This document shows, in pieces, positions 1 through 64,000 of a stretch of DNA of 64,000 nucleotides. How positions within the stretch are numbered: the stretch's first letter is position 1; each line of letters begins with the position of its first letter. Location of the stretch: IMG/VR virus record IMGVR_UViG_3300009174_000004, positions 31,778 to 95,777 of that record. One strand, 5' to 3'. The notes under the pieces were generated by a model. That model was given only the letters and a program-made list of their open reading frames with translations, ran no database searches and was not told where the DNA came from. Source of the DNA: a virus. Its lineage: Duplodnaviria > Heunggongvirae > Uroviricota > Caudoviricetes. Position numbers and translations under genes: made by a program.

Positions 1-204
1 CCATTGAGCTACTGGGAGAGGGGGATGTTTCGTTCGTTCCGAGGGCGCCACACGTGCGCGATTCTCCAATGAGTCAGAGCACCTTCGAAGGCGCCCTGCT
101 GGGTCACATACCCCGCACCTGAGGTGCGGAGGGTTCTGGTGCAGGGACGGCACAACCAGTTCCAGCCCCTAGGATCCATCTTCTTTACTCGTAGCGGATT
201 CACG

Positions 205-293
205 CGGAAGGGAGGAGGGTCGAACTCCTACGGGTTGTTAGCCCCAACTGTTTTCAAGACAGTGGCCGGCGCCATCTGTCGGCTGGCCCTTCC
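205..293 (-). tRNA. tRNA-Ser (anticodon TGA), class II with long variable arm
   Basis: Manual fold of the reverse complement. Acceptor GGAAGGG/CCCTTCC. Anticodon arm ACTGT-CTTGAAA-ACAGT. T arm AGGAG-TTCGACC-CTCCT. Long variable stem-loop. Confidence 0.6.
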
Positions 294-300
294 ATTGTGC

Positions 301-531
301 TTAGTCCTTGAGGGACTGGATGAACTGTCGCCACTGGTCCCTGGTGAGGCGAAGTACGACACCATCAGGGTCCTTGGAGTCGCGCATCAGGACCTCGTCC
401 TCGGTGTGACCAACCTCGACGCATTCGCCGCCGCCGCGGTGACCAGCCCTTGCCCAGGCCACCTCGACGCAAGTCCCAGTGTCGCAGCGACTAGACCTTA
501 CCCACGTCGCCATAATGGAATCCCCATCCAC
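301..531 (-). CDS. DUF397-like small protein with a tandem C-V-E-V motif; the start may be the internal Met at 513
   Basis: ORF-track translation contains RCDTGTCVEVAW and GGGECVEVGH followed by VLMRDSKDPDGVVLRLTRDQWRQF, the hallmark of Streptomyces DUF397. Confidence 0.55.
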   Translation of the reverse strand: MDGDSIMATWVRSSRCDTGTCVEVAWARAGHRGGGECVEVGHTEDEVLMRDSKDPDGVVLRLTRDQWRQFIQSLKD

Positions 532-652
532 TCGGACATACCCAAATAGGTCTGTCGCCTGCGCGTTCTCTAGCGCCTTCCTCGGTTCGGTAGCCCATGC
601 ACTTGCATGTGCGACACCAGAACCGAGCTTTATCCTTCTTGGACTTAGTCAT
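491..652 (-). CDS. hypothetical small Cys-rich protein (53 aa)
   Basis: Hand-translated below the ORF-track cutoff: MTKSKKDKARFWCRTCKCMGYRTEEGARERAGDRPIWVCPSGWGFHYGDVGKV. It overlaps the 5' end of the DUF397 ORF. Confidence 0.25.
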   Translation of the reverse strand: MTKSKKDKARFWCRTCKCMGYRTEEGARERAGDRPIWVCPSGWGFHYGDVGKV

Positions 653-762
653 CACGTCCTTGATGTCTCCAGCACCGGCTGTCGTTGGTCTGGACCTTAA
701 GGCACCAGGGCCTCAGGCATAGACGGTAGTACGGGAACTGCCTGTTGAACCAACGTTTCACG

Positions 763-836
763 TACCCGCAAGAGGATTCGAACCTCCGGCCTCCGCATCC
801 GTAGTGCGGCGCTCTAATCCGCTGAGCTATGCGGGC
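763..836 (-). tRNA. tRNA-Arg (anticodon ACG)
   Basis: Acceptor GCCCGCA/TGCGGGT. D arm GCTC..GAGC. Anticodon arm CCGCA-CTACGGA-TGCGG. T loop GGTTCGAATCC. Confidence 0.65.
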
Positions 837-927
837 TGGGAACTGCCGCCAGGTAATTAATAATTCACTAGCAGGACCAGGTCGAAGTGGCTTGATAGGA
901 GTTGTTAATTGTCCTGACGGCAGTTCG

Positions 928-1002
928 TGGGGATGGAAGGATTTGAACCTTCGGCCACCGACGTATCAGGTCGGCACTCTAACCAGGCTGAGTTACATCC
1001 CC
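928..1002 (-). tRNA. tRNA-Ile (anticodon GAT)
   Basis: Acceptor GGGGATG/CATCCCC. Anticodon arm CCGAC-CTGATAC-GTCGG. T arm GAAGG-TTCAAAT-CCTTC. Confidence 0.65.
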
Positions 1003-1069
1003 TAGGTGTCCGGCCTATCGGCCTACCCATACCGGACTGGTGGGACTACAGGTAATTGCCTATCCCAAG

Positions 1070-1155
1070 CGGAAGTGCTCGGATTCGAACCGAGGGACCT
1101 TTTTAGGGGCCACAGTCTTAGCAGGACTGCGCGATAGACCGCTCTGCCACACTTC
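1070..1155 (-). tRNA. tRNA-Ser (anticodon GCT), class II
   Basis: Acceptor GGAAGTG/CACTTCC. Anticodon arm CAGTC-CTGCTAA-GACTG. Long variable arm. T arm CTCGG-TTCGAAT-CCGAG. Confidence 0.65.
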
Positions 1156-1159
1156 CTTG

Positions 1160-1232
1160 TCGGGGTGGGGAGTCTCGAACTCCCGACCTCTTGACCCCCA
1201 GTCAAGCGCGCTGACCCCTGCGCCACACCCCG
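1160..1232 (-). tRNA. tRNA-Pro (anticodon GGG)
   Basis: Acceptor CGGGGTG/CACCCCG. Anticodon arm CTTGA-CTGGGGG-TCAAG. T arm GGGAG-TTCGAGA-CTCCC. Confidence 0.65.
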
Positions 1233-1398
1233 AGACTTACTTGGATCCTCCGCGCTCTCGCTCCCAGACGATCTCCATGGTGCGGGCCTTCCTGGAGCCC
1301 TGCCCCTCGAACTTCCAGCTAGTCGTCATCCCTCGTATCACCCAGCCCCAGTTGATTCTCGGGGCGGTCACGTTGGAACCAGACATTGGAAACCTTTC

Positions 1399-1575
1399 CT
1401 ACTCAGGGAACCGGAGGTTCCTCCAGTTCCCGCCGACGAACTCACGCCACTCCTCGGCAGTGAACTCGACTACTGGGCCATCAGGGTCTTGCGAGTTGCG
1501 CACCAGGACCACATCTTCCTTGTCCATGACCTCTACACAGCCGTTACTGTCGCATCTCCTGGACTTGATCCACAT
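1399..1575 (-). CDS. DUF397-like small protein (58 aa)
   Basis: Hand-translated below the ORF cutoff: MWIKSRRCDSNGCVEVMDKEDVVLVRNSQDPDGPVVEFTAEEWREFVGG... Confidence 0.5.
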   Translation of the reverse strand: MWIKSRRCDSNGCVEVMDKEDVVLVRNSQDPDGPVVEFTAEEWREFVGGNWRNLRFPE

Positions 1576-1853
1576 GGCTCCTCGCTCTCAATGAAGGGAC
1601 CTGGGTCCCAGGGCTGGTAGTCGTAGAACGACGACCTTGGGGTGACGAAGACCTCCTGGACCTCGGCCTTGTGCTTCAGTAGGCACTTGTCGCAGAGGAT
1701 GATGCGCAGGTGCCGGAGGTTGGACATCGGGTCGTAGACCGTGCTGCCGTACTGCCCACCGCTGGTGAAGACGGTGGCCCCGTAGGGCTGCTCGGGCCAA
1801 TGCTCCTTGTCGACAGACTCGGGCACGTACCCACACTTGAAACAAGGGATCAT
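1533..1853 (-). CDS. hypothetical zinc-finger protein (CxxC...CxxC), about 106 aa
   Basis: ORF 1533..1916 trimmed to the internal Met just downstream of tRNA-Asp: MIPCFKCGYVPESVDKEHWPEQPYG...ILCDKCLLKHKAEV. Its 3' end overlaps the DUF397 gene. Confidence 0.4.
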   Translation of the reverse strand: MIPCFKCGYVPESVDKEHWPEQPYGATVFTSGGQYGSTVYDPMSNLRHLRIILCDKCLLKHKAEVQEVFVTPRSSFYDYQPWDPGPFIESEEPCGSSPGDATVTAV

Positions 1854-1857
1854 CACG

Positions 1858-1930
1858 CGCTGCCGACGGGAGTCGAACCCGCACCAACCGGCCTGACAAG
1901 CCGGGACCCTAACCATTGGGCTACGACAGC
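1858..1930 (-). tRNA. tRNA-Asp (anticodon GTC)
   Basis: Acceptor GCTGTCG/CGGCAGC. Anticodon arm CCGGC-TTGTCAG-GCCGG. T arm CGGG-TTCGACT-CCCG. Confidence 0.65.
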
Positions 1931-1934
1931 TTGG

Positions 1935-2009
1935 TACCGACGTAGGGACTCGAACCCTAAAACACCTGATCCTAAGTCAGGCCGCTTGAGCCAATCAGCG
2001 TGCGTCGGC
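1935..2009 (-). tRNA. tRNA with anticodon TAG (Leu by anticodon) but a class-I fold with a 5-nt variable loop; the 3' CCA appears to be encoded
   Basis: Acceptor GCCGACG/CGTCGGT followed by A then CCA. Perfect anticodon arm CCTGA-CTTAGGA-TCAGG. T arm TAGGG-TTCGAGT-CCCTA. Confidence 0.5.
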
Positions 2010-2010
2010 G

Positions 2011-2079
2011 TGGAGCAAATCGGTATCGAACCGATCGGGGTCTCCTTGCAAGGGAGACCTGTGCACCAGCACCTGCCCC
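2011..2079 (-). tRNA. tRNA-Ala (anticodon TGC) with a reduced D arm (69 nt)
   Basis: Acceptor GGGGCAG/TTGCTCC including a G3:U70 wobble, the Ala identity element. Anticodon arm TCTCC-CTTGCAA-GGAGA. Perfect T arm ATCGG-TTCGATA-CCGAT. Confidence 0.45.
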
Positions 2080-2087
2080 ATATACAA

Positions 2088-2145
2088 CCCTAGGGGGCAC
2101 TACCTGCGCGCTGGCTCAGGTCCGCGAAACCCGAGGCCCCCTAGG
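2088..2145. repeat. Inverted repeat CCCTAGGGGGC / GCCCCCTAGG with a ~36-nt spacer; not a tRNA
   Basis: Arms of 10-11 bp read directly between two tRNA genes. No T-loop or D-loop motifs. Confidence 0.4.
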
Positions 2146-2149
2146 ATCG

Positions 2150-2223
2150 AGCCCACCCCCGGATTCGAACCGGAAACCTTCCGCTTACAAGGCGGCTGCA
2201 CAAACCGTCTGTGCTACGTGGGC
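2150..2223 (-). tRNA. tRNA-Thr (anticodon TGT)
   Basis: Acceptor GCCCACG/GGTGGGC with a 7:66 mismatch. D arm GCAC..GTGC. Anticodon loop CTTGTAA. T loop GGTTCGAATCC. Confidence 0.5.
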
Positions 2224-2278
2224 GAGACACTGACCTCGGTGCCAGTTCACCATAGGAGGCCAGCGTTCTCTTCCTGGG

Positions 2279-2467
2279 TTACTGCTGCGGTTGTGAACCA
2301 CCACCCTGGAAGTCATGCTCACCCTCGTGAGGGTGAGGAAGAATGCACCAGTGCTCTAGGTTCTCGTCAAGCTCTAAGCACTGGTCTGGAAGACCCATGA
2401 GGCGAGCGACTACGCGGCCCTGCCCGTCCATGGACATTGCGATGCCAAAGTATCCGGTCACGTTCAC
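2279..2467 (-). CDS. hypothetical small protein; putative GTG start overlaps the upstream stop as GTGA
   Basis: The C-terminal part of ORF 2279..2635 (…YFGIAMSMDGQGRVVARLMGLPDQCLELDENLEHWCILPHPHEGEH…) looks protein-like. The upstream part overlaps the neighbouring gene in another frame. Confidence 0.25.
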   Translation of the reverse strand: MNVTGYFGIAMSMDGQGRVVARLMGLPDQCLELDENLEHWCILPHPHEGEHDFQGGGSQPQQ

Positions 2468-2724
2468 CTCCAAGCGCTCCCTGAGATAGGACCCACGTCC
2501 ACATCTTCGTGGTCCTGAAGCTTGATCAGTTCTTGCCGAATGCTGCGCCAGATCACTCGCGCCTGCTTGAAGCCGCGCCTTCGGTTGGCCCTTTCGCCAT
2601 AGTGATCGCATCGACAAGTCTTGTAAAGGGGCCACATTTCATCCTGGTACCGGTACCAGCGGTGCCGTTCGTAAGAGTCAGCCTCCTGGACATGCCAGGG
2701 GCGATGGACGTCGGTGCGGGACAT
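2464..2724 (-). CDS. hypothetical small Cys/His-containing protein (86 aa)
   Basis: ORF-track translation has a non-repetitive composition and motifs CRCDHYG and WHVQEAD. Confidence 0.4.
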   Translation of the reverse strand: MSRTDVHRPWHVQEADSYERHRWYRYQDEMWPLYKTCRCDHYGERANRRRGFKQARVIWRSIRQELIKLQDHEDVDVGPISGSAWR

Positions 2725-2785
2725 GTAACGACCTGTCCTTCGGCCGCCTAGCCGCCATGGCTAGGACTAACGCCTCTCCATGACG

Positions 2786-3163
2786 TCACGTCCTTCCGGG
2801 CTTGGGCCAACAGGCCTTCACGATCTCGCTGTCCGAGCCCACTCGAAACTTGGCTAACACCTTGCGCTTCTTGTTGGTCAGGTAGTAGCACTTACAGTCC
2901 TGCTCTGCGGCTAGTGGCAGGTACTCAAGCGGATCACTGCGCCAATGCAGCTTGTCCCAGATCCACTCGGCAATCCTGAACCCCGGCACCTTGTAGATCC
3001 ACATGTCGTACCAGTGGTAGATCGTTGCCATGAGCCAGGGCCAGAACGGCTGCTCCCATAGCTCGACCATGTACCACACGTAGAGGTCGGTGCGCGTGCC
3101 GTCCTTCTTGATGAAGCCGTTAGGTGCACGTTCTCCGTGCTGCATCAGTGTGTATCCGCGCAA
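2786..3163 (-). CDS. hypothetical Trp-rich protein (125 aa)
   Basis: Translation MRGYTLMQHGERAPNGFIKKDGTRTDLYVWYMVELWEQPFWPW... has a globular-like composition. Confidence 0.45.
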   Translation of the reverse strand: MRGYTLMQHGERAPNGFIKKDGTRTDLYVWYMVELWEQPFWPWLMATIYHWYDMWIYKVPGFRIAEWIWDKLHWRSDPLEYLPLAAEQDCKCYYLTNKKRKVLAKFRVGSDSEIVKACWPKPGRT

Positions 3164-3357
3164 CCCTTTAGCTCCCTGCTGCTACCTGACTGAAGCTGGA
3201 CCGGCTCCTCGGGAATCTCGGGGCCAGGCGCAGGCTCAGACACCTTCGTCACCTTGGTGATTCCAGGGATCAGGCGCAAGGCACGGGACCAGTTCCCGGC
3301 ATACACGGTGCGTCGTCCCTTGGGCTTTCCCTTGCTGTACCTCGATCTCATCATCAC
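3145..3357 (-). CDS. hypothetical small basic protein (70 aa)
   Basis: ORF with a basic N-terminus (MMMRSRYSKGKPKGRR), overlapping the upstream gene by 19 nt. Confidence 0.3.
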   Translation of the reverse strand: MMMRSRYSKGKPKGRRTVYAGNWSRALRLIPGITKVTKVSEPAPGPEIPEEPVQLQSGSSRELKGCADTH

Positions 3358-3513
3358 CTGCCTAAGTATGGGGGGCGCAGATCTGGACTAAGGCCATAGG
3401 AGACCCGAAGAGAGCAGGGTTGTTTTAGCCCGTCATGATCCAGTCTTCAAGGCATCTAAAATGAAGATACCCTTATGCGATTCTCTCTTTCTTTACCTTG
3501 TTGACGCCCCATG

Positions 3514-3587
3514 TGCCCGCAACAGGAGTCGAACCTGCAAGCACCAGCACCTCATGCTGACGGCTTTGCCAATTTGCCTACACGGGC
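3514..3587 (-). tRNA. tRNA with anticodon GAG (Leu by anticodon) but a class-I fold (74 nt)
   Basis: Acceptor GCCCGTG/TGCGGGC. Anticodon arm TCAGC-ATGAGGT-GCTGG. T arm GCAGG-TTCGACT-CCTGT. Discriminator A. Confidence 0.45.
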
Positions 3588-3872
3588 CTAGTTGTAGTCC
3601 TGGCCGATCCTCAGTTCGCCCGCCTCTGGGTCGGCGCCGATGGCCTGGCAGATCTTCTCCCAGATCGGCCTGAGGCAGTCCGTGCACAGGTCCAGGCGAA
3701 CCCGGTCGTTGACGCACTCGTCCTCGTTGAGGGTGATCCTCAACTGGTTCGGGAACTTGTCCTCGTCGCCTGATTCGTGGTCAAGGTCCCGGCCGCACTT
3801 GTCGCACGTGATGGTTTCGATTGCCATGCGGCGCTCTACCATCTTCTTCTCGTACTTGATTTCCTTGGACAC
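3588..3872 (-). CDS. zinc-ribbon protein (two CxxC pairs), 94 aa
   Basis: Translation contains TCDKCGRD ... CTDCLRP. The gene is packed exactly between two tRNAs (stop at 3588-3590; the next tRNA ends at 3587). Confidence 0.5.
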   Translation of the reverse strand: MSKEIKYEKKMVERRMAIETITCDKCGRDLDHESGDEDKFPNQLRITLNEDECVNDRVRLDLCTDCLRPIWEKICQAIGADPEAGELRIGQDYN

Positions 3873-3873
3873 G

Positions 3874-3948
3874 CACCCCGAGGAGGATTCGAACCTTAGC
3901 CATTCCCTGGTCCAGAGCCAGGTGTCCTGCCAGTTAGACGATCGGGGT
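3874..3948 (-). tRNA. tRNA-Gln (anticodon CTG)
   Basis: Acceptor ACCCCGA/TCGGGGT with discriminator G. D arm GTCT..GGAC. Perfect anticodon arm CCTGG-CTCTGGA-CCAGG. T loop TTCGAAT, though the T stem is weak. Confidence 0.5.
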
Positions 3949-3953
3949 AGGAC

Positions 3954-3989
3954 GGGGGCACCCTGTCACGGGGGTAAGAGGGTGCCCCC
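3954..3989. other. Stable GC-rich hairpin (11-bp stem GGGGGCACCCT/AGGGTGCCCCC, 14-nt loop) with no U-tract
   Basis: Read directly from sequence. Lies between tRNA-Gln and the HNH gene. Confidence 0.4.
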
Positions 3990-4202
3990 GGGGGCCAGCC
4001 GGTTGGAGGTTGCCCTGGGGAGGGTACCAACCGCCGGTTCCACCACCTCAAAGCCAGAGGGCCTTGAGGCTCTTCTCCATTCGGATCATCGCCAGAACTG
4101 CCGTCTCTGCAGCGTAGGGGTTGATCCGAAGGAGGTCTGGTGCCATCTGTTCCAGCATCAGGTAGACCCTCACTGCCTCGACGGCAGGGTCCAGCTTCAT
4201 TC

Positions 4203-4646
4203 TCACCGTCTCAGGTTGGCCCATGTAGGCGCCTCCGGCTTGACTTGAAGGACCATACCGGCCTCTTGCGGGGTCCGGTCGCCCTTGCGCTGGTTGCAGG
4301 GATCACACGAGGCCACCGTGTTGGTCCAGGTGTTCTTCCCACCCCTGGAGGTGGGAATGACGTGGTCCACGGTGATGCCTGTGTGGCCGTTGCAGTAGCT
4401 GCAGGTGAAGTTGTCCCGACGTAGCACGCCACTACGTGACCAGGACGGTCCCGCCGTGTAGCGCCACTTGGTGACGATGTACCTCACCAGCTTGACGACC
4501 TTGGGCATACCCCAAGGTCCGTACCGTATGTCAGGCTCCGATTCGTGGACCTCTGCCACACCACGGCAAAGCATCCGGATCGCGTGCCTGAGGCTGACCC
4601 GGTGCAGTGGTCCTAGGTCAGCGTTGAGAACTAGGACTGCTTGCAC
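4203..4646 (-). CDS. HNH endonuclease
   Basis: Translation contains CSYCNGHTGITVDHVIPTSRGGKNTWTNTVASCDPCNQRKGDRTP, the HNH signature (C-x2-C ... DH ... N ... C-x2-C). Confidence 0.8.
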   Translation of the reverse strand: MQAVLVLNADLGPLHRVSLRHAIRMLCRGVAEVHESEPDIRYGPWGMPKVVKLVRYIVTKWRYTAGPSWSRSGVLRRDNFTCSYCNGHTGITVDHVIPTSRGGKNTWTNTVASCDPCNQRKGDRTPQEAGMVLQVKPEAPTWANLRR

Positions 4647-4711
4647 TGGGTGCTCCTTTCCGTCCTAGAAGCCCATGTCCTTCCCTTTCGCTGGGCTGTG
4701 TATAAGAAACG

Positions 4712-4782
4712 TGCGGCCGAGCAGACTCGAACTGCCTCCTGCGCCTTGGCAAAACGCCGTGCAACCCCTACACCACGACCAC
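4712..4782 (-). tRNA. tRNA-Gly (anticodon GCC), 71 nt
   Basis: Acceptor GTGGTCG/CGGCCGC with two G-U pairs. Anticodon arm GCGTT-TTGCCAA-GGCGC. T arm GGCAG-TTCGAGT-CTGCT. Confidence 0.55.
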
Positions 4783-4885
4783 AACTTGTTAGTAGTCAAT
4801 CCAGGCAACTATCACTGCGGTGATGCTAAGCAGCAATGCCCCCAGGGTCAGTAGTACTACAGCGATCCTTGATCTGTCATTCACG

Positions 4886-4960
4886 AGCCGGCGCCGAGCC
4901 TCGAACTCGGTTCTCTCCGCTTACGAGACGGGGGTTTTAACCAGATTAAACTACCCCGGC
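4886..4960 (-). tRNA. tRNA-Thr (anticodon CGT)
   Basis: Acceptor GCCGGGG/CGCCGGC. D arm GTTT..AAAC. Anticodon loop CTCGTAA. T arm CCGAG-TTCGAGG-CTCGG. Confidence 0.5.
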
Positions 4961-5037
4961 TTAAGGTTCCCTGGCATCAGTCTTCGCTGTGGAGCGAATC
5001 ACACACATCGGATCTCACTTCCGAACCAGGGAACCCG

Positions 5038-5110
5038 AGCCCAAGGTCAGAATCGAACTGACCCCTCGGACTTACCACGTCCGCGCTCTCACCAGTCGAG
5101 CTACATGGGC
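5038..5110 (-). tRNA. tRNA-Thr (anticodon GGT)
   Basis: Acceptor GCCCATG/CTTGGGC. D arm GCTC..GAGC. Perfect anticodon arm CGGAC-GTGGTAA-GTCCG. T arm GTCAG-TTCGATT-CTGAC. Confidence 0.6.
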
Positions 5111-5118
5111 AGGCGGCG

Positions 5119-5523
5119 CTAAACTTCAGCGCCGTTGCGAAGATCCTTCGCCGTTTCCTCGAAGAGATCAATGACTTCTTCGACAGTGCGGCTGGGCACA
5201 TCGTTCCAGAGGGGAAGGTTGAAGGGGTAGGTCAACCCTTCCTCCTGCGCACGCTTAACCAGCTTCTTGTCCAGCGCATTCTTGGCGGCGTAGAAGAGGT
5301 CGTTCGCCTTCTTGATCTGCCACACCAGGGCACCAGCGCTGCAAACCTCAGCTATCGCCGGATCGAGTACCCCACCAGGGCACATTATCGAGATCTTATC
5401 GCCGGAGCCGTCGCGTGCCATCGTCTTCTGTGTCCAGCCGATGGTCCCATCTCGCCAGGCCCGGGCGCTATTCTCCAGAACCTCGGCGACCTTGTTGTTC
5501 CAGTCGATGTTCCAGTTCTTCAT
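5119..5523 (-). CDS. hypothetical protein (134 aa)
   Basis: ORF with balanced composition (MKNWNIDWNNKVAEVLENSARAWRDGTIGW...). The stop abuts the tRNA-Thr 5' end. Confidence 0.45.
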   Translation of the reverse strand: MKNWNIDWNNKVAEVLENSARAWRDGTIGWTQKTMARDGSGDKISIMCPGGVLDPAIAEVCSAGALVWQIKKANDLFYAAKNALDKKLVKRAQEEGLTYPFNLPLWNDVPSRTVEEVIDLFEETAKDLRNGAEV

Positions 5524-5741
5524 TTGCTCTTCTCCAGGGTTCTCTGCGTCTCATCTTTTCCGCGTTCGTTCCGCAATGCTGGCGTGTTGCCAGCACAGTG
5601 CCTCGCGATCGACTACCCGGGTTGCCTTGCGTTGACAACTCCACGTTGACGAAGCCCACGAGCTACCGAACGCTTGCGCTGTCGTCACTGCCTGACACCA
5701 TCCAAGGTCAGGCGTTGCTTCCTTGTCCATCTGGTCCTCCG

Positions 5742-5815
5742 CTCCGGGTGCGAGACTCGAACTCGCAGGTTCCAGATCCAAAGTCTGGCCACGGACGCCG
5801 ATGCCGTACCCCGGA
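5742..5815 (-). tRNA. tRNA-Gln (anticodon TTG)
   Basis: Acceptor TCCGGGG/ACCCGGA (U1-A72) with discriminator G. Perfect anticodon arm CCAGA-CTTTGGA-TCTGG. T arm GCGAG-TTCGAGT-CTCGC. Confidence 0.6.
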
Positions 5816-5970
5816 TTAACTGTCCTCGTCGACTCCCTCCTCAAAGACAAGTTCCTCTGGGTAGCAGCCGAATTGGGCCTTGAACGACTCACGCTGGAAG
5901 GCGAGCGCCTCAGCGACCTGTTCCGGGTCCCCGGACAGGAGAGCCTGAAGTACTACCTCAGGACCCTTGT

Positions 5971-6138
5971 CTAGTCTGGCCACACCCAGCCTCGCTTCTC
6001 AGCATCATTCGCTGCGCGCTCGTACCAGTGGCCGCGTTCCTCTGGTGGAAGATCGAAGAACTCTGAGCCAGTTTCTTCTCTGGCTTTCTCGTACCAGTAG
6101 CTGCGTTCTTCTGCCGGTAGATCATGGAAATCAACCAT
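5971..6138 (-). CDS. hypothetical 55-aa protein with an internal tandem duplication
   Basis: Hand-translated: MVDFHDLPAEERSYWYEKAREETGSEFFDLPPEERGHWYERAANDAEKRGWVWPD. The duplicated unit is LPxEERxxWYE. The start abuts the 3' end of tRNA-Gly. Confidence 0.4.
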   Translation of the reverse strand: MVDFHDLPAEERSYWYEKAREETGSEFFDLPPEERGHWYERAANDAEKRGWVWPD

Positions 6139-6139
6139 G

Positions 6140-6213
6140 TGCGGATGCCGGGGCTCGAACCCGATTCCTTCTGTTTGGAAGACAGACGTGCAAACCTGTT
6201 ACACCTCATCCAC
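6140..6213 (-). tRNA. tRNA-Gly (anticodon TCC)
   Basis: Acceptor GTGGATG/CATCCGC. Perfect anticodon arm TCTGT-CTTCCAA-ACAGA. T arm TCGGG-TTCGAGC-CCCGG. Confidence 0.6.
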
Positions 6214-6324
6214 GTTGCCCCAGTCACCCCACCTTGACTGGAACGCTTGCGTCCCGTGATGCTCCATTCACTAGACGCACTCCCGAGCACCTAGGCTCAT
6301 TCGTCTTTCTGGCCTTCCTAGGCG

Positions 6325-6399
6325 AGGACCGTACGGGGCTCGAACCCGCAATACTCCGACTTGAGAGGCCGGTGAGTTTACCAATTCCTCCAACGGTCC
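6325..6399 (-). tRNA. tRNA-Glu (anticodon CTC)
   Basis: Perfect acceptor GGACCGT/ACGGTCC. Anticodon arm CCGGC-CTCTCAA-GTCGG. T arm GCGGG-TTCGAGC-CCCGT. Confidence 0.6.
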
Positions 6400-6487
6400 A
6401 GACGTAAGGCAAGGAGTCAACCTGTCCAGGATTTCCTTCTGGTTGTTACCATCTTCATCCCGTTCACTCTCGGTTCCTTGCCCTACG

Positions 6488-6559
6488 TATCTCCTGACGG
6501 AATCGAACCGCCGCAGTCCGGGCTTCAACCGGATGCTCTACCACCTAAGCTAAGGAGAC
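6488..6559 (-). tRNA. tRNA-Phe (anticodon GAA)
   Basis: Acceptor GTCTCCT/AGGAGAT. D arm GCTT..GAGC. Anticodon arm TCCGG-TTGAAGC-CCGGA. T arm GGCGG-TTCGATT-CCGTC. Confidence 0.6.
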
Positions 6560-6595
6560 ATGGGGCACAAGATTCGTGCCCTTTGTGCTGTTGAA

Positions 6596-7021
6596 TCAGT
6601 TCGTTGGGTGCTGGAACCAGATCGAACTGCCGGAGTTCCCGGGAGGGAAGCAGCTTCCGAACCAGGCCCCTGCCCAACCTGACTGGGTGCAGTTCTTGAA
6701 CTGTCCCTGATAGACCGTGGCGATGGCCGTGCCGGAGCAGCCCGCGTTCTCGTAGATCGTTGCTGACCAGCCCCACGTGAGCTTCATCGACCCGATCTGA
6801 TCGTTGATCGCAGGACCGAAGGGAATGCATTGGCTCGAAGCTGGCGACGTCCAGTAGTAGGCGGGATTGCTGCCACCGGGCCAGGCGGCGTACCAGACGC
6901 AGATGTGGGTTGGTCCACACGCTTCTCCATGTGCTGATGCTGGGGCCTCGGCAGCCACTGCTATTCCCAGACCCAGGATCACAGCACCGATAGCCGCTGC
7001 GATCCTTCGACGAGCGCTCAT
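6596..7021 (-). CDS. secreted Cys-containing protein (signal peptide plus ~110-aa mature domain)
   Basis: From the internal Met: MSARRRIAAAIGAVILGLGIAVAAEAPASA, then a Cys/Trp/Gly-rich domain (GEACGPTHICVWY...CSGTAIATVYQGQFKNC). Confidence 0.5.
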   Translation of the reverse strand: MSARRRIAAAIGAVILGLGIAVAAEAPASAHGEACGPTHICVWYAAWPGGSNPAYYWTSPASSQCIPFGPAINDQIGSMKLTWGWSATIYENAGCSGTAIATVYQGQFKNCTQSGWAGAWFGSCFPPGNSGSSIWFQHPTN

Positions 7022-7059
7022 GCAAGCTCCTCTTCTTGGACTCAACAAAGCCTTGAAGG

Positions 7060-7125
7060 AAACCACGGCGGGATTCGAACCACGCATCTAGTGCGTCCAC
7101 CACTCTTCCGTTGAGCTACGTGATT
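7060..7125 (-). tRNA. degenerate tRNA-like element (66 nt) with acceptor, D and T-loop motifs but poor T and anticodon stems (possible TAG/CTA loop)
   Basis: Acceptor AATCACG/CGTGGTT. D arm GCTC-AACGGAA-GAGT. TTCGAAT present but with only 2-3 bp of T stem. Anticodon arm ACGC-ACTAGAT-GCGT. Confidence 0.25.
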
Positions 7126-7130
7126 TCCAG

Positions 7131-7202
7131 GGATCGCGATGGGACTCGAACCCACAACCCAGCGTTTTAGAAACGCCTGCTCTGCCGTTAAGCTACGCGA
7201 TC
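7131..7202 (-). tRNA. suppressor-type tRNA with anticodon CTA (reads UAG amber)
   Basis: Acceptor GATCGCG/CGCGATC. D arm GCTT-AACGGCA-GAGC. Anticodon arm GGCGT-TTCTAAA-ACGCT with canonical U33 and A37. T arm GTGGG-TTCGAGT-CCCAT. Confidence 0.55.
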
Positions 7203-7450
7203 GTCGATCCGTACCAGCTTGTGCAATCGAACTCGCAGTCCTCGATGATCAGGCAATTATCCCAGTCGAGATCTGCAACATGCTCCGAACCAAGCTCCTC
7301 AGCAACAATGCGCTCAGCAAACTCCCGAGGAGTTTCGTTGAACGGGGAGCCAAGCTCGAACCCTTCACGTTCGCCATCCACGTATATGGCGTGGCCGCAA
7401 CAACCGGTGTCGCAGCCGTACCGCTCGTGGTACACGACGACCTTCGTCAT
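7193..7450 (-). CDS. hypothetical Cys-rich protein (85 aa)
   Basis: Translation MTKVVVYHERYGCDTGCCGHAIYVDGEREGF... The 3' end overlaps the 5' end of the CTA tRNA by ~10 nt. Confidence 0.4.
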   Translation of the reverse strand: MTKVVVYHERYGCDTGCCGHAIYVDGEREGFELGSPFNETPREFAERIVAEELGSEHVADLDWDNCLIIEDCEFDCTSWYGSTIA

Positions 7451-7527
7451 GTTCCCTCCCCTCTTAGCTAAGGGATGGAGCCGGCGGGGGAGGGGTTACC
7501 TGTCCCCTAGGCTTCCCCACGCCGACG

Positions 7528-7600
7528 TGGACCTACCCGGACTCGAACCGGGAACCTCCTGTCTGCCAGACAGGTGCTCAACCAATTGAGCTATAAGCCC
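7528..7600 (-). tRNA. tRNA-Ala (anticodon GGC)
   Basis: Acceptor GGGCTTA/TAGGTCC with G3:U70. Perfect anticodon arm CCTGT-CTGGCAG-ACAGG. T arm CCCGG-TTCGAGT-CCGGG. Confidence 0.6.
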
Positions 7601-7762
7601 GCGTTCCCCGAAAGTATTGATACCAACGGCTTCAAGCCTGTGATCTCCACCGTGGCCAGGAGAACACCCAGTCGCGACTAGATGACTCCACTACCTTCGA
7701 GGTCGCCGCGAGGTCAGGGGATTGGGCTGATCATTCCCAACCCGAAGGCGCCTGCCTCAGTG

Positions 7763-7834
7763 TGGATCGAACCGGATTTGAACCGGCATCTCCCGCCCCA
7801 AATGCGGGGCTCTGCTCTCTTGAGCTACCAACCC
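7763..7834 (-). tRNA. tRNA with anticodon TTG (Gln by anticodon) but a G3:U70-bearing acceptor stem
   Basis: Acceptor GGGTTGG/TCGATCC (three G-U pairs including 3:70) with discriminator A. Perfect anticodon arm CCCGC-ATTTGGG-GCGGG. T arm GCCGG-TTCAAAT-CCGGT. Confidence 0.45.
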
Positions 7835-7946
7835 AGGCGACATACAGGACCCGGATACCGCCCTCGCTGACTATGGACCCCACCTCGCGATTCCATCCAC
7901 GGGAAGGAGGTTCGGACTCAGCAGTGCGTATGTCAGACACATGCCC

Positions 7947-8022
7947 GTCGGGACGGTCGGATTTGAACCGACGACCCCCTGGTCCCAAACCAGGTGCGCT
8001 AGACCAGACTGCGCTACGTCCC
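7947..8022 (-). tRNA. tRNA-Pro (anticodon TGG)
   Basis: Perfect acceptor CGGGACG/CGTCCCG. D arm GCGC..GCGC. Anticodon arm CCTGG-TTTGGGA-CCAGG. T arm GTCGG-TTCAAAT-CCGAC. Confidence 0.65.
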
Positions 8023-8194
8023 GTAAGTCCTAGCCTTGGTTCTGTGCTGCTCCATCTCGTCCATCTCCGGAACCCTGCTTACGCATTGTCGCCAGTGTCG
8101 GTATCTGGTATCGCATCTCGTCCCAAGGCTAGGACGTATACATGCTGTCCACTGTGGAGTTCTCAAATCACAGGTCCTCAGTTCCCCGAGGAAG

Positions 8195-8266
8195 CGCCGA
8201 TGCAAGGATTCGAACCCTGTCCGACCGGGTTGGAGCCGGTCATGCTTACCGTTACACCACATCGAC
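8195..8266 (-). tRNA. tRNA-Trp (anticodon CCA)
   Basis: Acceptor GTCGATG/CATCGGC. Perfect anticodon arm ACCGG-CTCCAAC-CCGGT. T arm CAGGG-TTCGAAT-CCTTG. Confidence 0.6.
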
Positions 8267-8585
8267 AATGTTCAGTTAGAAAGAACCGCCCCCAGGGGCG
8301 TGGTTCCTGAGGGCGGCTTAGGGATCTTGGATCCCCCTTACCTGACCCTAGGCCGACCAGCGAACCGATTCCAGGTCGCCATGGACGTGGCGCATCGCGG
8401 CAGGTGCTGCCGCTTTGTCCCACTGGTCCACAACATCCCTGTTCCCCTAGATCTATCGCCTTGCTCCTGAGCTTAGGGCCGGGGCCCCGGGTTGACAACC
8501 TTGAACATTGGGGCCTGGCTGCGAGCTTCTGTGTGACACCTAGAACTGTACCCGTACATCAGGGTGGTGTCAATCCCCATTTTGC

Positions 8586-8627
8586 GGGGGAGAGGATCCT
8601 GGTCTCACCAACAAGATCCTCTCCCCC
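8586..8627. other. Perfect 13-bp hairpin GGGGGAGAGGATC...GATCCTCTCCCCC (16-nt loop) inside a ~400-bp non-coding gap
   Basis: Read directly. A T-run lies immediately 5' on the plus strand. No canonical U-tract follows on either strand. Confidence 0.45.
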
Positions 8628-8663
8628 GTCCCCTCGTCGCCCCCTACGGTGACAAGGTCGAAG

Positions 8664-9005
8664 CTACACCCCCATGTGCGGGTGGTCAAGGCCTTGGCTG
8701 CCTCCCTTTTCCTTCTCCGGGTGCCCTGGCTTGATCACGTAGGTATCGACCAGCGTGTAGTAGATCGCGTGGACGACGTTGCGGGCCATCATCTGCTCAC
8801 CCAGCAGGCTCCACTTGTAGGTGCCATCCGAGTCGGTGGTCAGGCTCAGCCGCTCCTCGGCGTTACCCAGCGCTGTTAGCAGGGTGTAGGCCAGGCCAGC
8901 CTTGGGATCCCCGTTGCGGCCAGGCAGGAACCGGTGCAGCGCCCGGCCTACCTCAGCGATCATCTCCTCGTACTGACCCGGCAGCAGGGCCTTGGGGTCG
9001 CGCAT
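8664..9005 (-). CDS. hypothetical protein (113 aa), translationally coupled to the upstream beta-helix gene
   Basis: Internal Met start gives ATGCGCGACCCC, overlapping the upstream TAG by one nt. Translation MRDPKALLPGQYEEMIAEVGRALHRF... Confidence 0.4.
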   Translation of the reverse strand: MRDPKALLPGQYEEMIAEVGRALHRFLPGRNGDPKAGLAYTLLTALGNAEERLSLTTDSDGTYKWSLLGEQMMARNVVHAIYYTLVDTYVIKPGHPEKEKGGSQGLDHPHMGV

Positions 9006-9006
9006 G

Positions 9007-10206
9007 CTACGCCGGAGCAAGGATCGCTCCGTCGCTGTCCCGGACGTTGCCGAACCAGGCAGAGGTATGCGGGGATCCGCACGAGTTGGCATAGCCAAAC
9101 TCGAATGGGCCGAACCTGTTGTTAGTCACTCGTGTATCCGAGGTGCCCTGCCTGGGGCAGTACAGGGTGTAGGTACCCCATGCCAGTAGGTTCTCGGTGA
9201 TCTGCACGCGCTGCTGCTGCGGGTTGCCCTCGTTCCAACTGATGATGGCCGAGGTGGCGCCGTTGCCCGGACCCACGTTGATCGTGTTGTGCCGGAAGGT
9301 GATGTCCGTGGCTCCCTGGTTGAACTGGGCTCCGTCGGTGTGGGCGCCGTTGGCCGTGACCATGTTGTGGATCCAGGAGTCCTGGACCAGGACGCTGCCG
9401 GAGATGCTGAGCCCGTTCTCACAGTCGTGGATGTCCACGTGGGTCAAGCTGATGCTGGACTCGACGAACGCGGTGCCGTTGAACCCGCCGCAGGTGGCCT
9501 CGCTGTCGAAGACCTGCAGGTTGGTGCTGAAGTTGCGCACCGCGTAGAAGCAGCCGTTGCCGTTGAACAGCACGTTCCGGAACGTGATGTTGGCGCCTCG
9601 CACCTCGACGCAGCCGTTGATTCTGGTGTTGGCCACCGTCTGTCCTGGCGTGGAGAAGGTCTGGTTTCCGTTCAAGATCACCAGCGGTGGTGACGTAGGA
9701 CCAGTGCTTGCTGCGTCAGGGAAGCCGCAGGCGCCTGGGTTGTTGATGCAGCCGTTCTGGGTGGACGTTGGCCTTGGTGTCGTAGGAGTAGAAGTAGGGG
9801 TAGAAGTCGGCGTTGGGGGTCGCGTGGTGGTGGGCGACGGGGATGGGGTCACCGTGGGGCTGGTGCTGCTGCTGGCTGTGGCGCTCGGACTGGCCGTGGC
9901 ACTTGGGGTGCTGGTGGCGCTCGCGCTGGCAGTTGGGCTGATGCTCGGGCTGCCGGTGGGGCTTGGGGATGGTGCAGCTACCAGTCCAGTGAGCGTGCAC
10001 TGGAAGACGTACGTTCCGTTGGCGCCTGGGGTGAGGTCCCCGCAGGAGACGCCTGGTTGCGGTGCTACGACCACCTGCTGGGCGCTCGGCGCAGCCGCAA
10101 ACGCTCCCGACACACCGAGCACGGCGTAGACCAGCGCCACCGTGACGGCCGTGATGAGGAGCGACTCTTGACTTAACCGGGACCACAGGTTCCTGTTCTC
10201 AGTCAT
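9007..10206 (-). CDS. signal-anchored Pro/Thr/Ser-linker protein with a right-handed parallel beta-helix (pectate-lyase-like) domain
   Basis: The N-terminal hydrophobic segment LLITAVTVALVYAVLGVSGAFAAAP is followed by a long PT/S-rich linker. The C-terminal part has repeating N-x-x-x-N/G beta-helix rungs (RNVLFNGNGCFYAVRNF, HNTINVGPGNGATSAII, NNRFGPFEFGYANS). Confidence 0.55.
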   Translation of the reverse strand: MTENRNLWSRLSQESLLITAVTVALVYAVLGVSGAFAAAPSAQQVVVAPQPGVSCGDLTPGANGTYVFQCTLTGLVAAPSPSPTGSPSISPTASASATSTPSATASPSATASSSTSPTVTPSPSPTTTRPPTPTSTPTSTPTTPRPTSTQNGCINNPGACGFPDAASTGPTSPPLVILNGNQTFSTPGQTVANTRINGCVEVRGANITFRNVLFNGNGCFYAVRNFSTNLQVFDSEATCGGFNGTAFVESSISLTHVDIHDCENGLSISGSVLVQDSWIHNMVTANGAHTDGAQFNQGATDITFRHNTINVGPGNGATSAIISWNEGNPQQQRVQITENLLAWGTYTLYCPRQGTSDTRVTNNRFGPFEFGYANSCGSPHTSAWFGNVRDSDGAILAPA

Positions 10207-10265
10207 GGCCTCATAGAACCACAGCTTCTCTTCACCCGCACGTGGGGGTGAGGTAGGCTTGCTGT

Positions 10266-10649
10266 GTGATCGACTGGTACGGACGGGTGGCCGTCCTCAA
10301 CAAGCCGACCGAGGATGGGCGGGTGCTGACCGAGCAGTTGCAGGTGCGCCAGGGTGCCCCGGTCGTGGCTACGCTCCTGTTTGAGTCAGGACCGCGCCTT
10401 GTAGGCCACGTTCGAAGCATCTCCCCGCACCAGCCTGAGGCAGGCCGTCCTAGCTCAGTGAGGGCCCGACTACGGCTGAACGTGCAGTTGCTGGCTGCCC
10501 TGGAGAATCGGGGCCAGAACCTCTATCCGGAGATTGATCTAGACCTGGACCTCAAGACGATCGTGGCAGTTACCCTCGGCATCCGACCCTGCTGGCCCGA
10601 GGTGGACGCAGTCCTGCTCATAACAGAGGAGGAGCAGCATGACCGTTGA
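10266..10649 (+). CDS. hypothetical protein (GTG start), first gene of the rightward block
   Basis: ORF track. Divergent from the beta-helix gene with a 59-bp gap. Its stop overlaps the next start. Confidence 0.4.
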   Translation: MIDWYGRVAVLNKPTEDGRVLTEQLQVRQGAPVVATLLFESGPRLVGHVRSISPHQPEAGRPSSVRARLRLNVQLLAALENRGQNLYPEIDLDLDLKTIVAVTLGIRPCWPEVDAVLLITEEEQHDR

Positions 10650-11152
10650 CCCAGAACCCGTTGACCCAGAACAGAGGAACGTCAGGCTGGTCCTTGGTCA
10701 CCGGAAGCAGGACCTGGAATCGGCCAGCAGCCATCTGGGACCGGCTCGACAGCCTGCTCGCCGAGCACGGACCGCAGGGCCGCTGTCTGATCATCATCAA
10801 CGGCATGGCCAAGAAGGGTGTCGATCTGTTCGCCCACGTCTGGACAGGGGAGCAGCACCAGATCAACCCGATGGCCGTCAAGGAGTGGCCCTTCCCTGTC
10901 TCGACCGCTGACTGGGCCAGGCTCGGACGCCGGGCCGGGCACATGCGCAACGACGAGATGGCCCGACTCGGTGCCGATTACTGCCTGGCCTGGATTCAGC
11001 AGTGCCTCAAAGAGGACTGCCGACGCCCCGGGGTTCATGGGACCCACGGGGCGTCTGACTGTGTTGCACGAGCCCGGACCTACGGCGTGCCCAACATCGA
11101 GTTAGTCGAGTCGTGGACGGAGATAGCAGTCCCAGACCCGAACCTCCTTTAG
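10646..11152 (+). CDS. DUF2493 / SLOG-family (YspA-like) protein
   Basis: Motifs WSLVTGSRTW ... CLIIINGMAKKGVDLFAHVW ... TADWARLGRRAGHMRNDEMARLGADYCLAWI ... THGASDCVARARTYGVP match the GxAxGxD...ADW...AGxxRNxxM...DxxLAF pattern of the phage DUF2493 family. Confidence 0.65.
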   Translation: MTQNPLTQNRGTSGWSLVTGSRTWNRPAAIWDRLDSLLAEHGPQGRCLIIINGMAKKGVDLFAHVWTGEQHQINPMAVKEWPFPVSTADWARLGRRAGHMRNDEMARLGADYCLAWIQQCLKEDCRRPGVHGTHGASDCVARARTYGVPNIELVESWTEIAVPDPNLL

Positions 11153-11560
11153 CTGTTCGAAGTAGCCGGTCCAGGGCACGTAGTACTGGGTGCTGTTGTA
11201 CTCGAACTCGAAGTCACGCTTTGGGACAGCTTCGGCGGCCCGAGCAAGACCCATGGCGTGCTCGAAGGACTTAGTCACCGTCAGGATGTGGAAGTACCCG
11301 GCTGAGGTCCCGAAGGTTGACCCGCTGGTGTAGTCAGCCACGACAACGAAGACTGTCTCTTCCTCCACGGCCTCGCAGTCGAACACCACCGGCATGTGTC
11401 CGCGCCCGTAGAAGGTGTAATCAGCGTCCGCCCCGGCCGTGGTAACTCGGGCCTCGACGCCAGTGACGCGCCCGTCCTGACAGCCGGCATCCCACCTGTC
11501 CGTGGGGTCAGGCATCCTGACCCACCAGGTTTCTGTCTCGACGAGCACCTCAATTGCCAC
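11102..11560 (-). CDS. hypothetical protein (152 aa) convergent with the SLOG gene
   Basis: ORF with a non-repetitive, globular-like composition. The 3' ends overlap by 51 nt. Confidence 0.4.
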   Translation of the reverse strand: MAIEVLVETETWWVRMPDPTDRWDAGCQDGRVTGVEARVTTAGADADYTFYGRGHMPVVFDCEAVEEETVFVVVADYTSGSTFGTSAGYFHILTVTKSFEHAMGLARAAEAVPKRDFEFEYNSTQYYVPWTGYFEQLKEVRVWDCYLRPRLD

Positions 11561-11639
11561 GTTCTCGATTCTACCACCCCTATGTACGGGTCGTAATTCA
11601 AAATTCGAGTAGGTATTCTTCTAATCAGATCTTGCCCTC

Positions 11640-11645
11640 TATGAT
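11640..11645 (+). promoter_or_regulatory. candidate -10 element (TATGAT) for a leaderless late-operon transcript; sits in a locally AT-rich 90-bp island
   Basis: TATGAT lies 6 nt upstream of the ATG at 11652. The 11561-11651 gap is markedly AT-rich relative to the genome. No convincing -35 element. Confidence 0.25.
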
Positions 11646-11651
11646 CGGGGC

Positions 11652-11951
11652 ATGATATGGGCCTCCTTGCTCCTTGTCACCCTGGCCGTCGCCAGGATTA
11701 CGAGGCTGGTAACGACGGACCGCATCATGGTGAGCTTTCGCCGTTGGGTCGTGAATCGTTGGGGCGAGGAATCTGAGGCCGCCTATCTAGCTCATTGCCG
11801 GTGGTGCGCCAGTATCTGGATTGCAGTGCCGGCTGCTGTTGGTTGGGCAATGCTCACTCTTCCTCTTCACCTGTGGTGGCTGGCTGGGCCAGCCTGGTTG
11901 GCTATGTCTCACGTGACTGGCCTGCTGTCCAGACTGGAGGAGCAGGACTAG
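11652..11951 (+). CDS. small membrane protein with an HCRWCASIW motif (possibly DUF1360-like)
   Basis: Two or three hydrophobic helices. The stop abuts the portal start. Confidence 0.45.
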   Translation: MIWASLLLVTLAVARITRLVTTDRIMVSFRRWVVNRWGEESEAAYLAHCRWCASIWIAVPAAVGWAMLTLPLHLWWLAGPAWLAMSHVTGLLSRLEEQD

Positions 11952-13895
11952 ATGGCTTGGAAGAGGAGCAACAACGCGCTGGCCGTTGTCTCAGATACCC
12001 CAGCGCCCGCCCGTCGTTCCCTACTCGCCAGCGCAATGCACATGAGAATGGACCAACAGTCCTACAACTCATGGCGCTTCAATGACGAAACGTGGCAGCG
12101 GGAGCTATGGCGCCTGTACGACATCGTCCCCGAGTTCGGCTTTGCTGCCCGATGGGTGGGGCACTGCTGCTCGCGCGTCCGCATTTACGTAGCGAAGGTT
12201 GATGACCTCGGCCGAGTTCAAGGTGAAGCAAAACAGGCCAAGATCACGGCCCTGAGCGATTCCCTTTTCGGTGGCCCTGCTTCCAAGGCTGAGGCGCTAC
12301 GGAACATGGGCATTGACCTGACCGTGGCCGGTGAGTGCTACATCGTCGGCCGCCCCGGTGACGACGACGATCAGGACGAGTGGTACGTCCTGTCTTCATC
12401 GGAGATGCGACGAATTCGCGGCGCCAACGGGGAGTGGAACTGGGGCTGGTGTGGGCCCGGACAGCCCATGAAGATCGACCTTACCCGGAACTTAGTCACC
12501 CGGGTTTGGACCCCGCACCCCCAGCGGGTCTGGTGCGCCGACGCTCCCTCCAGGTCCTGTCAGCCCACGCTGCGGCTGCTGGAGCAGTTAAACAAGTACA
12601 TCTTCTCGCAAATAGACTCTCGCCTCGTCGGTGCCGGCCTGTTGATCATGCCTAACAACGTGGACCTGCCCGACGACCCGAACCTCAGTGCCGGCGAGTC
12701 GCTGATGCAGCGGATGGCCACCGCCGGTGCCGCCAGCCTGCGAGGCGAAGGATCTGCCCTGGGCGTCCTTCCCATGATCATTGAGTCGGAGAATGCCGAA
12801 GGCTGGAAGCTTCTCAGTTTCGAGTCTGAGCTTTCCAAGCAGGCCATCGAGCTTCGTAAAGAGGCCGTCGAGCGCCTGGGTGTCGGCATGGACATGCCCC
12901 CCGAGGTCCTTACGGGGCTAGGCGACGCCAACCACTGGCAGGGCTACCTGGTCGATGGTCAAGGCATCAAGGTTCACATCGAACCGTTGATGACAAGGAT
13001 CTGCGACGCCCTCACCAAGGCCTATCTGAAGCCCGCCCTCAAGCTCATGGGCGAGGACCCGAAGCGCTTCACCTACGCCTACGACACCAGCCCCCTGGTC
13101 GTACGACCCCAGCGCCTGCAGGATGCGCTGAACCTGTACGAGAAGGGCGCCATCAGCCTGCAGGCCCTGCGTGAGGCCGGGTACTTCAAGGAGTCGGACG
13201 CTCAGACCGAGGACGAGAGCGCCGGGCTGCTGACCAAGGAAGTCCTGCTCCGCGACCCTCAGCTATTCCAGAACGCGGCCGTCCGCCATGCCGCTGGAAT
13301 CCCCGAGAGCGTCATTCCACAGACCTCAATGGTTGCCCCCACGGCCCAAAGCATCAGCATGGGACCCGGAGGGGCTATTGGTGGTGGCGGAGGATCTGGC
13401 CCCCCACCTCCGCCACCACCGCCCACCGGAATCATGGACGAGGGCCCTCAGCCCATCCCTCAGACGCCGATGAATCCGGCCACCCGCGAGTCGCCGGATA
13501 TGGGTCCTCCGCCGAATGGCCTAGCAGCTTCTGCCTGGACCACCCAGGAGATGGGCGTCGTTGTCCTGGCCGAGGCAACGGTGCGCCGAGGGCTGGAGCT
13601 AGCCGGCAAGCGGCTGCTGACCAACCAGAACCGACACCGGTTCCCGGACGTACCTCACATGGAACTGCACACCCGCATCACGGTGCAGGACCAGGCGCAT
13701 GCCAACCGACTGCTCCTTGGCGCCTGGAGCCAGTTGGACGCCATGACCAAGTTCGTGGCCGACGACTTCGACACCGCGCGCCTGCAGCAGAGCCTGACCA
13801 AGTACTGCTCCACCCTGCTCGTTCGAGGCATTGCCCACGACCCACCGAGCCTGCTGGCGGCGCTCCAGCGGGATGGCGTCGTCCATGCCAAGTAA
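11952..13895 (+). CDS. putative portal protein (647 aa) with a C-terminal Gly/Pro-rich tail
   Basis: Size and position immediately upstream of the MuF-like and prohead-protease genes. No Walker A motif, so not a terminase. Poly-Gly/Pro tract GGGGGSGPPPPPPPPTG near the C-terminus. Confidence 0.5.
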   Translation: MAWKRSNNALAVVSDTPAPARRSLLASAMHMRMDQQSYNSWRFNDETWQRELWRLYDIVPEFGFAARWVGHCCSRVRIYVAKVDDLGRVQGEAKQAKITALSDSLFGGPASKAEALRNMGIDLTVAGECYIVGRPGDDDDQDEWYVLSSSEMRRIRGANGEWNWGWCGPGQPMKIDLTRNLVTRVWTPHPQRVWCADAPSRSCQPTLRLLEQLNKYIFSQIDSRLVGAGLLIMPNNVDLPDDPNLSAGESLMQRMATAGAASLRGEGSALGVLPMIIESENAEGWKLLSFESELSKQAIELRKEAVERLGVGMDMPPEVLTGLGDANHWQGYLVDGQGIKVHIEPLMTRICDALTKAYLKPALKLMGEDPKRFTYAYDTSPLVVRPQRLQDALNLYEKGAISLQALREAGYFKESDAQTEDESAGLLTKEVLLRDPQLFQNAAVRHAAGIPESVIPQTSMVAPTAQSISMGPGGAIGGGGGSGPPPPPPPPTGIMDEGPQPIPQTPMNPATRESPDMGPPPNGLAASAWTTQEMGVVVLAEATVRRGLELAGKRLLTNQNRHRFPDVPHMELHTRITVQDQAHANRLLLGAWSQLDAMTKFVADDFDTARLQQSLTKYCSTLLVRGIAHDPPSLLAALQRDGVVHAK

Positions 13896-14607
13896 GGGGG
13901 CTGAGGAGTCGGTGTTCAAGGCTGCGTCTACGGGACTGAAGCGGTGGCTCAACCGCGCCCGTGATGCCGTCATGGCCCCGTTCCGCCAGTTCAAGGCGCA
14001 GCCGAATCCGCAGGCCATCACCGCCACTGTTCCGGCGTGGCAGGCGCAGGTTGACCGGATCATCGCTGCCCTGACCCCGGCGCTGCAGGAGGGCTGGGCC
14101 GGCGCCCATCTTCCTGGCGACTATGACCCGCGTGACCCGTACATCCAGGCGAATCTGGCGCTGACCTACAACCTATTGGTCCGGATCCCAGACGAGGTTC
14201 ACGCCAAGGTGGTGGCCCAGATCCTTGAGGGCACCAACGCCGGGGAGACCGTCGATCAGATCGCTCATCGGGTCGAGCAGGTCCTGACCTACACCGGCAG
14301 CGAGAACTGGGATGGGCGGGCCAGGCTCATCGCCCAGACGGAGACAACTCGTCACGCCGCTAGTTCCATGCTGGCCCATGCCCTACTGGTCGCGAAGCAG
14401 GACAAGCGCTCACTGGAGAAGCGCTGGGACACGATCATGGACGATCGCGAACGCGACGCTCACCGCCACGTGAATGGTCAGACAGTTCCCCTTGGTCAGC
14501 CATTCCTCGTCGAAGGTTTCCCGATGATGCACCCAGGCGACCCTAAGGCGCCGCCGAACCTCGTATGCGGCTGCCGTTGCTCCCTACATATCCAGGAGGT
14601 GGCCTGA
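13873..14607 (+). CDS. MuF-like / SPP1 gp7-family head morphogenesis protein (short form, ~245 aa)
   Basis: C-terminal signature DDRERDAHRHVNGQTVPLGQPF...HPGDPKAPPNLVCGCRCSL matches D-x-R-x-R-x2-H ... P-x-H ... N/G-C-R-C. Start chosen at the Met just past the portal stop. Confidence 0.65.
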   Translation: MASSMPSKGAEESVFKAASTGLKRWLNRARDAVMAPFRQFKAQPNPQAITATVPAWQAQVDRIIAALTPALQEGWAGAHLPGDYDPRDPYIQANLALTYNLLVRIPDEVHAKVVAQILEGTNAGETVDQIAHRVEQVLTYTGSENWDGRARLIAQTETTRHAASSMLAHALLVAKQDKRSLEKRWDTIMDDRERDAHRHVNGQTVPLGQPFLVEGFPMMHPGDPKAPPNLVCGCRCSLHIQEVA

Positions 14608-32530: not shown

Positions 32531-34222
32531 ATGGAATTCGAGATCCCCGAGGCTTCCAGCCTTCCTCGGTTCACGGTCGCGGCTCTTCGTGACCTGGGCC
32601 TTGAGGCCGCCGCCACCTATGACGCTATCCGCGAGACCCTGACCCCCGAATCAGCCACCGACGAAGACCTAGACGACCTCGAAGACCTGTCGGCCTTCAT
32701 GGTCCTGTGCGACGACGAACTGTCCAAGCGCCGCGATCGTGCCGGCCGCTTCAACGCCCTCCCAACGGCCATGGCCGACGAGGACGAGGAAGACGACAAC
32801 GCCGACGAGGAAGACGCAGAAGACGCAGAGGCCTCGATGGCTCCTGCCCCTGCCGCCAAGGGCAAGAGGTCGAGCACTAGCTACGCCGCTGATGTTTCCC
32901 GGCTTCCTTCGGTGAGCGACATCGCCGCTTCTGGCAACCAGGTCCTTGAGGGTGAGGTCGTCACCGACGAGGACAACAGGCCACAGTTCCGCATCCTGGC
33001 GGCTGCCGACACCGGCTTCTCGGCCGGACAGGAACTGGACGGCTGGCTGGACGTGGCCAAGGCCTTCGTCGCCCGGTCGCGCACCCACGGTGGTGGCACC
33101 GCCCAGCAGAGCACCGTCGCCACGATTCGTCGCGAGTTCGGCAGCGACTTCTCCGTCAGCGACGGCGACGACGACGTCACGATCATGCAGAAGATCGACT
33201 TCGCTCGGGACGAGAAGCGTCTCCCCGGCGGGTCCCTGCTCGCTGGTGTTGGCTGGTGTGCCCCGTCCGAGACGATCTACACCACCTGCAACCAGATCAC
33301 GACCGACGGTCTGCTGTCCTTGCCTGAGATCGGCGCCCGTCGTGGCGGCATCCGGCACAACCAGGGCATCCAGTTCGACACGATCTTCGGCTCGGGTACC
33401 GGCTTCAACATCCTGACTGAGGCCCAGGTCATCTCCGACACCACCAAGACCTGTGTCGCCATCCCATGTCCAGCGTTCGTGGACGACCGGCTCAAGGTCG
33501 CGGCCCTGTGCCTCACCGGCGACATCCTGCAGAACCGGGGCTACCCCGAGTTCGTCAGCGAGTTCGTCCAGGGCGCCATCGCTGCCCAGGCCCACAACGT
33601 CAACCGTCAGATCATCGCTGACATCGTCACCGACTCCACCGCCGTCGACCTGACTGCCTGCGCTCCGTGGAACGTGGATCTATCGGTCGTGTCCCAGGTC
33701 ATGTCGGCCGTGGAAGTTGCCACCGTCGACATCCAGTACCGGCTGCGTCTGCAGCGGGACCAGACCCTGGAGGTCGTGTTCCCGTACTGGCTCAAGGCTC
33801 AGATGCGGGCTGACTGGATCCGGCGCAACGGCCCCATGGACCCCGACCTGGCCGACAGCCAGATCGAGGCGCTCCTGCGGACCAGGCACGCTCGGCCACA
33901 GTGGATCTACGACTGGCAGGACTCCTTCACCAGCACCGGCGTTTCCGGTGGTCCATTCCCCGGCTCGGACGTTCCGATCTGTGCCCTGCCCACTCAGGTC
34001 AAGTTCCTGATCTACCCGGCCGGCACCTGGGTCGTGGCTCGCCAGGACGTCATCCGGCTCGACACCATCTACGACAGCGTCAACATCACCACCAACAAGG
34101 TGACTCAACTCTTCCTCGAAGATGGCTTCCGAGCTATGAGGTTCTGCCCCGTCTCCAGGGTCTACACGATCAACATCTGCTCAAGCGGTAGCACCGGTGT
34201 GCAGCGGGTCGTGACCTGCTAA
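32531..34222 (+). CDS. putative major capsid protein (HK97-like) with an acidic scaffold/delta-like N-terminal region
   Basis: Position after the protease/scaffold gene. The N-terminal ~120 aa are highly acidic (DEDLDDLEDL...DEDEEDDNADEEDAEDAEA). The remainder is globular (…GIRHNQGIQFDTIFGSGTGFNILTEAQVISDTTKTC…). Start chosen at the Met with GAGAGG 12 nt upstream; the ORF track begins at 32513. Confidence 0.45.
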   Translation: MEFEIPEASSLPRFTVAALRDLGLEAAATYDAIRETLTPESATDEDLDDLEDLSAFMVLCDDELSKRRDRAGRFNALPTAMADEDEEDDNADEEDAEDAEASMAPAPAAKGKRSSTSYAADVSRLPSVSDIAASGNQVLEGEVVTDEDNRPQFRILAAADTGFSAGQELDGWLDVAKAFVARSRTHGGGTAQQSTVATIRREFGSDFSVSDGDDDVTIMQKIDFARDEKRLPGGSLLAGVGWCAPSETIYTTCNQITTDGLLSLPEIGARRGGIRHNQGIQFDTIFGSGTGFNILTEAQVISDTTKTCVAIPCPAFVDDRLKVAALCLTGDILQNRGYPEFVSEFVQGAIAAQAHNVNRQIIADIVTDSTAVDLTACAPWNVDLSVVSQVMSAVEVATVDIQYRLRLQRDQTLEVVFPYWLKAQMRADWIRRNGPMDPDLADSQIEALLRTRHARPQWIYDWQDSFTSTGVSGGPFPGSDVPICALPTQVKFLIYPAGTWVVARQDVIRLDTIYDSVNITTNKVTQLFLEDGFRAMRFCPVSRVYTINICSSGSTGVQRVVTC

Positions 34223-34282
34223 CAGGCATGAGGGGGCTGGGCCAACCGGTCCAGCCCCTCGCTACCTGAGGGAGGTGGGTTC

Positions 34283-35128
34283 ATGGCGAGCTTGACGGGA
34301 CCGGTTTATGTACCGGCTCCCAATCCGCTCCTGCCCCGGTACGGCCTCTTCCAGGTCGCCACGGGGCCACTGGACCTTCCCATCAATGCCCGCACGGGTG
34401 GCCTCCAGTACGAGATCTCGACCTGCGTTCTCCCCAAGGAGTACGAGGTCGAGTGCCAGGAAACCCACAACAGCAAGGTCATCAACAGCGGCGTCACGAC
34501 TGTTACGGGCGCCCCCTTCATCGTCTATTCAGCGATCCAGTGCGACACCGTGGGTCTGGTCAACTGGGGCCAGGAACGGGTGCAGAAGTTCCTCTACGAC
34601 CAGCTTGTTGCGGGCGAGCAGGCCACCGTCGAGAGCATCTTCTCCCAGGGCCTGGTGGCGCAGACACCCAGCTTGCAAGGCGCCACGAATCTAGGCACAG
34701 CCGTGGGTCCGGTGCATGCCATAGCCAAGCTGGAGTCCTGGCTCTATGCCAGATATGGCCTTAAGGGCGTCATCCATGCTCCTGTCTTCGCTGCGCCGTA
34801 TCTGAGTGGCTCGCATGCCATCGACCGCGAAGGTCCGTACGGCAGCGAGGAGTGGTACACGGACATGCGCACCTGCGTGTCCCTGGGTAACTACGCCAAC
34901 ATCGGGCCCACGGGTAGTGCTGCTGCCGCCGGAGAGGCCTGGATCTACATCACCGGTGCGGTGGCTATCTGGCGCACACCGGACAACGACCTCTTCGTCC
35001 CTCCCATGGGCCAGGTCATCAACCGGACCACGAACGTCCTGACCATCGTCATGGAGCGCGAGTACATCGTGACCTACGACTGTTTCGCTGCTGCCGTACT
35101 AACAACCTTGAGTACAACGGATCGATAA
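34283..35128 (+). CDS. capsid-associated structural protein (possible second HK97-fold paralog or decoration protein)
   Basis: Synteny. C-terminus ...GEAWIYITGAVAIWRT...NRTTNVLTIVMEREYIVTYD resembles the P-domain end of capsid proteins. Confidence 0.35.
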   Translation: MASLTGPVYVPAPNPLLPRYGLFQVATGPLDLPINARTGGLQYEISTCVLPKEYEVECQETHNSKVINSGVTTVTGAPFIVYSAIQCDTVGLVNWGQERVQKFLYDQLVAGEQATVESIFSQGLVAQTPSLQGATNLGTAVGPVHAIAKLESWLYARYGLKGVIHAPVFAAPYLSGSHAIDREGPYGSEEWYTDMRTCVSLGNYANIGPTGSAAAAGEAWIYITGAVAIWRTPDNDLFVPPMGQVINRTTNVLTIVMEREYIVTYDCFAAAVLTTLSTTDR

Positions 35129-35425
35129 ATGCCACTGATGCGCAACTACACGGAGATCATCGTTGAGGAAGGGCTCCTTCCTCAGATCGTCCGTGAGCTT
35201 GTGGACATGGCTATCGACCAGAACCACGTCGAGGTGACCTACGGAGTGGCAGGACGGGTGATCTTGGTTCATCCCGACCTGGCGGAGAAGTGGTACCAGG
35301 AGAAAGTTGCTCAAGCAGAAGACCCGCAAGATGTGCCTATTCCGGTTCCTGTCGTAAGGGAGCCAGGACAACCGAGGAACATCGCAGCCTCCGCTTCGAA
35401 TGGCGAGGAGCCCCCCGATGACTAG
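35129..35425 (+). CDS. hypothetical virion/head-tail protein (98 aa)
   Basis: ORF track and position in the structural operon. Confidence 0.4.
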   Translation: MPLMRNYTEIIVEEGLLPQIVRELVDMAIDQNHVEVTYGVAGRVILVHPDLAEKWYQEKVAQAEDPQDVPIPVPVVREPGQPRNIAASASNGEEPPDD

Positions 35426-36113
35426 CACCTGTTTCACCCCGTTCAAGATTCCTCGGATCCGCGTCACCAAGCTGAACTCCTGCGGCCAGGTGGTGACGGG
35501 CTCCTGCTCACAGGTTGTGTCCGACGGAATCATTTCCATCGAGATGACGAAGAACTACGAGGACCGGGAAGAGTTCTTCGTCAAGAACGGTGACGGTCAG
35601 TTCTGCGTGCGTGAGACCAACGCTCCGCAGTTGAAGTGGATCGACCTCGTCATCACGATGTGTAACGTCGACCCAGATATCGTCAACCTTGTTGCTGCAG
35701 AACCTTTGTACACAGACGACTCTGCTGCCGCAGTAAAGATCGGTTGGTCCACCACCGAAGGCTCAACGGCCAACGTGAACTTCGCCCTCGAAGGGTGGAC
35801 TCGACTATCTGGCTCTGGGGTCGCGTGTACTGGTGGCACGCAGTACGGATATGTCCTTTTCCCATGGGTCGTGGAGGGCACCATCGGTGACATGACCCTG
35901 GAAAACGGCGTCGCCAACTTCGTGGTCAACGCCCGCACCCACAGCAGTTCGCTCTGGGGCGTCGGTCCGTACAACGTTGACCTATCAGATGCTGCTGGCA
36001 CACTGAACAACCCGATCCCGATGCTCACGCCGATCCTGAGCACCCAGCATCACCGCATGTTCATCACCCGGCTGGCACCACCAGCGGCTGCTTGTGGCTG
36101 TGCAGCGGTGTAA
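35418..36113 (+). CDS. hypothetical head-tail connector/neck protein
   Basis: Start chosen at the ATG with GAGGAG 8 nt upstream. Synteny. Confidence 0.4.
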   Translation: MTSTCFTPFKIPRIRVTKLNSCGQVVTGSCSQVVSDGIISIEMTKNYEDREEFFVKNGDGQFCVRETNAPQLKWIDLVITMCNVDPDIVNLVAAEPLYTDDSAAAVKIGWSTTEGSTANVNFALEGWTRLSGSGVACTGGTQYGYVLFPWVVEGTIGDMTLENGVANFVVNARTHSSSLWGVGPYNVDLSDAAGTLNNPIPMLTPILSTQHHRMFITRLAPPAAACGCAAV

Positions 36114-36196
36114 TTGATACAGCAAGCATCAGCCACTAGTTGCTTGTACAAGCAAATAAACTTGGTCAATGCTTCGAGACCGGGAGGGGGCCCAGA

Positions 36197-36997
36197 ATGA
36201 CCATCAGTTCTGGGCCCTGCACCTGGCCCGACCTGACACAAATCTGCTGCTCAGAAGACTGGGCAACGTTCAGTCCCGCCGTCACTGGCGCAGCCGTAAA
36301 CTACGCCACGGCCTTCGTTTGGATGGCCACGGGCAGGCAGTTCGGTCTCTGTGAGTTGACCGTGCGTCCCTGCGGTCGCTTCTGCCAGGACTGCCCCTCG
36401 GGCTGGTTCTACGACGGGTACGGGTCATTCCAGCCGTACACCTTCAACGGGCAGTGGAAGAACTGCTGGTGTGGCCAGGACTCCGGCTGCTGCACCTGCG
36501 ATCCCGCGTGCCAGGTGTACCTACCTGGCCCGGTGAACTCTATTGTGCGAGTAACTGTTGATGGCGCAACTTTACCGGCAACAGGAAGTTACTTCGTCCT
36601 AGACCAGATGTGGCTAGTCCGAACCGACACCACGGCGTGCTGGCCGACGTGCTCGGACCAGAGCCTGTACCCGGGTGATCCCAATGCGTTCGAGGTCACG
36701 TACCTGCGTGGTCGCGAGGTGCCACTTGCGCTTGCGCAAGCAACTAGTGGCCTTGCCTGTGAGTTTGCGCGAGCGTGCCTGGGGTTGCCCTGTCGCCTGC
36801 CGAGCAGGATCACCTCCCTGTCGCGACAGGGAGTAACGGTCTCCTTCGCCGACATCTCCGATGTACTGAAGAACGGCCTTAGCGGGCTCTGGGAATTGGA
36901 CCAGTTGATCATGGCCTATAACCCCTACGGGATCAAGGGCCAGACTCGGATGTACTCGCCGGATCTGCAGGTACCGCGCCAAGTCACCTGGCCGTAG
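36197..36997 (+). CDS. Cys-rich structural protein (about 20 Cys; CxC and CC motifs)
   Basis: Translation contains CGRFCQDCPSGW...NCWCGQDSGCCTCDPACQVY. RBS GGGAGGGGG upstream of the ATG at 36197. Confidence 0.45.
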   Translation: MTISSGPCTWPDLTQICCSEDWATFSPAVTGAAVNYATAFVWMATGRQFGLCELTVRPCGRFCQDCPSGWFYDGYGSFQPYTFNGQWKNCWCGQDSGCCTCDPACQVYLPGPVNSIVRVTVDGATLPATGSYFVLDQMWLVRTDTTACWPTCSDQSLYPGDPNAFEVTYLRGREVPLALAQATSGLACEFARACLGLPCRLPSRITSLSRQGVTVSFADISDVLKNGLSGLWELDQLIMAYNPYGIKGQTRMYSPDLQVPRQVTWP

Positions 36998-37005
36998 GTG
37001 AACCC

Positions 37006-37548
37006 ATGACCGGTCCCATCGTCAGGCTCAACGACATCGCCACCCTGCTGCTCAGTTGCCTGTGCGAGGCAGTCAGCGGCAATGCGAACCCGCCCCTGAA
37101 CTGCTGCCTGCGCGTGGGTGACCAGGTAACCCACGACGTGGACATCACCACCGACCTCTGCTGCGAGGGCCTGGCCTACGTCAGCGTGGGTGACATCTTC
37201 CCGGTCGTGGACAGCTTCCCCGAGCAGAGCATCGTGTCCCAGGCCAACCAAAAGTGCTCCTTCCCGTCCTGGGCCGTGAACCTCAAGATGGGCATTATCC
37301 GATGTGCCCCACTTGGTACCAATACCATGATGCCCACGTGCGCCGACTGGACCGAGGCAGCGTTCCAGAACCTGGTGGACGCCCAGTCATTGGCCACTGC
37401 CGCCTGCTGCTTCAAGGAGAACTGGCTAGTCCTGGAGCCTGGATTCAACGTCGTCATTGGCGTGAACAACACGGCCACGCCCAACGGTGGCTGCATGGAG
37501 CGCTCGATCTCGCTCATTGCCCAGGCCGCTGCCTGTCCGGAGTGCTAA
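37006..37548 (+). CDS. Cys-rich structural protein (180 aa)
   Basis: Translation contains LLSCLCEAVSG...NCCLRVGD...DLCCEGLAY...AACCFKENW...AAACPEC. Confidence 0.45.
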   Translation: MTGPIVRLNDIATLLLSCLCEAVSGNANPPLNCCLRVGDQVTHDVDITTDLCCEGLAYVSVGDIFPVVDSFPEQSIVSQANQKCSFPSWAVNLKMGIIRCAPLGTNTMMPTCADWTEAAFQNLVDAQSLATAACCFKENWLVLEPGFNVVIGVNNTATPNGGCMERSISLIAQAAACPEC

Positions 37549-38034
37549 ATGGCGGCGGATGTTCGCATCTTTCATGCTCGCCTAGCGTTCCAGACCAACC
37601 GCATGGCGAGTCGGTTCGTCAATCGGGTCTTGAACGAGATGCTGGCCGAGTCCAAGGTCATTGCCGCCGTGGGTCCCTATACCAGGGGAAACCTCGCGCG
37701 AAGCCTCCGCAAGATAGGTCCCAATGCGGTCGGCACCCTCATCGAGGGCCAAATCACCACCCACCTGTCCTACGCCAAGGCGGTGGAATCAGGTGCCAAG
37801 ATCCACAACATCTTCCCCAGGGGAGCACCTCACGTCTACCGGTTCGGAAAGGTACGACGCCCCGCCCTCAAGTTCGAGTGGCACGGACGCACGGTCTACG
37901 CCAACCAAATCCCCATGGCGATAAGCACGATAGGCATATCCCATCCCGGCCAGAAGGCGAAGCATTACCTCCTCACGCCACTCAAGCACGCTGCCGTCCG
38001 CCACAGGCTCAAGATTGTCGTCTACGAGACGTAA
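37549..38034 (+). CDS. candidate major tail (tube) protein (161 aa)
   Basis: Position immediately upstream of the chaperone pair and tape measure. Size is compatible with small siphovirus tube proteins. Confidence 0.35.
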   Translation: MAADVRIFHARLAFQTNRMASRFVNRVLNEMLAESKVIAAVGPYTRGNLARSLRKIGPNAVGTLIEGQITTHLSYAKAVESGAKIHNIFPRGAPHVYRFGKVRRPALKFEWHGRTVYANQIPMAISTIGISHPGQKAKHYLLTPLKHAAVRHRLKIVVYET

Positions 38035-38052
38035 TGCGTCTAGTATCTCGGC

Positions 38053-38403
38053 ATGACTAACCCAGACCCTGGACGAGAGACCCGCATCGTTCCCGTACAA
38101 GGACGAAACATCGTCATCAGGCAACTGATTGACGCCCAGATGATGCTGCTCAACCGTGGCGCTCGGCTACTGCAGCGTGATGACGTCGACAGAGCCAGCA
38201 AGTTAGCCACGGTGGACCGCATGTTCACCATCCTGGAATCCGTGGTTGTGCAGCCCGAGGATAAAGAGTTCCTGGAGGACCTCATGGCCGAGGGCACGCT
38301 GAGCCTCAGCGACCTGATGAGCTTCATCAGCGCCTTCAATGAGGACCAGCCGGACGAGAAGCCAAAGGTCCGTCGTGGCCGTCCGGCGATCAAGCGCAGC
38401 TAG
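38053..38403 (+). CDS. tail assembly chaperone (G-like)
   Basis: Small acidic protein directly upstream of the tape-measure-like gene. A frame-overlapping partner ORF follows. Confidence 0.5.
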   Translation: MTNPDPGRETRIVPVQGRNIVIRQLIDAQMMLLNRGARLLQRDDVDRASKLATVDRMFTILESVVVQPEDKEFLEDLMAEGTLSLSDLMSFISAFNEDQPDEKPKVRRGRPAIKRS

Positions 38404-38977
38404 ATCGTCTGTTCCATCCGCCGAAGAGGGCAGGGTCCAGGTCCCGAGGCTGAACACGGACCCAGTGTGGTCCTTGCGGCCATGGCCTATCGAGATTGAG
38501 GTAGCCGGGACGGCTATTGAAGTGCCTCCCATGTGCGCCACGGATTGGCTCTGCTATCTGATGCAAGCCGAACCCGATATCGACACTCTCATCAGCGAGA
38601 TAGTTCCCGATCTTGAAGATCTGGTTTACGACGGGGCCATCCGCCTTGACCAGGTCTACGACGTCGTGATGGAAATCATCTCGTGTGCAGCAGCACGCCC
38701 CTGGTGGGTGAGCCTGCGCCTCATCTCCGTCGCCAGGTACCAGTGGGACATCCTCGGGCCCGAGCTTCTAGCACGTGGGGCCGATCCCAATACCCAGTCC
38801 CTGTCGGGCTGGCTCGACGTGCTCCTGGTGACCATCCTCGGCGCCATGGATCCGAAGAAGACCACCATGTTCCTCATGCAGCTAGAGGCAGTTCCTGACA
38901 CGGTGAAGGACCCTGGCAAGGACGTCTTCGACGAGATGGAAATGGATACGGGTGCCTTCCTTTCTCTGGGCGGTTAG
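38339..38977 (+). CDS. tail assembly chaperone extension (GT-like) in the +1 frame relative to 38053..38403; probable programmed frameshift product
   Basis: 65-nt overlap with the upstream gene in a different frame. The downstream part is protein-like. Classic position upstream of the tape measure. Confidence 0.4.
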   Translation: MRTSRTRSQRSVVAVRRSSAARSSVPSAEEGRVQVPRLNTDPVWSLRPWPIEIEVAGTAIEVPPMCATDWLCYLMQAEPDIDTLISEIVPDLEDLVYDGAIRLDQVYDVVMEIISCAAARPWWVSLRLISVARYQWDILGPELLARGADPNTQSLSGWLDVLLVTILGAMDPKKTTMFLMQLEAVPDTVKDPGKDVFDEMEMDTGAFLSLGG

Positions 38978-39046
38978 TTACACTGATCACCAGCGTCGCT
39001 TAGCCTTGCTCGCGCGCATCACTGGGTACCGAGAGGTGGTGTTGTC

Positions 39047-41128
39047 GTGAGTGCGCCCATTGGCGAGGTCCGGGTTGAAGTCCGTGGCGACACCTCCAAG
39101 GTCGATCCTGACATCGAAAAGGGCCTCCGGGCCGCTGCCAACGACGCTGACCCTGAGCTAAAGCGAATCGGCAAGGACTTCGGCGACACCATCAGCAACT
39201 CGATGGAAAAGGAGATCGAGAAGCACGGGCCCTCCTTCGTCCATGCCGTCGAGAAAGGCACATCGAGGAACCCGGCCAACATCGACTGGAACCTTGACAC
39301 CGACCGCAACACCGTCCAGAGGGAAGTAGCCAGTCTCGGACGAAGCATCGAGCGCGAGGTCAAGGCCCTCAGTAGCGGTGGTAACGGTAAGGGTCCCTTT
39401 GGTCTCATCGGTGCAGCCATCGCCGACGCTGTCGGCGCCGGCTTCAACATCTCAGGCAAATCACCCCTGATCTTGGCCCTAGTGCCGCTGTTCGGCTTCA
39501 TCGCCGAGCTAGTGATCGGCCTGGTCCAGGCCATCAATGCACTGTCGGCTGCCCTGTTCGTGGTGCCGAGCCTTATCGGCGCCATCATCCTGCAGGTGGG
39601 CGTCCTTTATGTCGCCTTCCAGGGTCTTGGAACTGCCATCCAGGGCGCTTTTGCAGCCAAGAATGCCGACGAACTGAAGAAGGCTCTGGAGGGGCTGACT
39701 CCCGCTGCACAGGAGTTCGTCAAGACCCTGCTGCCCCTGAGGGACGCCTTCAAGGCCATTCGTGACATCGTCCAGGAGCAGTTCTTCGAGCAGTTCGGCA
39801 ACTCGATCACCGTCCTAACGAAGAGGCTGATCCCGTTCCTTGACGCCAACCTGGGCACCGTGGCGGCAGCGCTCGGCAGCTTGGCCCGGACCATCGTCAC
39901 CTTCTTCGGTGACCCAGCGTTTACCCAGTTCTTAGGCACCCTCATTCCAGCCACGATCAACTGGATCAGGGAGCTTGAACCGGCCCTGTCGAAGTTCCTC
40001 TTCGGCCTGGCCTCCATCGGCACTGCCGTCACACCGTTCCTGGAGTGGGTCGGCACATCGTTGACCTCCAGCCTCGCCACCCTGGGTGACTGGCTCACCA
40101 AGCTCTCGTCGGACCCGGAGTTCCTGAAGTGGCTCGACGACATGAAGACGACCTTCAACGACCTGGGCAAGGTCATTGACTCCGTCGCCTTCTTCCTGTT
40201 CGCCTTGACCCGCGCCGTGGACCGAGCAGGTGGCAACAAGGTCCTGGAGGACATCGCCAACCAGTTGAACGCGGTTGCTGTGTTCTTGAGCACGGACATC
40301 GGAACCAAGGCCATTGAGGGTCTTATTCACGTCGTCGAGTTCCTGGCCTTCTCCTTCGCGTTCTTGGTGCTCGGCGTCCTAGCCCTGCTTGCGGCATTCG
40401 AGTTGGTCCTTGAGTTTCTGCGTCACGGGCTCTGGCCTTGGTTGACGGACTTCATCACCAACACCATCCCGGAGTTCTTTGAGTCCGTGGGCAAGGCCAT
40501 CATGGGCTTCTTCACCACGGTGGGCGAAGTCGTCAGTACCTACGTGAAGGGTTTGGGCCAGGCGTTCCTTGACCTAGGCGCCTTCATCTTGGAGTCCCTG
40601 TTCAACATCACCGGCTGGATCGTCACCCACGTCGCGCACTGGATCGATGTTGTCATCGACTTCTTCTCCAGTCTGCCCGGGAAAATCTGGGACGCCCTGG
40701 GGGATGTTGGAAACTTCCTCTTCGACGCTGGCAAGAAGCTGATCCAAGGCCTCATTGACGGTGTCATCTCCATGTACGACGCCCTGGGTCGAGCCGCACA
40801 CAATGCCGCTGCCGTCTTCCTGCAGTACTGGCCACTGTCCCCCGCCGAGGAAGGTCCTCTGTCCGGTAAGGGTGACCCGATGTACGCGGGCCAGAAGCTC
40901 ATTGACCGTCTGGTTACCGGTATGGAGATGGAGCAGCCGGCGCTGGCTGCAGCCACGAACAACATGGCCAGCACCGTGGTCTTCGGACCCAACTCGGTAC
41001 AAGCAACCTTCAATGGGCAGCTACCCACTAACAGTCAGGCCACGGCCCTTGGTGGAGCGCTGGGTGGAGGAATTGCGGGCCGACTAGCAGTACGTGATAC
41101 GCGCCTCGCCGTCAGATCCATGGCCTAA
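39047..41128 (+). CDS. tape measure-like protein (693 aa)
   Basis: Long central hydrophobic/TM-like stretches (PLILALVPLFGFIAELVIGLVQAINALSAALFVVPSLIGAIIL...), an alpha-helical N-terminus and a Gly-rich C-terminus. Position after the chaperone pair. Confidence 0.5.
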   Translation: MSAPIGEVRVEVRGDTSKVDPDIEKGLRAAANDADPELKRIGKDFGDTISNSMEKEIEKHGPSFVHAVEKGTSRNPANIDWNLDTDRNTVQREVASLGRSIEREVKALSSGGNGKGPFGLIGAAIADAVGAGFNISGKSPLILALVPLFGFIAELVIGLVQAINALSAALFVVPSLIGAIILQVGVLYVAFQGLGTAIQGAFAAKNADELKKALEGLTPAAQEFVKTLLPLRDAFKAIRDIVQEQFFEQFGNSITVLTKRLIPFLDANLGTVAAALGSLARTIVTFFGDPAFTQFLGTLIPATINWIRELEPALSKFLFGLASIGTAVTPFLEWVGTSLTSSLATLGDWLTKLSSDPEFLKWLDDMKTTFNDLGKVIDSVAFFLFALTRAVDRAGGNKVLEDIANQLNAVAVFLSTDIGTKAIEGLIHVVEFLAFSFAFLVLGVLALLAAFELVLEFLRHGLWPWLTDFITNTIPEFFESVGKAIMGFFTTVGEVVSTYVKGLGQAFLDLGAFILESLFNITGWIVTHVAHWIDVVIDFFSSLPGKIWDALGDVGNFLFDAGKKLIQGLIDGVISMYDALGRAAHNAAAVFLQYWPLSPAEEGPLSGKGDPMYAGQKLIDRLVTGMEMEQPALAAATNNMASTVVFGPNSVQATFNGQLPTNSQATALGGALGGGIAGRLAVRDTRLAVRSMA

Positions 41129-41138
41129 GGAGCAGTAG

Positions 41139-44100
41139 GTGGCGAACTATAACCCGCATGCCCCGCAGAACATTGGCCAGGAGTGGGTTCCGATCAGGGA
41201 CGAGAGCCTGATCTACAACCCCTACGCGAACTCCTTCGAGCGCGGGTACAGCTTCACTCTGACCTCGGCCAAGAACGTCAGCAACGTTCGGGCCTACGTC
41301 AACACGATGCCGAACCAGTTCATCATGGATCGAGCCTTCACAGCCAGCATCTACCCCAAGGGCTTCGAGAACCAGTCGGGTCCTGTGCGCAAGGTAATCA
41401 TCCCTTGCACGGGCGGAATCATTACAGGTGGCGGCCCTTCTCCCTTTACCCTCACCTTTGCCTCTGACATACCAACCGCTCTCTGGAACCCGAGTAGCGA
41501 GCAGGCCCTTACTCTCAGAGTTGGTTTCTCAGACTTCTCTGACACATACATGTTCTTCGGTGTAAGCCAGTATCAGAACCTTCTTCAGAATAAGAGAATT
41601 CTAGGAGTCAACTTCCTCACTAGCATCGACATCGGACAGACCACTGCCAACACCGAAGTCGATCTGCGGCTATACATGGCCAACGACAACACTATTGTCA
41701 GGGCGCCAGGAAACTTTGCAGTCATCTACGAGACCGCAGGAGCCATTCGCTACCCCAGTCTGGTCACCCCCGCAACACCTAGCACGGACGTGCGCTTTGA
41801 CCGCATCAAGCTTGGGGACGTGGCCCGGTTCTTCGGAACTACCGGGTTTAACCCTGCACTAATGAACCTTGAAGTGTGTCAATGGACCTATAACGAGCTA
41901 GCCCGATTCGAGGCCTCCGCTGCCAATAGAATCAACATGGCTTTCAACGTTCCCATTGCTGGATCTGCATTCGGCCTAACGAGCGTCATCATCTCCTATG
42001 CGGCGCTGGAAGTCTTCTACTGCGATGAGGCCAGGGTCGGCTTCGGAACAAGAATAATCCAGGCTGGATATGACTCTGGCTGGCCGGCCAACTACATCAA
42101 CATAGGCGCCATGCCGATCACGGTGAGGACCCCCGCCGGCAACCCGCTGATCCTGCAGCCTGGCGACTACACAGTGACCCTGAGCGAGTCCAACTTCGGT
42201 GACAGTTACAACGGGCTCAGGACTCCTGGTCGGTTCCCGATCTTCAATGAGATTCGTCAGCTATACGAGATTCCGACTGTGCCTGGTGTCGAGATTGCTA
42301 TCCCATTCCCGCTCGGTGACGAGGCCATCAACCAGACGCTTACGTCAACCAGCACCGTGCTCATTCCCCAACTGACACTCCATGCCAGTGGCGCCAGCGG
42401 GACCCTGTTCGAGTCGCACCCATACGGTCGACAGTCAACGGGTCAGGTGTTTGCCTCTGCCCTCAACAACGTGCAGCAACGCATCGACACCACGTTCCTG
42501 GGAACAGGAACAGCCAGCTTCCCGTGGGTTCGGTTCTGGGCTCGTCGGTACGGCGACACCACCGGTCTACTGCGCGTCACAAGCAGCACGTCGACAGCTA
42601 CCATCTCCGTCGCAGACTTTGATGCCCTCGATGAGATTGTGGACGGCTGGAAGGAGGTCACCCTCAGGTTTGACGTTCCCCGAACCTTGACGTTTGGAAC
42701 GGTGCCGAACCTCATCTGGACGCCAGTGCCAGACCAGACCCAAGGCAACAGGTGGGAAATCCTGGGTGCAGCAGCACCAGCCCTGACCGGTACACCGACC
42801 AATCCGATGCTCCAACAGGTGGCTAGCCCTCACACGCTGACCATTGCCACGTACGGACAGCCTGTGTCCGGTGGCACGATCCTAGAGTCCTGGATGCCGT
42901 TGGCGGGTAACCCGTTCGCCACGACAACCACCGACGATCCCACAGCCGATGTTTCGTTCATCTTGGCCCAAGATATGCCGACAGTCAGTGGTTTCGGTGT
43001 CGTCACCACAAGCATGGCCGTCTCCGGTATCGGCCGGAACTGCGGCATTGACCCATGCTGCATCCCCACGGCAATCCTTTATAACCAACTGTCCTGGACC
43101 GGCATGCTGGGCATGTCCGACAACTTTAACCGAACAGTGGTCACCGGAGGCTGGGGAACTTCGTCTTCGGGTCTCGTCTGGGTGCCGATCGCAACGCCCA
43201 ACGACTACAGGGTTGACGGTGATGACGGCATACAGAGCATCACGAGCGCAGGCGCCTACAACACCACCATCGTAACCACCTTCAGACATTCAGACGTGGA
43301 GATATTTTACAATCTGCTGATGCCCATACCGACGGGCGGGCAGCTACTTCAGTCTGTCAGTCTCCGGCGAGTAGATGGCAACAACCTGTACTTCGTCAAC
43401 GTCATCGAGGCCGTTGGTGGAGCGGTGACCCTCGAAATGGGAAATGCGGTTGGAGGCGTCTTCACTGCCACCGCTACCGTGGCAGCCGGGTTTACTGCAT
43501 CGGCAACAGTACCGCTGTCCGTTCGGGTGCAAGCCATTGGAACAACCATCAAGGGAAAGGTCTGGCTATCCAACACGGCTGAACCAACGTCCTGGCTCAT
43601 CACTCAGACTTATACCAACTTCGCCAGCGGCAATAGTTTGAGCATGTACGCCGAATCTGCTGGTGGTAACACCAACCCGCGACCGGTGGAGTTCAAGTAC
43701 GACAACCTGACTGTGACTCCCGTGTCGTTCAACTCCTACGAGATCCAGCGTATGGACACGGTCAACACCACATGGCAGACGATCATGAAGAGCACCGACG
43801 CGGGACAGGTGTCCTTCAAGGACTACGAGGCCAGGGTAGGAATCCTAAGCTCCTACCGCATCCGAGCCCTTGACTTCTACGAGTTCCCAGGTCCATGGTC
43901 TTCGACTGCGAGCGTCACGCTTCCGTCGATTGGTGTATCGGGTGGAAGCTGCCTGCAGAACGGCCACCTCCTGATCTTCACGACGAACGAGATCCAGGAC
44001 GGCTCCAGTAACCTGGCCTACTCGTCGGTCTGGATGGACACCCAGGTCGTGGAAGACTTTGGCTTCGCCGAGGCTGGCTTCGTTCAGATGCAGGCCATGT

Positions 44101-44396
44101 ACAACCGAGACTTCTTCACCGCATTCAGACCCAATGAGCGAGGTGGGGAACGGTTCAGTCGCACCGTCCTTGTCCAAGCTGCTGCCATCTCGCCACCGTC
44201 ACTGGGGGACTTCAGGTCCCTGCGGGATATGGCTTGGGACAACGTGTCCTACATCTGCGTTCGCGACGAAGACGGGAACCGCTGGTTCGCCACGGTCATG
44301 GTTCCATCTGGCCAGGTGCTCAGGGACAGGAGGCTTTATCTGGCACCGGTGGACATCGTCGAGATCACGGACACCCCCAGTGAGGTAGACCCGTGA
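41139..44396 (+). CDS. large minor tail protein (1085 aa)
   Basis: GTG start, position after the tape measure, beta-rich Thr/Ser/Gly/Asn composition typical of tail tip or receptor-binding proteins. Confidence 0.5.
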   Translation: MANYNPHAPQNIGQEWVPIRDESLIYNPYANSFERGYSFTLTSAKNVSNVRAYVNTMPNQFIMDRAFTASIYPKGFENQSGPVRKVIIPCTGGIITGGGPSPFTLTFASDIPTALWNPSSEQALTLRVGFSDFSDTYMFFGVSQYQNLLQNKRILGVNFLTSIDIGQTTANTEVDLRLYMANDNTIVRAPGNFAVIYETAGAIRYPSLVTPATPSTDVRFDRIKLGDVARFFGTTGFNPALMNLEVCQWTYNELARFEASAANRINMAFNVPIAGSAFGLTSVIISYAALEVFYCDEARVGFGTRIIQAGYDSGWPANYINIGAMPITVRTPAGNPLILQPGDYTVTLSESNFGDSYNGLRTPGRFPIFNEIRQLYEIPTVPGVEIAIPFPLGDEAINQTLTSTSTVLIPQLTLHASGASGTLFESHPYGRQSTGQVFASALNNVQQRIDTTFLGTGTASFPWVRFWARRYGDTTGLLRVTSSTSTATISVADFDALDEIVDGWKEVTLRFDVPRTLTFGTVPNLIWTPVPDQTQGNRWEILGAAAPALTGTPTNPMLQQVASPHTLTIATYGQPVSGGTILESWMPLAGNPFATTTTDDPTADVSFILAQDMPTVSGFGVVTTSMAVSGIGRNCGIDPCCIPTAILYNQLSWTGMLGMSDNFNRTVVTGGWGTSSSGLVWVPIATPNDYRVDGDDGIQSITSAGAYNTTIVTTFRHSDVEIFYNLLMPIPTGGQLLQSVSLRRVDGNNLYFVNVIEAVGGAVTLEMGNAVGGVFTATATVAAGFTASATVPLSVRVQAIGTTIKGKVWLSNTAEPTSWLITQTYTNFASGNSLSMYAESAGGNTNPRPVEFKYDNLTVTPVSFNSYEIQRMDTVNTTWQTIMKSTDAGQVSFKDYEARVGILSSYRIRALDFYEFPGPWSSTASVTLPSIGVSGGSCLQNGHLLIFTTNEIQDGSSNLAYSSVWMDTQVVEDFGFAEAGFVQMQAMYNRDFFTAFRPNERGGERFSRTVLVQAAAISPPSLGDFRSLRDMAWDNVSYICVRDEDGNRWFATVMVPSGQVLRDRRLYLAPVDIVEITDTPSEVDP

Positions 44397-45478
44397 CGCT
44401 GACCAACTTTGCGTATGACCCGATTCTGGACCTGGCTCCGTGGGTGGGCCAGCGGCAGGCCACGTTCCGGTTCGACCTCATTAACCGGGTGTCTGGCGCT
44501 CACCTGGGGGAGGTCCATCCGCTGAGGTCTGCGTCACTGAGTCATGACACTGCGGCTGTTATCAAGCGAAGACTGACGGTGGCGTTTGGTGCTGCTGATA
44601 CGGCGGCCATCAATCCCATCACCGACATGATCCAAGTGACCATGGTGTTCGCTGAGGGTCAGGAGTACCCGCTTGGTGAGTACGTGTTCAGTGACGCCAC
44701 GTATCAGCTATTCACGTCGGGCCAACTGTCCAATATGGTCCTCAGTGACATGATGTTCATCGTCGATCAACAGATCGAAACCGCGTTCAGCGCACGGGAT
44801 GATACAAGACCCACGTTCTTTACCAACGGAACTGATATCTCCGTTGCCATCGAAAATCTCCTGAAGGATCAGCCGATTCGACTCGACATCGAGGAGAATG
44901 AGTTCCTAACTGTTGACTCCTGGTCGGCCGGGACCATGCGAGGACAGATCATCGAGGCCCTGTGTCTCACGGGAGACTACTTCAGTCCCTGGTTCGGTAA
45001 CGATGGTGTGCTTCATTTCATCCGAGCCTTCAATCCTGCCCTCAAGATTCCCGACTTCGACTGGGACAACGGCAGGCAGGTCCTACGGTCATCCATAACG
45101 CAGTCCAGCAACGTCCTGACGGCACCCAATCGGTTCACCGTGATCTCGAATGCTCCATCCGACCGCAACGTGCCAACCTTCGGTTCTGCTGACGTTCCGG
45201 TGAACGCACCACATTCCATCCAAAATAGAGGGTTTGTTGTAGCCTCAGTGTCGGATCTCCAGGCACTTACGGGTGAGCAATGTACGGCCATCGCCACCAA
45301 CCTTGTGCAGCGCCAGTCGGTCATCCAGACCTCTACCATCACGACTGCCCCAGACCCTCGCCATGACTCCTACAACGTGATCAAGTGGCAAGGAGATCTG
45401 TGGCTTGAGCTTGGCTGGTCCATGACATTGGTCGAAGGCTCTCCGATGAGTCATACCCTGCGGAAGGCTTATCGATGA
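44393..45478 (+). CDS. minor tail protein (361 aa)
   Basis: GTGA overlap with the upstream stop. Synteny. Confidence 0.45.
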   Translation: MTLTNFAYDPILDLAPWVGQRQATFRFDLINRVSGAHLGEVHPLRSASLSHDTAAVIKRRLTVAFGAADTAAINPITDMIQVTMVFAEGQEYPLGEYVFSDATYQLFTSGQLSNMVLSDMMFIVDQQIETAFSARDDTRPTFFTNGTDISVAIENLLKDQPIRLDIEENEFLTVDSWSAGTMRGQIIEALCLTGDYFSPWFGNDGVLHFIRAFNPALKIPDFDWDNGRQVLRSSITQSSNVLTAPNRFTVISNAPSDRNVPTFGSADVPVNAPHSIQNRGFVVASVSDLQALTGEQCTAIATNLVQRQSVIQTSTITTAPDPRHDSYNVIKWQGDLWLELGWSMTLVEGSPMSHTLRKAYR

Positions 45479-46239
45479 GTGATCCTATTGCCAACACGTC
45501 GTTGGAGCTTCCTGGCGTTATTGCGTCGGCGGTACAGCAGGTTGTCAGCGACTCGCGAGGTCTTGGCCTTACGTGGACACTCCGCATAGCGACAATACTC
45601 ACCACCTCACCGTTGACCATTATCTATGACGGTGATGCAGATACATCCAACGCCGTCTCGATGATCGGTCCCCTGGCGCCACTACAACGCATCTACTGTC
45701 TCATCGTTCCACCCAGCGGCAACTTCGTCGTCGGATGTCTCAACACGACATTGGGGAATATGGGTGCAAACACCTGCACCGTTGGAACGGTAGCAACGAC
45801 GCCTGCAGGTGGGGCTGAGACAGCAGTACCGGCGGGAAGCTGGAACTCGGAACCTACCTACTTCTTTGACCCTAAAGTCATCTACAAGGCCACCGTTAGT
45901 GGGTTCATGATTGAGTCCACCGGCGCCGGAGGTGCTGTGGGCCTTATCCGGATACGTAGGGGATCTGCCTCGACCACGGGCACGGTTCTTGGCCTCGCTG
46001 AGAAGTTCTCACCTGTTGGATTTGGTGGTCTTACTCAAAGCTTCTGCTACGTGATGTACTTCAAAAACAACACAAGCGACGTGGTCAGGACGAAGCTGTC
46101 CTTGACGGTAAACGGTGTCATCGGTGCTGGCACCTGGTCACTGTATGGCACCGCCGCCGATGCCCCATTAGCAGTAGTCGTGGAAAGCGTCGGATCCATT
46201 ACCGCCAATCGCGGCCTGTCCTTCGTTCCCACGTTCTAG
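45475..46239 (+). CDS. minor tail / fibre-like protein (254 aa, Gly/Thr/Ala-rich)
   Basis: ATGA overlap. Composition typical of tail fibre proteins. Confidence 0.4.
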   Translation: MSDPIANTSLELPGVIASAVQQVVSDSRGLGLTWTLRIATILTTSPLTIIYDGDADTSNAVSMIGPLAPLQRIYCLIVPPSGNFVVGCLNTTLGNMGANTCTVGTVATTPAGGAETAVPAGSWNSEPTYFFDPKVIYKATVSGFMIESTGAGGAVGLIRIRRGSASTTGTVLGLAEKFSPVGFGGLTQSFCYVMYFKNNTSDVVRTKLSLTVNGVIGAGTWSLYGTAADAPLAVVVESVGSITANRGLSFVPTF

Positions 46240-46249
46240 GGGGTTGGCG

Positions 46250-47332
46250 TTGAAAGTTCTGGTCATACCCGCCGACACTGCCGGTTGTGGTTACTACCGT
46301 CTGATCTGGGCCTCCGAGCACCTAGCCAGCCAGGGCCACGACATCGAAATCCAGTGGCCCGAAAAGGGTGCTGGCCTAGAGGTCCACATGGAGGGCGACA
46401 CGCCCGTTGACTGCAAGGTGCCCGACGGTGCAGATGTCGTTGTGCTGCAGCGACCATCGCACCTGTGGCATGCCAGCGTCATCTCGATGATGCGGGCCAA
46501 GGGTGTGGCCGTGGTCGTGGACATGGACGACAACCTGACCTGTATCCACCGCCAGAACATGGCCTACCTCAACTATCACCCGAGGTCGAACACGCCGTAC
46601 TCGTGGAAGAACGCCGAGGACGCCTGCCGAGCAGCCAGCATGGTCACCGTGTCCACGCGAGCCCTGATGAAGGTTTACGCCAAGCACGGTCGAGGCATGG
46701 TCATCGACAACTTCGTGCCCCAGTACTTCCTCGAAATCGAGGGTCGGAAAAGTGGGCATTTCGGCTGGCCTGGGACCACCCACTCTCACCCGGTCGACCT
46801 GCAGGCCTGCGGGAAGGCCGTCCAGGAACTCATCGATGACGGGTACAGGTTCCGGGTCATCGGCCCTCCGTCAAAGGTGAAGGAGAAGCTGAAGCTGACC
46901 GAGGAGCCCCAGTTCACTGAGGTCATCTCCACCCCCGTGTGGCCCCACGCCGTAGCGACTCTGGACGTCGTCCTAGCTCCGTTGGAGATATCAACCTTCA
47001 ATGATGCCAAGTCTCGCCTCAAGATCATCGAGGCTTCTGCCGTAGGCACACCCTGGGTAGCCAGCCCCCGCTCCGAGTACCGCCGGTTCTTCGCCGAGTC
47101 GCAGGCCGGGATCCTCGCTGAGCGCCCGAAGGACTGGTATAAGGGGGTGAAGCAACTCATGGATGATCAGGTACTACGCAAGGAACTAGGCGAACGGGGC
47201 CGGGAGTACATGAGGACTCAGACCATCGAGGCCAACTCGTGGCGCTGGCTGGAGGCCTGGACCAAAGCCTACGAGATCGAGCAGGGGAGCAGGAGCAGTG
47301 AAGGAGTTCTCGGACTTACCAACGCAGGGTGA
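46250..47332 (+). CDS. glycosyltransferase (GT-B fold, paralog of 48318..49274)
   Basis: N-terminus KVLVIPADTAGCGYYRL parallels RIFVIATDGAACLHYRL in the paralog. C-terminal GT-B features (E-x7-E-like EASAVGTPWVAS). TTG start. Confidence 0.5.
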   Translation: MKVLVIPADTAGCGYYRLIWASEHLASQGHDIEIQWPEKGAGLEVHMEGDTPVDCKVPDGADVVVLQRPSHLWHASVISMMRAKGVAVVVDMDDNLTCIHRQNMAYLNYHPRSNTPYSWKNAEDACRAASMVTVSTRALMKVYAKHGRGMVIDNFVPQYFLEIEGRKSGHFGWPGTTHSHPVDLQACGKAVQELIDDGYRFRVIGPPSKVKEKLKLTEEPQFTEVISTPVWPHAVATLDVVLAPLEISTFNDAKSRLKIIEASAVGTPWVASPRSEYRRFFAESQAGILAERPKDWYKGVKQLMDDQVLRKELGERGREYMRTQTIEANSWRWLEAWTKAYEIEQGSRSSEGVLGLTNAG

Positions 47333-47678
47333 ATGGGACATCTACGACTGGCAGCAGATCCTAGGCAAGAGCATGGTCTACAACGGCGAGACCGACGGGG
47401 CCTCGGTGAGCCTGGGTCAGGTGTACAAGGTCCACGCCATGCACAAGACCAGTACCGAGGGCTGGGGCCAGGCCGACTACGCCGCCCTGGTTGAACTTCA
47501 GAGCGGGGACTGGGCCACCGTCCATGCCGGCTGCGACACCACCGGCTGGGGATGCCACGGAGACTACATTGATTGGCGCATCTTTATCAGTAAAGACGAG
47601 GCCATCCGTATGGGCCTCACCAACGAGTCTCGGGACTGGCTTGGGCTGGGGCTGGAGACCATCAGTGAACAGGGCTAG
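47298..47678 (+). CDS. hypothetical protein (126 aa)
   Basis: GTG start with GGAG upstream. Globular-like composition. Confidence 0.35.
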   Translation: MKEFSDLPTQGEWDIYDWQQILGKSMVYNGETDGASVSLGQVYKVHAMHKTSTEGWGQADYAALVELQSGDWATVHAGCDTTGWGCHGDYIDWRIFISKDEAIRMGLTNESRDWLGLGLETISEQG

Positions 47679-48321
47679 AGCCGCGCTCATCATCACCCAC
47701 AATCGGCCACGTCTCCTGGCCGACTGCATCAGGGCCATCAGGCCACAGGTGGACGATGTCCTGGTCCTCGACAACGCCTCCGACCCCAAGGCCCACGTAC
47801 CACCGGAGGTCTGGCTGGAGTACATCCCGGACCAGCCGCCTAACCTGGCCCGGTTCTGGAACCACGGCTTCGACTTCTTCGACAAGGTCTATGCCGGCAA
47901 GCCCTATGACCTAGCTGTCCTCTGCGACGACGCCATCGTGCCTGACGGTTGGTTCAATGCCGTCGTTACTGGACTGCGGGACACCAATGCCGCCATCGGC
48001 TGTTCTAACCCATGGGGCATGGAGCATCCACCCATGGTGAAGACGAGCCCTGACTCGAACATCATGGGCCGGATGATTGGTTGGGCCTTCGTCATAGACG
48101 CAACACGCGGGCTGCGCGCCGACGAGTCGATGCAGTGGTGGTTTTTCGACACCGACCTCGACTGGCAGGCGAGGGGGGCTGGTGGCTTCGTCATGGTGGG
48201 TGGCTACCCCGTTCCTAACGTCCACCCAGGGCAGTACACCAGCGAAAGGCCCGAGCTTGGAGAACAAGCCGGCAAGGACCGGGCTGCCTTCGCAGCCAAG
48301 TGGGGCGGAGTTCCCTGGTGA
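47665..48321 (+). CDS. glycosyltransferase family 2
   Basis: N-terminus ALIITHNRPRLLADCIRAIRPQVDDVLVLDNASDP is the GT2 signature. GTG start overlaps the upstream stop. Confidence 0.6.
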   Translation: MNRARAALIITHNRPRLLADCIRAIRPQVDDVLVLDNASDPKAHVPPEVWLEYIPDQPPNLARFWNHGFDFFDKVYAGKPYDLAVLCDDAIVPDGWFNAVVTGLRDTNAAIGCSNPWGMEHPPMVKTSPDSNIMGRMIGWAFVIDATRGLRADESMQWWFFDTDLDWQARGAGGFVMVGGYPVPNVHPGQYTSERPELGEQAGKDRAAFAAKWGGVPW

Positions 48322-49274
48322 AGCGTCGAATCTTCGTCATCGCCACCGACGGGGCCGCCTGCCTGCACTACAGACTCCGGCTCCCGTTGCTGAACCTCAA
48401 CCCAGAAGAGTTCGAGGTCATCTGGGAACCGCCCGATAACCAGTGGCACTCGGGGGACCTGGTCATTGGGCAGCGTATCGCAGGCGATAACCAGGCCTGG
48501 CTGGACATGTGCGAGGCACCAGGACTGACCACGGTCTACGACCTGGACGACAACCTGCTCCGGGTGGACCGGGCCAACTCGGTGCCGTTCAGCATCTACG
48601 ACCCGATCGTGCCTGGAACTTACGCCAACATAGCTGCCTCTACTGTGGTCACTGTGTCCACGCCCAAGCTGGCTGAGGCCATCAAGGCCATCAACCCGAA
48701 CACCTTCGTGCTGCCTAACTGCTTGCCCAGTGACTACATTGCTGCGATCCAGTTCCCCCAGGACCAGATCACGGTGGGCTGGTGCGGCAGCATGTTCCAC
48801 ATTCAGGACTGGGGTGGGGTGGCCCAGCAGCTAGCTATCTACGCCCAGCAGGAGCCGAGGGCCCGGTTCTCCACCATCGGTGCCGACTACATGAACCCGG
48901 TCGTGCCGGCACGAGTGCACCCTTGGACCACTGTGGAAGGAGCCTGGCATGCGATGGATTTCAACATCGGCATTGCTCCGTTGGTTCGGACAACGTTCAA
49001 CGAGCACAAGTCGTGGATCAAGGTCCTCGAATACGCTGCGCGTGGTGTCCCCGCTGTGGCTCCAAGAATCGGGCAATACCCCGAGTTCATCGAGCATGGA
49101 ACCAATGGATTCCTATACGACGTACTTGAGGAGATTCCGCCCCTGTTGCTCGGACTATCGGACGATGGACTGAGGTCCCAGATGGGTGAGGCAGCCATGA
49201 ACACAGCCCTCCAGTACACGATCGACAAGCAGATTGGGCGCTGGGAGACCATCTACCGGGAGGTCTACAAGTGA
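48318..49274 (+). CDS. glycosyltransferase (GT-B fold)
   Basis: Paralog of 46250..47332. GTGA overlap. Confidence 0.5.
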   Translation: MKRRIFVIATDGAACLHYRLRLPLLNLNPEEFEVIWEPPDNQWHSGDLVIGQRIAGDNQAWLDMCEAPGLTTVYDLDDNLLRVDRANSVPFSIYDPIVPGTYANIAASTVVTVSTPKLAEAIKAINPNTFVLPNCLPSDYIAAIQFPQDQITVGWCGSMFHIQDWGGVAQQLAIYAQQEPRARFSTIGADYMNPVVPARVHPWTTVEGAWHAMDFNIGIAPLVRTTFNEHKSWIKVLEYAARGVPAVAPRIGQYPEFIEHGTNGFLYDVLEEIPPLLLGLSDDGLRSQMGEAAMNTALQYTIDKQIGRWETIYREVYK

Positions 49275-50476
49275 GGCGTGAGATCTGCGGCGGCTGCCGC
49301 TCGACGAACCTGACGGAGTGGCTGGATCTCGGCTCCTCGCCTTTGGCTAACGACTATCCAGTTCAGCCGGACCTGACCCTGAAGCAGTACGCCCTGGGGC
49401 TGCTGCGATGCAACCGGTGCTCGCTGGTCCAGTCGACGGAGGTTGTGCCTGACGATGAACTCTGGAACCGCGAGTACGGCTTCTACACCAGCGGCTCGTG
49501 GCAGGTGGTGGAGCAGCAGCGTGCGTACGCTCTGGACGTCCTGGCCAAGCACGAGGCCCTGGCCAGGAAGCTTGTCGTGGAGATCGGCTGCAACGACGGG
49601 ACAATGCTGAGGAACTTCCAGGAAGCCGGATATCAGACCCTGGGCGTGGACCCTGCGCGGGGTCCTACGGCAGTTGCTCGGGGCCACGGCCTGGACGTGG
49701 TCGTTGACCAGTTCAGCCTGGACGTTGCTCGCAGGATCGTCACCAGTCATGGGCGCGCGGGCCTGATCATCGCCAACAATGTCGTCGCCCACGTGGCCGA
49801 CCTCGACGACTTCATCAGTGGCATGGCATTTCTTCTGCGCCCTGAGGGTGTGGCCATTGTGGAGTTCCAGTACGTGGGTGACCTCGTTGCCGGCAACCAG
49901 TTCGACCACGTCTATCACGAGCACCGGTTCTTCTTCAGCCTGCTGTCGCTGGAGCTTGCCCTACGCCGCCATCGCCTGGAGCCGGTCCTGGTGAAGCACA
50001 CCAGCCCGCAGGGCGGCTCGTTGAGAGTGACCATCGCCCACGAGGGTGCCTTGACGCCGGACGCCAGCGTCAGGCAGCTACGGACCAATGAGAAGTGGCT
50101 GACAGAGCCCTACTGCCTGGCCGGTCTTCAGGGCCGTGCCGACTGGATCAGGCACCGTCTGCTGAGCCTGCTCTATGGCCTCAAGGATCAGGGGAAGCTA
50201 GTCGCTGGTTACGGCGCACCAGCCAAGTCAGCTACTCTGCTGAACTTCTGCCACATCGGACCTGACCTTGTTCAGTACATTGTGGACACAACTCCTGCCA
50301 AGCAGGGACGCTACACACCCGGAACCAACATTCCGATCATCAGTCCTGCCTCGGACAGCCGATCGCCGGACGTGTACCTGCTCCTGAACTGGAACTACTT
50401 CCACAGCATCCGGCGCAAGGAGTCGTCCTTCACGGGTGAGTGGCTGGTGCCGATCCCGCTGCCAGAGTTGGCGTAG
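49271..50476 (+). CDS. SAM-dependent C-methyltransferase-like enzyme with an N-terminal zinc ribbon (sugar C-methyltransferase family)
   Basis: CGGCRSTNLTEWLDLGSSPLAN...RCNRCSLVQ zinc ribbon, then class I methyltransferase motif LVVEIGCNDGTML. Architecture of NDP-hexose C-methyltransferases. Confidence 0.55.
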   Translation: MRREICGGCRSTNLTEWLDLGSSPLANDYPVQPDLTLKQYALGLLRCNRCSLVQSTEVVPDDELWNREYGFYTSGSWQVVEQQRAYALDVLAKHEALARKLVVEIGCNDGTMLRNFQEAGYQTLGVDPARGPTAVARGHGLDVVVDQFSLDVARRIVTSHGRAGLIIANNVVAHVADLDDFISGMAFLLRPEGVAIVEFQYVGDLVAGNQFDHVYHEHRFFFSLLSLELALRRHRLEPVLVKHTSPQGGSLRVTIAHEGALTPDASVRQLRTNEKWLTEPYCLAGLQGRADWIRHRLLSLLYGLKDQGKLVAGYGAPAKSATLLNFCHIGPDLVQYIVDTTPAKQGRYTPGTNIPIISPASDSRSPDVYLLLNWNYFHSIRRKESSFTGEWLVPIPLPELA

Positions 50477-50483
50477 GGCTGCC

Positions 50484-51017
50484 ATGATCACGCTCACGTG
50501 GCGCGACGTCGCACCCGGAGAAGGTCCAGCTATCTCCACGTCGCTGACGTACGACGAGACGACCAAGCTCCGCTGGCTTGCTGCTGGTGCAGACGTCCTG
50601 GAGATTGGTTCTGCGTACGGATACAGCGCTGTGGCCATGGCGCTGGCTGGTGCTCGTGTCGTGGCTGTTGATCCACACAACTGGCTCCCCTCACTGGAGC
50701 CGATGCAGGCGAACCTGGCTGCATACGAGGTATCGGATCAGGTGGACATCCGAGTAGCTCGTAGCAACGATGAGATGCCACGGCTGCACTCGGAAGGTCG
50801 CCTGTTCGACCTGGTCTGGATCGACGGAGACCATTCAGCCGAGGCAGTTACTCACGACGTCACCTGGGCCCTGAAGCTCCTGCGTCCAGGTACAGGAATC
50901 TTGGCCTGTCACGACTACGACGAGGCTACCTGTCCTGGCGTACGACAAGCCCTCGATGCCTGGAAGGTCCCTGAGGAACTGGTCGACACTCTCGCAATCT
51001 ACAGAGGACCGGCATGA
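50484..51017 (+). CDS. class I SAM-dependent methyltransferase (O-methyltransferase-like)
   Basis: Motif I VLEIGSAYGYSAVAMALAGARVVAVDP, then the acidic loop DLVWIDGDH. Confidence 0.6.
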   Translation: MITLTWRDVAPGEGPAISTSLTYDETTKLRWLAAGADVLEIGSAYGYSAVAMALAGARVVAVDPHNWLPSLEPMQANLAAYEVSDQVDIRVARSNDEMPRLHSEGRLFDLVWIDGDHSAEAVTHDVTWALKLLRPGTGILACHDYDEATCPGVRQALDAWKVPEELVDTLAIYRGPA

Positions 51018-51994
51018 AAGTAGCTGTCGTCGGTGGGGGAATTTTCGGCTGCACCATTGCCGTAGACCTCGCTCGCGCTGGCGCACAAGTGGACCTCTAT
51101 GAGGCCCGCAACGACGTCCTCCAGGGTGCAACGGCACGGTGTCAGGCGAGGCTGCATTCGGGCTACCACTACCCTCGCAGCGACACTACAGCAGCGTCGG
51201 CACGGGACGCAGCGCCACAGTTCATAGCTCGATACCCGACGGCAATACGTCGGGACCAGCACCACTATGTGATCGCGGCCGACAGCAAGGTCTCGGCGGA
51301 TGAGTACCTGGCATTCTGCGACCGGCTCAGCCTGCCGTACGAGGTGGTGGAGCCGCCGCAGGTGCACCATGCGCAGGTGTGCGTACGGGTGCCTGAGGCG
51401 TTCGTGGATGTGGACATCTTGCGTCGTCTGGTGCGCAGGGACCTGGCCAAGGCTGACGTCGTACTCAACCTCGGCCAGATTGCTGGACCAATCTTCGGCT
51501 ATGACCTGATAGTGCATGCAACGTACGGTCAGCCATGGTCCCGGCCACTGCGGTACGAACTGTGCGAGGTCGCACTGGTTGAGGTTGCCCGCTACCAGGG
51601 GCAATCGTTCGTGGTGCTCGACGGTGACCACGTATCACTGGACCCGTATGGTCGCGTGCACGCCCTCTATGACGTAGTCAATAGCGTCCACGATGTTTCC
51701 GACGATCCGGCCCGCATCATCTACCCGAAGAAACGGGTCAGCCGGTACGAGGTGATGCTGAAGACTGCTGGCCAGCACCTGCGTGGCCTAGAACCGCGCG
51801 GACAGGGCTTGGCCATCTATCACCGGTCGATGTTCGCCATCCGTGCGGTGCTGCCAGACGTGGATGCTACCGACGAGAGGCCGACCCTGATTGAGTGGGA
51901 CGGGAACGTCATCCAGGTCCTGTCGGGGAAGATCTGTACCGCTGTGGCAACCGCCCAGCGTGTGACCGACATGGTGTTCGGGGTGACTGCATGA
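51014..51994 (+). CDS. FAD/NAD(P)-binding oxidoreductase
   Basis: N-terminal Rossmann MKVAVVGGGIFGCTIAVDLARAGAQVDLYEAR (GxGxxG ... E). ATGA overlap. Confidence 0.55.
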   Translation: MKVAVVGGGIFGCTIAVDLARAGAQVDLYEARNDVLQGATARCQARLHSGYHYPRSDTTAASARDAAPQFIARYPTAIRRDQHHYVIAADSKVSADEYLAFCDRLSLPYEVVEPPQVHHAQVCVRVPEAFVDVDILRRLVRRDLAKADVVLNLGQIAGPIFGYDLIVHATYGQPWSRPLRYELCEVALVEVARYQGQSFVVLDGDHVSLDPYGRVHALYDVVNSVHDVSDDPARIIYPKKRVSRYEVMLKTAGQHLRGLEPRGQGLAIYHRSMFAIRAVLPDVDATDERPTLIEWDGNVIQVLSGKICTAVATAQRVTDMVFGVTA

Positions 51995-52578
51995 ACATCT
52001 CAGTCATCACGCCCACCTGGCAGCGGCATGACATTCTCATCAACCGGTGCTTGCCCTCGGTGACTGCCCAGACCGTGCCGGTCGAACACATTGTCGTCTC
52101 GGACGGTCCTGACCCAGTACTTAGGGAGCTTCTGGCTGGCTTCGACGTGACGTACGTCGAGGTTGACGAGCACCACACCGAGGGCGTGAACGTTGGTGGA
52201 TGGGCTCGTAATCGGGGCCTGGAGTTTGCCTCAGGTGACTTCATCGCCTATCTGGACGATGACAACGTCTTCCGGCCCAGCCATGTCGAGCTTCTGGCAA
52301 CTGCGTTGGCCGAGCACCCCGACCGAGACTTTGCCTACAGCCAGATGTTTCGACATGGTCTGGGTGACGTTATCGGGAGTGATCCACCATGCTATGGGTG
52401 CATAGACTCCTCGATCATCATGCACCGGGCTGACACCCACCGGAAATTGGGACCGTGGCCGGCCCCCTCTGAATACCATATCGACTGGCAGATAGTGCAG
52501 TCCTGGCTGCTGGCCGGTGGGACCTGGGTATTTGTGCCCGAGGTGACAGTGGACTACTACTTCAGGGGCTACGTATGA
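51991..52578 (+). CDS. glycosyltransferase family 2
   Basis: MNISVITPTWQRHDILINRCLPSVTAQT...YLDDDN (DxD). ATGA overlap. Confidence 0.6.
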   Translation: MNISVITPTWQRHDILINRCLPSVTAQTVPVEHIVVSDGPDPVLRELLAGFDVTYVEVDEHHTEGVNVGGWARNRGLEFASGDFIAYLDDDNVFRPSHVELLATALAEHPDRDFAYSQMFRHGLGDVIGSDPPCYGCIDSSIIMHRADTHRKLGPWPAPSEYHIDWQIVQSWLLAGGTWVFVPEVTVDYYFRGYV

Positions 52579-53198
52579 GCAGACCGACCATTACCGTCGT
52601 CACCCCGACGCATCCGGCCCGAGTGCACAATGGAATGTTGCTGCGTGCCCAGCAGTCTGTGTGGGCCCAGACACTTCTACCTGATGCTCATGCTGTCGCC
52701 TATGACCTTGATCGGGAAGGTGCTGCTGCGACCAGGCAGCGGGCCCTGATGATGGCCAATACAGACTTTGTGGCTTTCCTGGACTCAGACGACTTCTTCT
52801 TCGCTGAGCACCTTGAACAGCTTATGAATCATCAGCAGAAGACGGGTGCTGACTACGTTTACTCCTGGTTCAAGGTCTTCCAGGAGACGCCCTGGGGTGG
52901 GTCGCTACTGGATCATGACCCGATCTTTCCGTCCACCCACTTCACCCGACCCTTTGACCCGGAAAGCCCGATCGAGACGACGATTACGACCCTGGTCCGC
53001 ACAGAACTAGCCAAAGAAGTTGGATTCAAGCCCCTGAACAGAGGTCATGACATCAACTCGGGCGAGGACCGATACTTCACCCTCAACTGCCTGGAGAAGG
53101 GCGCCAAGATCTCCCACCTGGTCAAGAAGACCTGGGGCTGGAGTCACCACGGGGCTAACACGTCAGGACTACCTACCAAGGGAGACGCGGCACAGTGA
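52575..53198 (+). CDS. glycosyltransferase family 2-like
   Basis: TITVVTPTHPARVHNGMLLRAQQSVWAQT...FLDSDD (DxD). Confidence 0.55.
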   Translation: MSRPTITVVTPTHPARVHNGMLLRAQQSVWAQTLLPDAHAVAYDLDREGAAATRQRALMMANTDFVAFLDSDDFFFAEHLEQLMNHQQKTGADYVYSWFKVFQETPWGGSLLDHDPIFPSTHFTRPFDPESPIETTITTLVRTELAKEVGFKPLNRGHDINSGEDRYFTLNCLEKGAKISHLVKKTWGWSHHGANTSGLPTKGDAAQ

Positions 53199-53470
53199 CC
53201 TACAACTACAGCGACCATGCCGTCTTTGCCCTGGTAGGCATAACTCACTTTCCAGTTGAGATAACTGCGCCAGGACCACAGCCACCTAACCCTCCGAACC
53301 TCAGTCTCGTATGCGGTAAGTGCTACAACGCATGGCCCTGCCAAACGATACTTGACTACCGCGCCTACGCACTGGCCAACCAGATTCCAACGGCTACCCA
53401 GTCGCCGCTACAGCCTGGCTTCCAGGACTTCCAGAACACTGGAAAACTGGTACCCGGCCGCTCGACTTAG
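53195..53470 (+). CDS. hypothetical protein (91 aa)
   Basis: GTGA overlap. ORF track. Confidence 0.3.
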   Translation: MTYNYSDHAVFALVGITHFPVEITAPGPQPPNPPNLSLVCGKCYNAWPCQTILDYRAYALANQIPTATQSPLQPGFQDFQNTGKLVPGRST

Positions 53471-53505
53471 TGACAGCAGCGCCTTTCCAACCTAAGGTGA
53501 TCTCT

Positions 53506-53721
53506 ATGACGGCGGGATACAAGATCACTGCCTACGACGCAGCCGGCGTCGAGGTCAAGACCATAGAACTTGATGCTGGAGAAGACGGGCCCGGGTTCTA
53601 CGCCCACCAGCTACTCCATGCTGATCTCATTACCCGAGTCCAGGTCCACGACTCAGAGACCGGAGAACTACTCCTAGATCGCAGCGAGCCCACGGAGGCC
53701 GACTATGCTGCTGATTCCTGA
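53506..53721 (+). CDS. hypothetical protein (71 aa)
   Basis: ATG with AAGGTGA 7 nt upstream. The ORF track begins at GTG 53470. Confidence 0.3.
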   Translation: MTAGYKITAYDAAGVEVKTIELDAGEDGPGFYAHQLLHADLITRVQVHDSETGELLLDRSEPTEADYAADS

Positions 53722-54553
53722 GTGGACCTACCTCGGGCCCCCCGACTCAAACTACAGCGGCTCCATGAAGGCGTTCATGGGCTTGGTCTTACACATCGCA
53801 GAAGGCTCATACGAAGGCACCATCAACTGGCAGAAGAACCCAGCATCTGACGTGTCCAGCCATACTGTGCACGGCAAAGCTGGCGAACGTGCTCAGATGC
53901 TCGACATCAACCTCACCGCCTGGACACAGTCCAGCGGCAACGGCTACTGGGTCAGCGTGGAGCATGCCGGGTTCAACTACGAGGAACTCACGCCACCGCA
54001 GTTCGAGTCGACGGCAGCCCTGTACGCCTGGCTCGTTGTCGCTAAGCACGTCCCACTCCAGTTGACTGACGACGTCAACCGTCCTGGCCTCGGTTGGCAC
54101 GGCATGGGTGGTGCCGCCTGGGGCGGCCACTACAACTGTCCCGGTGAGCCGATCAAGGCTCAGCGACAGGGCATCCTCAACCGCGCTACGGCGATTCTGA
54201 ACGGAGAGGGCATGACATCCCCGGCCGATTTTTGGAACTTCCCCATCAACAACCCGAACGACGGTAAGCCGAACCCAGCAGCGACGTACGTTGCATACGC
54301 TGACTACTACGCCTGGCTGGCAGGGATCTGGGCCTGGCAGTCAAAGCACCTGCTCCTGGGTCTGGCCAGTATGGATGATCCAATTACGGTGCCAGCGCCA
54401 CCGGAGAAGTTCGGGAACTACCCAGAGACCCAGCCGTTTGAGGTGGCCAACCTGCTGGCCCAGGCCATCATGAACACCGGCGGGGGCCCCGGCGGGCTCG
54501 TGCCGCATGTGCATGCAGTTGGCGACACTGGCCCCGCAATCGAGGACAACTGA
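53705..54553 (+). CDS. N-acetylmuramoyl-L-alanine amidase (Amidase_2/PGRP) endolysin
   Basis: HTVHGKAGERAQM...SGNGYWVSVEHAGFNYEE...GWHGMGGAAWGGHYNCPG matches the Amidase_2 zinc-binding pattern. Confidence 0.65.
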   Translation: MLLIPEWTYLGPPDSNYSGSMKAFMGLVLHIAEGSYEGTINWQKNPASDVSSHTVHGKAGERAQMLDINLTAWTQSSGNGYWVSVEHAGFNYEELTPPQFESTAALYAWLVVAKHVPLQLTDDVNRPGLGWHGMGGAAWGGHYNCPGEPIKAQRQGILNRATAILNGEGMTSPADFWNFPINNPNDGKPNPAATYVAYADYYAWLAGIWAWQSKHLLLGLASMDDPITVPAPPEKFGNYPETQPFEVANLLAQAIMNTGGGPGGLVPHVHAVGDTGPAIEDN

Positions 54554-54554
54554 C

Positions 54555-55574
54555 TTGAGAGTCCTGCTCACGGGAGCCGCTGGATTCCTCGGCTCCCACT
54601 GTCTGCGTCACCTATTAACCAAAACGGACTGGCACATCGTGTGTCCGGTGAGCTTCAAGCACAAGGGCCTACCCGAGCGCCTCGTGGTGGCGGTAGACGA
54701 GGAGGGGGACTGGTGGGACAGGATCACTGTCGTTCGGTGTGACCTAGCAGCCCCCATCAACGACACCACGGCCACCCGGTTCGGGGACATCGACTACATC
54801 ATCAACTACGCCTCCGAGTCGCACGTTGATCGGTCCATCGATGATCCAGTTCCCTTTATTCAGAACAACATCGAAGTGGTACTCAACGTCCTGGAGTACG
54901 CCCGGAAGATCCGCCCCAGCGTCTTCGTCCAGGTCAGTACCGACGAGGTCTATGGGCCGGCGCCCGAGGGCTACGACTGTGCGGAGTGGGATCCCATCAT
55001 CCCTAGTAATCCGTACAGCGCCTCCAAGGCTGCCCAGGAGGCCATCGCCATCAGCTACTGGCGCACCTACGGGGTCAACCTGATCATCACCAACTGTATG
55101 AACCTCATCGGCGAGACCCAAGACCCCGAGAAGTTCATCCCAATGATCATGTCGAGGGTCCTGCACCGGGAGCCCGTCCCGATCCATGCTGCTGCCGACG
55201 GCACCATCGGCTCCCGGTTCTACCTGCATGCCCGTAACCTAGCCGATGCCATCCTGTTCCTCATCCGGCGAGGCAACATCTCCCGGTACGAATCCGGCGC
55301 CACGCAGCCGGACCGGTGGAACGTCGTGGGCGAGCGTGAGGTGTCCAATTTGGAGATGGCCCAGATGGTGGCCGACTGCCTCGGGGAACCGCTGCAGTAC
55401 GAGCTAGTGGACTTCCACACCAGCCGTCCTGGCCACGACCTCAGGTACGCCCTCGACGGGTCTAAGCTGGCAGCGACAGGATGGACGATGCCGGTTCCCC
55501 TCGATGCCTCAATCAAGGCCCTGGTGAACTGGACCAGGGCTCACCCCGAGTGGGCCAGCAGGAGGCCTGACTAA
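54555..55574 (+). CDS. NAD-dependent sugar epimerase/dehydratase (extended SDR; dTDP-glucose 4,6-dehydratase-like)
   Basis: TTG start gives MRVLLTGAAGFLGSH (Gly-rich NAD motif). Catalytic PYSASKAAQE (YxxxK). TDEVYG motif. Confidence 0.65.
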   Translation: MRVLLTGAAGFLGSHCLRHLLTKTDWHIVCPVSFKHKGLPERLVVAVDEEGDWWDRITVVRCDLAAPINDTTATRFGDIDYIINYASESHVDRSIDDPVPFIQNNIEVVLNVLEYARKIRPSVFVQVSTDEVYGPAPEGYDCAEWDPIIPSNPYSASKAAQEAIAISYWRTYGVNLIITNCMNLIGETQDPEKFIPMIMSRVLHREPVPIHAAADGTIGSRFYLHARNLADAILFLIRRGNISRYESGATQPDRWNVVGEREVSNLEMAQMVADCLGEPLQYELVDFHTSRPGHDLRYALDGSKLAATGWTMPVPLDASIKALVNWTRAHPEWASRRPD

Positions 55575-55575
55575 C

Positions 55576-56010
55576 GTGGGTATCAGCCGTGAGCGGGTGC
55601 TGCTACGGATGCGATACGGCTGGCCGCAGGGAACCGTTGAGTTCGACCGCAACAAGATCCACCAGCCGGACGGCTACCGGTGCGACGAGGGTGGGTACGT
55701 CTCCATGTGCTGGGACATCCCCACCTACCTGCCCGGCAACTTCGGGGGCATGAGCACCCTGACCCTGGACACCGGGGGCTGGGCCACCGAGGTCCCGGCC
55801 ACGGAACTGAAGCCCGGCGACGCCATGGGGCTGCTCGGTCCCGTCGGTGGGGTCATCGTCATGGTGGAGGGCTGGCTGAACAACGACCCGAACACCGGGT
55901 ACGTGCTGTGCTGGGAGCTTCTGCCTGACTCTTCGCCCGGACCGGTGCGACGAGCCCGTCCGTACAGCTTCCAGTGGCATTGCTATCGCTTCCGGGACAT
56001 CGAGGATTAG
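55576..56010 (+). CDS. hypothetical protein, possible Cys-peptidase-like domain (144 aa)
   Basis: GTG start. DGYRCDEGGYVSMCWDI suggests a catalytic Cys. Position next to the amidase. Confidence 0.3.
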   Translation: MGISRERVLLRMRYGWPQGTVEFDRNKIHQPDGYRCDEGGYVSMCWDIPTYLPGNFGGMSTLTLDTGGWATEVPATELKPGDAMGLLGPVGGVIVMVEGWLNNDPNTGYVLCWELLPDSSPGPVRRARPYSFQWHCYRFRDIED

Positions 56011-56101
56011 AATGACACCGCGTCCGGCCCACCACCCTGCCGTGTGGGCCGGGCCTTCCTTTAGGAGTTTTAGGAAACTTTAGGAAGGTTTAGGCAACTC
56101 G

Positions 56102-56461
56102 ATGCCAGGTTCTCGGCGCACCTACAGCTACGCCCTGGTGCCCACGACCCAGGAGGATGCTCCCAAGGTCCTGGCGCGGGCGGAGCGGATTCTGGGCTGG
56201 GCCTGCGACGGTGACGAGCGGGTGGAGTGCCATGGGATCACCGGCGAGGCCGTGGGCTCAATCACCCTGAACCTGACGATCGTGGGCCGGGACCAGTGGT
56301 GGTCCCGGCAACTGGCGCAGGACATCCTGAACTTAGTCACCTGGGGCCTAGAGAAGGACGCTACCAAGCTTCAGCTTGAGTCCAGGCGCCAGGAGGTGCA
56401 TATGAACCGGGGCTATGCCCATGGTCGGACGAAGACGTACCGGACGCCCAAGATCAGTTAG
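56102..56461 (+). CDS. hypothetical protein (119 aa), last gene of the rightward block
   Basis: ORF track. Convergent 8-nt overlap with the acidic protein gene. Confidence 0.35.
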   Translation: MPGSRRTYSYALVPTTQEDAPKVLARAERILGWACDGDERVECHGITGEAVGSITLNLTIVGRDQWWSRQLAQDILNLVTWGLEKDATKLQLESRRQEVHMNRGYAHGRTKTYRTPKIS

Positions 56462-56834
56462 TTGGGGCTCCGTCGTCGGCGGCGAGCCGAGCCAGGACGT
56501 CTGCGTGTTCTACGGCAATCAGTTCACCGAGGTCGGAGACGGCGCCATTGGGAGAGGGTTCCTCCTCGCCTCCTTCCTCCAGGTCCTCGTCGTCTAGTTC
56601 TTCGTCATCCTCTTCTTCGAGGTCCTCATCTTCCTCGTCGTCCAGTTCGGCGACGGAGCGCTGGTACTCCTCCTCGGACTCCTGGACGATGGCGTACTCC
56701 CAGTTCTTGAACGCAGCCAGCAACTCCTCGCCCTCGTTCAAGATCTCCAGGACGTTGCCGTTCTCGGCGTAGGTGATCGAGTCCCCGTTGATGAGGATGG
56801 ATTCCTGGCTAACGAGCTTGACGATGATTCCCAT
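56454..56834 (-). CDS. highly acidic protein (126 aa; D/E-rich C-terminal half)
   Basis: Translation EEEYQRSVAELDDEEDEDLEEEDDEELDDEDLEEGGEEE. Confidence 0.4.
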   Translation of the reverse strand: MGIIVKLVSQESILINGDSITYAENGNVLEILNEGEELLAAFKNWEYAIVQESEEEYQRSVAELDDEEDEDLEEEDDEELDDEDLEEGGEEEPSPNGAVSDLGELIAVEHADVLARLAADDGAPTN

Positions 56835-56913
56835 TTAAGACTCCTTCCAGAGAGGGCGACCCCGGCTCCTCTCTGCCTAGGAGCCGGGGCCACGTTATTG
56901 GAGCCTATAACAG

Positions 56914-57168
56914 TTACGGGCGGTCGAACTCGCCGTCCTTGGCTCCGTCTACGAAAGCATCCCACTCGGGACCGGTGAACTTCAGAACCGGGCCGGTTCC
57001 GTTGTCCTTGGTGTCACGCACTAGGACCTCGTCACTGCCCGCGAAGGCGATCTCGACGCAGTTGTCCGTGTACGGACCTGAGCGCGTGCTCTTGCGCCAG
57101 AAGACCTCGACGCAGTTAGCCGACTCACTACTGTACCTACTCTTGTGCCAGCCGCCGTCAGGCTGCAT
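56914..57168 (-). CDS. DUF397-like protein with a duplicated CVE motif
   Basis: WHKSRYSSESANCVEVFWRKSTRSGPYTDNCVEIAF...VLVRDTKDNGTGPVLKFTGPEWDAFVDGAK. Confidence 0.6.
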   Translation of the reverse strand: MQPDGGWHKSRYSSESANCVEVFWRKSTRSGPYTDNCVEIAFAGSDEVLVRDTKDNGTGPVLKFTGPEWDAFVDGAKDGEFDRP

Positions 57169-57171
57169 TGA

Positions 57172-57438
57172 TCAATCCTTTCCGAGGCGGTCGAACTCGC
57201 CGTCCTTGGTTCCGGCCACGAAAGCATCCCACTCGGGACCGGTGAACTTCAGAACCGGACCATCGGGATTCTTGGAGTCGCGGACCCAGACCTCATCACC
57301 GTCGAGCCTGGTCTGCACGCAGGCGCCGTCGGTGTTGCTGCGGCTGCTCTTGGTCCAGGCGGCCTGGACGCAGTTGCCACCCTGGCTGTCGGACGCACTG
57401 CTCTTGATCCAGTTGATGATCCACTCGATATCAGACAT
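57172..57438 (-). CDS. DUF397-like protein (paralog of 56914..57168)
   Basis: From the internal Met: MSDIEWIINWIKSSASDSQGGNCVQAAWTKSSRSNTDGACVQTRLDGDEVWVRDSKNPDGPVLKFTGPEWDAFVAG. RBS GAGGAAAGGG upstream. Confidence 0.6.
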   Translation of the reverse strand: MSDIEWIINWIKSSASDSQGGNCVQAAWTKSSRSNTDGACVQTRLDGDEVWVRDSKNPDGPVLKFTGPEWDAFVAGTKDGEFDRLGKD

Positions 57439-57457
57439 TTTACCCTTTCCTCTTCCG

Positions 57458-58246
57458 CTAGCAGCCGAGGCTAGCGCCACGGTTGGCCATGAACGGCACT
57501 GGATCCACCTTGCCGTTCCAGAGCCCACCAGTGTGGACCTCGAAGTGCAGGTGTGGTCCCTGGGCATCGCCCGTAGCCCCGACATACCCGATGACCTGGC
57601 CAGCGTTCACCCAGCCTGCCTTGACAGCGAAGCTCGACTGGTGCATATACACCGTCCAGACCCCGTTGCCATGGTTGATCATCGTGTAGTTGCCGGCGCC
57701 GCTGGACTGCCAGCCCACGGAAACCGTACCTCCGGTTGCCGCCCGGATGGCTGTGCCGTAGCCAGCAGCCAGGTCCACGCCCTCGTGCATCCGGCCCCAG
57801 CGCCAGCCGTAGCCGGACACGACGCAGGCGTTGACCGGAGGTACCCAGCCAGAGCTTGTCGTCACTGCCGCCTGAGCCGGCGCGGGAGGTGCCGCCGAGA
57901 CATTGCCCGAGGCACAATTGATTACCAGGCGCTGCCCTGGGTAGATCAGATTCGGGTTGCCACCCACGACGGACCGGTTGTCGTTGTAGATGCCCGTCCA
58001 GGCGCCGTTGCCGCAGTGCCTGGAGGCCAGTCCGCTGAGGGTGTCACCGGGTACGACGGTAACGGTGATCGTGGCGGATGCGGCCAGTTCCTTCGGGGCA
58101 ACGAAGGTGTTGCCCAACTTGACCGTGTTCGCCACGGCCAGCCTGGTATCAGACTCGGCCGTCTTTGCGTGAGCCGGGACTTGCAACCCCAGCAAGATCG
58201 CACTCGCTAGCCCAGTGGCTAGCAGAGCCTTACCCACCTTGAGCAT
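57458..58246 (-). CDS. secreted LysM + M23 (lysostaphin-like) peptidoglycan endopeptidase
   Basis: Signal peptide MLKVGKALLATGLASAILLGLQVPAHA. LysM VTVVPGDTLSGLASRH...IYPGQRLVI. M23 motifs HEGVDLAAGYGTAIRAATGG and GATGDAQGPHLHFEV. Confidence 0.7.
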   Translation of the reverse strand: MLKVGKALLATGLASAILLGLQVPAHAKTAESDTRLAVANTVKLGNTFVAPKELAASATITVTVVPGDTLSGLASRHCGNGAWTGIYNDNRSVVGGNPNLIYPGQRLVINCASGNVSAAPPAPAQAAVTTSSGWVPPVNACVVSGYGWRWGRMHEGVDLAAGYGTAIRAATGGTVSVGWQSSGAGNYTMINHGNGVWTVYMHQSSFAVKAGWVNAGQVIGYVGATGDAQGPHLHFEVHTGGLWNGKVDPVPFMANRGASLGC

Positions 58247-58338
58247 GGTGTGGTTTTCTCCTTACCCAGCAGGAAGTTGGTCACGTTGACCAGGGCTGCT
58301 TACTGCTGGACGAATTGGTCCCCACCTGCGTGAAAGTC

Positions 58339-58794
58339 TTACGCGAACTCGACATCCTCTCCAGCCTCAACGGCTGCCCGGAGGCCATCGATGAAAGCCT
58401 GTGTCTTCGTGCGCCAGTCCCCGATGTGCCCCCGGTCGACCTCATCGGGAAGCAGCGGCAGCAACTCCGTGAGACGGTCAGCGAGTGGACCAGCCTGTGC
58501 TGGGTGGATAACACCCTCACAGTCGGAGTGGGCGATCAGCACCAGCAGCGGGTCGGCGGGGGTCTCGTCCCAGTCGCCCATCAACTGCTCGTTGGTGACG
58601 TGACCCCAGTCGATGAGGACGAAGTCGTGACCGTTCATGAAGGTGTCGGCGTCCTCCCACGTCACCTTCGCAACGGTGTATCCGGCGGTACGGGCAAGGC
58701 GCTCGCGCCAACGGGAGAAGGCGCTGTATGCGCCGGTCCAACATTCATGAGAAACCCACAGGCCCATTAGTCGACGTCCCAGTCTGAGTCCCAC
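58339..58794 (-). CDS. hypothetical protein (151 aa)
   Basis: ORF track, globular composition. Confidence 0.4.
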   Translation of the reverse strand: MGLRLGRRLMGLWVSHECWTGAYSAFSRWRERLARTAGYTVAKVTWEDADTFMNGHDFVLIDWGHVTNEQLMGDWDETPADPLLVLIAHSDCEGVIHPAQAGPLADRLTELLPLLPDEVDRGHIGDWRTKTQAFIDGLRAAVEAGEDVEFA

Positions 58795-59123
58795 TGGGCA
58801 CGGAAAATCTCCTGAGCTTCGTCGGTCGTCAAAAACCCGTTCGACACCACGATGGCCACCTGGTCGCTGCCCGTGTCGACCGGATAGAGATGGACCTGGT
58901 TATCCGAAGCCTCCTCGATCGCCCTGCCGATGTCATCCAACGGAGCGTCTTCCTTCCAGTCCCAGGTCAGCACCTGGGAGCGTGTCACGAATCGCTGCTT
59001 GCGGTCAGCTTCAACAGCAGCAGCAATCGCTTGGGCCGTAAGGGCACCGAGCTTGTAGGCGGTGGCCTCGTGCTCGTCGAGGTGACTCAGGTCCATGCCA
59101 CTGGCCTCAGGTTGCTCAGTCAT
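58767..59123 (-). CDS. hypothetical acidic protein (118 aa)
   Basis: ORF track. Confidence 0.4.
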   Translation of the reverse strand: MTEQPEASGMDLSHLDEHEATAYKLGALTAQAIAAAVEADRKQRFVTRSQVLTWDWKEDAPLDDIGRAIEEASDNQVHLYPVDTGSDQVAIVVSNGFLTTDEAQEIFRAQWDSDWDVD

Positions 59124-59353
59124 AGTTCAGGTCCCAAATGTCGAAGACCTAGCCGCTTCTCGATCTCGGCCATGTTGCGGGCGGTGACCTTGGGGCCACA
59201 GCGCCGGCACACGATCCGTCCGTCGACCGATGCACCATCCCGGGCAGCCTCGTGACCACCGAACATCTGCCCACACTCGGCGCACGGTCGCCAGAAGTAC
59301 CCTAAAGTCCAGGCCCAGGCTCGATGCACCCAGGCAGGCAACCGTCTACGCAT
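59120..59353 (-). CDS. zinc-ribbon protein (about 77 aa)
   Basis: Internal start of ORF 59120..59638: MRRRLPAWVHRAWAWTLGYFWRPCAECGQMFGG...IVCRRCGPKV. The start overlaps the exonuclease stop (GATGCGTAG). Confidence 0.35.
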   Translation of the reverse strand: MRRRLPAWVHRAWAWTLGYFWRPCAECGQMFGGHEAARDGASVDGRIVCRRCGPKVTARNMAEIEKRLGLRHLGPEL

Positions 59354-59936
59354 CGTCATCGATGACCTCGGCTTCGACCTCGTTGCTGATGGTCCGCACG
59401 TTGCGCACGTCATCGATGCGCCTGAAGGCCTCCTGCACCCACCGAGCATCGTGCATCGCGTTGTGACGACGGATCGGCTGAGGCGGCAAGACCACCTGCG
59501 GGTGCTCTTCGGAAAGCTGCTGGAGTTCGTGCGTGAACATCGGTACACCCGGAGGAAGTTCAGCCATGGATCCGAACGTCTGACACAGGACCACATGGTC
59601 GTAGGCGCCGTACCAGGCCCACAGTTCGGCTGGATCAAGCTCCAGGCCCACTGTCAAGAAGTCGTGAATGGCCAGAGGGATGGCGTCCATGGCCATGACG
59701 TTGGGGTAGTCCTCGTGGTCCTTGCTCCACTGGAAGATGTAGGGGTCGTCGAACGCGATGGGAAGTTCCGGCACTACGTTGACGGACAACCAGGGATGCT
59801 TGACCACATTGGACAGACACTCCTCGTTGATCAGGTACATCTCGTGCCCATCCTCGCGGACCATGCCGATGGACACTAGCTGGATGGGTAACTCTCGGCC
59901 ACGTTCCACGAACTCGCAGTCGTAGAAGACACGCAT
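59346..59936 (-). CDS. DEDDh 3'-5' exonuclease (DnaQ-like)
   Basis: Exo I FYDCEFVE (D-x-E). Exo III RRHNAMHDARW (H-x4-D). Size ~196 aa. Confidence 0.6.
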   Translation of the reverse strand: MRVFYDCEFVERGRELPIQLVSIGMVREDGHEMYLINEECLSNVVKHPWLSVNVVPELPIAFDDPYIFQWSKDHEDYPNVMAMDAIPLAIHDFLTVGLELDPAELWAWYGAYDHVVLCQTFGSMAELPPGVPMFTHELQQLSEEHPQVVLPPQPIRRHNAMHDARWVQEAFRRIDDVRNVRTISNEVEAEVIDDDA

Positions 59937-60211
59937 TACTTGCTTCCCTCCAGGCGGGCGTTGTGCAAGTTGACCATGTATCGAGCGTTGCGCTCAGACA
60001 GGAAGTCGGCAACCTCTGGCACGTACGCAGCACCAGGGGTCAGGGGTACCGGCATGATGCACCAGCCACCCACGAGGTCGTTAGGCATCACGTACCACGG
60101 GATTTGCTCTAGGTACTGGCATAGGGCGTCGCCACGGAGGGCTCGGAGGAAGTTGATCTGCCGGCTGTGCCTTGAGGGAAGTTCTTCGTCAGCGCATGAC
60201 AACTCTGGCAT
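59936..60211 (-). CDS. hypothetical protein; its frame overlaps the 3' part of the WhiB-like ORF (possible frameshift or miscall)
   Basis: The C-terminal two-thirds of ORF 59936..60292 (…LCQYLEQIPWYVMPNDLVGGWCIMPVPLTPGAAYVPEVADFLSERNARYMVNLHNARLEGSK) are protein-like. Confidence 0.25.
   Translation of the reverse strand: MPELSCADEELPSRHSRQINFLRALRGDALCQYLEQIPWYVMPNDLVGGWCIMPVPLTPGAAYVPEVADFLSERNARYMVNLHNARLEGSK

Positions 60212-64000: not shown

Follow-up and report, generated by a model that had tools for sequence, protein, structure and literature searches.

Genes that start directly after tRNA ends in a large actinophage tRNA array suggest release of leaderless messages by tRNA excision

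Introduction

Arrays of tRNA genes are already known from large actinophages, and the cultured actinophages Bxz1 and Trina carry arrays comparable to the one that we describe here. Actinobacterial ribosomes translate leaderless mRNAs efficiently; to our knowledge, leaderless initiation has been shown for primary (5'-triphosphate) transcripts and, in actinobacteria, has yet to be established for 5'-monophosphate cleavage products. In Propionibacterium acnes, which has no obvious tRNase Z homologue, tRNA 3' processing takes place between C74 and C75 (PMC3848588), and mycobacterial RNase E cleaves immediately 5' of cytidines (PMC10641625). Here we analyse a 64,000-nucleotide stretch of phage DNA (hereafter, the window), one end of which carries tRNA genes tightly packed with small protein genes.

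Results

The window contains 24 tRNA or tRNA-like genes, all on the minus strand, as are all the features located below. So many tRNAs of one orientation within 8.1 kb go far beyond what chance would give. ARAGORN detects 22 tRNA genes between 762 and 8266, every one on the minus strand and with exactly the anticodons that the original prediction had obtained by manual folding, and 19 of these 22 pass the gathering score of the Rfam tRNA model. The two other predicted genes are recovered by Rfam (a tRNA-like element) and by homology (tRNA-Ser(TGA)), and we regard it as close to certain that this is a phage array made of functional-looking tRNAs. The array does, however, extend past the region 205-8266: the window edge cuts it within tRNA-Arg(TCT), of which only the first 18 nt, from the 5' part, are included (1..18), and the contig carries 14 further tRNAs beyond that point. 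The full array comprises ~39 same-strand tRNAs (36 ARAGORN tRNAs, Ser(TGA), one tRNA-like element and one extra Rfam tRNA); it serves all 20 amino acids and includes a CUA tRNA in addition. Judged from sequence, it would provide a nearly complete phage-owned decoding set, serving the commonest codons of the phage and also those seldom used in high-GC hosts.

At least 12 related metagenomic phage contigs carry the array in synteny; they represent an uncultured actinophage family (relatives are cited below by L numbers). The tRNA array is divergent from the adjoining head-tail gene block, and the contig encodes portal, MuF-like, major head and tape-measure proteins. In agreement with the predicted actinophage origin, homologues of the portal occur almost only in actinobacteriophages, and DUF397 and DUF6197 domains are encoded within the array. 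We ascribe the DNA to an uncultured siphovirus-like phage that infects soil actinobacteria and has a large genome (about 105 kb or more). The contig comes from a soil metagenome.

The array starts with tRNA-Trp(CCA) (8194..8266; Rfam 54.1 bits), and its regular members, all found by both ARAGORN and Rfam, continue with Pro(TGG) (7947..8023; 67.8 bits), Ala(GGC) (7527..7600; 65.4 bits), Phe(GAA) (6487..6559), Glu(CTC) (6324..6399), Gly(TCC) (6139..6213), Thr(GGT) (5037..5110), Thr(CGT) (4885..4960; 43.3 bits in a sensitive Rfam run), Gly(GCC) (4711..4782), Gln(CTG) (3873..3948), Leu(GAG) (3513..3587; 75 nt, short variable loop, A73), Thr(TGT) (2149..2223), Leu(TAG) (1932..2009; short variable loop), Asp(GTC) (1857..1930), Pro(GGG) (1159..1232), the class II Ser(GCT) (1069..1156), Ile(GAT) (927..1002; 71.8 bits) and Arg(ACG) (762..836). 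Within the window, only tRNA-Leu(TAG) encodes CCA.

Several members are atypical. The class II tRNA-Ser(TGA) (204..293), with an unusual D arm, is not called by ARAGORN and scores just 35.4 bits against the tRNA-Sec model; it shares 77% identity with an annotated tRNA-Ser of Rhodococcus phage Trina and can be aligned with the Ser(tga) genes called by ARAGORN in L017 and L027. Two genes are supported by ARAGORN only: tRNA-Ala(TGC) (2010..2079; 70 nt), whose D arm is reduced to a minimum and which L025 and L027 keep, with compensatory changes, and tRNA-Gln(TTG) (5741..5815; U1:A72, G73), which Rfam does not report although relatives keep it. A second tRNA with anticodon UUG (7762..7834; ARAGORN, 41.4 bits) has an alanine-type acceptor (G1:C72, G2:C71, G3:U70, A73), a D loop devoid of GG and a body that scores 17.3 bits against the family Ala model versus 2.4 bits against the Gln model; its sister allele has UCU. 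The amber-type tRNA(CUA) (7130..7202; ARAGORN, 61.4 bits; loop UUCUAAA, discriminator C73) is most closely related to the phage's own Lys tRNAs (76%). We rule it out as a mark of recoding because TAG is an ordinary stop codon, used by 20 of 58 genes. Four nucleotides downstream of it lies the tRNA-like element (7060..7125), described at first as degenerate, which passes the Rfam gathering score with 37.6 bits; it retains acceptor, D and T arms, a 3-4 bp mini-hairpin replaces the anticodon arm, and it has an orthologue in L007 (4919-4986).

The protein genes fall between these tRNAs, often with nothing to spare. ATG or GTG stands exactly at position 75 of seven tRNAs in the window. It opens ORFs of 55 aa behind tRNA-Gly(TCC) (5971..6138; ATG, no Shine-Dalgarno motif, an internal 69-nt repeat), 31 aa behind Thr(CGT) (4789..4884; GTG, a hydrophobic peptide with a 35-aa counterpart in L007), 94 aa behind Gln(CTG) (3588..3872; GTG, zinc-ribbon-like, with the best coding score of the array), 107 aa behind Asp (1533..1856; GTG, a zinc-ribbon protein with CFKCG...CDKC), 38 aa behind Arg(ACG) (645..761; GTG, a Cys-containing peptide) and 64 aa behind Ser(TGA) (9..203; GTG), while the ATG behind Leu(GAG) opens just 18 codons. 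The zero spacing noticed originally for 5971..6138, which begins at the base after the tRNA, and for 3588..3872 is thus exact; the latter fills the gap between tRNA-Gln(CTG) and tRNA-Leu(GAG) to the base, its TAG being flush with base +1 of the second. One other ORF in the window ends without a gap before the tRNA that follows it: a conserved 55-aa ‘KLDKGP’ protein (5816..5983) whose TAA abuts base +1 of tRNA-Gln(TTG). Its orthologues in L007, L027 and L025 each begin at position 75 of a tRNA. A peptide of L017 that is 68% identical to the 645..761 product likewise follows tRNA-Ser(gga) with zero spacing.

Shine-Dalgarno motifs are absent from zero-spaced ORFs and present on spaced ones. The latter include an acidic Cys-containing ORF of 85 aa (7193..7450; GAGGGGAGGG), a predicted secreted protein of 141 aa with a signal peptide and a weak peptidase-inhibitor I36/beta-gamma-crystallin-like match (6596..7021), and ORFs of 58 aa (4048..4224), 70 aa (3145-3357), 125 aa (2786-3163), 86 aa (2464-2724) and 49 aa (1237..1386), the 70-, 125- and 86-aa ones being kept in L007/L038. 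As predicted, 7193..7450 overlaps a tRNA 5' end, its TAG stop being U8-A9-G10 of tRNA(CUA), a trivial effect of the conserved U8-A9-G10 reading TAG. The array further encodes a DUF6197 protein of 134 aa (5119..5523; E 1.5e-10), an HNH endonuclease of 147 aa found at the same place in the family with 72-98% identity (4203..4646), DUF397 proteins of 58 aa (1399..1575; E 1.9e-17) and 76 aa (ORF 301..531, likely starting at the Met at 513; E 1.9e-20), and a Cys-rich ORF of 54 aa (491..655). The description of the small ORFs as Cys-rich applies to about 5-6 of ~20 and fails for the rest.

The arrangement recurs across the family. Among 189 non-redundant family tRNAs, whose counts are not phylogenetically independent, 185 (98%) have C74 and 6 (3%) encode CCA. 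Start codons at position 75 (offset 0) number 29, against a mean of ~9.5 at offsets 1-39, a roughly threefold excess among kin that are not independent; ORFs of at least 30 codons starting there number 21, against ~3.5 at other offsets. ATG or GTG makes up 25 of the 29 starts, and 20 of these 25 open at least 30 codons. The remaining five open merely 2-20 codons and GTGA is over-represented after family tRNAs (16/189), so a processing motif, and not a start codon, may account for part of the position-75 signal. Stop codons, in turn, pile up at tRNA position -1, with six cases (TAA, TGA or TAG) flush with tRNA +1. The zinc-ribbon family of 1533..1856, kept in six lineages, alternates between two contexts: in four lineages GTG stands at position 75 behind tRNA-Asp, Leu(caa) or Gln(ttg), and in L014, L015 and L017 a 14-18 nt spacer with GGAGG precedes ATG; in every lineage, 2-5 residues separate the N-terminus from the CFKCG motif. 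The same alternation of a tRNA-abutting start with a GGAGG-containing spacer is seen in the ‘KLDKGP’ family and in two peptide families.

Discussion

The anatomy of the locus fits the proposed co-transcription of tRNAs and small protein genes as one operon. All 11 predicted genes in 1-10206 share the strand of the tRNAs, and no terminator-like site was found on the minus strand from 8175 to 1. A sigma-70-like match (TTGACA-17-TACAGT, 8545..8573) lies ~280 nt upstream of the first tRNA and is a candidate promoter in a region where such matches occur at chance level.

We propose that the whole block would be transcribed as long precursors, in which host RNase P would cleave every tRNA 5' end, an actinobacterial endonuclease would cleave at C74 or just after, and the CCA-adding enzyme would finish the 3' ends. 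The original prediction invoked RNase P and RNase Z processing around the ORFs; the pile-up of starts at position 75 and stops at -1 fits such processing, in which RNase Z need not be the 3' enzyme. Given the tight packing of small protein genes against tRNAs, the same excising cuts would also mature the mRNAs of these genes. Where a start codon stands exactly at position 75, removal of the tRNA would thus leave behind an RNA beginning at that codon or one base before, a ready-to-translate leaderless message, whereas the other ORFs would use ordinary Shine-Dalgarno initiation sites. Both the cleavage position and the translation of zero-spaced ORFs are deduced from sequence, and a cut between N73 and C74, following the RNase E rule, would start the mRNA with C-GUG, an imperfect leaderless end by the mycobacterial rule. 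Taken alone, tRNA punctuation with this leaderless-message step has, in our view, an even chance or slightly better. As a whole, the best explanation, which we consider probable, is that a ~13.6-kb leftward tRNA operon has its promoter-proximal two thirds in this region, leaderless maturation included.

The ORFs between tRNAs are best explained as exchangeable cassettes that recombine at anchors formed by the conserved tRNAs; those at 7193..7450 (an indel), 6596..7021 (97% identical in L014), 5971..6138 and 3588..3872 are all missing in L007. The HNH endonuclease encoded in the array may contribute to such swapping.

Among cultured actinophages, Trina and Bxz1 have C74 as in this family. Bxz1 also displays the C74-G75 pattern but, unlike the phages studied here, lacks position-75 ORFs. 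The array type is ordinary in large actinophages; the near-constant C74 with rarely encoded CCA, the gene starts placed exactly at position 75 and the two alternating start contexts of conserved proteins are less so.

A dense tRNA array in an uncultured family of actinophages

ARAGORN predicts 22 tRNA genes in the window between positions 762 and 8266, all on the minus strand and with anticodons identical to those of the original prediction, which had described a dense minus-strand array of 24 tRNA or tRNA-like genes interleaved with tiny Cys-rich ORFs. All 24 items are real, as supported by ARAGORN, Rfam and, in the case of Ser(TGA), homology; apart from the atypical members described below, they adopt canonical cloverleaf folds. 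Nineteen of the 22 ARAGORN genes pass the gathering score of the Rfam tRNA model; over the 24 items, this score is reached by 20 in a default run, including the tRNA-like element at 7060-7125 (37.6 bits), and Thr(CGT) exceeds it in a sensitive run (43.3 bits). Ser(TGA) (204-293), which ARAGORN does not call, matches the selenocysteine-tRNA model with 35.4 bits, shares 77% identity with the annotated tRNA-Ser of Rhodococcus phage Trina and can be aligned with Ser(tga) genes called by ARAGORN in related contigs. The array packs these 24 genes into 8.1 kb in a single orientation and is cut by the window edge, bases 1-18 being the start of a tRNA-Arg(tct). Beyond this edge, the contig carries 14 more tRNAs (Lys, Met, Val, Glu, Asn, Ile, His, Tyr, Arg, Cys and others). 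ARAGORN contributes 36 genes to the whole array, to which Ser(TGA), the tRNA-like element and another tRNA detected by Rfam are added; the total is ~39 tRNAs in 13.6 kb, with all 20 amino acids and the CUA anticodon represented. In L033, a contig that extends past the left edge of the window, Rfam recognizes an 86-nt tRNA at 14560-14645 (48 bits, no ARAGORN call) that has a C discriminator and an encoded CCA. ARAGORN and Rfam detect no tmRNA in the window, and a YrlA reading was rejected, the match scoring 28.4 bits against a gathering score of 69 and straddling the junction of two tandem tRNAs.

The window is part of a 104.8-kb soil or rhizosphere metagenome contig, with near-identical contigs in other samples and one base of difference from the ENA copy in the overlap checked. 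Megablast of positions 1-9000 against ~50,000 phage genomes gave no match, and blastn against phages recovered only the HNH gene and single tRNAs. Identity between the portal protein (11952-13895) and its counterparts in Arthrobacter, Microbacterium and Actinoplanes phages does not exceed ~33%, and actinobacteriophages make up nearly all of the 877 matches of the portal search. The carrier of the array is an uncultured phage family to which no cultured phage is close. Downstream of the array, the plus strand codes for MuF-like, major head (phrog_777, E 5e-125), tape-measure and other structural proteins; lysis-type genes are also contiguous with the array, and the phage genes have a G+C content of ~58-66%. 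IMG/VR contains 28 related loci on viral contigs of 40-158 kb, and, wherever the flank is available, the portal gene has a syntenic tRNA array upstream of it on the minus strand. According to PMC5966550 and PMC12803027, mycobacterial chromosomes and plasmids harbor tRNA array units of ~30 or more tRNAs, and the region could be read as such a cellular or plasmid unit. Its contiguity with portal, head, tape-measure and lysis-type genes, together with its recurrence beside the portal gene in viral contigs, makes a non-viral origin extremely improbable.

Several neighboring genes deserve mention. A YAcAr/SLOG-family protein (PF10686) is encoded at 10646-11152 (plus strand), in the short divergent stretch that separates the tRNA operon from the portal gene. 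A single ORF of 5043 aa occupies 16894-32025 (plus strand), with the head-assembly genes on one side and the major head protein gene on the other; it shows a strong A-over-T skew and a weak N-terminal match to ADP-ribosyltransferases (20.8 bits). It is not the tape measure, which corresponds to a 693-aa gene at 39047-41128, and is possibly a giant packaged or ejected protein. At position 23680, the ENA assembly (L001) has TGA where the window and two other contigs (L002 and L003) have CGA, so that the L001 gene calls break the giant ORF into parts of 2262 and 2765 aa. The product of 59346-59936 (minus strand) carries an Rv2179c-like 3'-5' exoribonuclease domain (Pfam E 2.6e-07; phrog_2259, E 3e-43) and could take part in RNA 3'-end trimming.

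Small ORFs between the tRNAs behave as exchangeable cassettes

About 20 small ORFs of 31-147 aa are interleaved with the tRNAs of the window, on the same strand, and most of them are backed by coding statistics and conservation in relatives. The label 'Cys-rich' applies to five or six of them, in which CxxC pairs suggest zinc ribbons, and not to the rest. Recognizable domains comprise DUF397 (two ORFs), DUF6197 (one ORF), an HNH endonuclease and, with a weak match, a secreted protein resembling peptidase inhibitor I36. PHROGs and Pfam provide no function for most small ORFs, and tblastn of two of them against phages retrieved only a domain in gp127 of Mycobacterium phage Reindeer, which is not tRNA-adjacent. 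The DUF397 proteins are encoded at 301-531 and 1399-1575 and the DUF6197 protein at 5119-5523, all on the minus strand, with a second DUF6197 protein inside the array at 12423-12755 of L033; both domains are otherwise typical of actinomycete genomes. ORF 5971-6138 (minus strand, 55 aa) is made up of a 69-nt repeat in two 78% identical copies, which encode DLPxEER..WYE(K/R)A. A repeat search recovered only tRNA T-arm similarity and no common promoter motif.

Comparison with a ~90% identical relative (contigs L007 and L038) shows that the tRNAs are conserved while the ORFs at 3588-3872, 5971-6138, 6596-7021 and 7193-7450 are present or absent as tRNA-bounded blocks, and ORF 6596-7021 retains 97% identity in a much more distant relative. 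The inter-tRNA ORFs thus behave as exchangeable cassettes. This mobility, together with the HNH endonuclease gene found in the array here and in Mycobacterium phage Bxz1, and near the tRNAs in Trina, is what one would expect if the abutment of ORFs and tRNAs were a by-product of genome compaction and of recombination using conserved tRNAs as homology anchors. The ORFs would then be selfish or accessory cassettes, translated, if at all, in some different way from unprocessed polycistronic RNA, and tRNA excision would destroy their messages. The exact placement of their start codons bears directly on this explanation.

Start codons are enriched at tRNA 3' ends

The original prediction had several protein genes wedged between tRNAs with almost no spacing, and two of them proved exact: ORF 3588-3872 occupies, to the base, the whole interval from tRNA-Gln(ctg) to tRNA-Leu(gag), and the first base of ORF 5971-6138 directly follows tRNA-Gly(tcc). 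With the discriminator at position 73 and C74 after it, such zero-spaced ORFs start at position 75 (offset 0). In the window, GTG or ATG occurs exactly there behind seven tRNAs, namely Ser(tga), Arg(acg), Asp, Gln(ctg), Leu(gag), Thr(cgt) and Gly(tcc), and six of these codons open ORFs of 31-107 codons. Over the family, 29 start codons are found at position 75, whereas offsets 1-39 have a mean of ~9.5 each; 21 of the ORFs opened there reach 30 codons or more, against a mean of ~3.5 over the same offsets. The numbers for individual codons are small (19 GTG, 6 ATG and 4 TTG, family-wide), with long ORFs (at least 30 codons) behind 20 of the 25 ATG/GTG and one of the four TTG. The other five ATG/GTG open only 2-20 codons with no real ORF, as the compaction explanation allows, and GTGA is over-represented, so that part of the signal could be a cleavage motif. 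Mycobacteria translate leaderless mRNAs efficiently if, and only if, these begin with ATG or GTG, and not with TTG (PMC4633059). Judging from these codon counts, the preference for ATG and GTG, with hardly any TTG, at position 75 matches this rule.

The zero-spaced ORFs lack a Shine-Dalgarno sequence because the sequence upstream of them is the acceptor strand of a tRNA, whereas spaced ORFs of the same array have clear ones. The same gene can occur in both states. A zinc-ribbon protein (1533-1856) starts with GTG at position 75 behind tRNA-Asp in the window and in contig L025, behind tRNA-Leu(caa) in L027 and behind tRNA-Gln(ttg) in L019; in L014, L015 and L017 its gene follows a spacer of 14-18 nt with GGAGG and starts with ATG. 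In all orthologues compared, the CFKCG motif of this family lies 2-5 residues from the N-terminus, which leaves no other start available. The 'KLDKGP' protein (5816-5983) alternates between zero spacing and a spacer in the same way, and two small peptides are conserved behind different tRNAs.

At the other border, stop codons are flush with tRNA base +1 in six cases, with TAA, TGA or TAG at orthologous sites. A larger peak of stops at tRNA positions 8-10 (19 cases) is trivial, since U8-A9-G10 spells TAG and stops any frame entering the tRNA. This also accounts for the overlap of ORF 7193-7450 with the CUA tRNA, which had been singled out in the original prediction; the overlap is real but nothing special, its TAG stop being U8-A9-G10 of that tRNA.

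Tight borders also affect gene calling. In L033, the gene called at 16791-17372 reads in frame through tRNA-Met(cat) (16811-16883), and a start at GTG 16884, directly after this tRNA, is more plausible; another automatic call of this contig, 11995-12405, has its start misplaced around a tRNA.

A 3'-end survey of 189 non-redundant tRNA-plus-flank sequences of the family revealed C at position 74 in 185 and G at position 75 in 122, with an encoded CCA in six. The lone C74 also occurs in the cultured actinophages Trina and Bxz1 and, therefore, is a general actinophage trait, not one peculiar to this array. The pattern is consistent with the end-mapping in Propionibacterium acnes, an actinobacterium that processes its tRNAs between C74 and C75 and has no obvious homologue of tRNase Z (PMC3848588); mycobacterial RNase E, for its part, cuts immediately 5' of cytidines (PMC10641625).

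tRNA excision as a possible mode of mRNA maturation

These observations suggest the following scheme. The array block would be transcribed leftward as long precursors: all genes in 1-10206 lie on one strand, with no terminator-like site on the minus strand below 8175 and one promoter-like match at 8573-8545, although such matches occur at chance frequency. RNase P matures tRNA 5' ends, and CCA-adding enzymes complete partial tRNA 3' ends. Excising the tRNAs would at the same time give leaderless mRNAs their 5' ends and, at some borders, give the mRNAs before them their 3' ends: a cut at or after C74 would leave an mRNA beginning with ATG or GTG, or with a one-base leader if the cut falls between N73 and C74, and RNase P would end the mRNA upstream. 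The processed tRNA-protein array of the original prediction is supported in this respect; its choice of RNase Z as the 3' enzyme is not secure.

Compaction alone gives no reason for start codons to fall at one exact offset, or for a gene to lose the Shine-Dalgarno sequence that it has when spaced. It does not predict the choice of ATG and GTG over TTG that the leaderless rule entails, and it is difficult to reconcile with proteins conserved at 33-70% identity whose motifs begin 2-5 residues from the position-75 codon. We therefore consider compaction without expression rather unlikely, and a subset of the array ORFs is probably expressed, by the evidence of their codons and borders, through leaderless, tRNA-punctuated messages. 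More generally, we would give roughly even odds to the proposal that this family, and probably further actinophages including Trina, mature mRNAs by the very excision of their tRNAs. The array would then be the bacterial-virus counterpart of mitochondrial punctuation and, in addition, a landing pad expressing small-gene cassettes inserted flush against a tRNA. The searchable literature yielded no description of leaderless mRNAs made by tRNA processing in phages or bacteria, which is absence of evidence only.

Unusual tRNAs and the question of recoding

The CUA tRNA (7130-7202) has a sound cloverleaf (61.4 bits) and a seven-base anticodon loop, UUCUAAA, with U33 and A37-A38, the context favored by efficient amber suppressors; its discriminator, C73, is unusual. 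Its nearest relatives are the Lys tRNAs of the phage itself (76%) and its body scores equally weakly against the Thr, Lys and Arg isotype models; isotype-body HMMs assign no amino acid to it or to the tRNA-like element. An unrelated CUA tRNA with a CUCUAAA loop occupies another slot in contigs L014-L016. The first gene of the Bxz1 array (95436-95509), annotated only as 'tRNA-like product', is a CUA tRNA according to ARAGORN; Bxz1 and Reindeer also encode small RF-1-domain proteins.

The second peculiar gene, at 7762-7834, combines the acceptor GGGUUGG/UCGAUCC (G1:C72, G2:C71, G3:U70 and A73), a set of elements sufficient for recognition by AlaRS, with the anticodon UUG. Its D loop lacks GG and it scores 41 bits. 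Its body fits the Ala model best, although weakly (17.3 bits; Glu 15.1, Arg 15.0 and Gln 2.4), compared with 69 bits for a true Ala tRNA and 37.2 bits for a true Gln tRNA used as controls. The alanine anticodon NGC is absent, the anticodon being UUG here and UCU in L007, L008 and L040. In these three contigs, which carry the only other allele, three adjacent loop positions are changed, giving UCU followed by U37; a pyrimidine at position 37 is rare. Scans of IMG/VR and JGI metagenomes for further alleles of the G3:U70 tRNA found only this UCU allele.

Both tRNAs could in principle change the meaning of codons, by amber read-through and Gln-to-Ala mistranslation, which would turn the array partly into a recoding device. 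The canonical loop and good score of the CUA tRNA, the unrelated CUA tRNAs in other slots of relatives and at the head of the Bxz1 array, and the alanine-type acceptor of a tRNA whose body is so unlike the Gln tRNAs of the family all point in this direction. Nevertheless, among 58 predicted genes TAG ends as many as TGA (20 each; TAA ends 18), no coding read-through extension lies behind the TAG-terminated genes, and the two in-frame ORFs downstream of a TAG are independent genes, each with its own Shine-Dalgarno sequence. The reassignment of TAG is therefore ruled out. The missing D-loop GG and modest score of the UUG tRNA also speak against recoding, and its UCU allele with U37 suggests a drifting anticodon loop and argues against a selected decoding function, which is doubtful because this only other allele differs at three adjacent positions of that loop. 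Altogether, recoding seems to us quite unlikely; the UUG tRNA could be an alanine donor outside normal decoding, a decoy or a decaying copy.

Other elements depart from canonical tRNAs. The element at 7060-7125 keeps acceptor, D and T arms and has a 3-4 bp hairpin replacing the anticodon arm; conserved in L007 4 nt downstream of the CUA tRNA, it may serve solely as a processing signal. The Leu tRNAs at 1932-2009 and 3513-3587 measure 75-78 nt and have A73 and variable loops of 4-5 nt; the long variable arm of class II tRNA-Leu is missing, which excludes that class. The 11 Leu tRNAs tabulated from the window and relatives are 74-78 nt long except one of 82 nt, and the Leu(taa) of Trina is equally short. 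At 5115-5191 of L007, and also in L008, L014, L016 and L040, there is a 75-nt element that has G3:U70 and A73 and whose anticodon arm is malformed. The ARAGORN call for it is Thr(cgt) at an odd position, and its sub-threshold 30-bit match to the tmRNA model is the only support for a tmRNA reading of the odd elements, which we rejected. This element is 100% identical across contigs whose portals are just 67% identical to that of the window; the window itself lacks it and has ORF 7193-7450 instead.

Why the array is kept

The codons most used by the phage (GAC 49, GGC 36, ATC 36 and ACC 32 per thousand) have matching tRNAs in the array, and so do codons that it rarely uses (AGA 2.2, ATA 1.7, AAA 2.2 and CAA 4.9 per thousand). 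Such a complete private set fits host independence or counter-defence at least as well as pure codon compensation. Phage tRNAs have been proposed to evade tRNA-targeting defences, and mycobacterial tRNA array units to be putative anti-defence elements (PMC10264068, PMC12803027 and PMC11555353). It is conceivable, but on balance doubtful, that counter-defence, in which the phage's own tRNAs would sustain translation while the host pool is degraded or is cut by host anticodon nucleases, and not codon matching, is the main reason for keeping the array, with the CUA tRNA, the G3:U70 UUG tRNA and the anticodon-less element acting as decoys or nuclease-resistant variants. The coverage of all 20 amino acids, commonest codons included, and the fast turnover of variable array slots between near-identical phages agree with this idea, whereas the tRNAs for rare codons are what codon compensation predicts. 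Counter-defence concerns the reason why the array is kept and is compatible with the maturation of mRNAs by tRNA excision.

Significance and comparison with known systems

The tRNA array itself is ordinary, since embedded HNH genes, small ORFs, a lone C74 and CUA tRNAs are already annotated in cultured actinophages. What lifts it above routine is the family-wide evidence for a tRNA-punctuated subset of ORFs, to which the unexplained alanine-type UUG tRNA adds. If excision of tRNAs does mature mRNAs, bacteria would possess a route to leaderless mRNAs that is created by processing, the lone C74 found almost universally in actinophage tRNA genes would be explained as part of a shared cleavage site, and there would be a reason why small ORFs accumulate in tRNA arrays. 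Gene callers would then mis-start or miss tRNA-abutting ORFs, and compact tRNA-punctuated expression cassettes would become available for actinobacterial engineering. In a phage in which TAG is a normal stop, the recurrent CUA tRNAs, like the alanine-type UUG tRNA, bear on whether phages manipulate decoding.

Among cultured phages, Bxz1 (Bixzunavirus) and Trina share with this family dense co-oriented arrays (23 tRNAs in 5.3 kb in Bxz1), a lone C74, often followed by G, in place of CCA, and an HNH endonuclease gene in the array or, in Trina, near the tRNAs. Bxz1 resembles it further in opening its array with the CUA 'tRNA-like product', and Trina in its many interleaved small ORFs, its Leu(taa) tRNA of 74 nt and a single annotated CDS, gp207, that begins with ATG right behind tRNA-Ile(tat). 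By contrast, there is no nucleotide similarity outside the tRNAs, the portal is at most ~33% identical to that of any isolate phage, and the set of tRNAs is larger here (~39, for all 20 amino acids); position-75 starts, systematic and conserved in this family, are absent from the Bxz1 array. In a further difference, a short variable loop is common to all Leu tRNAs called here.

In phage T4, the tRNAs are cotranscribed and processed from a precursor, with small ORFs and tRNA-like stable RNAs among them, and the gene of the homing endonuclease SegB in the tRNA cluster promotes inheritance of the cluster. Our array likewise combines small ORFs, tRNA-like elements and an endonuclease gene, although T4 has eight tRNAs, a GIY-YIG enzyme instead of the HNH one found here, and a proteobacterial host with poor leaderless translation. 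Streptomyces provides an example of an identity-mismatched, mistranslating tRNA, a proline-accepting tRNA with an alanine anticodon. The gene at 7762-7834 similarly joins Ala acceptor elements (G3:U70, A73) to the Gln anticodon UUG; unlike the Streptomyces tRNA, it is phage-encoded, with no dedicated synthetase seen and an atypical D loop.

The closest parallel for the proposed mechanism is the tRNA punctuation of mitochondria, reportedly described by Ojala, Montoya and Attardi in 1981. In both cases, ORFs are directly flanked by tRNAs on a polycistronic strand, excision leaves (here, would leave) mRNAs starting at or next to the start codon and, in two cases here, ending at the stop, and translation proceeds, here presumably, without a Shine-Dalgarno sequence. 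The present case differs in concerning a bacterial phage, in that only about one third of the ORFs are punctuated while the rest keep Shine-Dalgarno sequences, in having no stop codon completed by polyadenylation, and in being predicted from sequence. High tRNA number and density also characterize the array units of actinobacteria-associated replicons, phages included (PMC5966550); here, the array is set within a phage head-tail genome and interleaved, in the window, with ~20 ORFs. Finally, the leaderless mRNAs of actinobacteria (PMC4633059; PMC3848588) have in common with the messages proposed here an ATG or GTG at the 5' end, no Shine-Dalgarno sequence and many small proteins as products, but those known are primary transcripts that start transcription right at the start codon, whereas in this phage family the 5' end would come from the processing of tRNA 3' ends.

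Follow-up and report, generated by a model that had tools for sequence, protein, structure and literature searches.

The phage described here carries a gene for a tRNA with the anticodon CUA that, judged by its pattern of substitutions, is under purifying selection on both its fold and its anticodon loop, in a genome that uses the standard genetic code and in which TAG is a common stop codon. We lean toward the view that this tRNA, charged by the host, would compete with release factor 1 (RF1) and bring about partial read-through of UAG; its expression, charging and suppressor activity, the efficiency of suppression and its selective benefit are what we infer from the DNA. The window, by which we mean the whole 64,000-nt stretch that was analysed (positions 31,778 to 95,777 of IMG/VR record IMGVR_UViG_3300009174_000004), derives from an ENA contig of 104,809 bp (ERZ27252315:k141_259995), of which record positions 1-103,299 were rebuilt by walking with exact-protein look-ups, giving 103.3 of 104.8 kb, or 98.6% of the genome. 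Megablast of the region against cultured phages returned no match, that is, no close cultured relative. The phage has a GC content of 61.7% and is an uncultured, siphovirus-like phage of about 105 kb that probably infects Actinomycetota; the host assignment follows from the portal protein, which is about 31% identical to the portals of Arthrobacter, Microbacterium and Actinoplanes phages, and from the small DUF397 proteins and other actinobacterial DUFs that the phage encodes. The positions of the features in the window are given in Table 1.

Table 1. Positions of features within the 64,000-nt window
Feature	Position	Strand	Evidence or remark
22 tRNA genes called by ARAGORN	762..8266	minus	array runs past window position 1
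Atypical tRNA	1932-2009	minus	
Atypical tRNA	3513-3587	minus	
HNH endonuclease gene (PF01844)	4203-4646	minus	inside the tRNA array
tRNA-like element, 66 nt	7060..7125	minus	Rfam RF00005, 37.6 bits; no ARAGORN call
CUA tRNA gene (amber-suppressor type)	7131..7202	minus	ARAGORN; Rfam RF00005; orthologue covariation
85-aa ORF	7193-7450	minus	10-nt overlap with the CUA tRNA gene
Atypical tRNA	7762-7834	minus	
Sigma-70-like promoter match, TTGACA-17-TACAGT	8545..8573	minus	some 280 nt 5' of the array's first tRNA
Portal	11952-13895		PHROG match
Protease/scaffold fusion	14565-16886	plus	PHROG match
5043-aa ORF	16894-32025	plus	
Major head protein	32513-34222		PHROG match
Tape measure protein	39047-41128		PHROG match

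ARAGORN called a tRNA with anticodon cta on the minus strand at 7130-7202, labelled 'tRNA-Pyl' by convention, and the Rfam model RF00005 was matched along its entire length (model positions 1-71 of 71) by 7131-7202 of the minus strand with 61.4 bits (gathering score 29; E = 7.3e-11 for the whole window). The initial annotation had described a well-formed 72-nt phage tRNA with the anticodon CUA, and its coordinates, length and loop are correct; the strand, which it had not given, is minus. In 5' to 3' order, the RNA is made up of GAUCGCG, UA, GCUU, AACGGCA, GAGC, A, GGCGU, the anticodon loop UUCUAAA and ACGCU, followed by GGGUU, GUGGG, UUCGAGU, CCCAU, CGCGAUC and C. These segments form the standard class-I cloverleaf of an elongator-type tRNA, with a 7-bp acceptor stem, and the 72 nt extend to the discriminator C73; CCA is not encoded, and is encoded by just 4 of the 37 tRNA genes in the phage. 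Read from the sequence, the positions involved in tertiary interactions are complete (U8-A14, G18G19, A15-U48 and T54-C56), and U33, A37, A38 and the T-loop UUCGAGU are likewise present. The minimum-energy fold of the naked sequence differs from the cloverleaf (z = -1.9), a departure that is common for tRNAs, and the cloverleaf is settled by the covariance-model alignment together with covariation. A better fold with a sense anticodon in the loop, against which the initial annotation had wished its reading to be tested, is not given by any alternative register. Efficient readers of UAG have their anticodon in just this loop context, Y32-U33-C34-U35-A36-A37-A38. Because an identical copy is present in an independent sample (L086, Logan SRR6056502) and near-identical variants are found in JGI metagenomes, the gene is not an assembly artefact. 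A blastn search of E. coli genomes with the tRNA gave no match, and an exact search of IMG/VR with the anticodon arm returned 51 matches, all of them due to chance and none a tRNA. The TAG that ends the 85-aa ORF upstream is formed by U8-A9-G10 of the tRNA; this ORF is also a called gene on the ENA source contig and has no family match.

The tRNA-like element begins 5 nt past the discriminator base of the CUA tRNA. Its acceptor, D and T arms are intact, and its anticodon arm has collapsed to a 3-bp stem with a 4-nt loop. The element lies in tandem with the CUA tRNA in every relative that carries the same CUA tRNA (family 1, below), and the junction GATCCCTGGAAATCA is kept in L054, L090, L091 and L092. 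Rather than a decoder, the element is probably a decayed tRNA or a partner in processing. Its internal sequence is CUAGA in the window phage and CAGGA in the L054 type. A match to YrlA (Y RNA-like) that spans the tRNA pair was dismissed at 28 bits, against a gathering score of 69.

Relatives were gathered from IMG/VR through the portal protein and comprise groups at 98% and at 59-73% identity, along with four distant ones at 30-35%; tRNA arrays are syntenic in all relatives of the 98% and 59-73% groups. Relatives reached through the Metallophos protein (L093-L095) had no tRNAs nearby. Family 1 occupies a slot with the order Ala(GGC), CUA tRNA, tRNA-like element and Phe, and pattern searches for it in which the anticodon was left free returned CUA versions only. 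It comprises four distinct sequences, namely those of the window (the same as in L086), L090, L054 (the same as in L089 and L092) and L091, the extremes being 77% identical. Standard pairs fill 84 of 84 pair cells (21 of 21 pairs in each of the four variants), whereas a control with slid pairing partners was 37-48% paired, and two-sided, compensatory changes have occurred in five pairs (5:68, 28:42, 30:40, 31:39 and 50:64). The anticodon loop varied at position 32 alone (U or C), next to an anticodon stem in which three of five pairs have changed, and C73 was present in all four variants.

A second CUA tRNA, designated family 2, was found in L061, L062 and L063 (Rfam, 50.2 bits), where it lies between Pro(UGG) and Trp(CCA) and has the loop CUCUAAA and the discriminator A73. 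Its identity to family 1 is about 61%, the background level for tRNAs, and by this comparison it is a second CUA tRNA acquired independently in a sister lineage. All seven variants of the two families have the loop YUCUAAA. The conservation of this loop beside covarying stems, and the convergence of family 2 on it, argue for a decoding function rather than a decayed gene, and the substitutions as a whole indicate purifying selection on the fold and the anticodon loop. The other relatives lack a CUA tRNA (in L072 the complete array of about 39 tRNAs was seen, none of them CUA), so the trait is sporadic in the clade. In relatives, the slot between tRNA-Phe and tRNA-Ala(GGC) holds Ala(CGC), an odd 'Thr(CGT)' or Ile(TAT). 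The 'Thr(CGT)' tRNA, on the minus strand of L054 (5117-5191), L055 (103-177), L061 (4750-4824) and L063 (502-576), is 100% identical across phages whose portals are only 67% identical and is absent from the window phage; its anticodon is at position 33 of an irregular anticodon arm, and it scores 46.5 bits against the Rfam tRNA model.

When the nearest neighbours of the CUA tRNA were sought among 213 clade tRNAs and the genome's 36 other tRNAs, no parent isotype emerged. The best match within the genome was Lys-UUU (57 of 73 positions), Lys-CUU, Trp and Leu-UAA matched at 50-52, and the best non-orthologue across the clade reached 52-53; the top matches, at 50-57 of 73, are at background level. 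Descent from a resident sense tRNA through one anticodon change was rejected, there being no near-identical sense paralogue or orthologue and the free-anticodon search having returned CUA tRNAs only. In bacterial genomes, a search by pattern located these D and T arms in Thr-UGU (107), His-GUG (10) and Gly-UCC (3) tRNAs; since tRNAs of three isotypes share them, these arms are not isotype-specific. In bacteria, C73 is characteristic of tRNA-His, and some bacterial tRNA-His genes with C73 share the D arm, T arm and variable loop of the CUA tRNA. An origin from tRNA-His fits C73 but fails on G-1, which the phage's own tRNA-His has; position -1 of the CUA tRNA is C in both the window and L054. 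C73 without G-1 fits no bacterial identity set, and charging of the CUA tRNA may be poor. A36A37A38, a determinant for MiaA, is typical of readers of UNN codons and would permit i6A37 modification; by established identity rules, U35 would favour LysRS or the Gln/Glu enzymes.

In the mechanism that we favour, the CUA tRNA would be transcribed together with the minus-strand tRNA array and excised by RNase P together with processing at the 3' side, where the neighbouring tRNA-like element probably helps to set its end; the host enzyme would add CCA, and a host aminoacyl-tRNA synthetase would charge it. The charged tRNA would then contend with RF1 at UAG, so that a fraction of the ribosomes in the infected cell would read through. 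The initial annotation had stated that the tRNA would read UAG, and UAG read-through is indeed the sole decoding activity possible for such a tRNA. The efficiency of suppression is probably low or partial. An argument against read-through is that it should be costly, as 45 of 119 genes end with TAG and the median in-frame extension after these stops is 42-50 codons. Such extensions are longer than those after TGA or TAA, both in the window phage and in the family-2 loci. Tandem stops were not enriched after TAG genes relative to TGA or TAA genes, fusion with the next gene by read-through was not commoner after TAG (6 of 45) than after TAA (6 of 27), and the base following TAG had no evident bias. 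The genome is thus without adaptation to suppression, and nothing buffers read-through. The 5-codon extension that had been noted after the TAG at 16884-16886 is there as described (WPHGH, followed by TGA). Either suppression would be weak or partial, or its cost would be tolerated for some benefit.

The same observations can be read as those of a non-decoding or near-neutral passenger, which would serve as processing punctuation in the array or would be a poorly charged by-product of tRNA turnover. We regard this as unlikely, though it accounts for several features: the Phe/Ala(GGC) slot is a hot spot of turnover, C73 without G-1 suggests weak aminoacylation, the genome shows no adjustment to suppression, and CUA tRNAs are distributed sporadically. 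A role in processing, however, would not fix six of the seven loop bases, including CUA, while three of the five adjacent stem pairs changed, and the convergence of a second, unrelated tRNA on the same loop would be left unexplained.

The A-site mRNA interferase RelE prefers UAG, and a UAG-reading tRNA could serve in counter-defence by quickly occupying the A site at UAG and thereby shielding the many UAG-terminated phage messages from RelE-type mRNA interferases, by rescuing CAG-to-UAG damage from host deaminases or by acting as a decoy for a nuclease that targets tRNAs; we think such a role quite unlikely. Phage tRNAs are known to counter tRNA-targeting defences (PMC10264068, PMC11555353, PMC11464382), and 'stop codon (cta)' is listed among the RelE-related anticodons (PMC10264068). 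The phage also encodes, outside the window, a GGQ-only RF-1-domain protein, which could possibly rescue stalled ribosomes, and a polynucleotide kinase-phosphatase, an activity considered below. The link is purely circumstantial, however: no defence system or target was identified, the CUA tRNA could not replace host sense tRNAs, and an association in occurrence between the GGQ-only protein and the CUA tRNA was rejected, as the protein is present alike in relatives with and without the tRNA. It is a decidedly speculative and improbable proposal that a UAG-reading tRNA acquired at least twice by a TAG-rich, standard-code clade represents deliberate, phage-controlled manipulation of termination. 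Such manipulation could consist in shielding UAG-terminated messages from RelE-like interferases, possibly together with the GGQ-only protein, or in a global read-through switch that would remodel the host and phage proteomes during infection.

In 119 genes of the phage called with a self-trained codon-usage model, the stops were TAG in 45, TGA in 47 and TAA in 27, and among the 112 gene calls on record for the ENA contig they were TAG in 39% (44), TGA in 44% and TAA in 17%; TAG therefore ends 38-39% of genes by two independent gene sets. The initial annotation had taken TAG to be a normal stop, and the five stops that it cited are present (16884, 36995, 38401, 38975 and 46237). TAG is one of the two commonest stops of the phage, which is unusual at about 62% GC. 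Across the clade, rough gene calls put the TAG share of stops at 38-76% in loci with and without a CUA tRNA; by such calls TAG is the commonest stop in several relatives, the 76% being 22 of 29 stops pooled over three overlapping loci.

Within 103.3 of the 104.8 kb, scans for TAG codons in frame and flanked on either side by coding potential turned up nothing but adjacent genes in the same frame, each with its own start codon. At one such site that was examined, TAG 62993 followed by GGAGGAAGCAATG, a Shine-Dalgarno sequence is present, and the TAG at 11949 immediately precedes the ATG of the portal gene. A naive homology scan of all sequences that carry a CUA tRNA against their relatives yielded 311 raw in-frame TAG matches, all of which lay in non-coding frames of conserved DNA and disappeared after a coding-frame filter (0 of 311 with TAG in the coding frame). 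The portal, terminase, major capsid, tape-measure and primase genes and the 5043-aa ORF are intact under code 11. Moreover, orthologues share the same last residue yet interchange TAG, TAA and TGA. The 99-aa ORF upstream of the portal gene ends with TAG here, with TAA in L061-64 and with TGA in L065, L066 and L071; the protease/scaffold gene ends with TAG here and with TAA or TGA elsewhere; and the portal gene ends with TAA here and with TAG in most relatives, including the family-2 phages that carry a CUA tRNA. The only release factor-related gene encodes a 73-aa GGQ domain without codon-reading domains, and no aminoacyl-tRNA synthetase Pfam match is on record for the called genes. We conclude that the phage uses the standard code and that the CUA tRNA is not part of a changed genetic code; since no in-frame TAG is present in the 103.3 kb covered, the tRNA is not a decoder of a sense codon.

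Two apparent cases in relatives were rejected. A single 773-aa ORF joins a MuF-like N-terminal part to a protease/scaffold C-terminal part here (the protease/scaffold fusion of Table 1) and in the 98% relatives, and in most relatives of 62-73% identity the two parts are separate genes; these lie in different frames and do not represent TAG read-through. An in-frame TAG in the MuF-like head gene of L072 (13355-13357) arose, as compared with the near-identical L059, through a 1-nt deletion that is followed after 9 nt by a 1-nt insertion, together with one substitution. Given this paired deletion and insertion and the fact that the phage has no CUA tRNA, the TAG probably reflects a defective variant or an error of assembly.

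These results bear on the reading of the tRNA as a dedicated decoder of recoded in-frame TAG, either in a code-15-like system or partially in late or lysis genes, which we consider highly improbable. In gut phages, suppressor tRNAs are strongly tied to the recoding of TAG, and they are also carried, as presumed intermediates, by a few relatives that use the standard code (Borges et al. preprint). Recoded phages have low GC, are depleted of TAG and have in-frame TAG in late genes, and some encode RF2 (Borges et al. preprint). The window phage, in contrast, has a GC content of 62%, uses TAG for 38-39% of its stops and exchanges it with TAA and TGA at the same orthologous C terminus, and has no in-frame TAG in 98.6% of its genome. 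The initial annotation had linked the tRNA to late-stage recoding and had suggested that it might decode an in-frame TAG elsewhere in the genome; neither idea held, as no hallmark of TAG-recoded phages is present and no credible in-frame case exists in the 103.3 kb covered. Recoding is close to refuted for the genome of the window phage.

The resemblance to code-15 gut phages (crAss-like, Lak, phAss-1 and others) lies in a CUA tRNA that is found among other phage tRNAs and is presumably charged by the host; in the gut phages TAG stands in frame within structural and lysis genes, GC is low and TAG stops are few, none of which applies here. That the tRNA is a pyrrolysine tRNA, as the ARAGORN label has it, is almost certainly wrong: the CUA anticodon alone agrees, whereas every architectural hallmark of tRNA-Pyl (a 6-bp anticodon stem, a 3-nt variable loop, a short D-loop that lacks GG, a single base separating the acceptor stem from the D stem and an atypical T-loop) differs from what is found here (a 5-bp anticodon stem, a 5-nt variable loop, the 7-nt D-loop AACGGCA with GG, UA at positions 8-9 between the two stems and the canonical T-loop TTCGAGT), and the called genes of the contig have no PylS- or PylBCD-like Pfam match.

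Further parallels to the CUA tRNA are the 'tRNA-Pyl(cta)/tRNA-TERM' of the Aeromonas T5-like Shenzhenvirus and the tRNA-Sup(TTA) of Klebsiella phage phiKp24, which are stop-anticodon tRNAs in large arrays of phages with an otherwise standard code. The Aeromonas tRNA has the loop CUCUAAA and shares the T arm GUGGG-UUCGAGU-CCCAU with the CUA tRNA of the window, to which it is about 82% identical over 59 nt, mostly at generic tRNA positions; the cultured phages with such 'Sup' tRNAs differ from the window phage in host phylum and in phage lineage. Laboratory amber suppressors (E. coli supE, supF and Su7; T4 psu1) are anticodon mutants one base away from a resident sense tRNA. The CUA tRNA resembles them in the decoding logic of CUA versus RF1 and in the loop context CUAAA, but it lacks a close sense paralogue and has been kept in natural phages that have diverged from one another.

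Stop-anticodon tRNAs in the arrays of standard-code phages are thus already known as unexplained database entries. What is new here is the evidence of purifying selection, the second, independent acquisition within the clade and the nearly complete demonstration of a standard code with TAG as a major stop. Phage suppressor tRNAs are at present explained almost wholly by recoding in low-GC gut phages, and the window phage is a counter-example, in that a CUA tRNA that is maintained by selection and has arisen twice is found in a soil-type phage clade of high GC where TAG is one of the two commonest stops and recoding is absent. Should the tRNA be active, read-through in itself can be of benefit to phages, and this clade would provide a tractable system for the role of a natural suppressor in a standard-code virus. 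If it is inactive, caution is called for in reading recoding into 'tRNA-Sup' or 'tRNA-Pyl' annotations.

The 37 tRNA genes of the phage cover all 20 amino acids; one array holds 36 of these genes, and one lies elsewhere. The array, of about 14 kb, is on the opposite strand between the large terminase and portal genes, and its tRNAs are interspersed with small ORFs, small DUF397 and DUF6197 proteins and the HNH endonuclease gene. The large terminase gene (contig record 88032-89471) is not in the window but some 13 kb past its position 1. The sigma-70-like match upstream of the first tRNA is a possible promoter of the array; because such matches are no more numerous than in shuffled sequence, it is only a lead. 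The discriminators of the other tRNAs mostly follow bacterial rules (tRNA-His, for example, has G-1, C73 and CCA), and the set therefore looks built for charging in a bacterial host. Among the atypical tRNAs in the window, two 'Leu' tRNAs (UAG and GAG) have short variable arms of class-I length, and a second 'Gln(UUG)' tRNA lacks the D-loop GG and has A73; the positional orthologue of the latter in L054 was called Arg(UCU).

The giant 5043-aa ORF, flanked by the protease/scaffold gene and the major capsid gene, has a strong A>T skew of 0.24-0.34. Its lone Pfam hint, an ADP-ribosyltransferase near the N terminus, is below threshold (20.8 bits against a cut-off of 23.4), and open frames of more than 2000 codons are present at the same place in L066 and L071. 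The GGQ-only protein of 73 aa is encoded outside the window on the plus strand (L099 16735-16956, contig record 98990-99211). It consists solely of the peptidyl-tRNA-hydrolase domain with GGQ that is known from class-I release factors (PF00472, 53 bits; motif SGGKGGQNQNK), may be an ArfB-like ribosome rescue factor, and was found in 39 IMG/VR contigs, carriers and non-carriers of a CUA tRNA included. The polynucleotide kinase-phosphatase, an enzyme type used in tRNA repair and found here alongside a complete tRNA set, is encoded on the minus strand (L099 20189-21044) and has AAA_33 and HAD_PNKP domains (E = 8e-46).

Follow-up and report, generated by a model that had tools for sequence, protein, structure and literature searches.

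A 5,043-residue cysteine-free protein encoded in the variable slot of a conventional actinophage head-gene cluster

We analysed the head-gene cluster of a tailed-phage sequence in a stretch of 64,000 nucleotides, here called the window, taken from IMG/VR record IMGVR_UViG_3300009174_000004. Table 1 gives the genes and features, and those listed in a preliminary description were all found at or close to where it had placed them. The backbone runs in the order small protein, portal, short MuF, protease with accessory domains and coiled coil, variable slot, 49-aa gene and capsid gene. This order had been called unusual; the identical backbone is present in Arthrobacter phage Ranunculus, Actinoplanes phage phiAsp2, Microbacterium phage SM23 and dozens of metagenomic contigs. 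Judged by gene content, the cluster is a conventional Rosebush/phiAsp2-type actinophage head-assembly operon, sharing with the Rosebush (cluster B)/phiAsp2/Arthrobacter AM-type module both the gene backbone and PHROG families 776, 777, 779, 781, 783, 792 and 859. Homologues of the 99-aa protein also lie directly 5' of the portal gene in Ranunculus, phiAsp2 and contigs L055 and L058, the portal is 98-100% identical to those of IMG/VR contigs L027-L030 and L048, and the phrog_779 protein is syntenic with Ranunculus gp21 and phiAsp2 Pas15. The slot before the capsid gene varies in content, holding six reverse genes in phiAsp2, one 47-aa gene in Ranunculus and three small genes in SM23. The real oddity of the window is the content of this slot, a 5,043-aa ORF (hereafter the giant), and not the gene order; none of the isolated phages with this type of module has a member of the giant's family there.

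Table 1 Features of the head-gene cluster. Positions are those of the window; residue numbers refer to the protein concerned.
Feature	Position	Strand	Evidence or remark
Small conserved head-module protein, 99 aa	11652..11951	+	phrog_781; weak DUF1360 likeness
Portal protein, 647 aa	11952..13895	+	phrog_776, E=3.6e-137
Short stand-alone MuF / SPP1 gp7-like minor head protein, 244 aa	13873..14607	+	Pfam Phage_Mu_F PF04233, E=4.5e-12; weak TIGR01641
Assembly protein, 759 aa	14607..16886	+	assemblin/HK97/gp21-fold protease, further domains, coiled coil
Giant gene, 5,043 aa	16894..32025	+	0 Cys, net charge +258
Giant: family-wide N-terminal motif W-R-P-E-L-H-P-R-D-S-H-G-R-F-R, residues 31-45	16984..17028	+	conserved across 30 aligned family members
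Giant: VIP2/Alt-type (R-S-E) ADP-ribosyltransferase (ART) domain, residues 84-234	17143..17595	+	Pfam PF03496, 26.0 bits, cutoff 23.4
Giant: ~25-30 small domains (40-350 aa), mostly unique, between linkers	17881..29610	+	segmentation and motif analysis
Giant: conserved C-proximal region, residues 4240-4530	29611..30483	+	...MHGDSP.M.LAQ.LA.R..NGSANKVM...LRLMRLEE.DP...YHESRDG
Giant: C-terminal anthrax-LF/PPEP/MtfA-like zinc metallopeptidase, residues ~4750-5037	31141..32004	+	intact HExxH...E
Conserved convergent gene, 53 aa	31997..32158	-	overlaps the last 29 nt of the giant gene
Conserved gene, 49 aa (MCNCGKSGG...VKKK)	32245..32394	+	before the capsid gene in all relatives
Promoter-like site TGGACA-17-TATTAT	32404..32432	+	10/12 consensus matches
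Inverted repeat TGATCAAG-N10-CTTGATCA	32415..32440	+	encloses part of the promoter-like site (feature 32404..32440)
Long imperfect 5'-UTR hairpin of the capsid mRNA	32461..32530	+	MFE -32.9 kcal/mol, z=-4.0
Major capsid protein, 563 aa	32531..34222	+	NCBIfam NF033847 MCP_Sipho 462 bits; phrog_777 E=5e-125
Conserved head-module protein, 281 aa	34283..35128	+	phrog_779

As the preliminary description had it, the MuF gene stops at its cysteine motif and carries no C-terminal toxin: the PF04233 match runs to profile position 111/112, and the protein ends in ...VCGCRCSLHIQEVA* with CGCRC (the CxCRC motif) 9 residues before the end and nothing appended. A stand-alone MuF of 242-249 aa is present in all relatives. 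The next gene most likely starts at the ATG at 14607 and not at 14565 (TGATG stop/start overlap with MuF; AGGAGG 8 nt upstream). Its product had been described as an HK97-type protease fused to a 600-aa scaffold-like tail, of which the fusion stands and the purely scaffold-like tail does not. The N-terminal assemblin/HK97/gp21-fold prohead protease (~residues 1-144; H45 and S94 near-invariant) is followed by an alpha/beta domain (~180-320), DUF6582 (~390-445) and a second conserved beta domain (~475-630; phrog_18402/29860), then by an acidic coiled coil (685-727) and a conserved C-terminal helix (...IFIQYNARYQALAEE), the coiled coil making up only ~75 residues. The counterpart of this gene is split into two (~400 + ~420 aa) in most relatives and fused in L040.

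The first description of the interval from the giant to the capsid gene overlooked two small conserved genes. Homologues of the convergent 53-aa gene (MADELPEGVESETI...TNKDEAVTAEV...) occur at the same place in L006, L007, L010, L011, L018 and L055, and the Ranunculus counterpart of the 49-aa gene is gp19. In 10 relatives promoter-like hexamers occupy the corresponding position, and the inverted repeat is common only to the near-identical L004. The stem in the 5'-UTR has as its tip the hairpin AAAAGGC-TGTGT-GCCTTTT (32483-32501) and includes the Shine-Dalgarno sequence GAGAGG (32515-32520) in its 3' arm. Its layout is alike in 10 relatives, with z-scores of -4.0 to +0.75 and slight covariation, and it has no match in Rfam. 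A terminator-like hairpin and an AT-rich palindrome had been reported before the capsid gene. Both are present, but the hairpin does not score as an intrinsic terminator, lacks a proper U-run and is the tip of a longer stem containing the ribosome binding site. The separate regulation that had been proposed for the capsid gene is better borne out: given the promoter-like site in the relatives and the convergent gene between promoter and giant, the capsid gene is probably served by a promoter of its own. The N-terminal 130 residues encoded from the ATG at 32531 are strongly acidic (net -23) and delta-domain-like.

The 5,043-aa gene that had been placed between the protease and capsid genes is a real ORF. 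Its ATG lies 7 nt past the preceding stop, with a Shine-Dalgarno sequence (GAGGAG) within the end of the preceding gene. Compared with its closest relative, in contig c26035, it has a dN/dS of 0.18 over 3,786 codons (dN 0.074, dS 0.41), while dN for the portal, MuF and protease in the same comparison is 0.007-0.011. The run of 5,043 sense codons, the dN/dS value and homologues at the same position in many contigs together indicate that the frame is real and under selection, far beyond chance. Cysteine is absent from the protein (0/5,043) and makes up 1.8% (78/4,296) of 13 neighbouring virion-module proteins (P ~1e-40); the tape measure ORF (0 Cys/693) is the sole other large virion-module protein that is free of it. 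Across 152 family members there are 25 cysteines in 246,958 residues, and 144 members have zero.

The giant is built of two conserved ends and a variable middle. Residues L35, H36, P37, R38, D39, G42, R43, F44, R45 and W48 of the N-terminal motif region are invariant in the A5 alignment. The ART domain that follows retains Arg145 and has Thr218 at the position of the catalytic Glu (E-R-E-VLL in the homologue P0119, G-R-T-VIL in the window). Because this Glu to Thr change is shared by the window's clade of the family, ART catalysis has probably been lost there. The middle contains at least 26 flexible, basic linkers rich in Ala/Pro/Lys(/Glu), 15% of residues, with the motif (E)RP-x-V-(K/T)-R-A-A-x-K-K-V-A...APEA in 21 of them. 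The linker DNA repeats are just 60-90% identical to one another, and the domains between them show almost no internal paralogy and no matches in Pfam or PHROG. The C-proximal region has no PDB or Pfam match; it is found in 25/152 family members, with 44-57% identity in P0001, P0002, L003 and c04114. The C-terminal peptidase has a predicted zinc site consisting of H4900, E4901, H4904 and E4972.

On the evidence of homology searches, the giant belongs to a protein family so far undescribed. No part of it matched PHROG, the NCBIfam models or 50,697 GenBank phage records, and when its first 260 aa were used as query, an exhaustive search returned at least 270 representatives (63 at E<1e-30). The hallmarks of the family are the N-terminal W-x-P-E-L-HPRD-x-x-GRF motif, the VIP2/Alt-type ADP-ribosyltransferase domain and the near-total lack of cysteine, and the N-terminal module is at the extreme N-terminus in nearly all members. 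One exception, P0119, is a portal-ART fusion without the HPRD-type motif, which, going by its predicted domains, physically ties the ART module to the head-entry apparatus. At least 15 related metagenomic contigs have a homologue of 4.3-7.6 k aa in the same slot, and the close capsid-protein relatives (76-94% identity; L003-L011, L018) each have an ORF of >3,000 codons ending 0.5-1.1 kb before the capsid gene. Giants from merged contigs reach ~4,318-4,804 aa, and that of P0010, with synteny identical to the window, has 7,635 aa and occupies 21.7% of its 105.7-kb contig; in relatives of 56-58 kb the same slot holds versions of 1,366-1,437 aa (~1.4 k aa). The relatives' proteins carry further domains, namely NUDIX, PI3/4-kinase-like, Rho_N/HeH/SAP and a second ART. 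The giants are collinear only in their N- and C-terminal anchors, with the middle domains shuffled among relatives, and one cassette is replaced even between near-identical phages (46% identity by blastp, 63% over aligned codons). An arms race with hosts would be consistent with this fast, mosaic change of the middle.

On balance, and with modest confidence, we read the giant as an encapsidated, tail-translocated "polyvalent" effector filling the variable slot of a conventional head operon, probably packed in the capsid and then injected into the host with the DNA. Its gene is expressed together with the late head genes, as the 7-nt gap and the upstream Shine-Dalgarno sequence show, and the protein would then be incorporated into the procapsid. 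The N-terminal motif may serve as a targeting or anchoring peptide, and the charge of +258 may draw the protein to an acidic interior, where the capsid N-termini contribute -23 each and the protease/scaffold protein -49. At infection the giant would pass the tail unfolded, alongside the DNA; we infer this threading from the lack of disulfide-forming residues, the beads-on-a-string build and the cysteine-free composition shared, among large virion-module proteins, only with the tape measure. Once in the cell, its role would be that of an early, polyvalent effector or of an escort for the DNA. The C-terminal peptidase would attack host proteins and/or cleave the giant chain into modules. Nucleic acid or host defence factors would be the ligands of the basic linkers and small domains, and the ART domain may act as a binding or packaging module.

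Several observations weigh against an effector. One of the two "effector" domains, the ART without its catalytic Glu, may be dead, and since nothing in PHROG, NCBIfam or the GenBank phages matched, no characterised homologue anchors the function of the giant. To our knowledge, its 540 kDa far exceeds the size of any protein shown to traverse a siphovirus tail. The basic charge and the usual scaffold-gene position are equally consistent with a structural role inside the capsid.

Such a role, as an internal core, scaffold or DNA-condensing (histone-H1-like) protein that is not injected, we consider unlikely. Its task would then be to organise the large capsid or to neutralise the DNA packaged there, and it would either remain inside or be broken down by the prohead protease. 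Its gene does occupy the normal scaffolding site between protease and capsid genes, translationally coupled to the protease/scaffold gene; the net positive charge, the PAKKA/KKAAP-type linkers common to all giants and the acidic interior partners also agree with this role, as do the ~1.4 k-aa versions in 56-58-kb contigs and the 4.3-7.6 k-aa versions in 87-158-kb contigs. Within the large-contig group, however, a longer contig does not mean a larger giant (7,635 aa in 105.7 kb, 4,318 aa in 118 kb). Despite the high identity of the capsid proteins, the middle is hypervariable and its domains are reordered between phages, which is unlike scaffolds and core proteins. A scaffold would also not be expected to carry enzyme-type domains such as the peptidase, whose active site is intact, or the NUDIX and kinase-like domains of relatives. 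Ranunculus, SM23 and phiAsp2 moreover build the same capsid type without a giant.

We give little credence to a late protein that stays outside the virion, a cytoplasmic multi-domain hub or condensate former whose disordered A/P/K/E linkers would organise a replication/assembly factory or sequester host factors late. The many low-complexity linkers and small putative binding domains would suit it, and neither a transmembrane segment nor a known capsid-targeting signal was detected in the giant. A cytoplasmic role would nevertheless leave the family-wide avoidance of cysteine unexplained, and the strictly kept, translationally coupled position in the head operon across divergent phages and the existence of a homologue of the N-terminal module fused to a portal both argue for the virion.

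The preliminary description had instead seen a MuF polymorphic-toxin locus in which the cargo was detached from MuF and expanded. On such a model the giant would be a MuF-dependent toxin against competing bacteria, which we find similarly improbable. MuF toxins often have metallopeptidase and ADP-ribosyltransferase C-terminal domains (PMC5576092), and the giant has both types; Microbacterium phages with MuF fused to a VIP2-type ART are known (PMC7302621), the giant's N-terminal module has a homologue in the portal-ART fusion P0119, and MuF lies two genes upstream. But a short MuF is the canonical majority architecture (952/1,515; PMC5576092), and in the Rosebush/phiAsp2-type lineage MuF is either free, as in phiAsp2 pas6 without any giant, or fused to the protease (phrog_859; Ranunculus gp18). 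It is never fused to a toxin, and therefore nothing points to the giant as cargo detached from it. The giant has no MuF domain, and its conserved ART, without the catalytic Glu, is N-terminal and not C-terminal. No immunity gene is evident at the locus; the small downstream ORFs are conserved head-module genes found also in giant-less phages, and not variable immunity genes. The family has one distant match in 185,579 bacterial and archaeal genomes, for which reason the phages carrying it look non-temperate. Finally, that the ORF is an artefact, non-coding or decayed and stop-free by chance in GC-rich, A-skewed DNA, is ruled out by the comparative data: its GC3 of 0.71, below the 0.79 of neighbouring genes, and its strong AT skew would fit, but the dN/dS value, a frame kept open over 4,300-7,600 codons in many independent contigs, domains predicted to fold confidently (pLDDT 85) and invariant catalytic residues do not.

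Read as an injected effector, the giant resembles several known systems. The polyvalent phage proteins of Iyer, Burroughs, Anand, de Souza and Aravind (2017; PMC5512222), for which packaging and injection are predicted, are likewise very large, encoded beside head/packaging genes and fast-evolving mosaics of unrelated effector-type domains, with a zincin-like (lethal-factor-related) metallopeptidase (MPTase) and ART as hubs. They were described with 2-15 domains, whereas the giant has ~30 segments. Iyer et al. saw no ART of the giant's kind, Pfam ADPrib_exo_Tox (VIP2/Alt, R-S-E), among genuine polyvalent proteins (PMC5512222), which counts against an effector. The fixed HPRD-GRF motif, the protease-capsid slot, the cysteine-free composition and the A/P/K linkers are undescribed in that work. 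T4 Alt (ART), P1 DarB and the 3,500-aa N4 virion RNA polymerase (PMC13434306, PMC5512222) are large or enzymatic late proteins which, as would be the case for the giant, are carried in the head and released into the host. The N4 enzyme, itself giant and ejected (PMC13434306), also has an LF-like MPTase domain (PMC5512222), but polymerase, methylase or helicase domains were not found in the giant and the homology is at the domain-superfamily level only. MuF polymorphic toxins (Jamet et al. 2017; PMC5576092) and the Microbacterium MuF-VIP2 fusions (PMC7302621) are also head-module proteins with ART or metallopeptidase domains and a presumed virion association. They differ in that the window has a separate short MuF near the giant, an N-terminal ART and no immunity gene, in that the phages with the giant appear non-temperate, and in that the giant is 10-20 times larger. 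The proteins of >4,400 aa (13.5 kb) of Microbacterium cluster EK and phage Burro (Jacobs-Sera et al. 2020; PMC7302621) are, like the giant, products of actinophage genes taking up 20-25% of the genome, highly divergent between relatives, with few recognisable domains and adjoining head genes; for Burro, a ~250 kDa band shows virion association (PMC7302621). They belong to podoviruses, with the gene upstream of the portal, whereas the window has a siphovirus-type module with the gene between the protease and capsid genes, and tblastn of the whole giant against the 50,697 phage records detected no similarity. The giant's family also reaches a larger size than the proteins of cluster EK and Burro, up to 7,635 residues.

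The head genes of the window form one plus-strand block between 11.6 and 35.1 kb, and the coordinates of all features discussed here are collected in the table below. The preliminary description had presented this module as unusual in its gene order; as an observation the description was confirmed as a whole, with the corrections given in the following paragraphs, and its interpretation was supported in part. The MuF protein indeed ends without an extension, having the C-terminus ...VCGCRCSLHIQEVA immediately before its stop codon, with the Pfam profile aligned to its final position. Judging from the local sequence, the protease gene most likely starts at ATG 14607, which overlaps the MuF stop as TGATG and has AGGAGG 8 nt upstream. 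The giant ORF starts 7 nt past the preceding stop, with GAGGAG inside the 3' end of the preceding gene. Downstream of the capsid gene we found a phrog_779 protein, followed by the major tail protein and the head-tail adaptor. The claimed unusual order, however, is ordinary for the lineage, as the same backbone is seen in Ranunculus, phiAsp2 and SM23. In Arthrobacter phage Ranunculus, terminase and then a small gene precede the portal, which is followed by a 912-aa fusion of MuF and protease, a gene of 47 aa, the capsid gene and one resembling phrog_779; the major tail protein and adaptor come next. In Actinoplanes phage phiAsp2, which also gives the best isolated-phage match of the capsid protein (44%), portal, free MuF (pas6) and a Rosebush-gp13-like protein are followed by six reverse-strand genes and the capsid gene, and in Microbacterium phage SM23 the slot before the capsid gene holds three small genes. 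The MuF protein matches profile phrog_859 at 150-289 and the next protein matches it at 381-800, so that the two are alternately fused and split. With the backbone shared among these phages, the sole unusual element is the occupant of the slot before the capsid gene.

Positions of features in the window. Values marked as residues refer to the 759-aa protease protein.
Feature	Position	Strand	Source or remark
tRNA genes (22)	762-8266	-
tRNA with CUA anticodon	7130-7202
phrog_781 protein, 99 aa	11652-11951	+	PHROG/Pfam scans
Portal	11952-13895	+	phrog_776, E=3.6e-137
MuF-only protein, 244 aa	13873-14607	+	Pfam PF04233, E=4.5e-12
Large protein (protease gene)	14565/14607-16886	+	phrog_859, DUF6582
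Beta-rich N-terminal domain	residues 1-144		AlphaFold2, pLDDT >90
Alpha/beta domain	residues about 180-320		AlphaFold2
DUF6582, third confident element			AlphaFold2
Second beta domain	residues 475-630		AlphaFold2
43-residue helix, then short C-terminal helix	residues 685-727 (long helix)		AlphaFold2
Giant ORF, 5,043 codons	16894-32025	+
53-aa gene	31997-32158	-
49-aa gene	32245-32394	+
Sigma-70-like site	32404-32432		TGGACA-17-TATTAT
Inverted repeat	32415-32440
70-nt imperfect stem	32461-32530
Hairpin	32483-32501
Major capsid protein, downstream of giant	starts 32531	+	phrog_777; NCBIfam MCP_Sipho, 462 bits
Capsid protein residues 1-130	32531-32920
Head-tail adaptor	36140-36997	+
phrog_810 protein, 180 aa	37006-37548	+
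Glycosyltransferase-like (two), methyltransferase-like and nucleotide-sugar-epimerase-like genes	46244-47332, 48300-49274, 49271-50476, 54507-55574	+

The AlphaFold2 model of the protease protein (44 homologues) contains five confident elements and shows the assemblin fold of prohead serine proteases (assemblin/HK97 gp4/T4 gp21 type). Comparison to the PDB by sequence profile gave no detection, and fold comparison alone identified the protease. Residues H45 and S94, candidates for the catalytic His and Ser, are conserved at 90% or more in the 44 homologues, with no Pfam S78/U35 match; their spacing of 49 is that of His65 and Ser114 in HK97 gp4. The protein has a net charge of -49. In one relative (locus L046, 13810-14481), an inserted 224-aa ORF with 17 Cys separates the halves of the protease/scaffold gene pair, and may be a mobile element, e.g. 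a homing-endonuclease-type gene.

The giant is a genuine and conserved gene. All nine IMG/VR loci with a capsid protein 76-94% identical to that of the window have an ORF exceeding 3,000 codons in the slot, which ends 0.5-1.1 kb short of the capsid gene and upstream extends beyond the 10-kb flank. Merging portal- and capsid-anchored loci of the same contigs gave uninterrupted frames of 4,318, 4,354, 4,448 and 4,804 codons, and the frame of locus L003 has at least 5,679 codons. Computed from coordinates, portal end and capsid start lie 16.9-24.5 kb apart in eight contigs and 18.6 kb apart in the window. A 7,635-aa version with identical synteny was found on a 105.7-kb JGI contig, and versions of 1,366 and 1,437 aa occupy the same slot on contigs of 56-58 kb. 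Compared to the nearest relative, whose portal and capsid proteins are 98% and 94% identical to those of the window, the giant has dN 0.074, dS 0.41 and dN/dS 0.18 (3,786 codons), and is under purifying selection. Its dN is about 7 times that of portal, MuF and protease for the same pair, and the cassette of residues 3107-3441 is replaced in this relative (46% identity by blastp; 63% over aligned codons).

At residues 31-45 the giant has the motif W-R-P-E-L-H-P-R-D-S-H-G-R-F-R, followed by an ADP-ribosyltransferase (ART) domain to which its Pfam match is confined; no match was obtained to PHROG and NCBIfam models. Pfam PF03496 (ADPrib_exo_Tox; VIP2/C2/C3 type) scored 26.0 bits vs a cutoff of 23.4 when residues 1-269 were scanned alone, and 22.5 bits, under the cutoff, when the domain was part of a scanned piece of 1,000 aa. 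With residues 1-260 as query, exhaustive searching by HMMER yielded 270 representatives, 63 with E<1e-30. Nearly all of the best 150 of these have the module at the extreme N-terminus; most of the 150 are 1,300-2,400 aa long and eight are 3,110-7,635 aa. The exception, P0119, is a portal protein that carries the ART C-terminally and lacks the HPRD motif. In the alignment, the arginine (LSRV) of the R-S-E pattern is retained in the window. The Glu of the (E/Q)-x-E motif is the catalytic residue of R-S-E ADP-ribosyltransferases; it is kept in other family members (P0015, P0025, P0041) and is missing from the window and its clade, which have G-R-T, with E-R-E-VLL of P0119 aligned to G216-R217-T218-VIL in the window.

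About 3,900 residues lie between the two ends of the giant. They comprise about 25-30 segments of 40-350 aa, none significantly matched in Pfam or PHROG, which are parted by at least 26 linkers rich in Ala/Pro/Lys(/Glu). The giant is not a mere low-complexity repeat, as the linkers make up only 15% of it (5-16% in other family proteins examined) and the segments have almost no similarity among one another. Only the N- and C-terminal anchors are collinear among giants, with common middle domains in differing order and an additional conserved block at residues 4240-4530. This shuffling pattern suggests that the middle domains have host-interaction or anti-defence functions. The linker-coding DNA consists of dispersed repeat families of only 60-90% identity, which indicates that the peptide pattern is maintained and not recently copied. 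The linker motif RP-x-V-x-R-AA-KKVA has 21 copies both in the giant and in its nearest relative, only 1-13 in other giants and none in the portal, MuF, protease and capsid proteins, and was not supported as a universal protease cleavage or binding site. Self-cleavage as a Pro-Pro endopeptidase, an idea taken from the PPEP structural matches, was rejected because PP is not enriched (25 observed vs 38 expected). A GrpE-like reading of the beta-rich segments at about 3395-3440 and 4640-4690 was dropped, having no PDB or Pfam support.

None of the 5,043 residues of the giant is cysteine, compared to 78 of 4,296 residues (1.8%) in thirteen neighbouring virion-module proteins; at the rate of the neighbours the probability of this is about 1e-40. 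The 152 family members together have 25 cysteines in 246,958 residues, and 144 of them have none. The only other large cysteine-free protein of the module is the tape measure ORF (0 of 693), and the tape measure leaves via the tail tube. By analogy, we infer that the giant must stay disulfide-free because it would travel unfolded through the tail. Cysteines number 11 of 563 in the capsid protein and 19 of 285 in the head-tail adaptor (17-19 in the adaptors of relatives). The phrog_810 protein after the adaptor has 14, and the composition of these two cysteine-rich proteins suggests a disulfide- or metal-stabilised connector.

The net charge of the giant is +258. The first 130 residues of the capsid protein are extremely acidic (net -23, ...MADEDEEDDNADEEDAEDAE...), and presumably form a delta or scaffolding domain directed towards the inside of the capsid. 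These charges are compatible with electrostatic recruitment of the giant to the procapsid and later DNA binding. They are equally compatible with the main rival explanation, in which the giant is a structural core or DNA-condensing protein, and which we regard as unlikely overall. A capsid-size-ruler role is weakened by the finding that, among the large contigs, the length of the giant does not follow that of the contig.

A short distance upstream of the head module is a tRNA array with 22 genes, among which are Ala(UGC, GGC), Pro(GGG, UGG), Glu and Arg; one of the 22 has an amber-reading CUA anticodon and is labelled Pyl by ARAGORN. In the giant GCA+GCT make up 47% of Ala codons and CCA+CCT 49% of Pro codons, compared to 27% and 30%, respectively, in 13 other genes. 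Considering this codon choice and the tRNA array, phage tRNAs may help translate the giant gene. The two glycosyltransferase-like genes and the methyltransferase-like and epimerase-like genes downstream of the tail genes may modify virion or host glycans.

Two conserved small genes without any family match lie between the giant and the capsid gene. The 53-aa gene is convergent, covers the final 29 nt of the giant and is conserved (…TNKDEAVTAEV…) in at least six relatives. The 49-aa gene (MCNCGKSGGAPAESYVV...GGTITVKKK) stands directly before the capsid gene in every related contig, and its counterpart in the giant-less Ranunculus, gp19 (47 aa), is also before the capsid gene; on this comparison its product is a conserved component of this head-module type. 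The hairpin noticed upstream of the capsid gene, which had been called terminator-like, and the inverted repeat, which together had been taken to suggest separate regulation, are both present. The hairpin is the tip of the 70-nt stem (-32.9 kcal/mol, z=-4.0), the 3' arm of which contains the Shine-Dalgarno of the capsid gene. No terminator was called on the plus strand in a scan of 30000-40000, the stem and its tail (CCCTTCTTC) lack the combination of GC-rich stem and U-run of an intrinsic terminator, and the hairpin is downstream of a promoter-like site. The latter, a sigma-70-like site, lies within the inverted repeat, and ten relatives have promoter-like hexamers, of differing sequence, in the corresponding position. 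The stem layout recurs upstream of the capsid genes in ten relatives (L005-L011, L018, L055, L058), with z-scores of -4.0 to +0.75 and slight covariation. RNAalifold support for a conserved 5'-UTR stem was weak (-5.8 kcal/mol, few compensatory changes), and the stem has no match in Rfam. The terminator part of the earlier interpretation was thus not upheld, but the promoter-like site together with a stem enclosing the Shine-Dalgarno makes it plausible that the capsid gene is separately controlled via its own promoter. The stem, a candidate translational operator or RNase processing site for which statistical support is weak, possibly adds translational or processing control.

The closest concept to the giant is that of polyvalent proteins, i.e. 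large phage and plasmid proteins of 2-15 domains with LF-related MPTase and ART as hubs, whose genes adjoin head genes and whose injection is predicted (PMC5512222). Like these, the giant has unrelated effector-type domains (ART and LF-like peptidase) beside head/packaging genes and a zincin-like MPTase with HExxH and a downstream Glu; its relatives add NUDIX, PI3/4-kinase-like and Rho_N/HeH domains. Unlike polyvalent proteins, which have ARTs of the Tox-ART-HYD2 clade, the giant has an ART that matches ADPrib_exo_Tox and keeps the R of R-S-E, and the VIP2/Alt (R-S-E) ART was excluded from genuine polyvalent proteins (PMC5512222). The giant also differs in having far more domains, a fixed N-terminal motif, a fixed genomic slot and no cysteine.

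The EK/Burro proteins of Microbacterium phages, over 4,400 aa long and with evidence of virion association (PMC7302621), are a functional analogue of the giant, but their podovirus genes are at another genomic position. No homology to the EK/Burro giant genes was found by tblastn against the GenBank phage collection, where residues 1-260 and 329-5043 of our giant (about 98%, in four pieces) gave nothing at E<=1e-3. The SM23 match concerns the protease gene of a siphovirus that has no giant.

The preliminary description had also viewed the giant as the cargo of a MuF polymorphic toxin (PMC5576092) detached from MuF. This model does not fit, as MuF is confined to a separate 244-aa protein and Pfam and PHROG scans of the whole giant gave no MuF domain. 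Where a MuF-toxin immunity gene would be expected lie the convergent 53-aa and the 49-aa genes, both conserved and neither of them clearly an immunity gene. Nor did we observe the temperate-phage association of MuF toxins, since the N-terminal profile, run against 185,579 species-representative genomes, gave a single distant locus (30% identity) on an Actinoplanes MAG contig.

The giants constitute a new, large, fast-evolving family of cysteine-free head-module proteins, and we lean slightly towards reading them as encapsidated, tail-translocated polyvalent effectors. A further reading, which we offer tentatively and consider rather unlikely, is that the giant is the first representative of a phage protein class so far unrecognised, 'injected polyproteins', as a cysteine-free chain of about 30 small, independent modules that would release an early effector cocktail. 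The chain would enter the capsid by means of its N-terminal HPRD-GRF/ART-fold anchor, be threaded through the tail alongside the genome, and be cut at the linkers by its own C-terminal lethal-factor-like peptidase. The freed anti-defence, host-takeover and DNA-coating factors would then act before phage gene expression, and the shuffled cassettes would serve as a fast-evolving store of counter-defence modules.

If the injected-polyprotein reading is true, the giant, whose family reaches 7,635 residues, would exceed all other known phage proteins in size. If packaged and injected, the giant would stretch the presumed limit for siphovirus tail passage; to our knowledge, the largest documented injected case is the 3,500-residue N4 polymerase. 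Since this one gene takes 10-22% of the phage genome, the pay-off must be large. With about 30 unannotated small domains per protein there would be hundreds over the at least 270 family representatives, and gene callers or annotators may discard such ORFs as low-complexity artefacts. The loss of cysteine throughout the family, in a virion background otherwise rich in it, could mark tail-translocated cargo in other phages.

Follow-up and report, generated by a model that had tools for sequence, protein, structure and literature searches.

A late sugar-modification cassette in an uncultured actinobacterial phage that may decorate its own virion proteins

The DNA analysed here (the window, a stretch of 64,000 nucleotides) comes from an uncultured actinobacterial phage with 22 tRNAs, in which a set of sugar genes is placed after the tail genes. 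These genes are part of a compact plus-strand block that stretches from the genes for the tape measure and minor tail proteins to those for lysis, and the block is not enriched in promoter- or terminator-like sites. The genes of the region are the following:

46250..47332, + strand: GTB1, a GT-B (GT4-like) glycosyltransferase (Glyco_trans_1_2/1_4, the latter at 1.9e-9; phrog_7162 2.6e-34)
47298..47678, + strand: hyp126, a conserved small protein
47665..48321, + strand: GTx, a divergent GT-A/GT2 glycosyltransferase (PF00535 at E 0.0052, below threshold)
48318..49274, + strand: GTB2, a GT-B glycosyltransferase (Glyco_trans_1_4 4.6e-6; phrog_7162 1.8e-35)
49271..50476, + strand: NDP-4-keto-6-deoxyhexose C-methyltransferase, TcaB9/KijD1/TylC3 family (Methyltransf_13, Methyltransf_23 and Methyltransf_14)
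50484..51017, + strand: small class I SAM methyltransferase (Methyltransf_24 6e-18)
51014..51994, + strand: FAD-dependent oxidoreductase (DAO 2.4e-15)
51991..52578, + strand: GT2a, a GT-A/GT2 glycosyltransferase with a DDD motif (PF00535 1.4e-14)
52575..53198, + strand: GT2b, a GT-A/GT2 glycosyltransferase with a DSD motif (PF00535 2.3e-11; phrog_14775 5e-39)
53195-53470, + strand: hyp91, called on the source contig, between the glycosyltransferases and the endolysin
53506-53721, + strand: hyp71, called on the source contig, likewise between the glycosyltransferases and the endolysin
53705..54553, + strand: Amidase_2 endolysin (PF01510 4.5e-13; phrog_1493)
54555..55574, + strand: RmlB-like NDP-hexose 4,6-dehydratase, an extended SDR (Epimerase 2.7e-44)

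An earlier interpretation made from the letters of the DNA (the sequence-only reading) had described nine sugar genes with these coordinates and families, and the ORFs, the genes called independently on the source contig (ENA k141_259995) and the profile searches agree with it on all nine plus-strand ORFs; glycosyltransferase, methyltransferase and SDR families were all recovered by HMM. The nine genes are real, but a tenth, hyp126, had been missed; its homologs form 31 clusters with identities down to 39%, and a GTB1-type glycosyltransferase always precedes it. The proposed linkage of the genes by ATGA and GTGA holds: at six junctions start and stop codons overlap by four bases, three times as GTGA and three times as ATGA. 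GC3 in the cassette genes is far above GC2 (0.62-0.86 versus 0.42-0.48), and therefore the ORFs are considered to be coding. The cassette consists of two GC3 modules (0.78-0.82 versus 0.64-0.73), and the split between them coincides with synteny breakpoints. Family searches gave no match for hyp91 and hyp71. The endolysin is outside the sugar pathway and stands between the SDR and the glycosyltransferases, a separation that counts against the reading as virion glycosylation.

GTB1 and GTB2 are distant paralogs (24-26% identity, E 4e-16), as had been supposed. Of the 21 loci that carry the C-methyltransferase, 12 have a GT-B gene no more than 3 kb from it, and these 12 proteins are clearly closer to GTB2 than to GTB1 in nine cases and about equally close in three; GTB2 is thus likely to be the enzyme that transfers the C-methyl sugar. 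The claim that there are three GT2 enzymes stands above threshold for GT2a and GT2b, which are 30% identical over 119 residues. The GT2 label of GTx is the least secure family call in the cassette, its own Pfam match being below threshold, but it is backed by homologs and motifs: GTx shares 35% identity with KimJongPhill gp109, which carries the annotation 'glycosyltransferase', PF00535 is present in about a quarter of the 120 listed among its 456 relatives, and D36-N37-A38-S39 and D88-D89 (DxD) are invariant in the family.

The C-methyltransferase aligns with TcaB9 over its full length (residues 5-396, 1.4e-80), retains the equivalents of TcaB9 Tyr76, His181, Tyr222, Glu224 and His225, and has the zinc cysteines Cys6, Cys9, Cys47 and Cys50. 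The small methyltransferase matches PDB 7cvu, 'O-methyltransferase family 3' (1.8e-10). The FAD protein has the fold of the D-amino-acid oxidase/sarcosine oxidase/glycerol-3-phosphate dehydrogenase type in its AF2 model (pLDDT 90.6; Foldseek 7exs 1.6e-16, TM 0.75); it has more than 1000 metagenomic relatives and no match among 50,697 cultured phage records. A DAO-type fold is joined to a glycosyltransferase in single proteins of Marseillevirus and Fadolivirus. The SDR aligns with dTDP-glucose 4,6-dehydratase structures (PDB 6bi4, 3e-45) through the motifs GAAGFLGS, ESHVDRS, STDEVYG and YSASK, so that Thr-Asp-Glu and YxxxK are retained. The dTDP-glucose specificity attributed to it earlier is not established, however, since its score against TIGR01181, the RmlB equivalog, is 224 bits where the cut-off is 365 bits, and in most relatives the partner of the C-methyltransferase is a GDP-mannose 4,6-dehydratase. 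An RmlC-like enzyme is also seen as partner, and with these pairings methylation at C-3 and at C-5 are both possible. Neither a 4-ketoreductase nor a sugar-1-phosphate nucleotidyltransferase is encoded in the 64-kb window. The combination of several glycosyltransferases with a C-methyltransferase, an O-methyltransferase-like enzyme, a FAD enzyme and a 4,6-dehydratase points to a methylated 6-deoxy sugar that is probably C-branched, which agrees with the glycan that the sequence-only reading had suggested.

The cassette is not a one-off: comparison places it among the variants of a locus that is conserved throughout a phage lineage. In eight of eight IMG/VR metagenomic loci sharing the tail genes p1085/p361/p254, glycosyltransferases lie directly after the p254-like gene. 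GTx and GT2b are each present in all eight, and GTB1 in all but the truncated locus L007; these three enzymes are the minimal set across the lineage. The small methyltransferase, the FAD enzyme and GT2a are kept as a unit in loci L024 and L027, where GT2a is 62-65% identical, and in L024 the unit, extended by a further GT2, is directly upstream of the capsid gene. The accessory genes vary and include a GDP-mannose dehydratase, an RmlC-like isomerase, a short SDR and a TOD1/MUCI70-like glycosyltransferase. With a constant site and core and exchangeable tailoring modules, the locus resembles an O-antigen locus in its behaviour, and such exchange would give relatives differing surface glycans.

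A pathway can be proposed from these families and co-occurrences. Judging from its family and intact catalytic residues, the SDR (54555) would make an NDP-4-keto-6-deoxyhexose from host NDP-glucose, and the TcaB9-type enzyme (49271), on the same kind of grounds, would attach a SAM-derived C-methyl branch, at C-3 by analogy. The 4-keto group would then be reduced by an enzyme not found in the window, for which a host RmlD-like reductase is one candidate. The five soluble glycosyltransferases could assemble the oligosaccharide straight on the acceptor protein or proteins: the trio of GTx, GT2b and GTB1, which occur together, may make the core; the branched sugar is probably added by GTB2, given its association with the C-methyltransferase; and the role of GT2a may be tied to the methyltransferase-FAD pair with which it travels. 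The O-methyltransferase-like enzyme and the DAO-fold flavoenzyme are predicted to tailor the sugars.

What, then, does this glycan decorate? The cassette proteins have no membrane segments, with no hydrophobic stretch past the Rossmann beta-1 strand (maximum KD19 1.62), and none of them matches a polyprenyl-phosphate priming transferase, flippase or polymerase family. Because there is neither a membrane segment, a lipid-carrier enzyme or a flippase nor a DNA-hydroxymethylation gene nearby, glycosylation of virion proteins in the cytoplasm is the best reading, and we suggest, with a probability of roughly 0.55, that the cassette is a late-expressed, phage-encoded glycan factory which works in the host cytoplasm on the proteins of the phage's own virion. 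The acceptor is less apparent. The Pro/Thr/Ser-rich linkers once put forward as substrates turn out to be Pro/Ala-rich and poor in Ser and Thr, and a Ser/Thr-rich C-terminal tail is absent from the capsid protein (..GVQRVVTC) and the tail-tube protein (..APPAAACGCAAV), in contrast to the Che8 C-termini, which contain Ser/Thr (..NKTGS and ..YSDGS). It is therefore worth asking whether the target is non-structural or atypical: the giant 5043-aa Ala/Pro/Lys-rich protein, a host protein or a small molecule. Besides the missing canonical acceptor tail, the giant ORF of the window has recurring RP(T/V)V(K/T)RA motifs in which Thr is flanked by Pro, in L024 the MT-FAD-GT2 unit comes after a 2055-aa giant protein with a 52-aa ORF between, and the tail tubes of relatives end in conserved Cys tails (CGC) that may be S-linked acceptors or just disulfides. 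However, Ser and Thr make up a low 8.8% of the giant protein, which lacks Ser/Thr-dense windows, the cassette does not keep a constant place with respect to the giant gene, and we know of no precedent for the glycosylation of such a phage target, so we regard this as unlikely.

Remodelling of the host envelope, in which a cell-wall glycopolymer or surface glycoconjugate is modified, had been raised from the start, and its purpose could be to block superinfection or to stop progeny from re-adsorbing to debris. Bacterial cell-wall and O-antigen loci typically feature GT2/GT4 enzymes, RmlB-like dehydratases and C-methyl sugars, the NCBIfam near-matches are EPS and teichuronic glycosyltransferases, the JGI label on relatives is 'glycosyltransferase involved in cell wall biosynthesis', and the cassette adjoins the lysis genes. 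We nevertheless disfavour it as quite unlikely: alongside the lack of membrane segments and of priming transferase, flippase and polymerase, the cassette proteins have no GtrA/GtrC-like matches, the genes are within a late structural operon of a phage with its own 22 tRNAs and with no integrase noticed in passing, and the locus is fixed beside the tail genes in all eight relatives. Hypermodification of DNA, whereby the glycosyltransferases act on hydroxymethylated genome bases and the tailoring enzymes provide unusual sugars, is most improbable. Phage GT-A and GT-B enzymes, folds shared with the window, at times accompanied by sugar epimerases, do make mono- or disaccharides on 5hmC, but what marks the described clusters is a neighbouring C5-MT together with 5mYOX/TET or a ThyS-like hydroxymethylase in a DNA-metabolism context (Pyle et al., bioRxiv 10.1101/2023.12.21.572611). 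No match to C5-MT, 5mYOX/TET or ThyS-like families was found among the cassette proteins, nor in the precomputed Pfam matches of genes called on the flanks, about 39 kb of the 104.8-kb contig (about 8 kb of it outside the window). The small methyltransferase weakly matches PHROGs labelled 'DNA methyltransferase', but it is closest to O-methyltransferase family 3; the cassette sits in a late tail-lysis operon, and five glycosyltransferases with a C-branched deoxysugar go beyond any DNA glycan described.

The proposed decoration of the virion by the phage's own sugar enzymes has parallels elsewhere. In giant viruses such as chlorovirus PBCV-1 and Mimivirus, the viruses' own nucleotide-sugar dehydratases and cytoplasmic glycosyltransferases, and methylated sugars, decorate capsids without need of the host machinery. 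These are viruses of eukaryotes with different glycosyltransferase families, and to our knowledge no C-methyl branched sugar occurs in their glycans. For the branch itself the nearest likeness is to the 3-C-methyltransferases of antibiotic pathways, TcaB9, KijD1 and TylC3, which have the same three domains, four zinc cysteines and catalytic residues; unlike in the actinomycete deoxysugar pathways, the window enzyme is phage-encoded and stands without 2,3-dehydratase, aminotransferase and ketoreductase partners.

Among actinobacteriophages, mycobacteriophages are reported to carry glycans at the C-termini of their capsid and tail-tube proteins (Freeman 2023, as cited in PMC12363180 and PMC12619734). 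Che8 (gp108-110), Corndog (gp35-38) and Myrna have, as here, small soluble phage-encoded glycosyltransferases, with or without an O-methyltransferase, in or near the virion genes, and in both cases the glycans are presumably assembled in the cytoplasm, on the structural proteins themselves. The cassette is indeed larger than the sets of Che8 and Corndog, as had been noted: five glycosyltransferases against three in Che8 and, in the Corndog virion operon, three with one O-methyltransferase (PMC4351075); it further adds a 4,6-dehydratase, a C-methyltransferase and a flavoenzyme. Neither BLASTP nor hhalign found similarity between the window glycosyltransferases and Che8 gp108-110 or Corndog gp35-38.

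Homologs are present instead in the Streptomyces Zukovirus phages (Zuko, KimJongPhill), which share the core trio and the SDR, and in Arthrobacter phages Atuin, Mimi and Racecar, which share GTB1, GT2b and the SDR. Identities are 29-36% for GTB1 (Atuin gp165 36%, KimJongPhill gp6 29%), 40-50% for GT2b (KimJongPhill gp107 50%, Atuin gp169 40%) and 48-60% for the SDR (Atuin gp153 58%, KimJongPhill gp4 48%); of these two groups, GTx homologs (34-35%) occur in Zukovirus only. The GenBank label of their SDR, 'UDP-glucose dehydrogenase', conflicts with its RmlB-type motifs. Both groups are without the C-methyltransferase, FAD enzyme, GTB2 and hyp126 of the window, and matches to GT2a are weak, partial and fall in the GT2b-homologous genes. 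In these phages the sugar genes are dispersed: Zukovirus has them at its genome ends, and in Atuin they lie amid genes of DNA metabolism, whereas in the window they are clustered.

The window belongs to a 104.8-kb metagenomic contig (ENA ERZ27252315 k141_259995), which is an actinobacteriophage-like genome with a GC content of about 0.60, 22 tRNA genes and a portal protein 32% identical to that of Arthrobacter phage Tank. From 46250 to 55574 the plus strand carries a gene block without a break, set in the tail-lysis operon, where promoter- and terminator-like sites are not in excess.

Features of the window and names used in the text
762-8266, minus strand, array of 22 tRNA genes
16894-32025, plus strand, single ORF of 5043 aa between a MuF-like head protein and the capsid gene
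32513-34222, major capsid protein (MCP)
35400-36113, tail-tube protein (MTP)
39047-41128, tape measure protein, after which minor tail proteins extend as far as 46239
45475-46239, p254
46250-47332, plus strand, glycosyltransferase (GT) GTB1
47298-47678, plus strand, hyp126
47665-48321, plus strand, GTx
48318-49274, plus strand, GTB2
49271-50476, plus strand, C-methyltransferase (CMT)
50484-51017, plus strand, small methyltransferase (MT)
51014-51994, plus strand, oxidoreductase (FAD)
51991-52578, plus strand, GT2a
52575-53198, plus strand, GT2b
53705-54553, plus strand, amidase endolysin
54555-55574, plus strand, SDR

The gene coordinates of the sequence-only reading agree with gene calls made independently on the source contig, and the ATGA/GTGA linkage that it described is seen as six 4-base overlaps at gene junctions. 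Each enzyme family that it named is backed by Pfam, NCBIfam, PHROG and PDB searches, GTx being sub-threshold in its own Pfam match. Its cassette of nine genes consists of nine real genes and leaves one out, hyp126. This is a real, conserved gene, with 31 homolog clusters at identities down to 39%, and it always lies straight downstream of a GTB1-type GT; the predicted fold gave no confident structural match. The GC3 is 0.78-0.82 for the genes from GTB1 to CMT versus 0.64-0.73 for those from MT to GT2b, and this step coincides with the sole non-overlapping junction of the enzyme genes from GTB1 to GT2b, which fits two modules of separate origins. A PADLOC scan returned generic methyltransferase and Rossmann matches only.

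Straight after the cassette a convergent block starts on the minus strand (56454-58246), encoding an acidic 126-aa protein, two proteins with DUF397, a domain characteristic of actinomycetes like Streptomyces, and a LysM plus Peptidase_M23 protein, possibly a second lysin; this M23 gene also lies downstream of the cassette in the JGI contig L027. The tRNA array includes a tRNA with a CTA anticodon (7130-7202; an amber suppressor, named 'Pyl' by ARAGORN), and TAG is the stop codon of 9 of the 29 genes checked. Amber read-through by this tRNA was considered and rejected, because the TAG-ending genes give no sensible extensions.

The cassette belongs to a family of loci and is not a singular oddity. 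In 50,697 phage records megablast found nothing that matches the whole cassette, so it has no close cultured relative. Homologs of GTB1, GT2b, GTx and SDR occur at 29-50% identity in Streptomyces Zukovirus Zuko and KimJongPhill; Arthrobacter Atuin-like phages have homologs of GTB1, GT2b and SDR, and a GTx homolog is absent from them. CMT is present in just seven cultured or metagenomic phage records, and in IMG/VR 17 viral contigs carry it at 46-58% identity. The tail genes p1085, p361 and p254 are shared by eight contigs, in all of which GTs stand straight after the p254-like gene. The minimal GT content among these eight relatives is GTx, GT2b and GTB1 (loci L039 and L040), the same trio as in Zukovirus. 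Around it the accessory genes vary. The order GTB2-CMT-MT-FAD-GT2a is found in the window and in L027; in L008 and L009 it is GTB2-CMT-GDP-mannose 4,6-dehydratase-GT2a, and the truncated locus L007 has the same set minus a GTB2 match. L038 and L041 carry a Methyltransf_24 enzyme, a short SDR and a TOD1/MUCI70-like GT, L033 carries an RmlC-like isomerase, CMT and SDR, and L024 has only MT-FAD-GT2a-GT2, directly upstream of the capsid gene. A conserved core with variable accessories is the architecture across an uncultured actinophage lineage.

Among the five GTs, GTB1 and GTB2 are GT-B, GT4-like proteins, both matching phrog_7162 at about 1e-35, which share 24-26% identity with each other. GT2a (PF00535, 1e-14; DDD motif) and GT2b (PF00535, 2e-11; DSD motif) are, from their sequences, clear GT2 enzymes. 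GTx is a third, divergent GT-A, with a sub-threshold Pfam match of its own (E 0.0052) and 35% identity to KimJongPhill gp109; PF00535 is present in a quarter of the GTx relatives listed, and DNAS and DD motifs are invariant across its family. In 12 of 21 loci a GT-B lies at most 3 kb from CMT. Nine of these GT-Bs are clearly a better match to GTB2 than to GTB1, and the other three match both about equally; because these CMT-near GT-Bs mostly resemble GTB2, GTB2 is suggested as the transferase of the C-methyl sugar. In cultured phages, weak GTB1 homologs (27% identity) are found in 132 records and the RmlB-like SDR family in 204, and Escherichia phAPEC8-like and Campylobacter phages (records H31-H52) appear in each of the two sets, which suggests that a GT-B and dehydratase pairing is widespread, and uncharacterised, in phages with unrelated hosts.

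CMT (401 aa) matches TcaB9/KijD1/TylC3-type sugar C-methyltransferases over its full length (E 1.4e-80), with an N-terminal zinc ribbon (PF08421, 1.9e-12), a class I SAM domain (PF13489, 1.3e-15) and a C-terminal Methyltransf_14 domain (PF08484, 3e-41). The zinc cysteines Cys6, Cys9, Cys47 and Cys50 are present, and in a phmmer alignment with 3ndi the equivalents of what we take to be the active-site residues of TcaB9 (Tyr76, His181, Tyr222, Glu224 and His225) are all aligned and identical. SAM-dependent C-methylation of an NDP-4-keto-6-deoxyhexose is its putative activity, supported by its co-occurrence with 4,6-dehydratases. A scan of genome contigs for CMT gave just two contigs, both from one Jiangellaceae MAG, so that it revealed no clear bacterial source cluster. 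In the set of papers searched, none mentions a sugar 3-C-methyltransferase along with phages. MT (177 aa) has members of O-methyltransferase family 3 as its closest structures.

SDR aligns end to end with dTDP-glucose 4,6-dehydratases, and GAAGFLGS (GxxGxxG), ESHVDRS, STDEVYG with the Thr-Asp-Glu triad, and YSASK (YxxxK) are aligned with 6bi4. The earlier description of it as dTDP-glucose-4,6-dehydratase-like stands as regards an extended SDR with the dehydratase motifs kept; the score against TIGR01181, the curated RmlB equivalog, is 224.1 bits, under the cut-off of 365.1, and for this reason the protein is filed as RmlB-like with no nucleotide assigned. Two homologs with 48-58% identity to it, Atuin gp153 (L001, 1930-2994) and KimJongPhill gp4 (L003, 1199-2251), are labelled 'UDP-glucose dehydrogenase' in GenBank and 'nucleotide-sugar epimerase' in RefSeq; judged by their similarity, the former label looks like a mis-annotation.

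The FAD protein has 326 aa, and its AF2 model (pLDDT 90.6) shows a two-domain FAD fold with an N-terminal GxGxxG. Foldseek matches it to 7exs (E 1.6e-16, TM 0.75), with glycine oxidase, opine dehydrogenase and GlpD also matched, and the predicted fold is that of D-amino-acid oxidase (DAO), sarcosine oxidase and glycerol-3-phosphate dehydrogenase. UDP-galactopyranose mutase, a candidate prompted by a weak GlfT1-like match of GT2a that pointed to Galf, was rejected because the fold is of the DAO/sarcosine-oxidase type. The family has more than 1000 members, none of them in the 50,697 cultured phage records. The same fold spans about half of two proteins of about 680 aa in BFVD, A0A481YWN0 of Marseillevirus LCMAC201 and A0A7D3UQN3 of Fadolivirus, one of which is annotated as a glycosyl transferase, and this suggests a fusion of the flavoenzyme type with a GT. 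Because the DAO-fold domain occurs with a GT in these proteins, the flavoenzyme is tied to glycosylation.

Taken together, these enzymes make up a phage glycosylation locus with its own nucleotide-sugar tailoring by a 4,6-dehydratase, a CMT, an O-methyltransferase-like enzyme and a flavoenzyme. On the grounds of family membership and verified catalytic residues, SDR would convert host NDP-glucose to NDP-4-keto-6-deoxyhexose, which the TcaB9-type CMT would then C-methylate. From co-occurrence, the branched sugar would be attached by GTB2, GTx, GT2b and GTB1 would build the conserved glycan core, and GT2a would act with the MT-FAD pair. No 4-ketoreductase is encoded within the window. With regard to the nucleotide carrier, a GDP-mannose dehydratase is present in the relatives' loci.

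The most likely target of this glycosylation is virion proteins, with a probability that we put at roughly 0.55. None of the cassette proteins has a membrane segment (hydropathy over 19 residues peaks at no more than 1.62, in the Rossmann strand of the FAD protein), and Pfam, NCBIfam and PHROG searches of them gave no match to a lipid-carrier priming transferase, flippase, polymerase or membrane-embedded GT. Synthesis should therefore end on a cytoplasmic acceptor. Modification of the host cell wall, in which the same enzymes would act on cell-wall polymers, is disfavoured by exactly this lack of any membrane or lipid-carrier component in the cassette. A glycan hypermodification of phage DNA is disfavoured as well: neither the cassette scans nor the Pfam matches of the flanks (precomputed, on called genes over about 39 kb, with about 32 kb of the 104.8-kb contig outside) contain a C5-cytosine methyltransferase, a 5mYOX/TET enzyme or a ThyS-like hydroxymethylase, the operon context is late, and the complexity of the cassette exceeds that of any described DNA glycan system.

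Virion-protein glycosylation is favoured, besides the cytoplasmic acceptor, by the late tail-lysis operon in which all five GTs lie, each without a TM segment, by the adjacency of the cassette to virion genes, which is conserved across the relatives, and by precedent. [quoted passage not shown]

The C-termini of the structural proteins were compared with those of Che8, in which the capsid protein terminates with ..NKTGS and the tail-tube protein with ..YSDGS. The MCP ends in ..SSGSTGVQRVVTC (34205-34222; ..GVQRVVTC) and the MTP in ..APPAAACGCAAV, its last 18 residues being without Ser/Thr; its C-terminus (36069-36113) ends TRLAPPAAACGCAAV. The MTPs of relatives have ..CGCSTLSSLTPG at the end, where TRLAPP..CGC is kept and followed by variable, Ser/Thr-containing tails (ADTCGCVTLADLIP and TSACGCSTLSSLTPG; L024, L038). 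C-terminal cysteines are also seen in the L024 capsid protein (..SIVCS), the window MCP (..VVTC) and p180 (..AAACPEC), and such conserved C-terminal cysteines could be inter-subunit disulfides or modification sites. Neither Ser/Thr-dense windows nor shared C-terminal motifs were found in the capsid and tail tube, and among the structural proteins searched short Ser/Thr patches occur only in p773, p1085 and the tape measure protein. As for the Pro/Thr/Ser-rich linkers proposed as candidate glycosylation substrates, the Pro-rich repeats lie mostly within the 5043-aa ORF, which is Ser/Thr-poor, and this speaks against them.

In the giant ORF itself, globular N- and C-termini flank about 4000 residues of repeats rich in Ala, Pro, Glu, Lys and Arg (KAAPEAAPEAAPE, RP(T/V)VKRAAKKVA), and the C-terminus carries a metalloprotease-like motif, HEFGH. 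Its L024 counterpart has 2055 aa. The product is possibly an internal protein that binds DNA in the manner of histone H1, or one that is ejected. An ORF of about 49 aa (32200-32350, plus strand; MCNCGKSGG...TITVKKK) is located downstream of the giant gene and ahead of the capsid gene. In L024 a 52-aa DUF7196 protein stands after the giant gene and before the MT-FAD-GT2 module, so this may be a small gene conserved in the head region.

It is possible, if somewhat doubtful at its full extent, that this uncultured actinobacteriophage lineage carries a hypervariable 'virion glycan locus', in which swappable nucleotide-sugar modules accompany a conserved core of three GTs, including the first route known in phages to a C-methyl branched 6-deoxyhexose, the new DAO-fold flavoenzyme family and the new GT-associated hyp126. 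The surface glycan would then be diversified as bacteria do with O-antigens, possibly with attachment to the tail tube at its conserved Cys-bearing C-termini. If the locus works as its enzymes imply, some phages make their own activated C-branched, O-methylated 6-deoxyhexoses, beyond borrowing host UDP-sugars, and the DAO-fold enzyme and hyp126 families are flagged as glycosylation-linked. The glycan would be a lineage-wide trait varying at strain level, which would point to selection on the virion surface, with adsorption, stability, or escape from binding factors or immunity as possible benefits. Cultured Zukovirus phages, which have the core trio and the dehydratase in common with the window, are testable proxies.

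To our knowledge, the demonstration that phages glycosylate their virions is recent and limited to simple sets of two or three GTs. Neither sequence nor profile comparison relates the GTs of the window to Che8 gp108-110 or Corndog gp35-38: the best BLASTP match of the cassette GTs has an E of 0.008 over 42 residues, and hhalign of the GTx family with Che8 gp109 and gp110 gives a probability of 1% or less. A function shared with Che8 and Corndog would be analogous, not orthologous.
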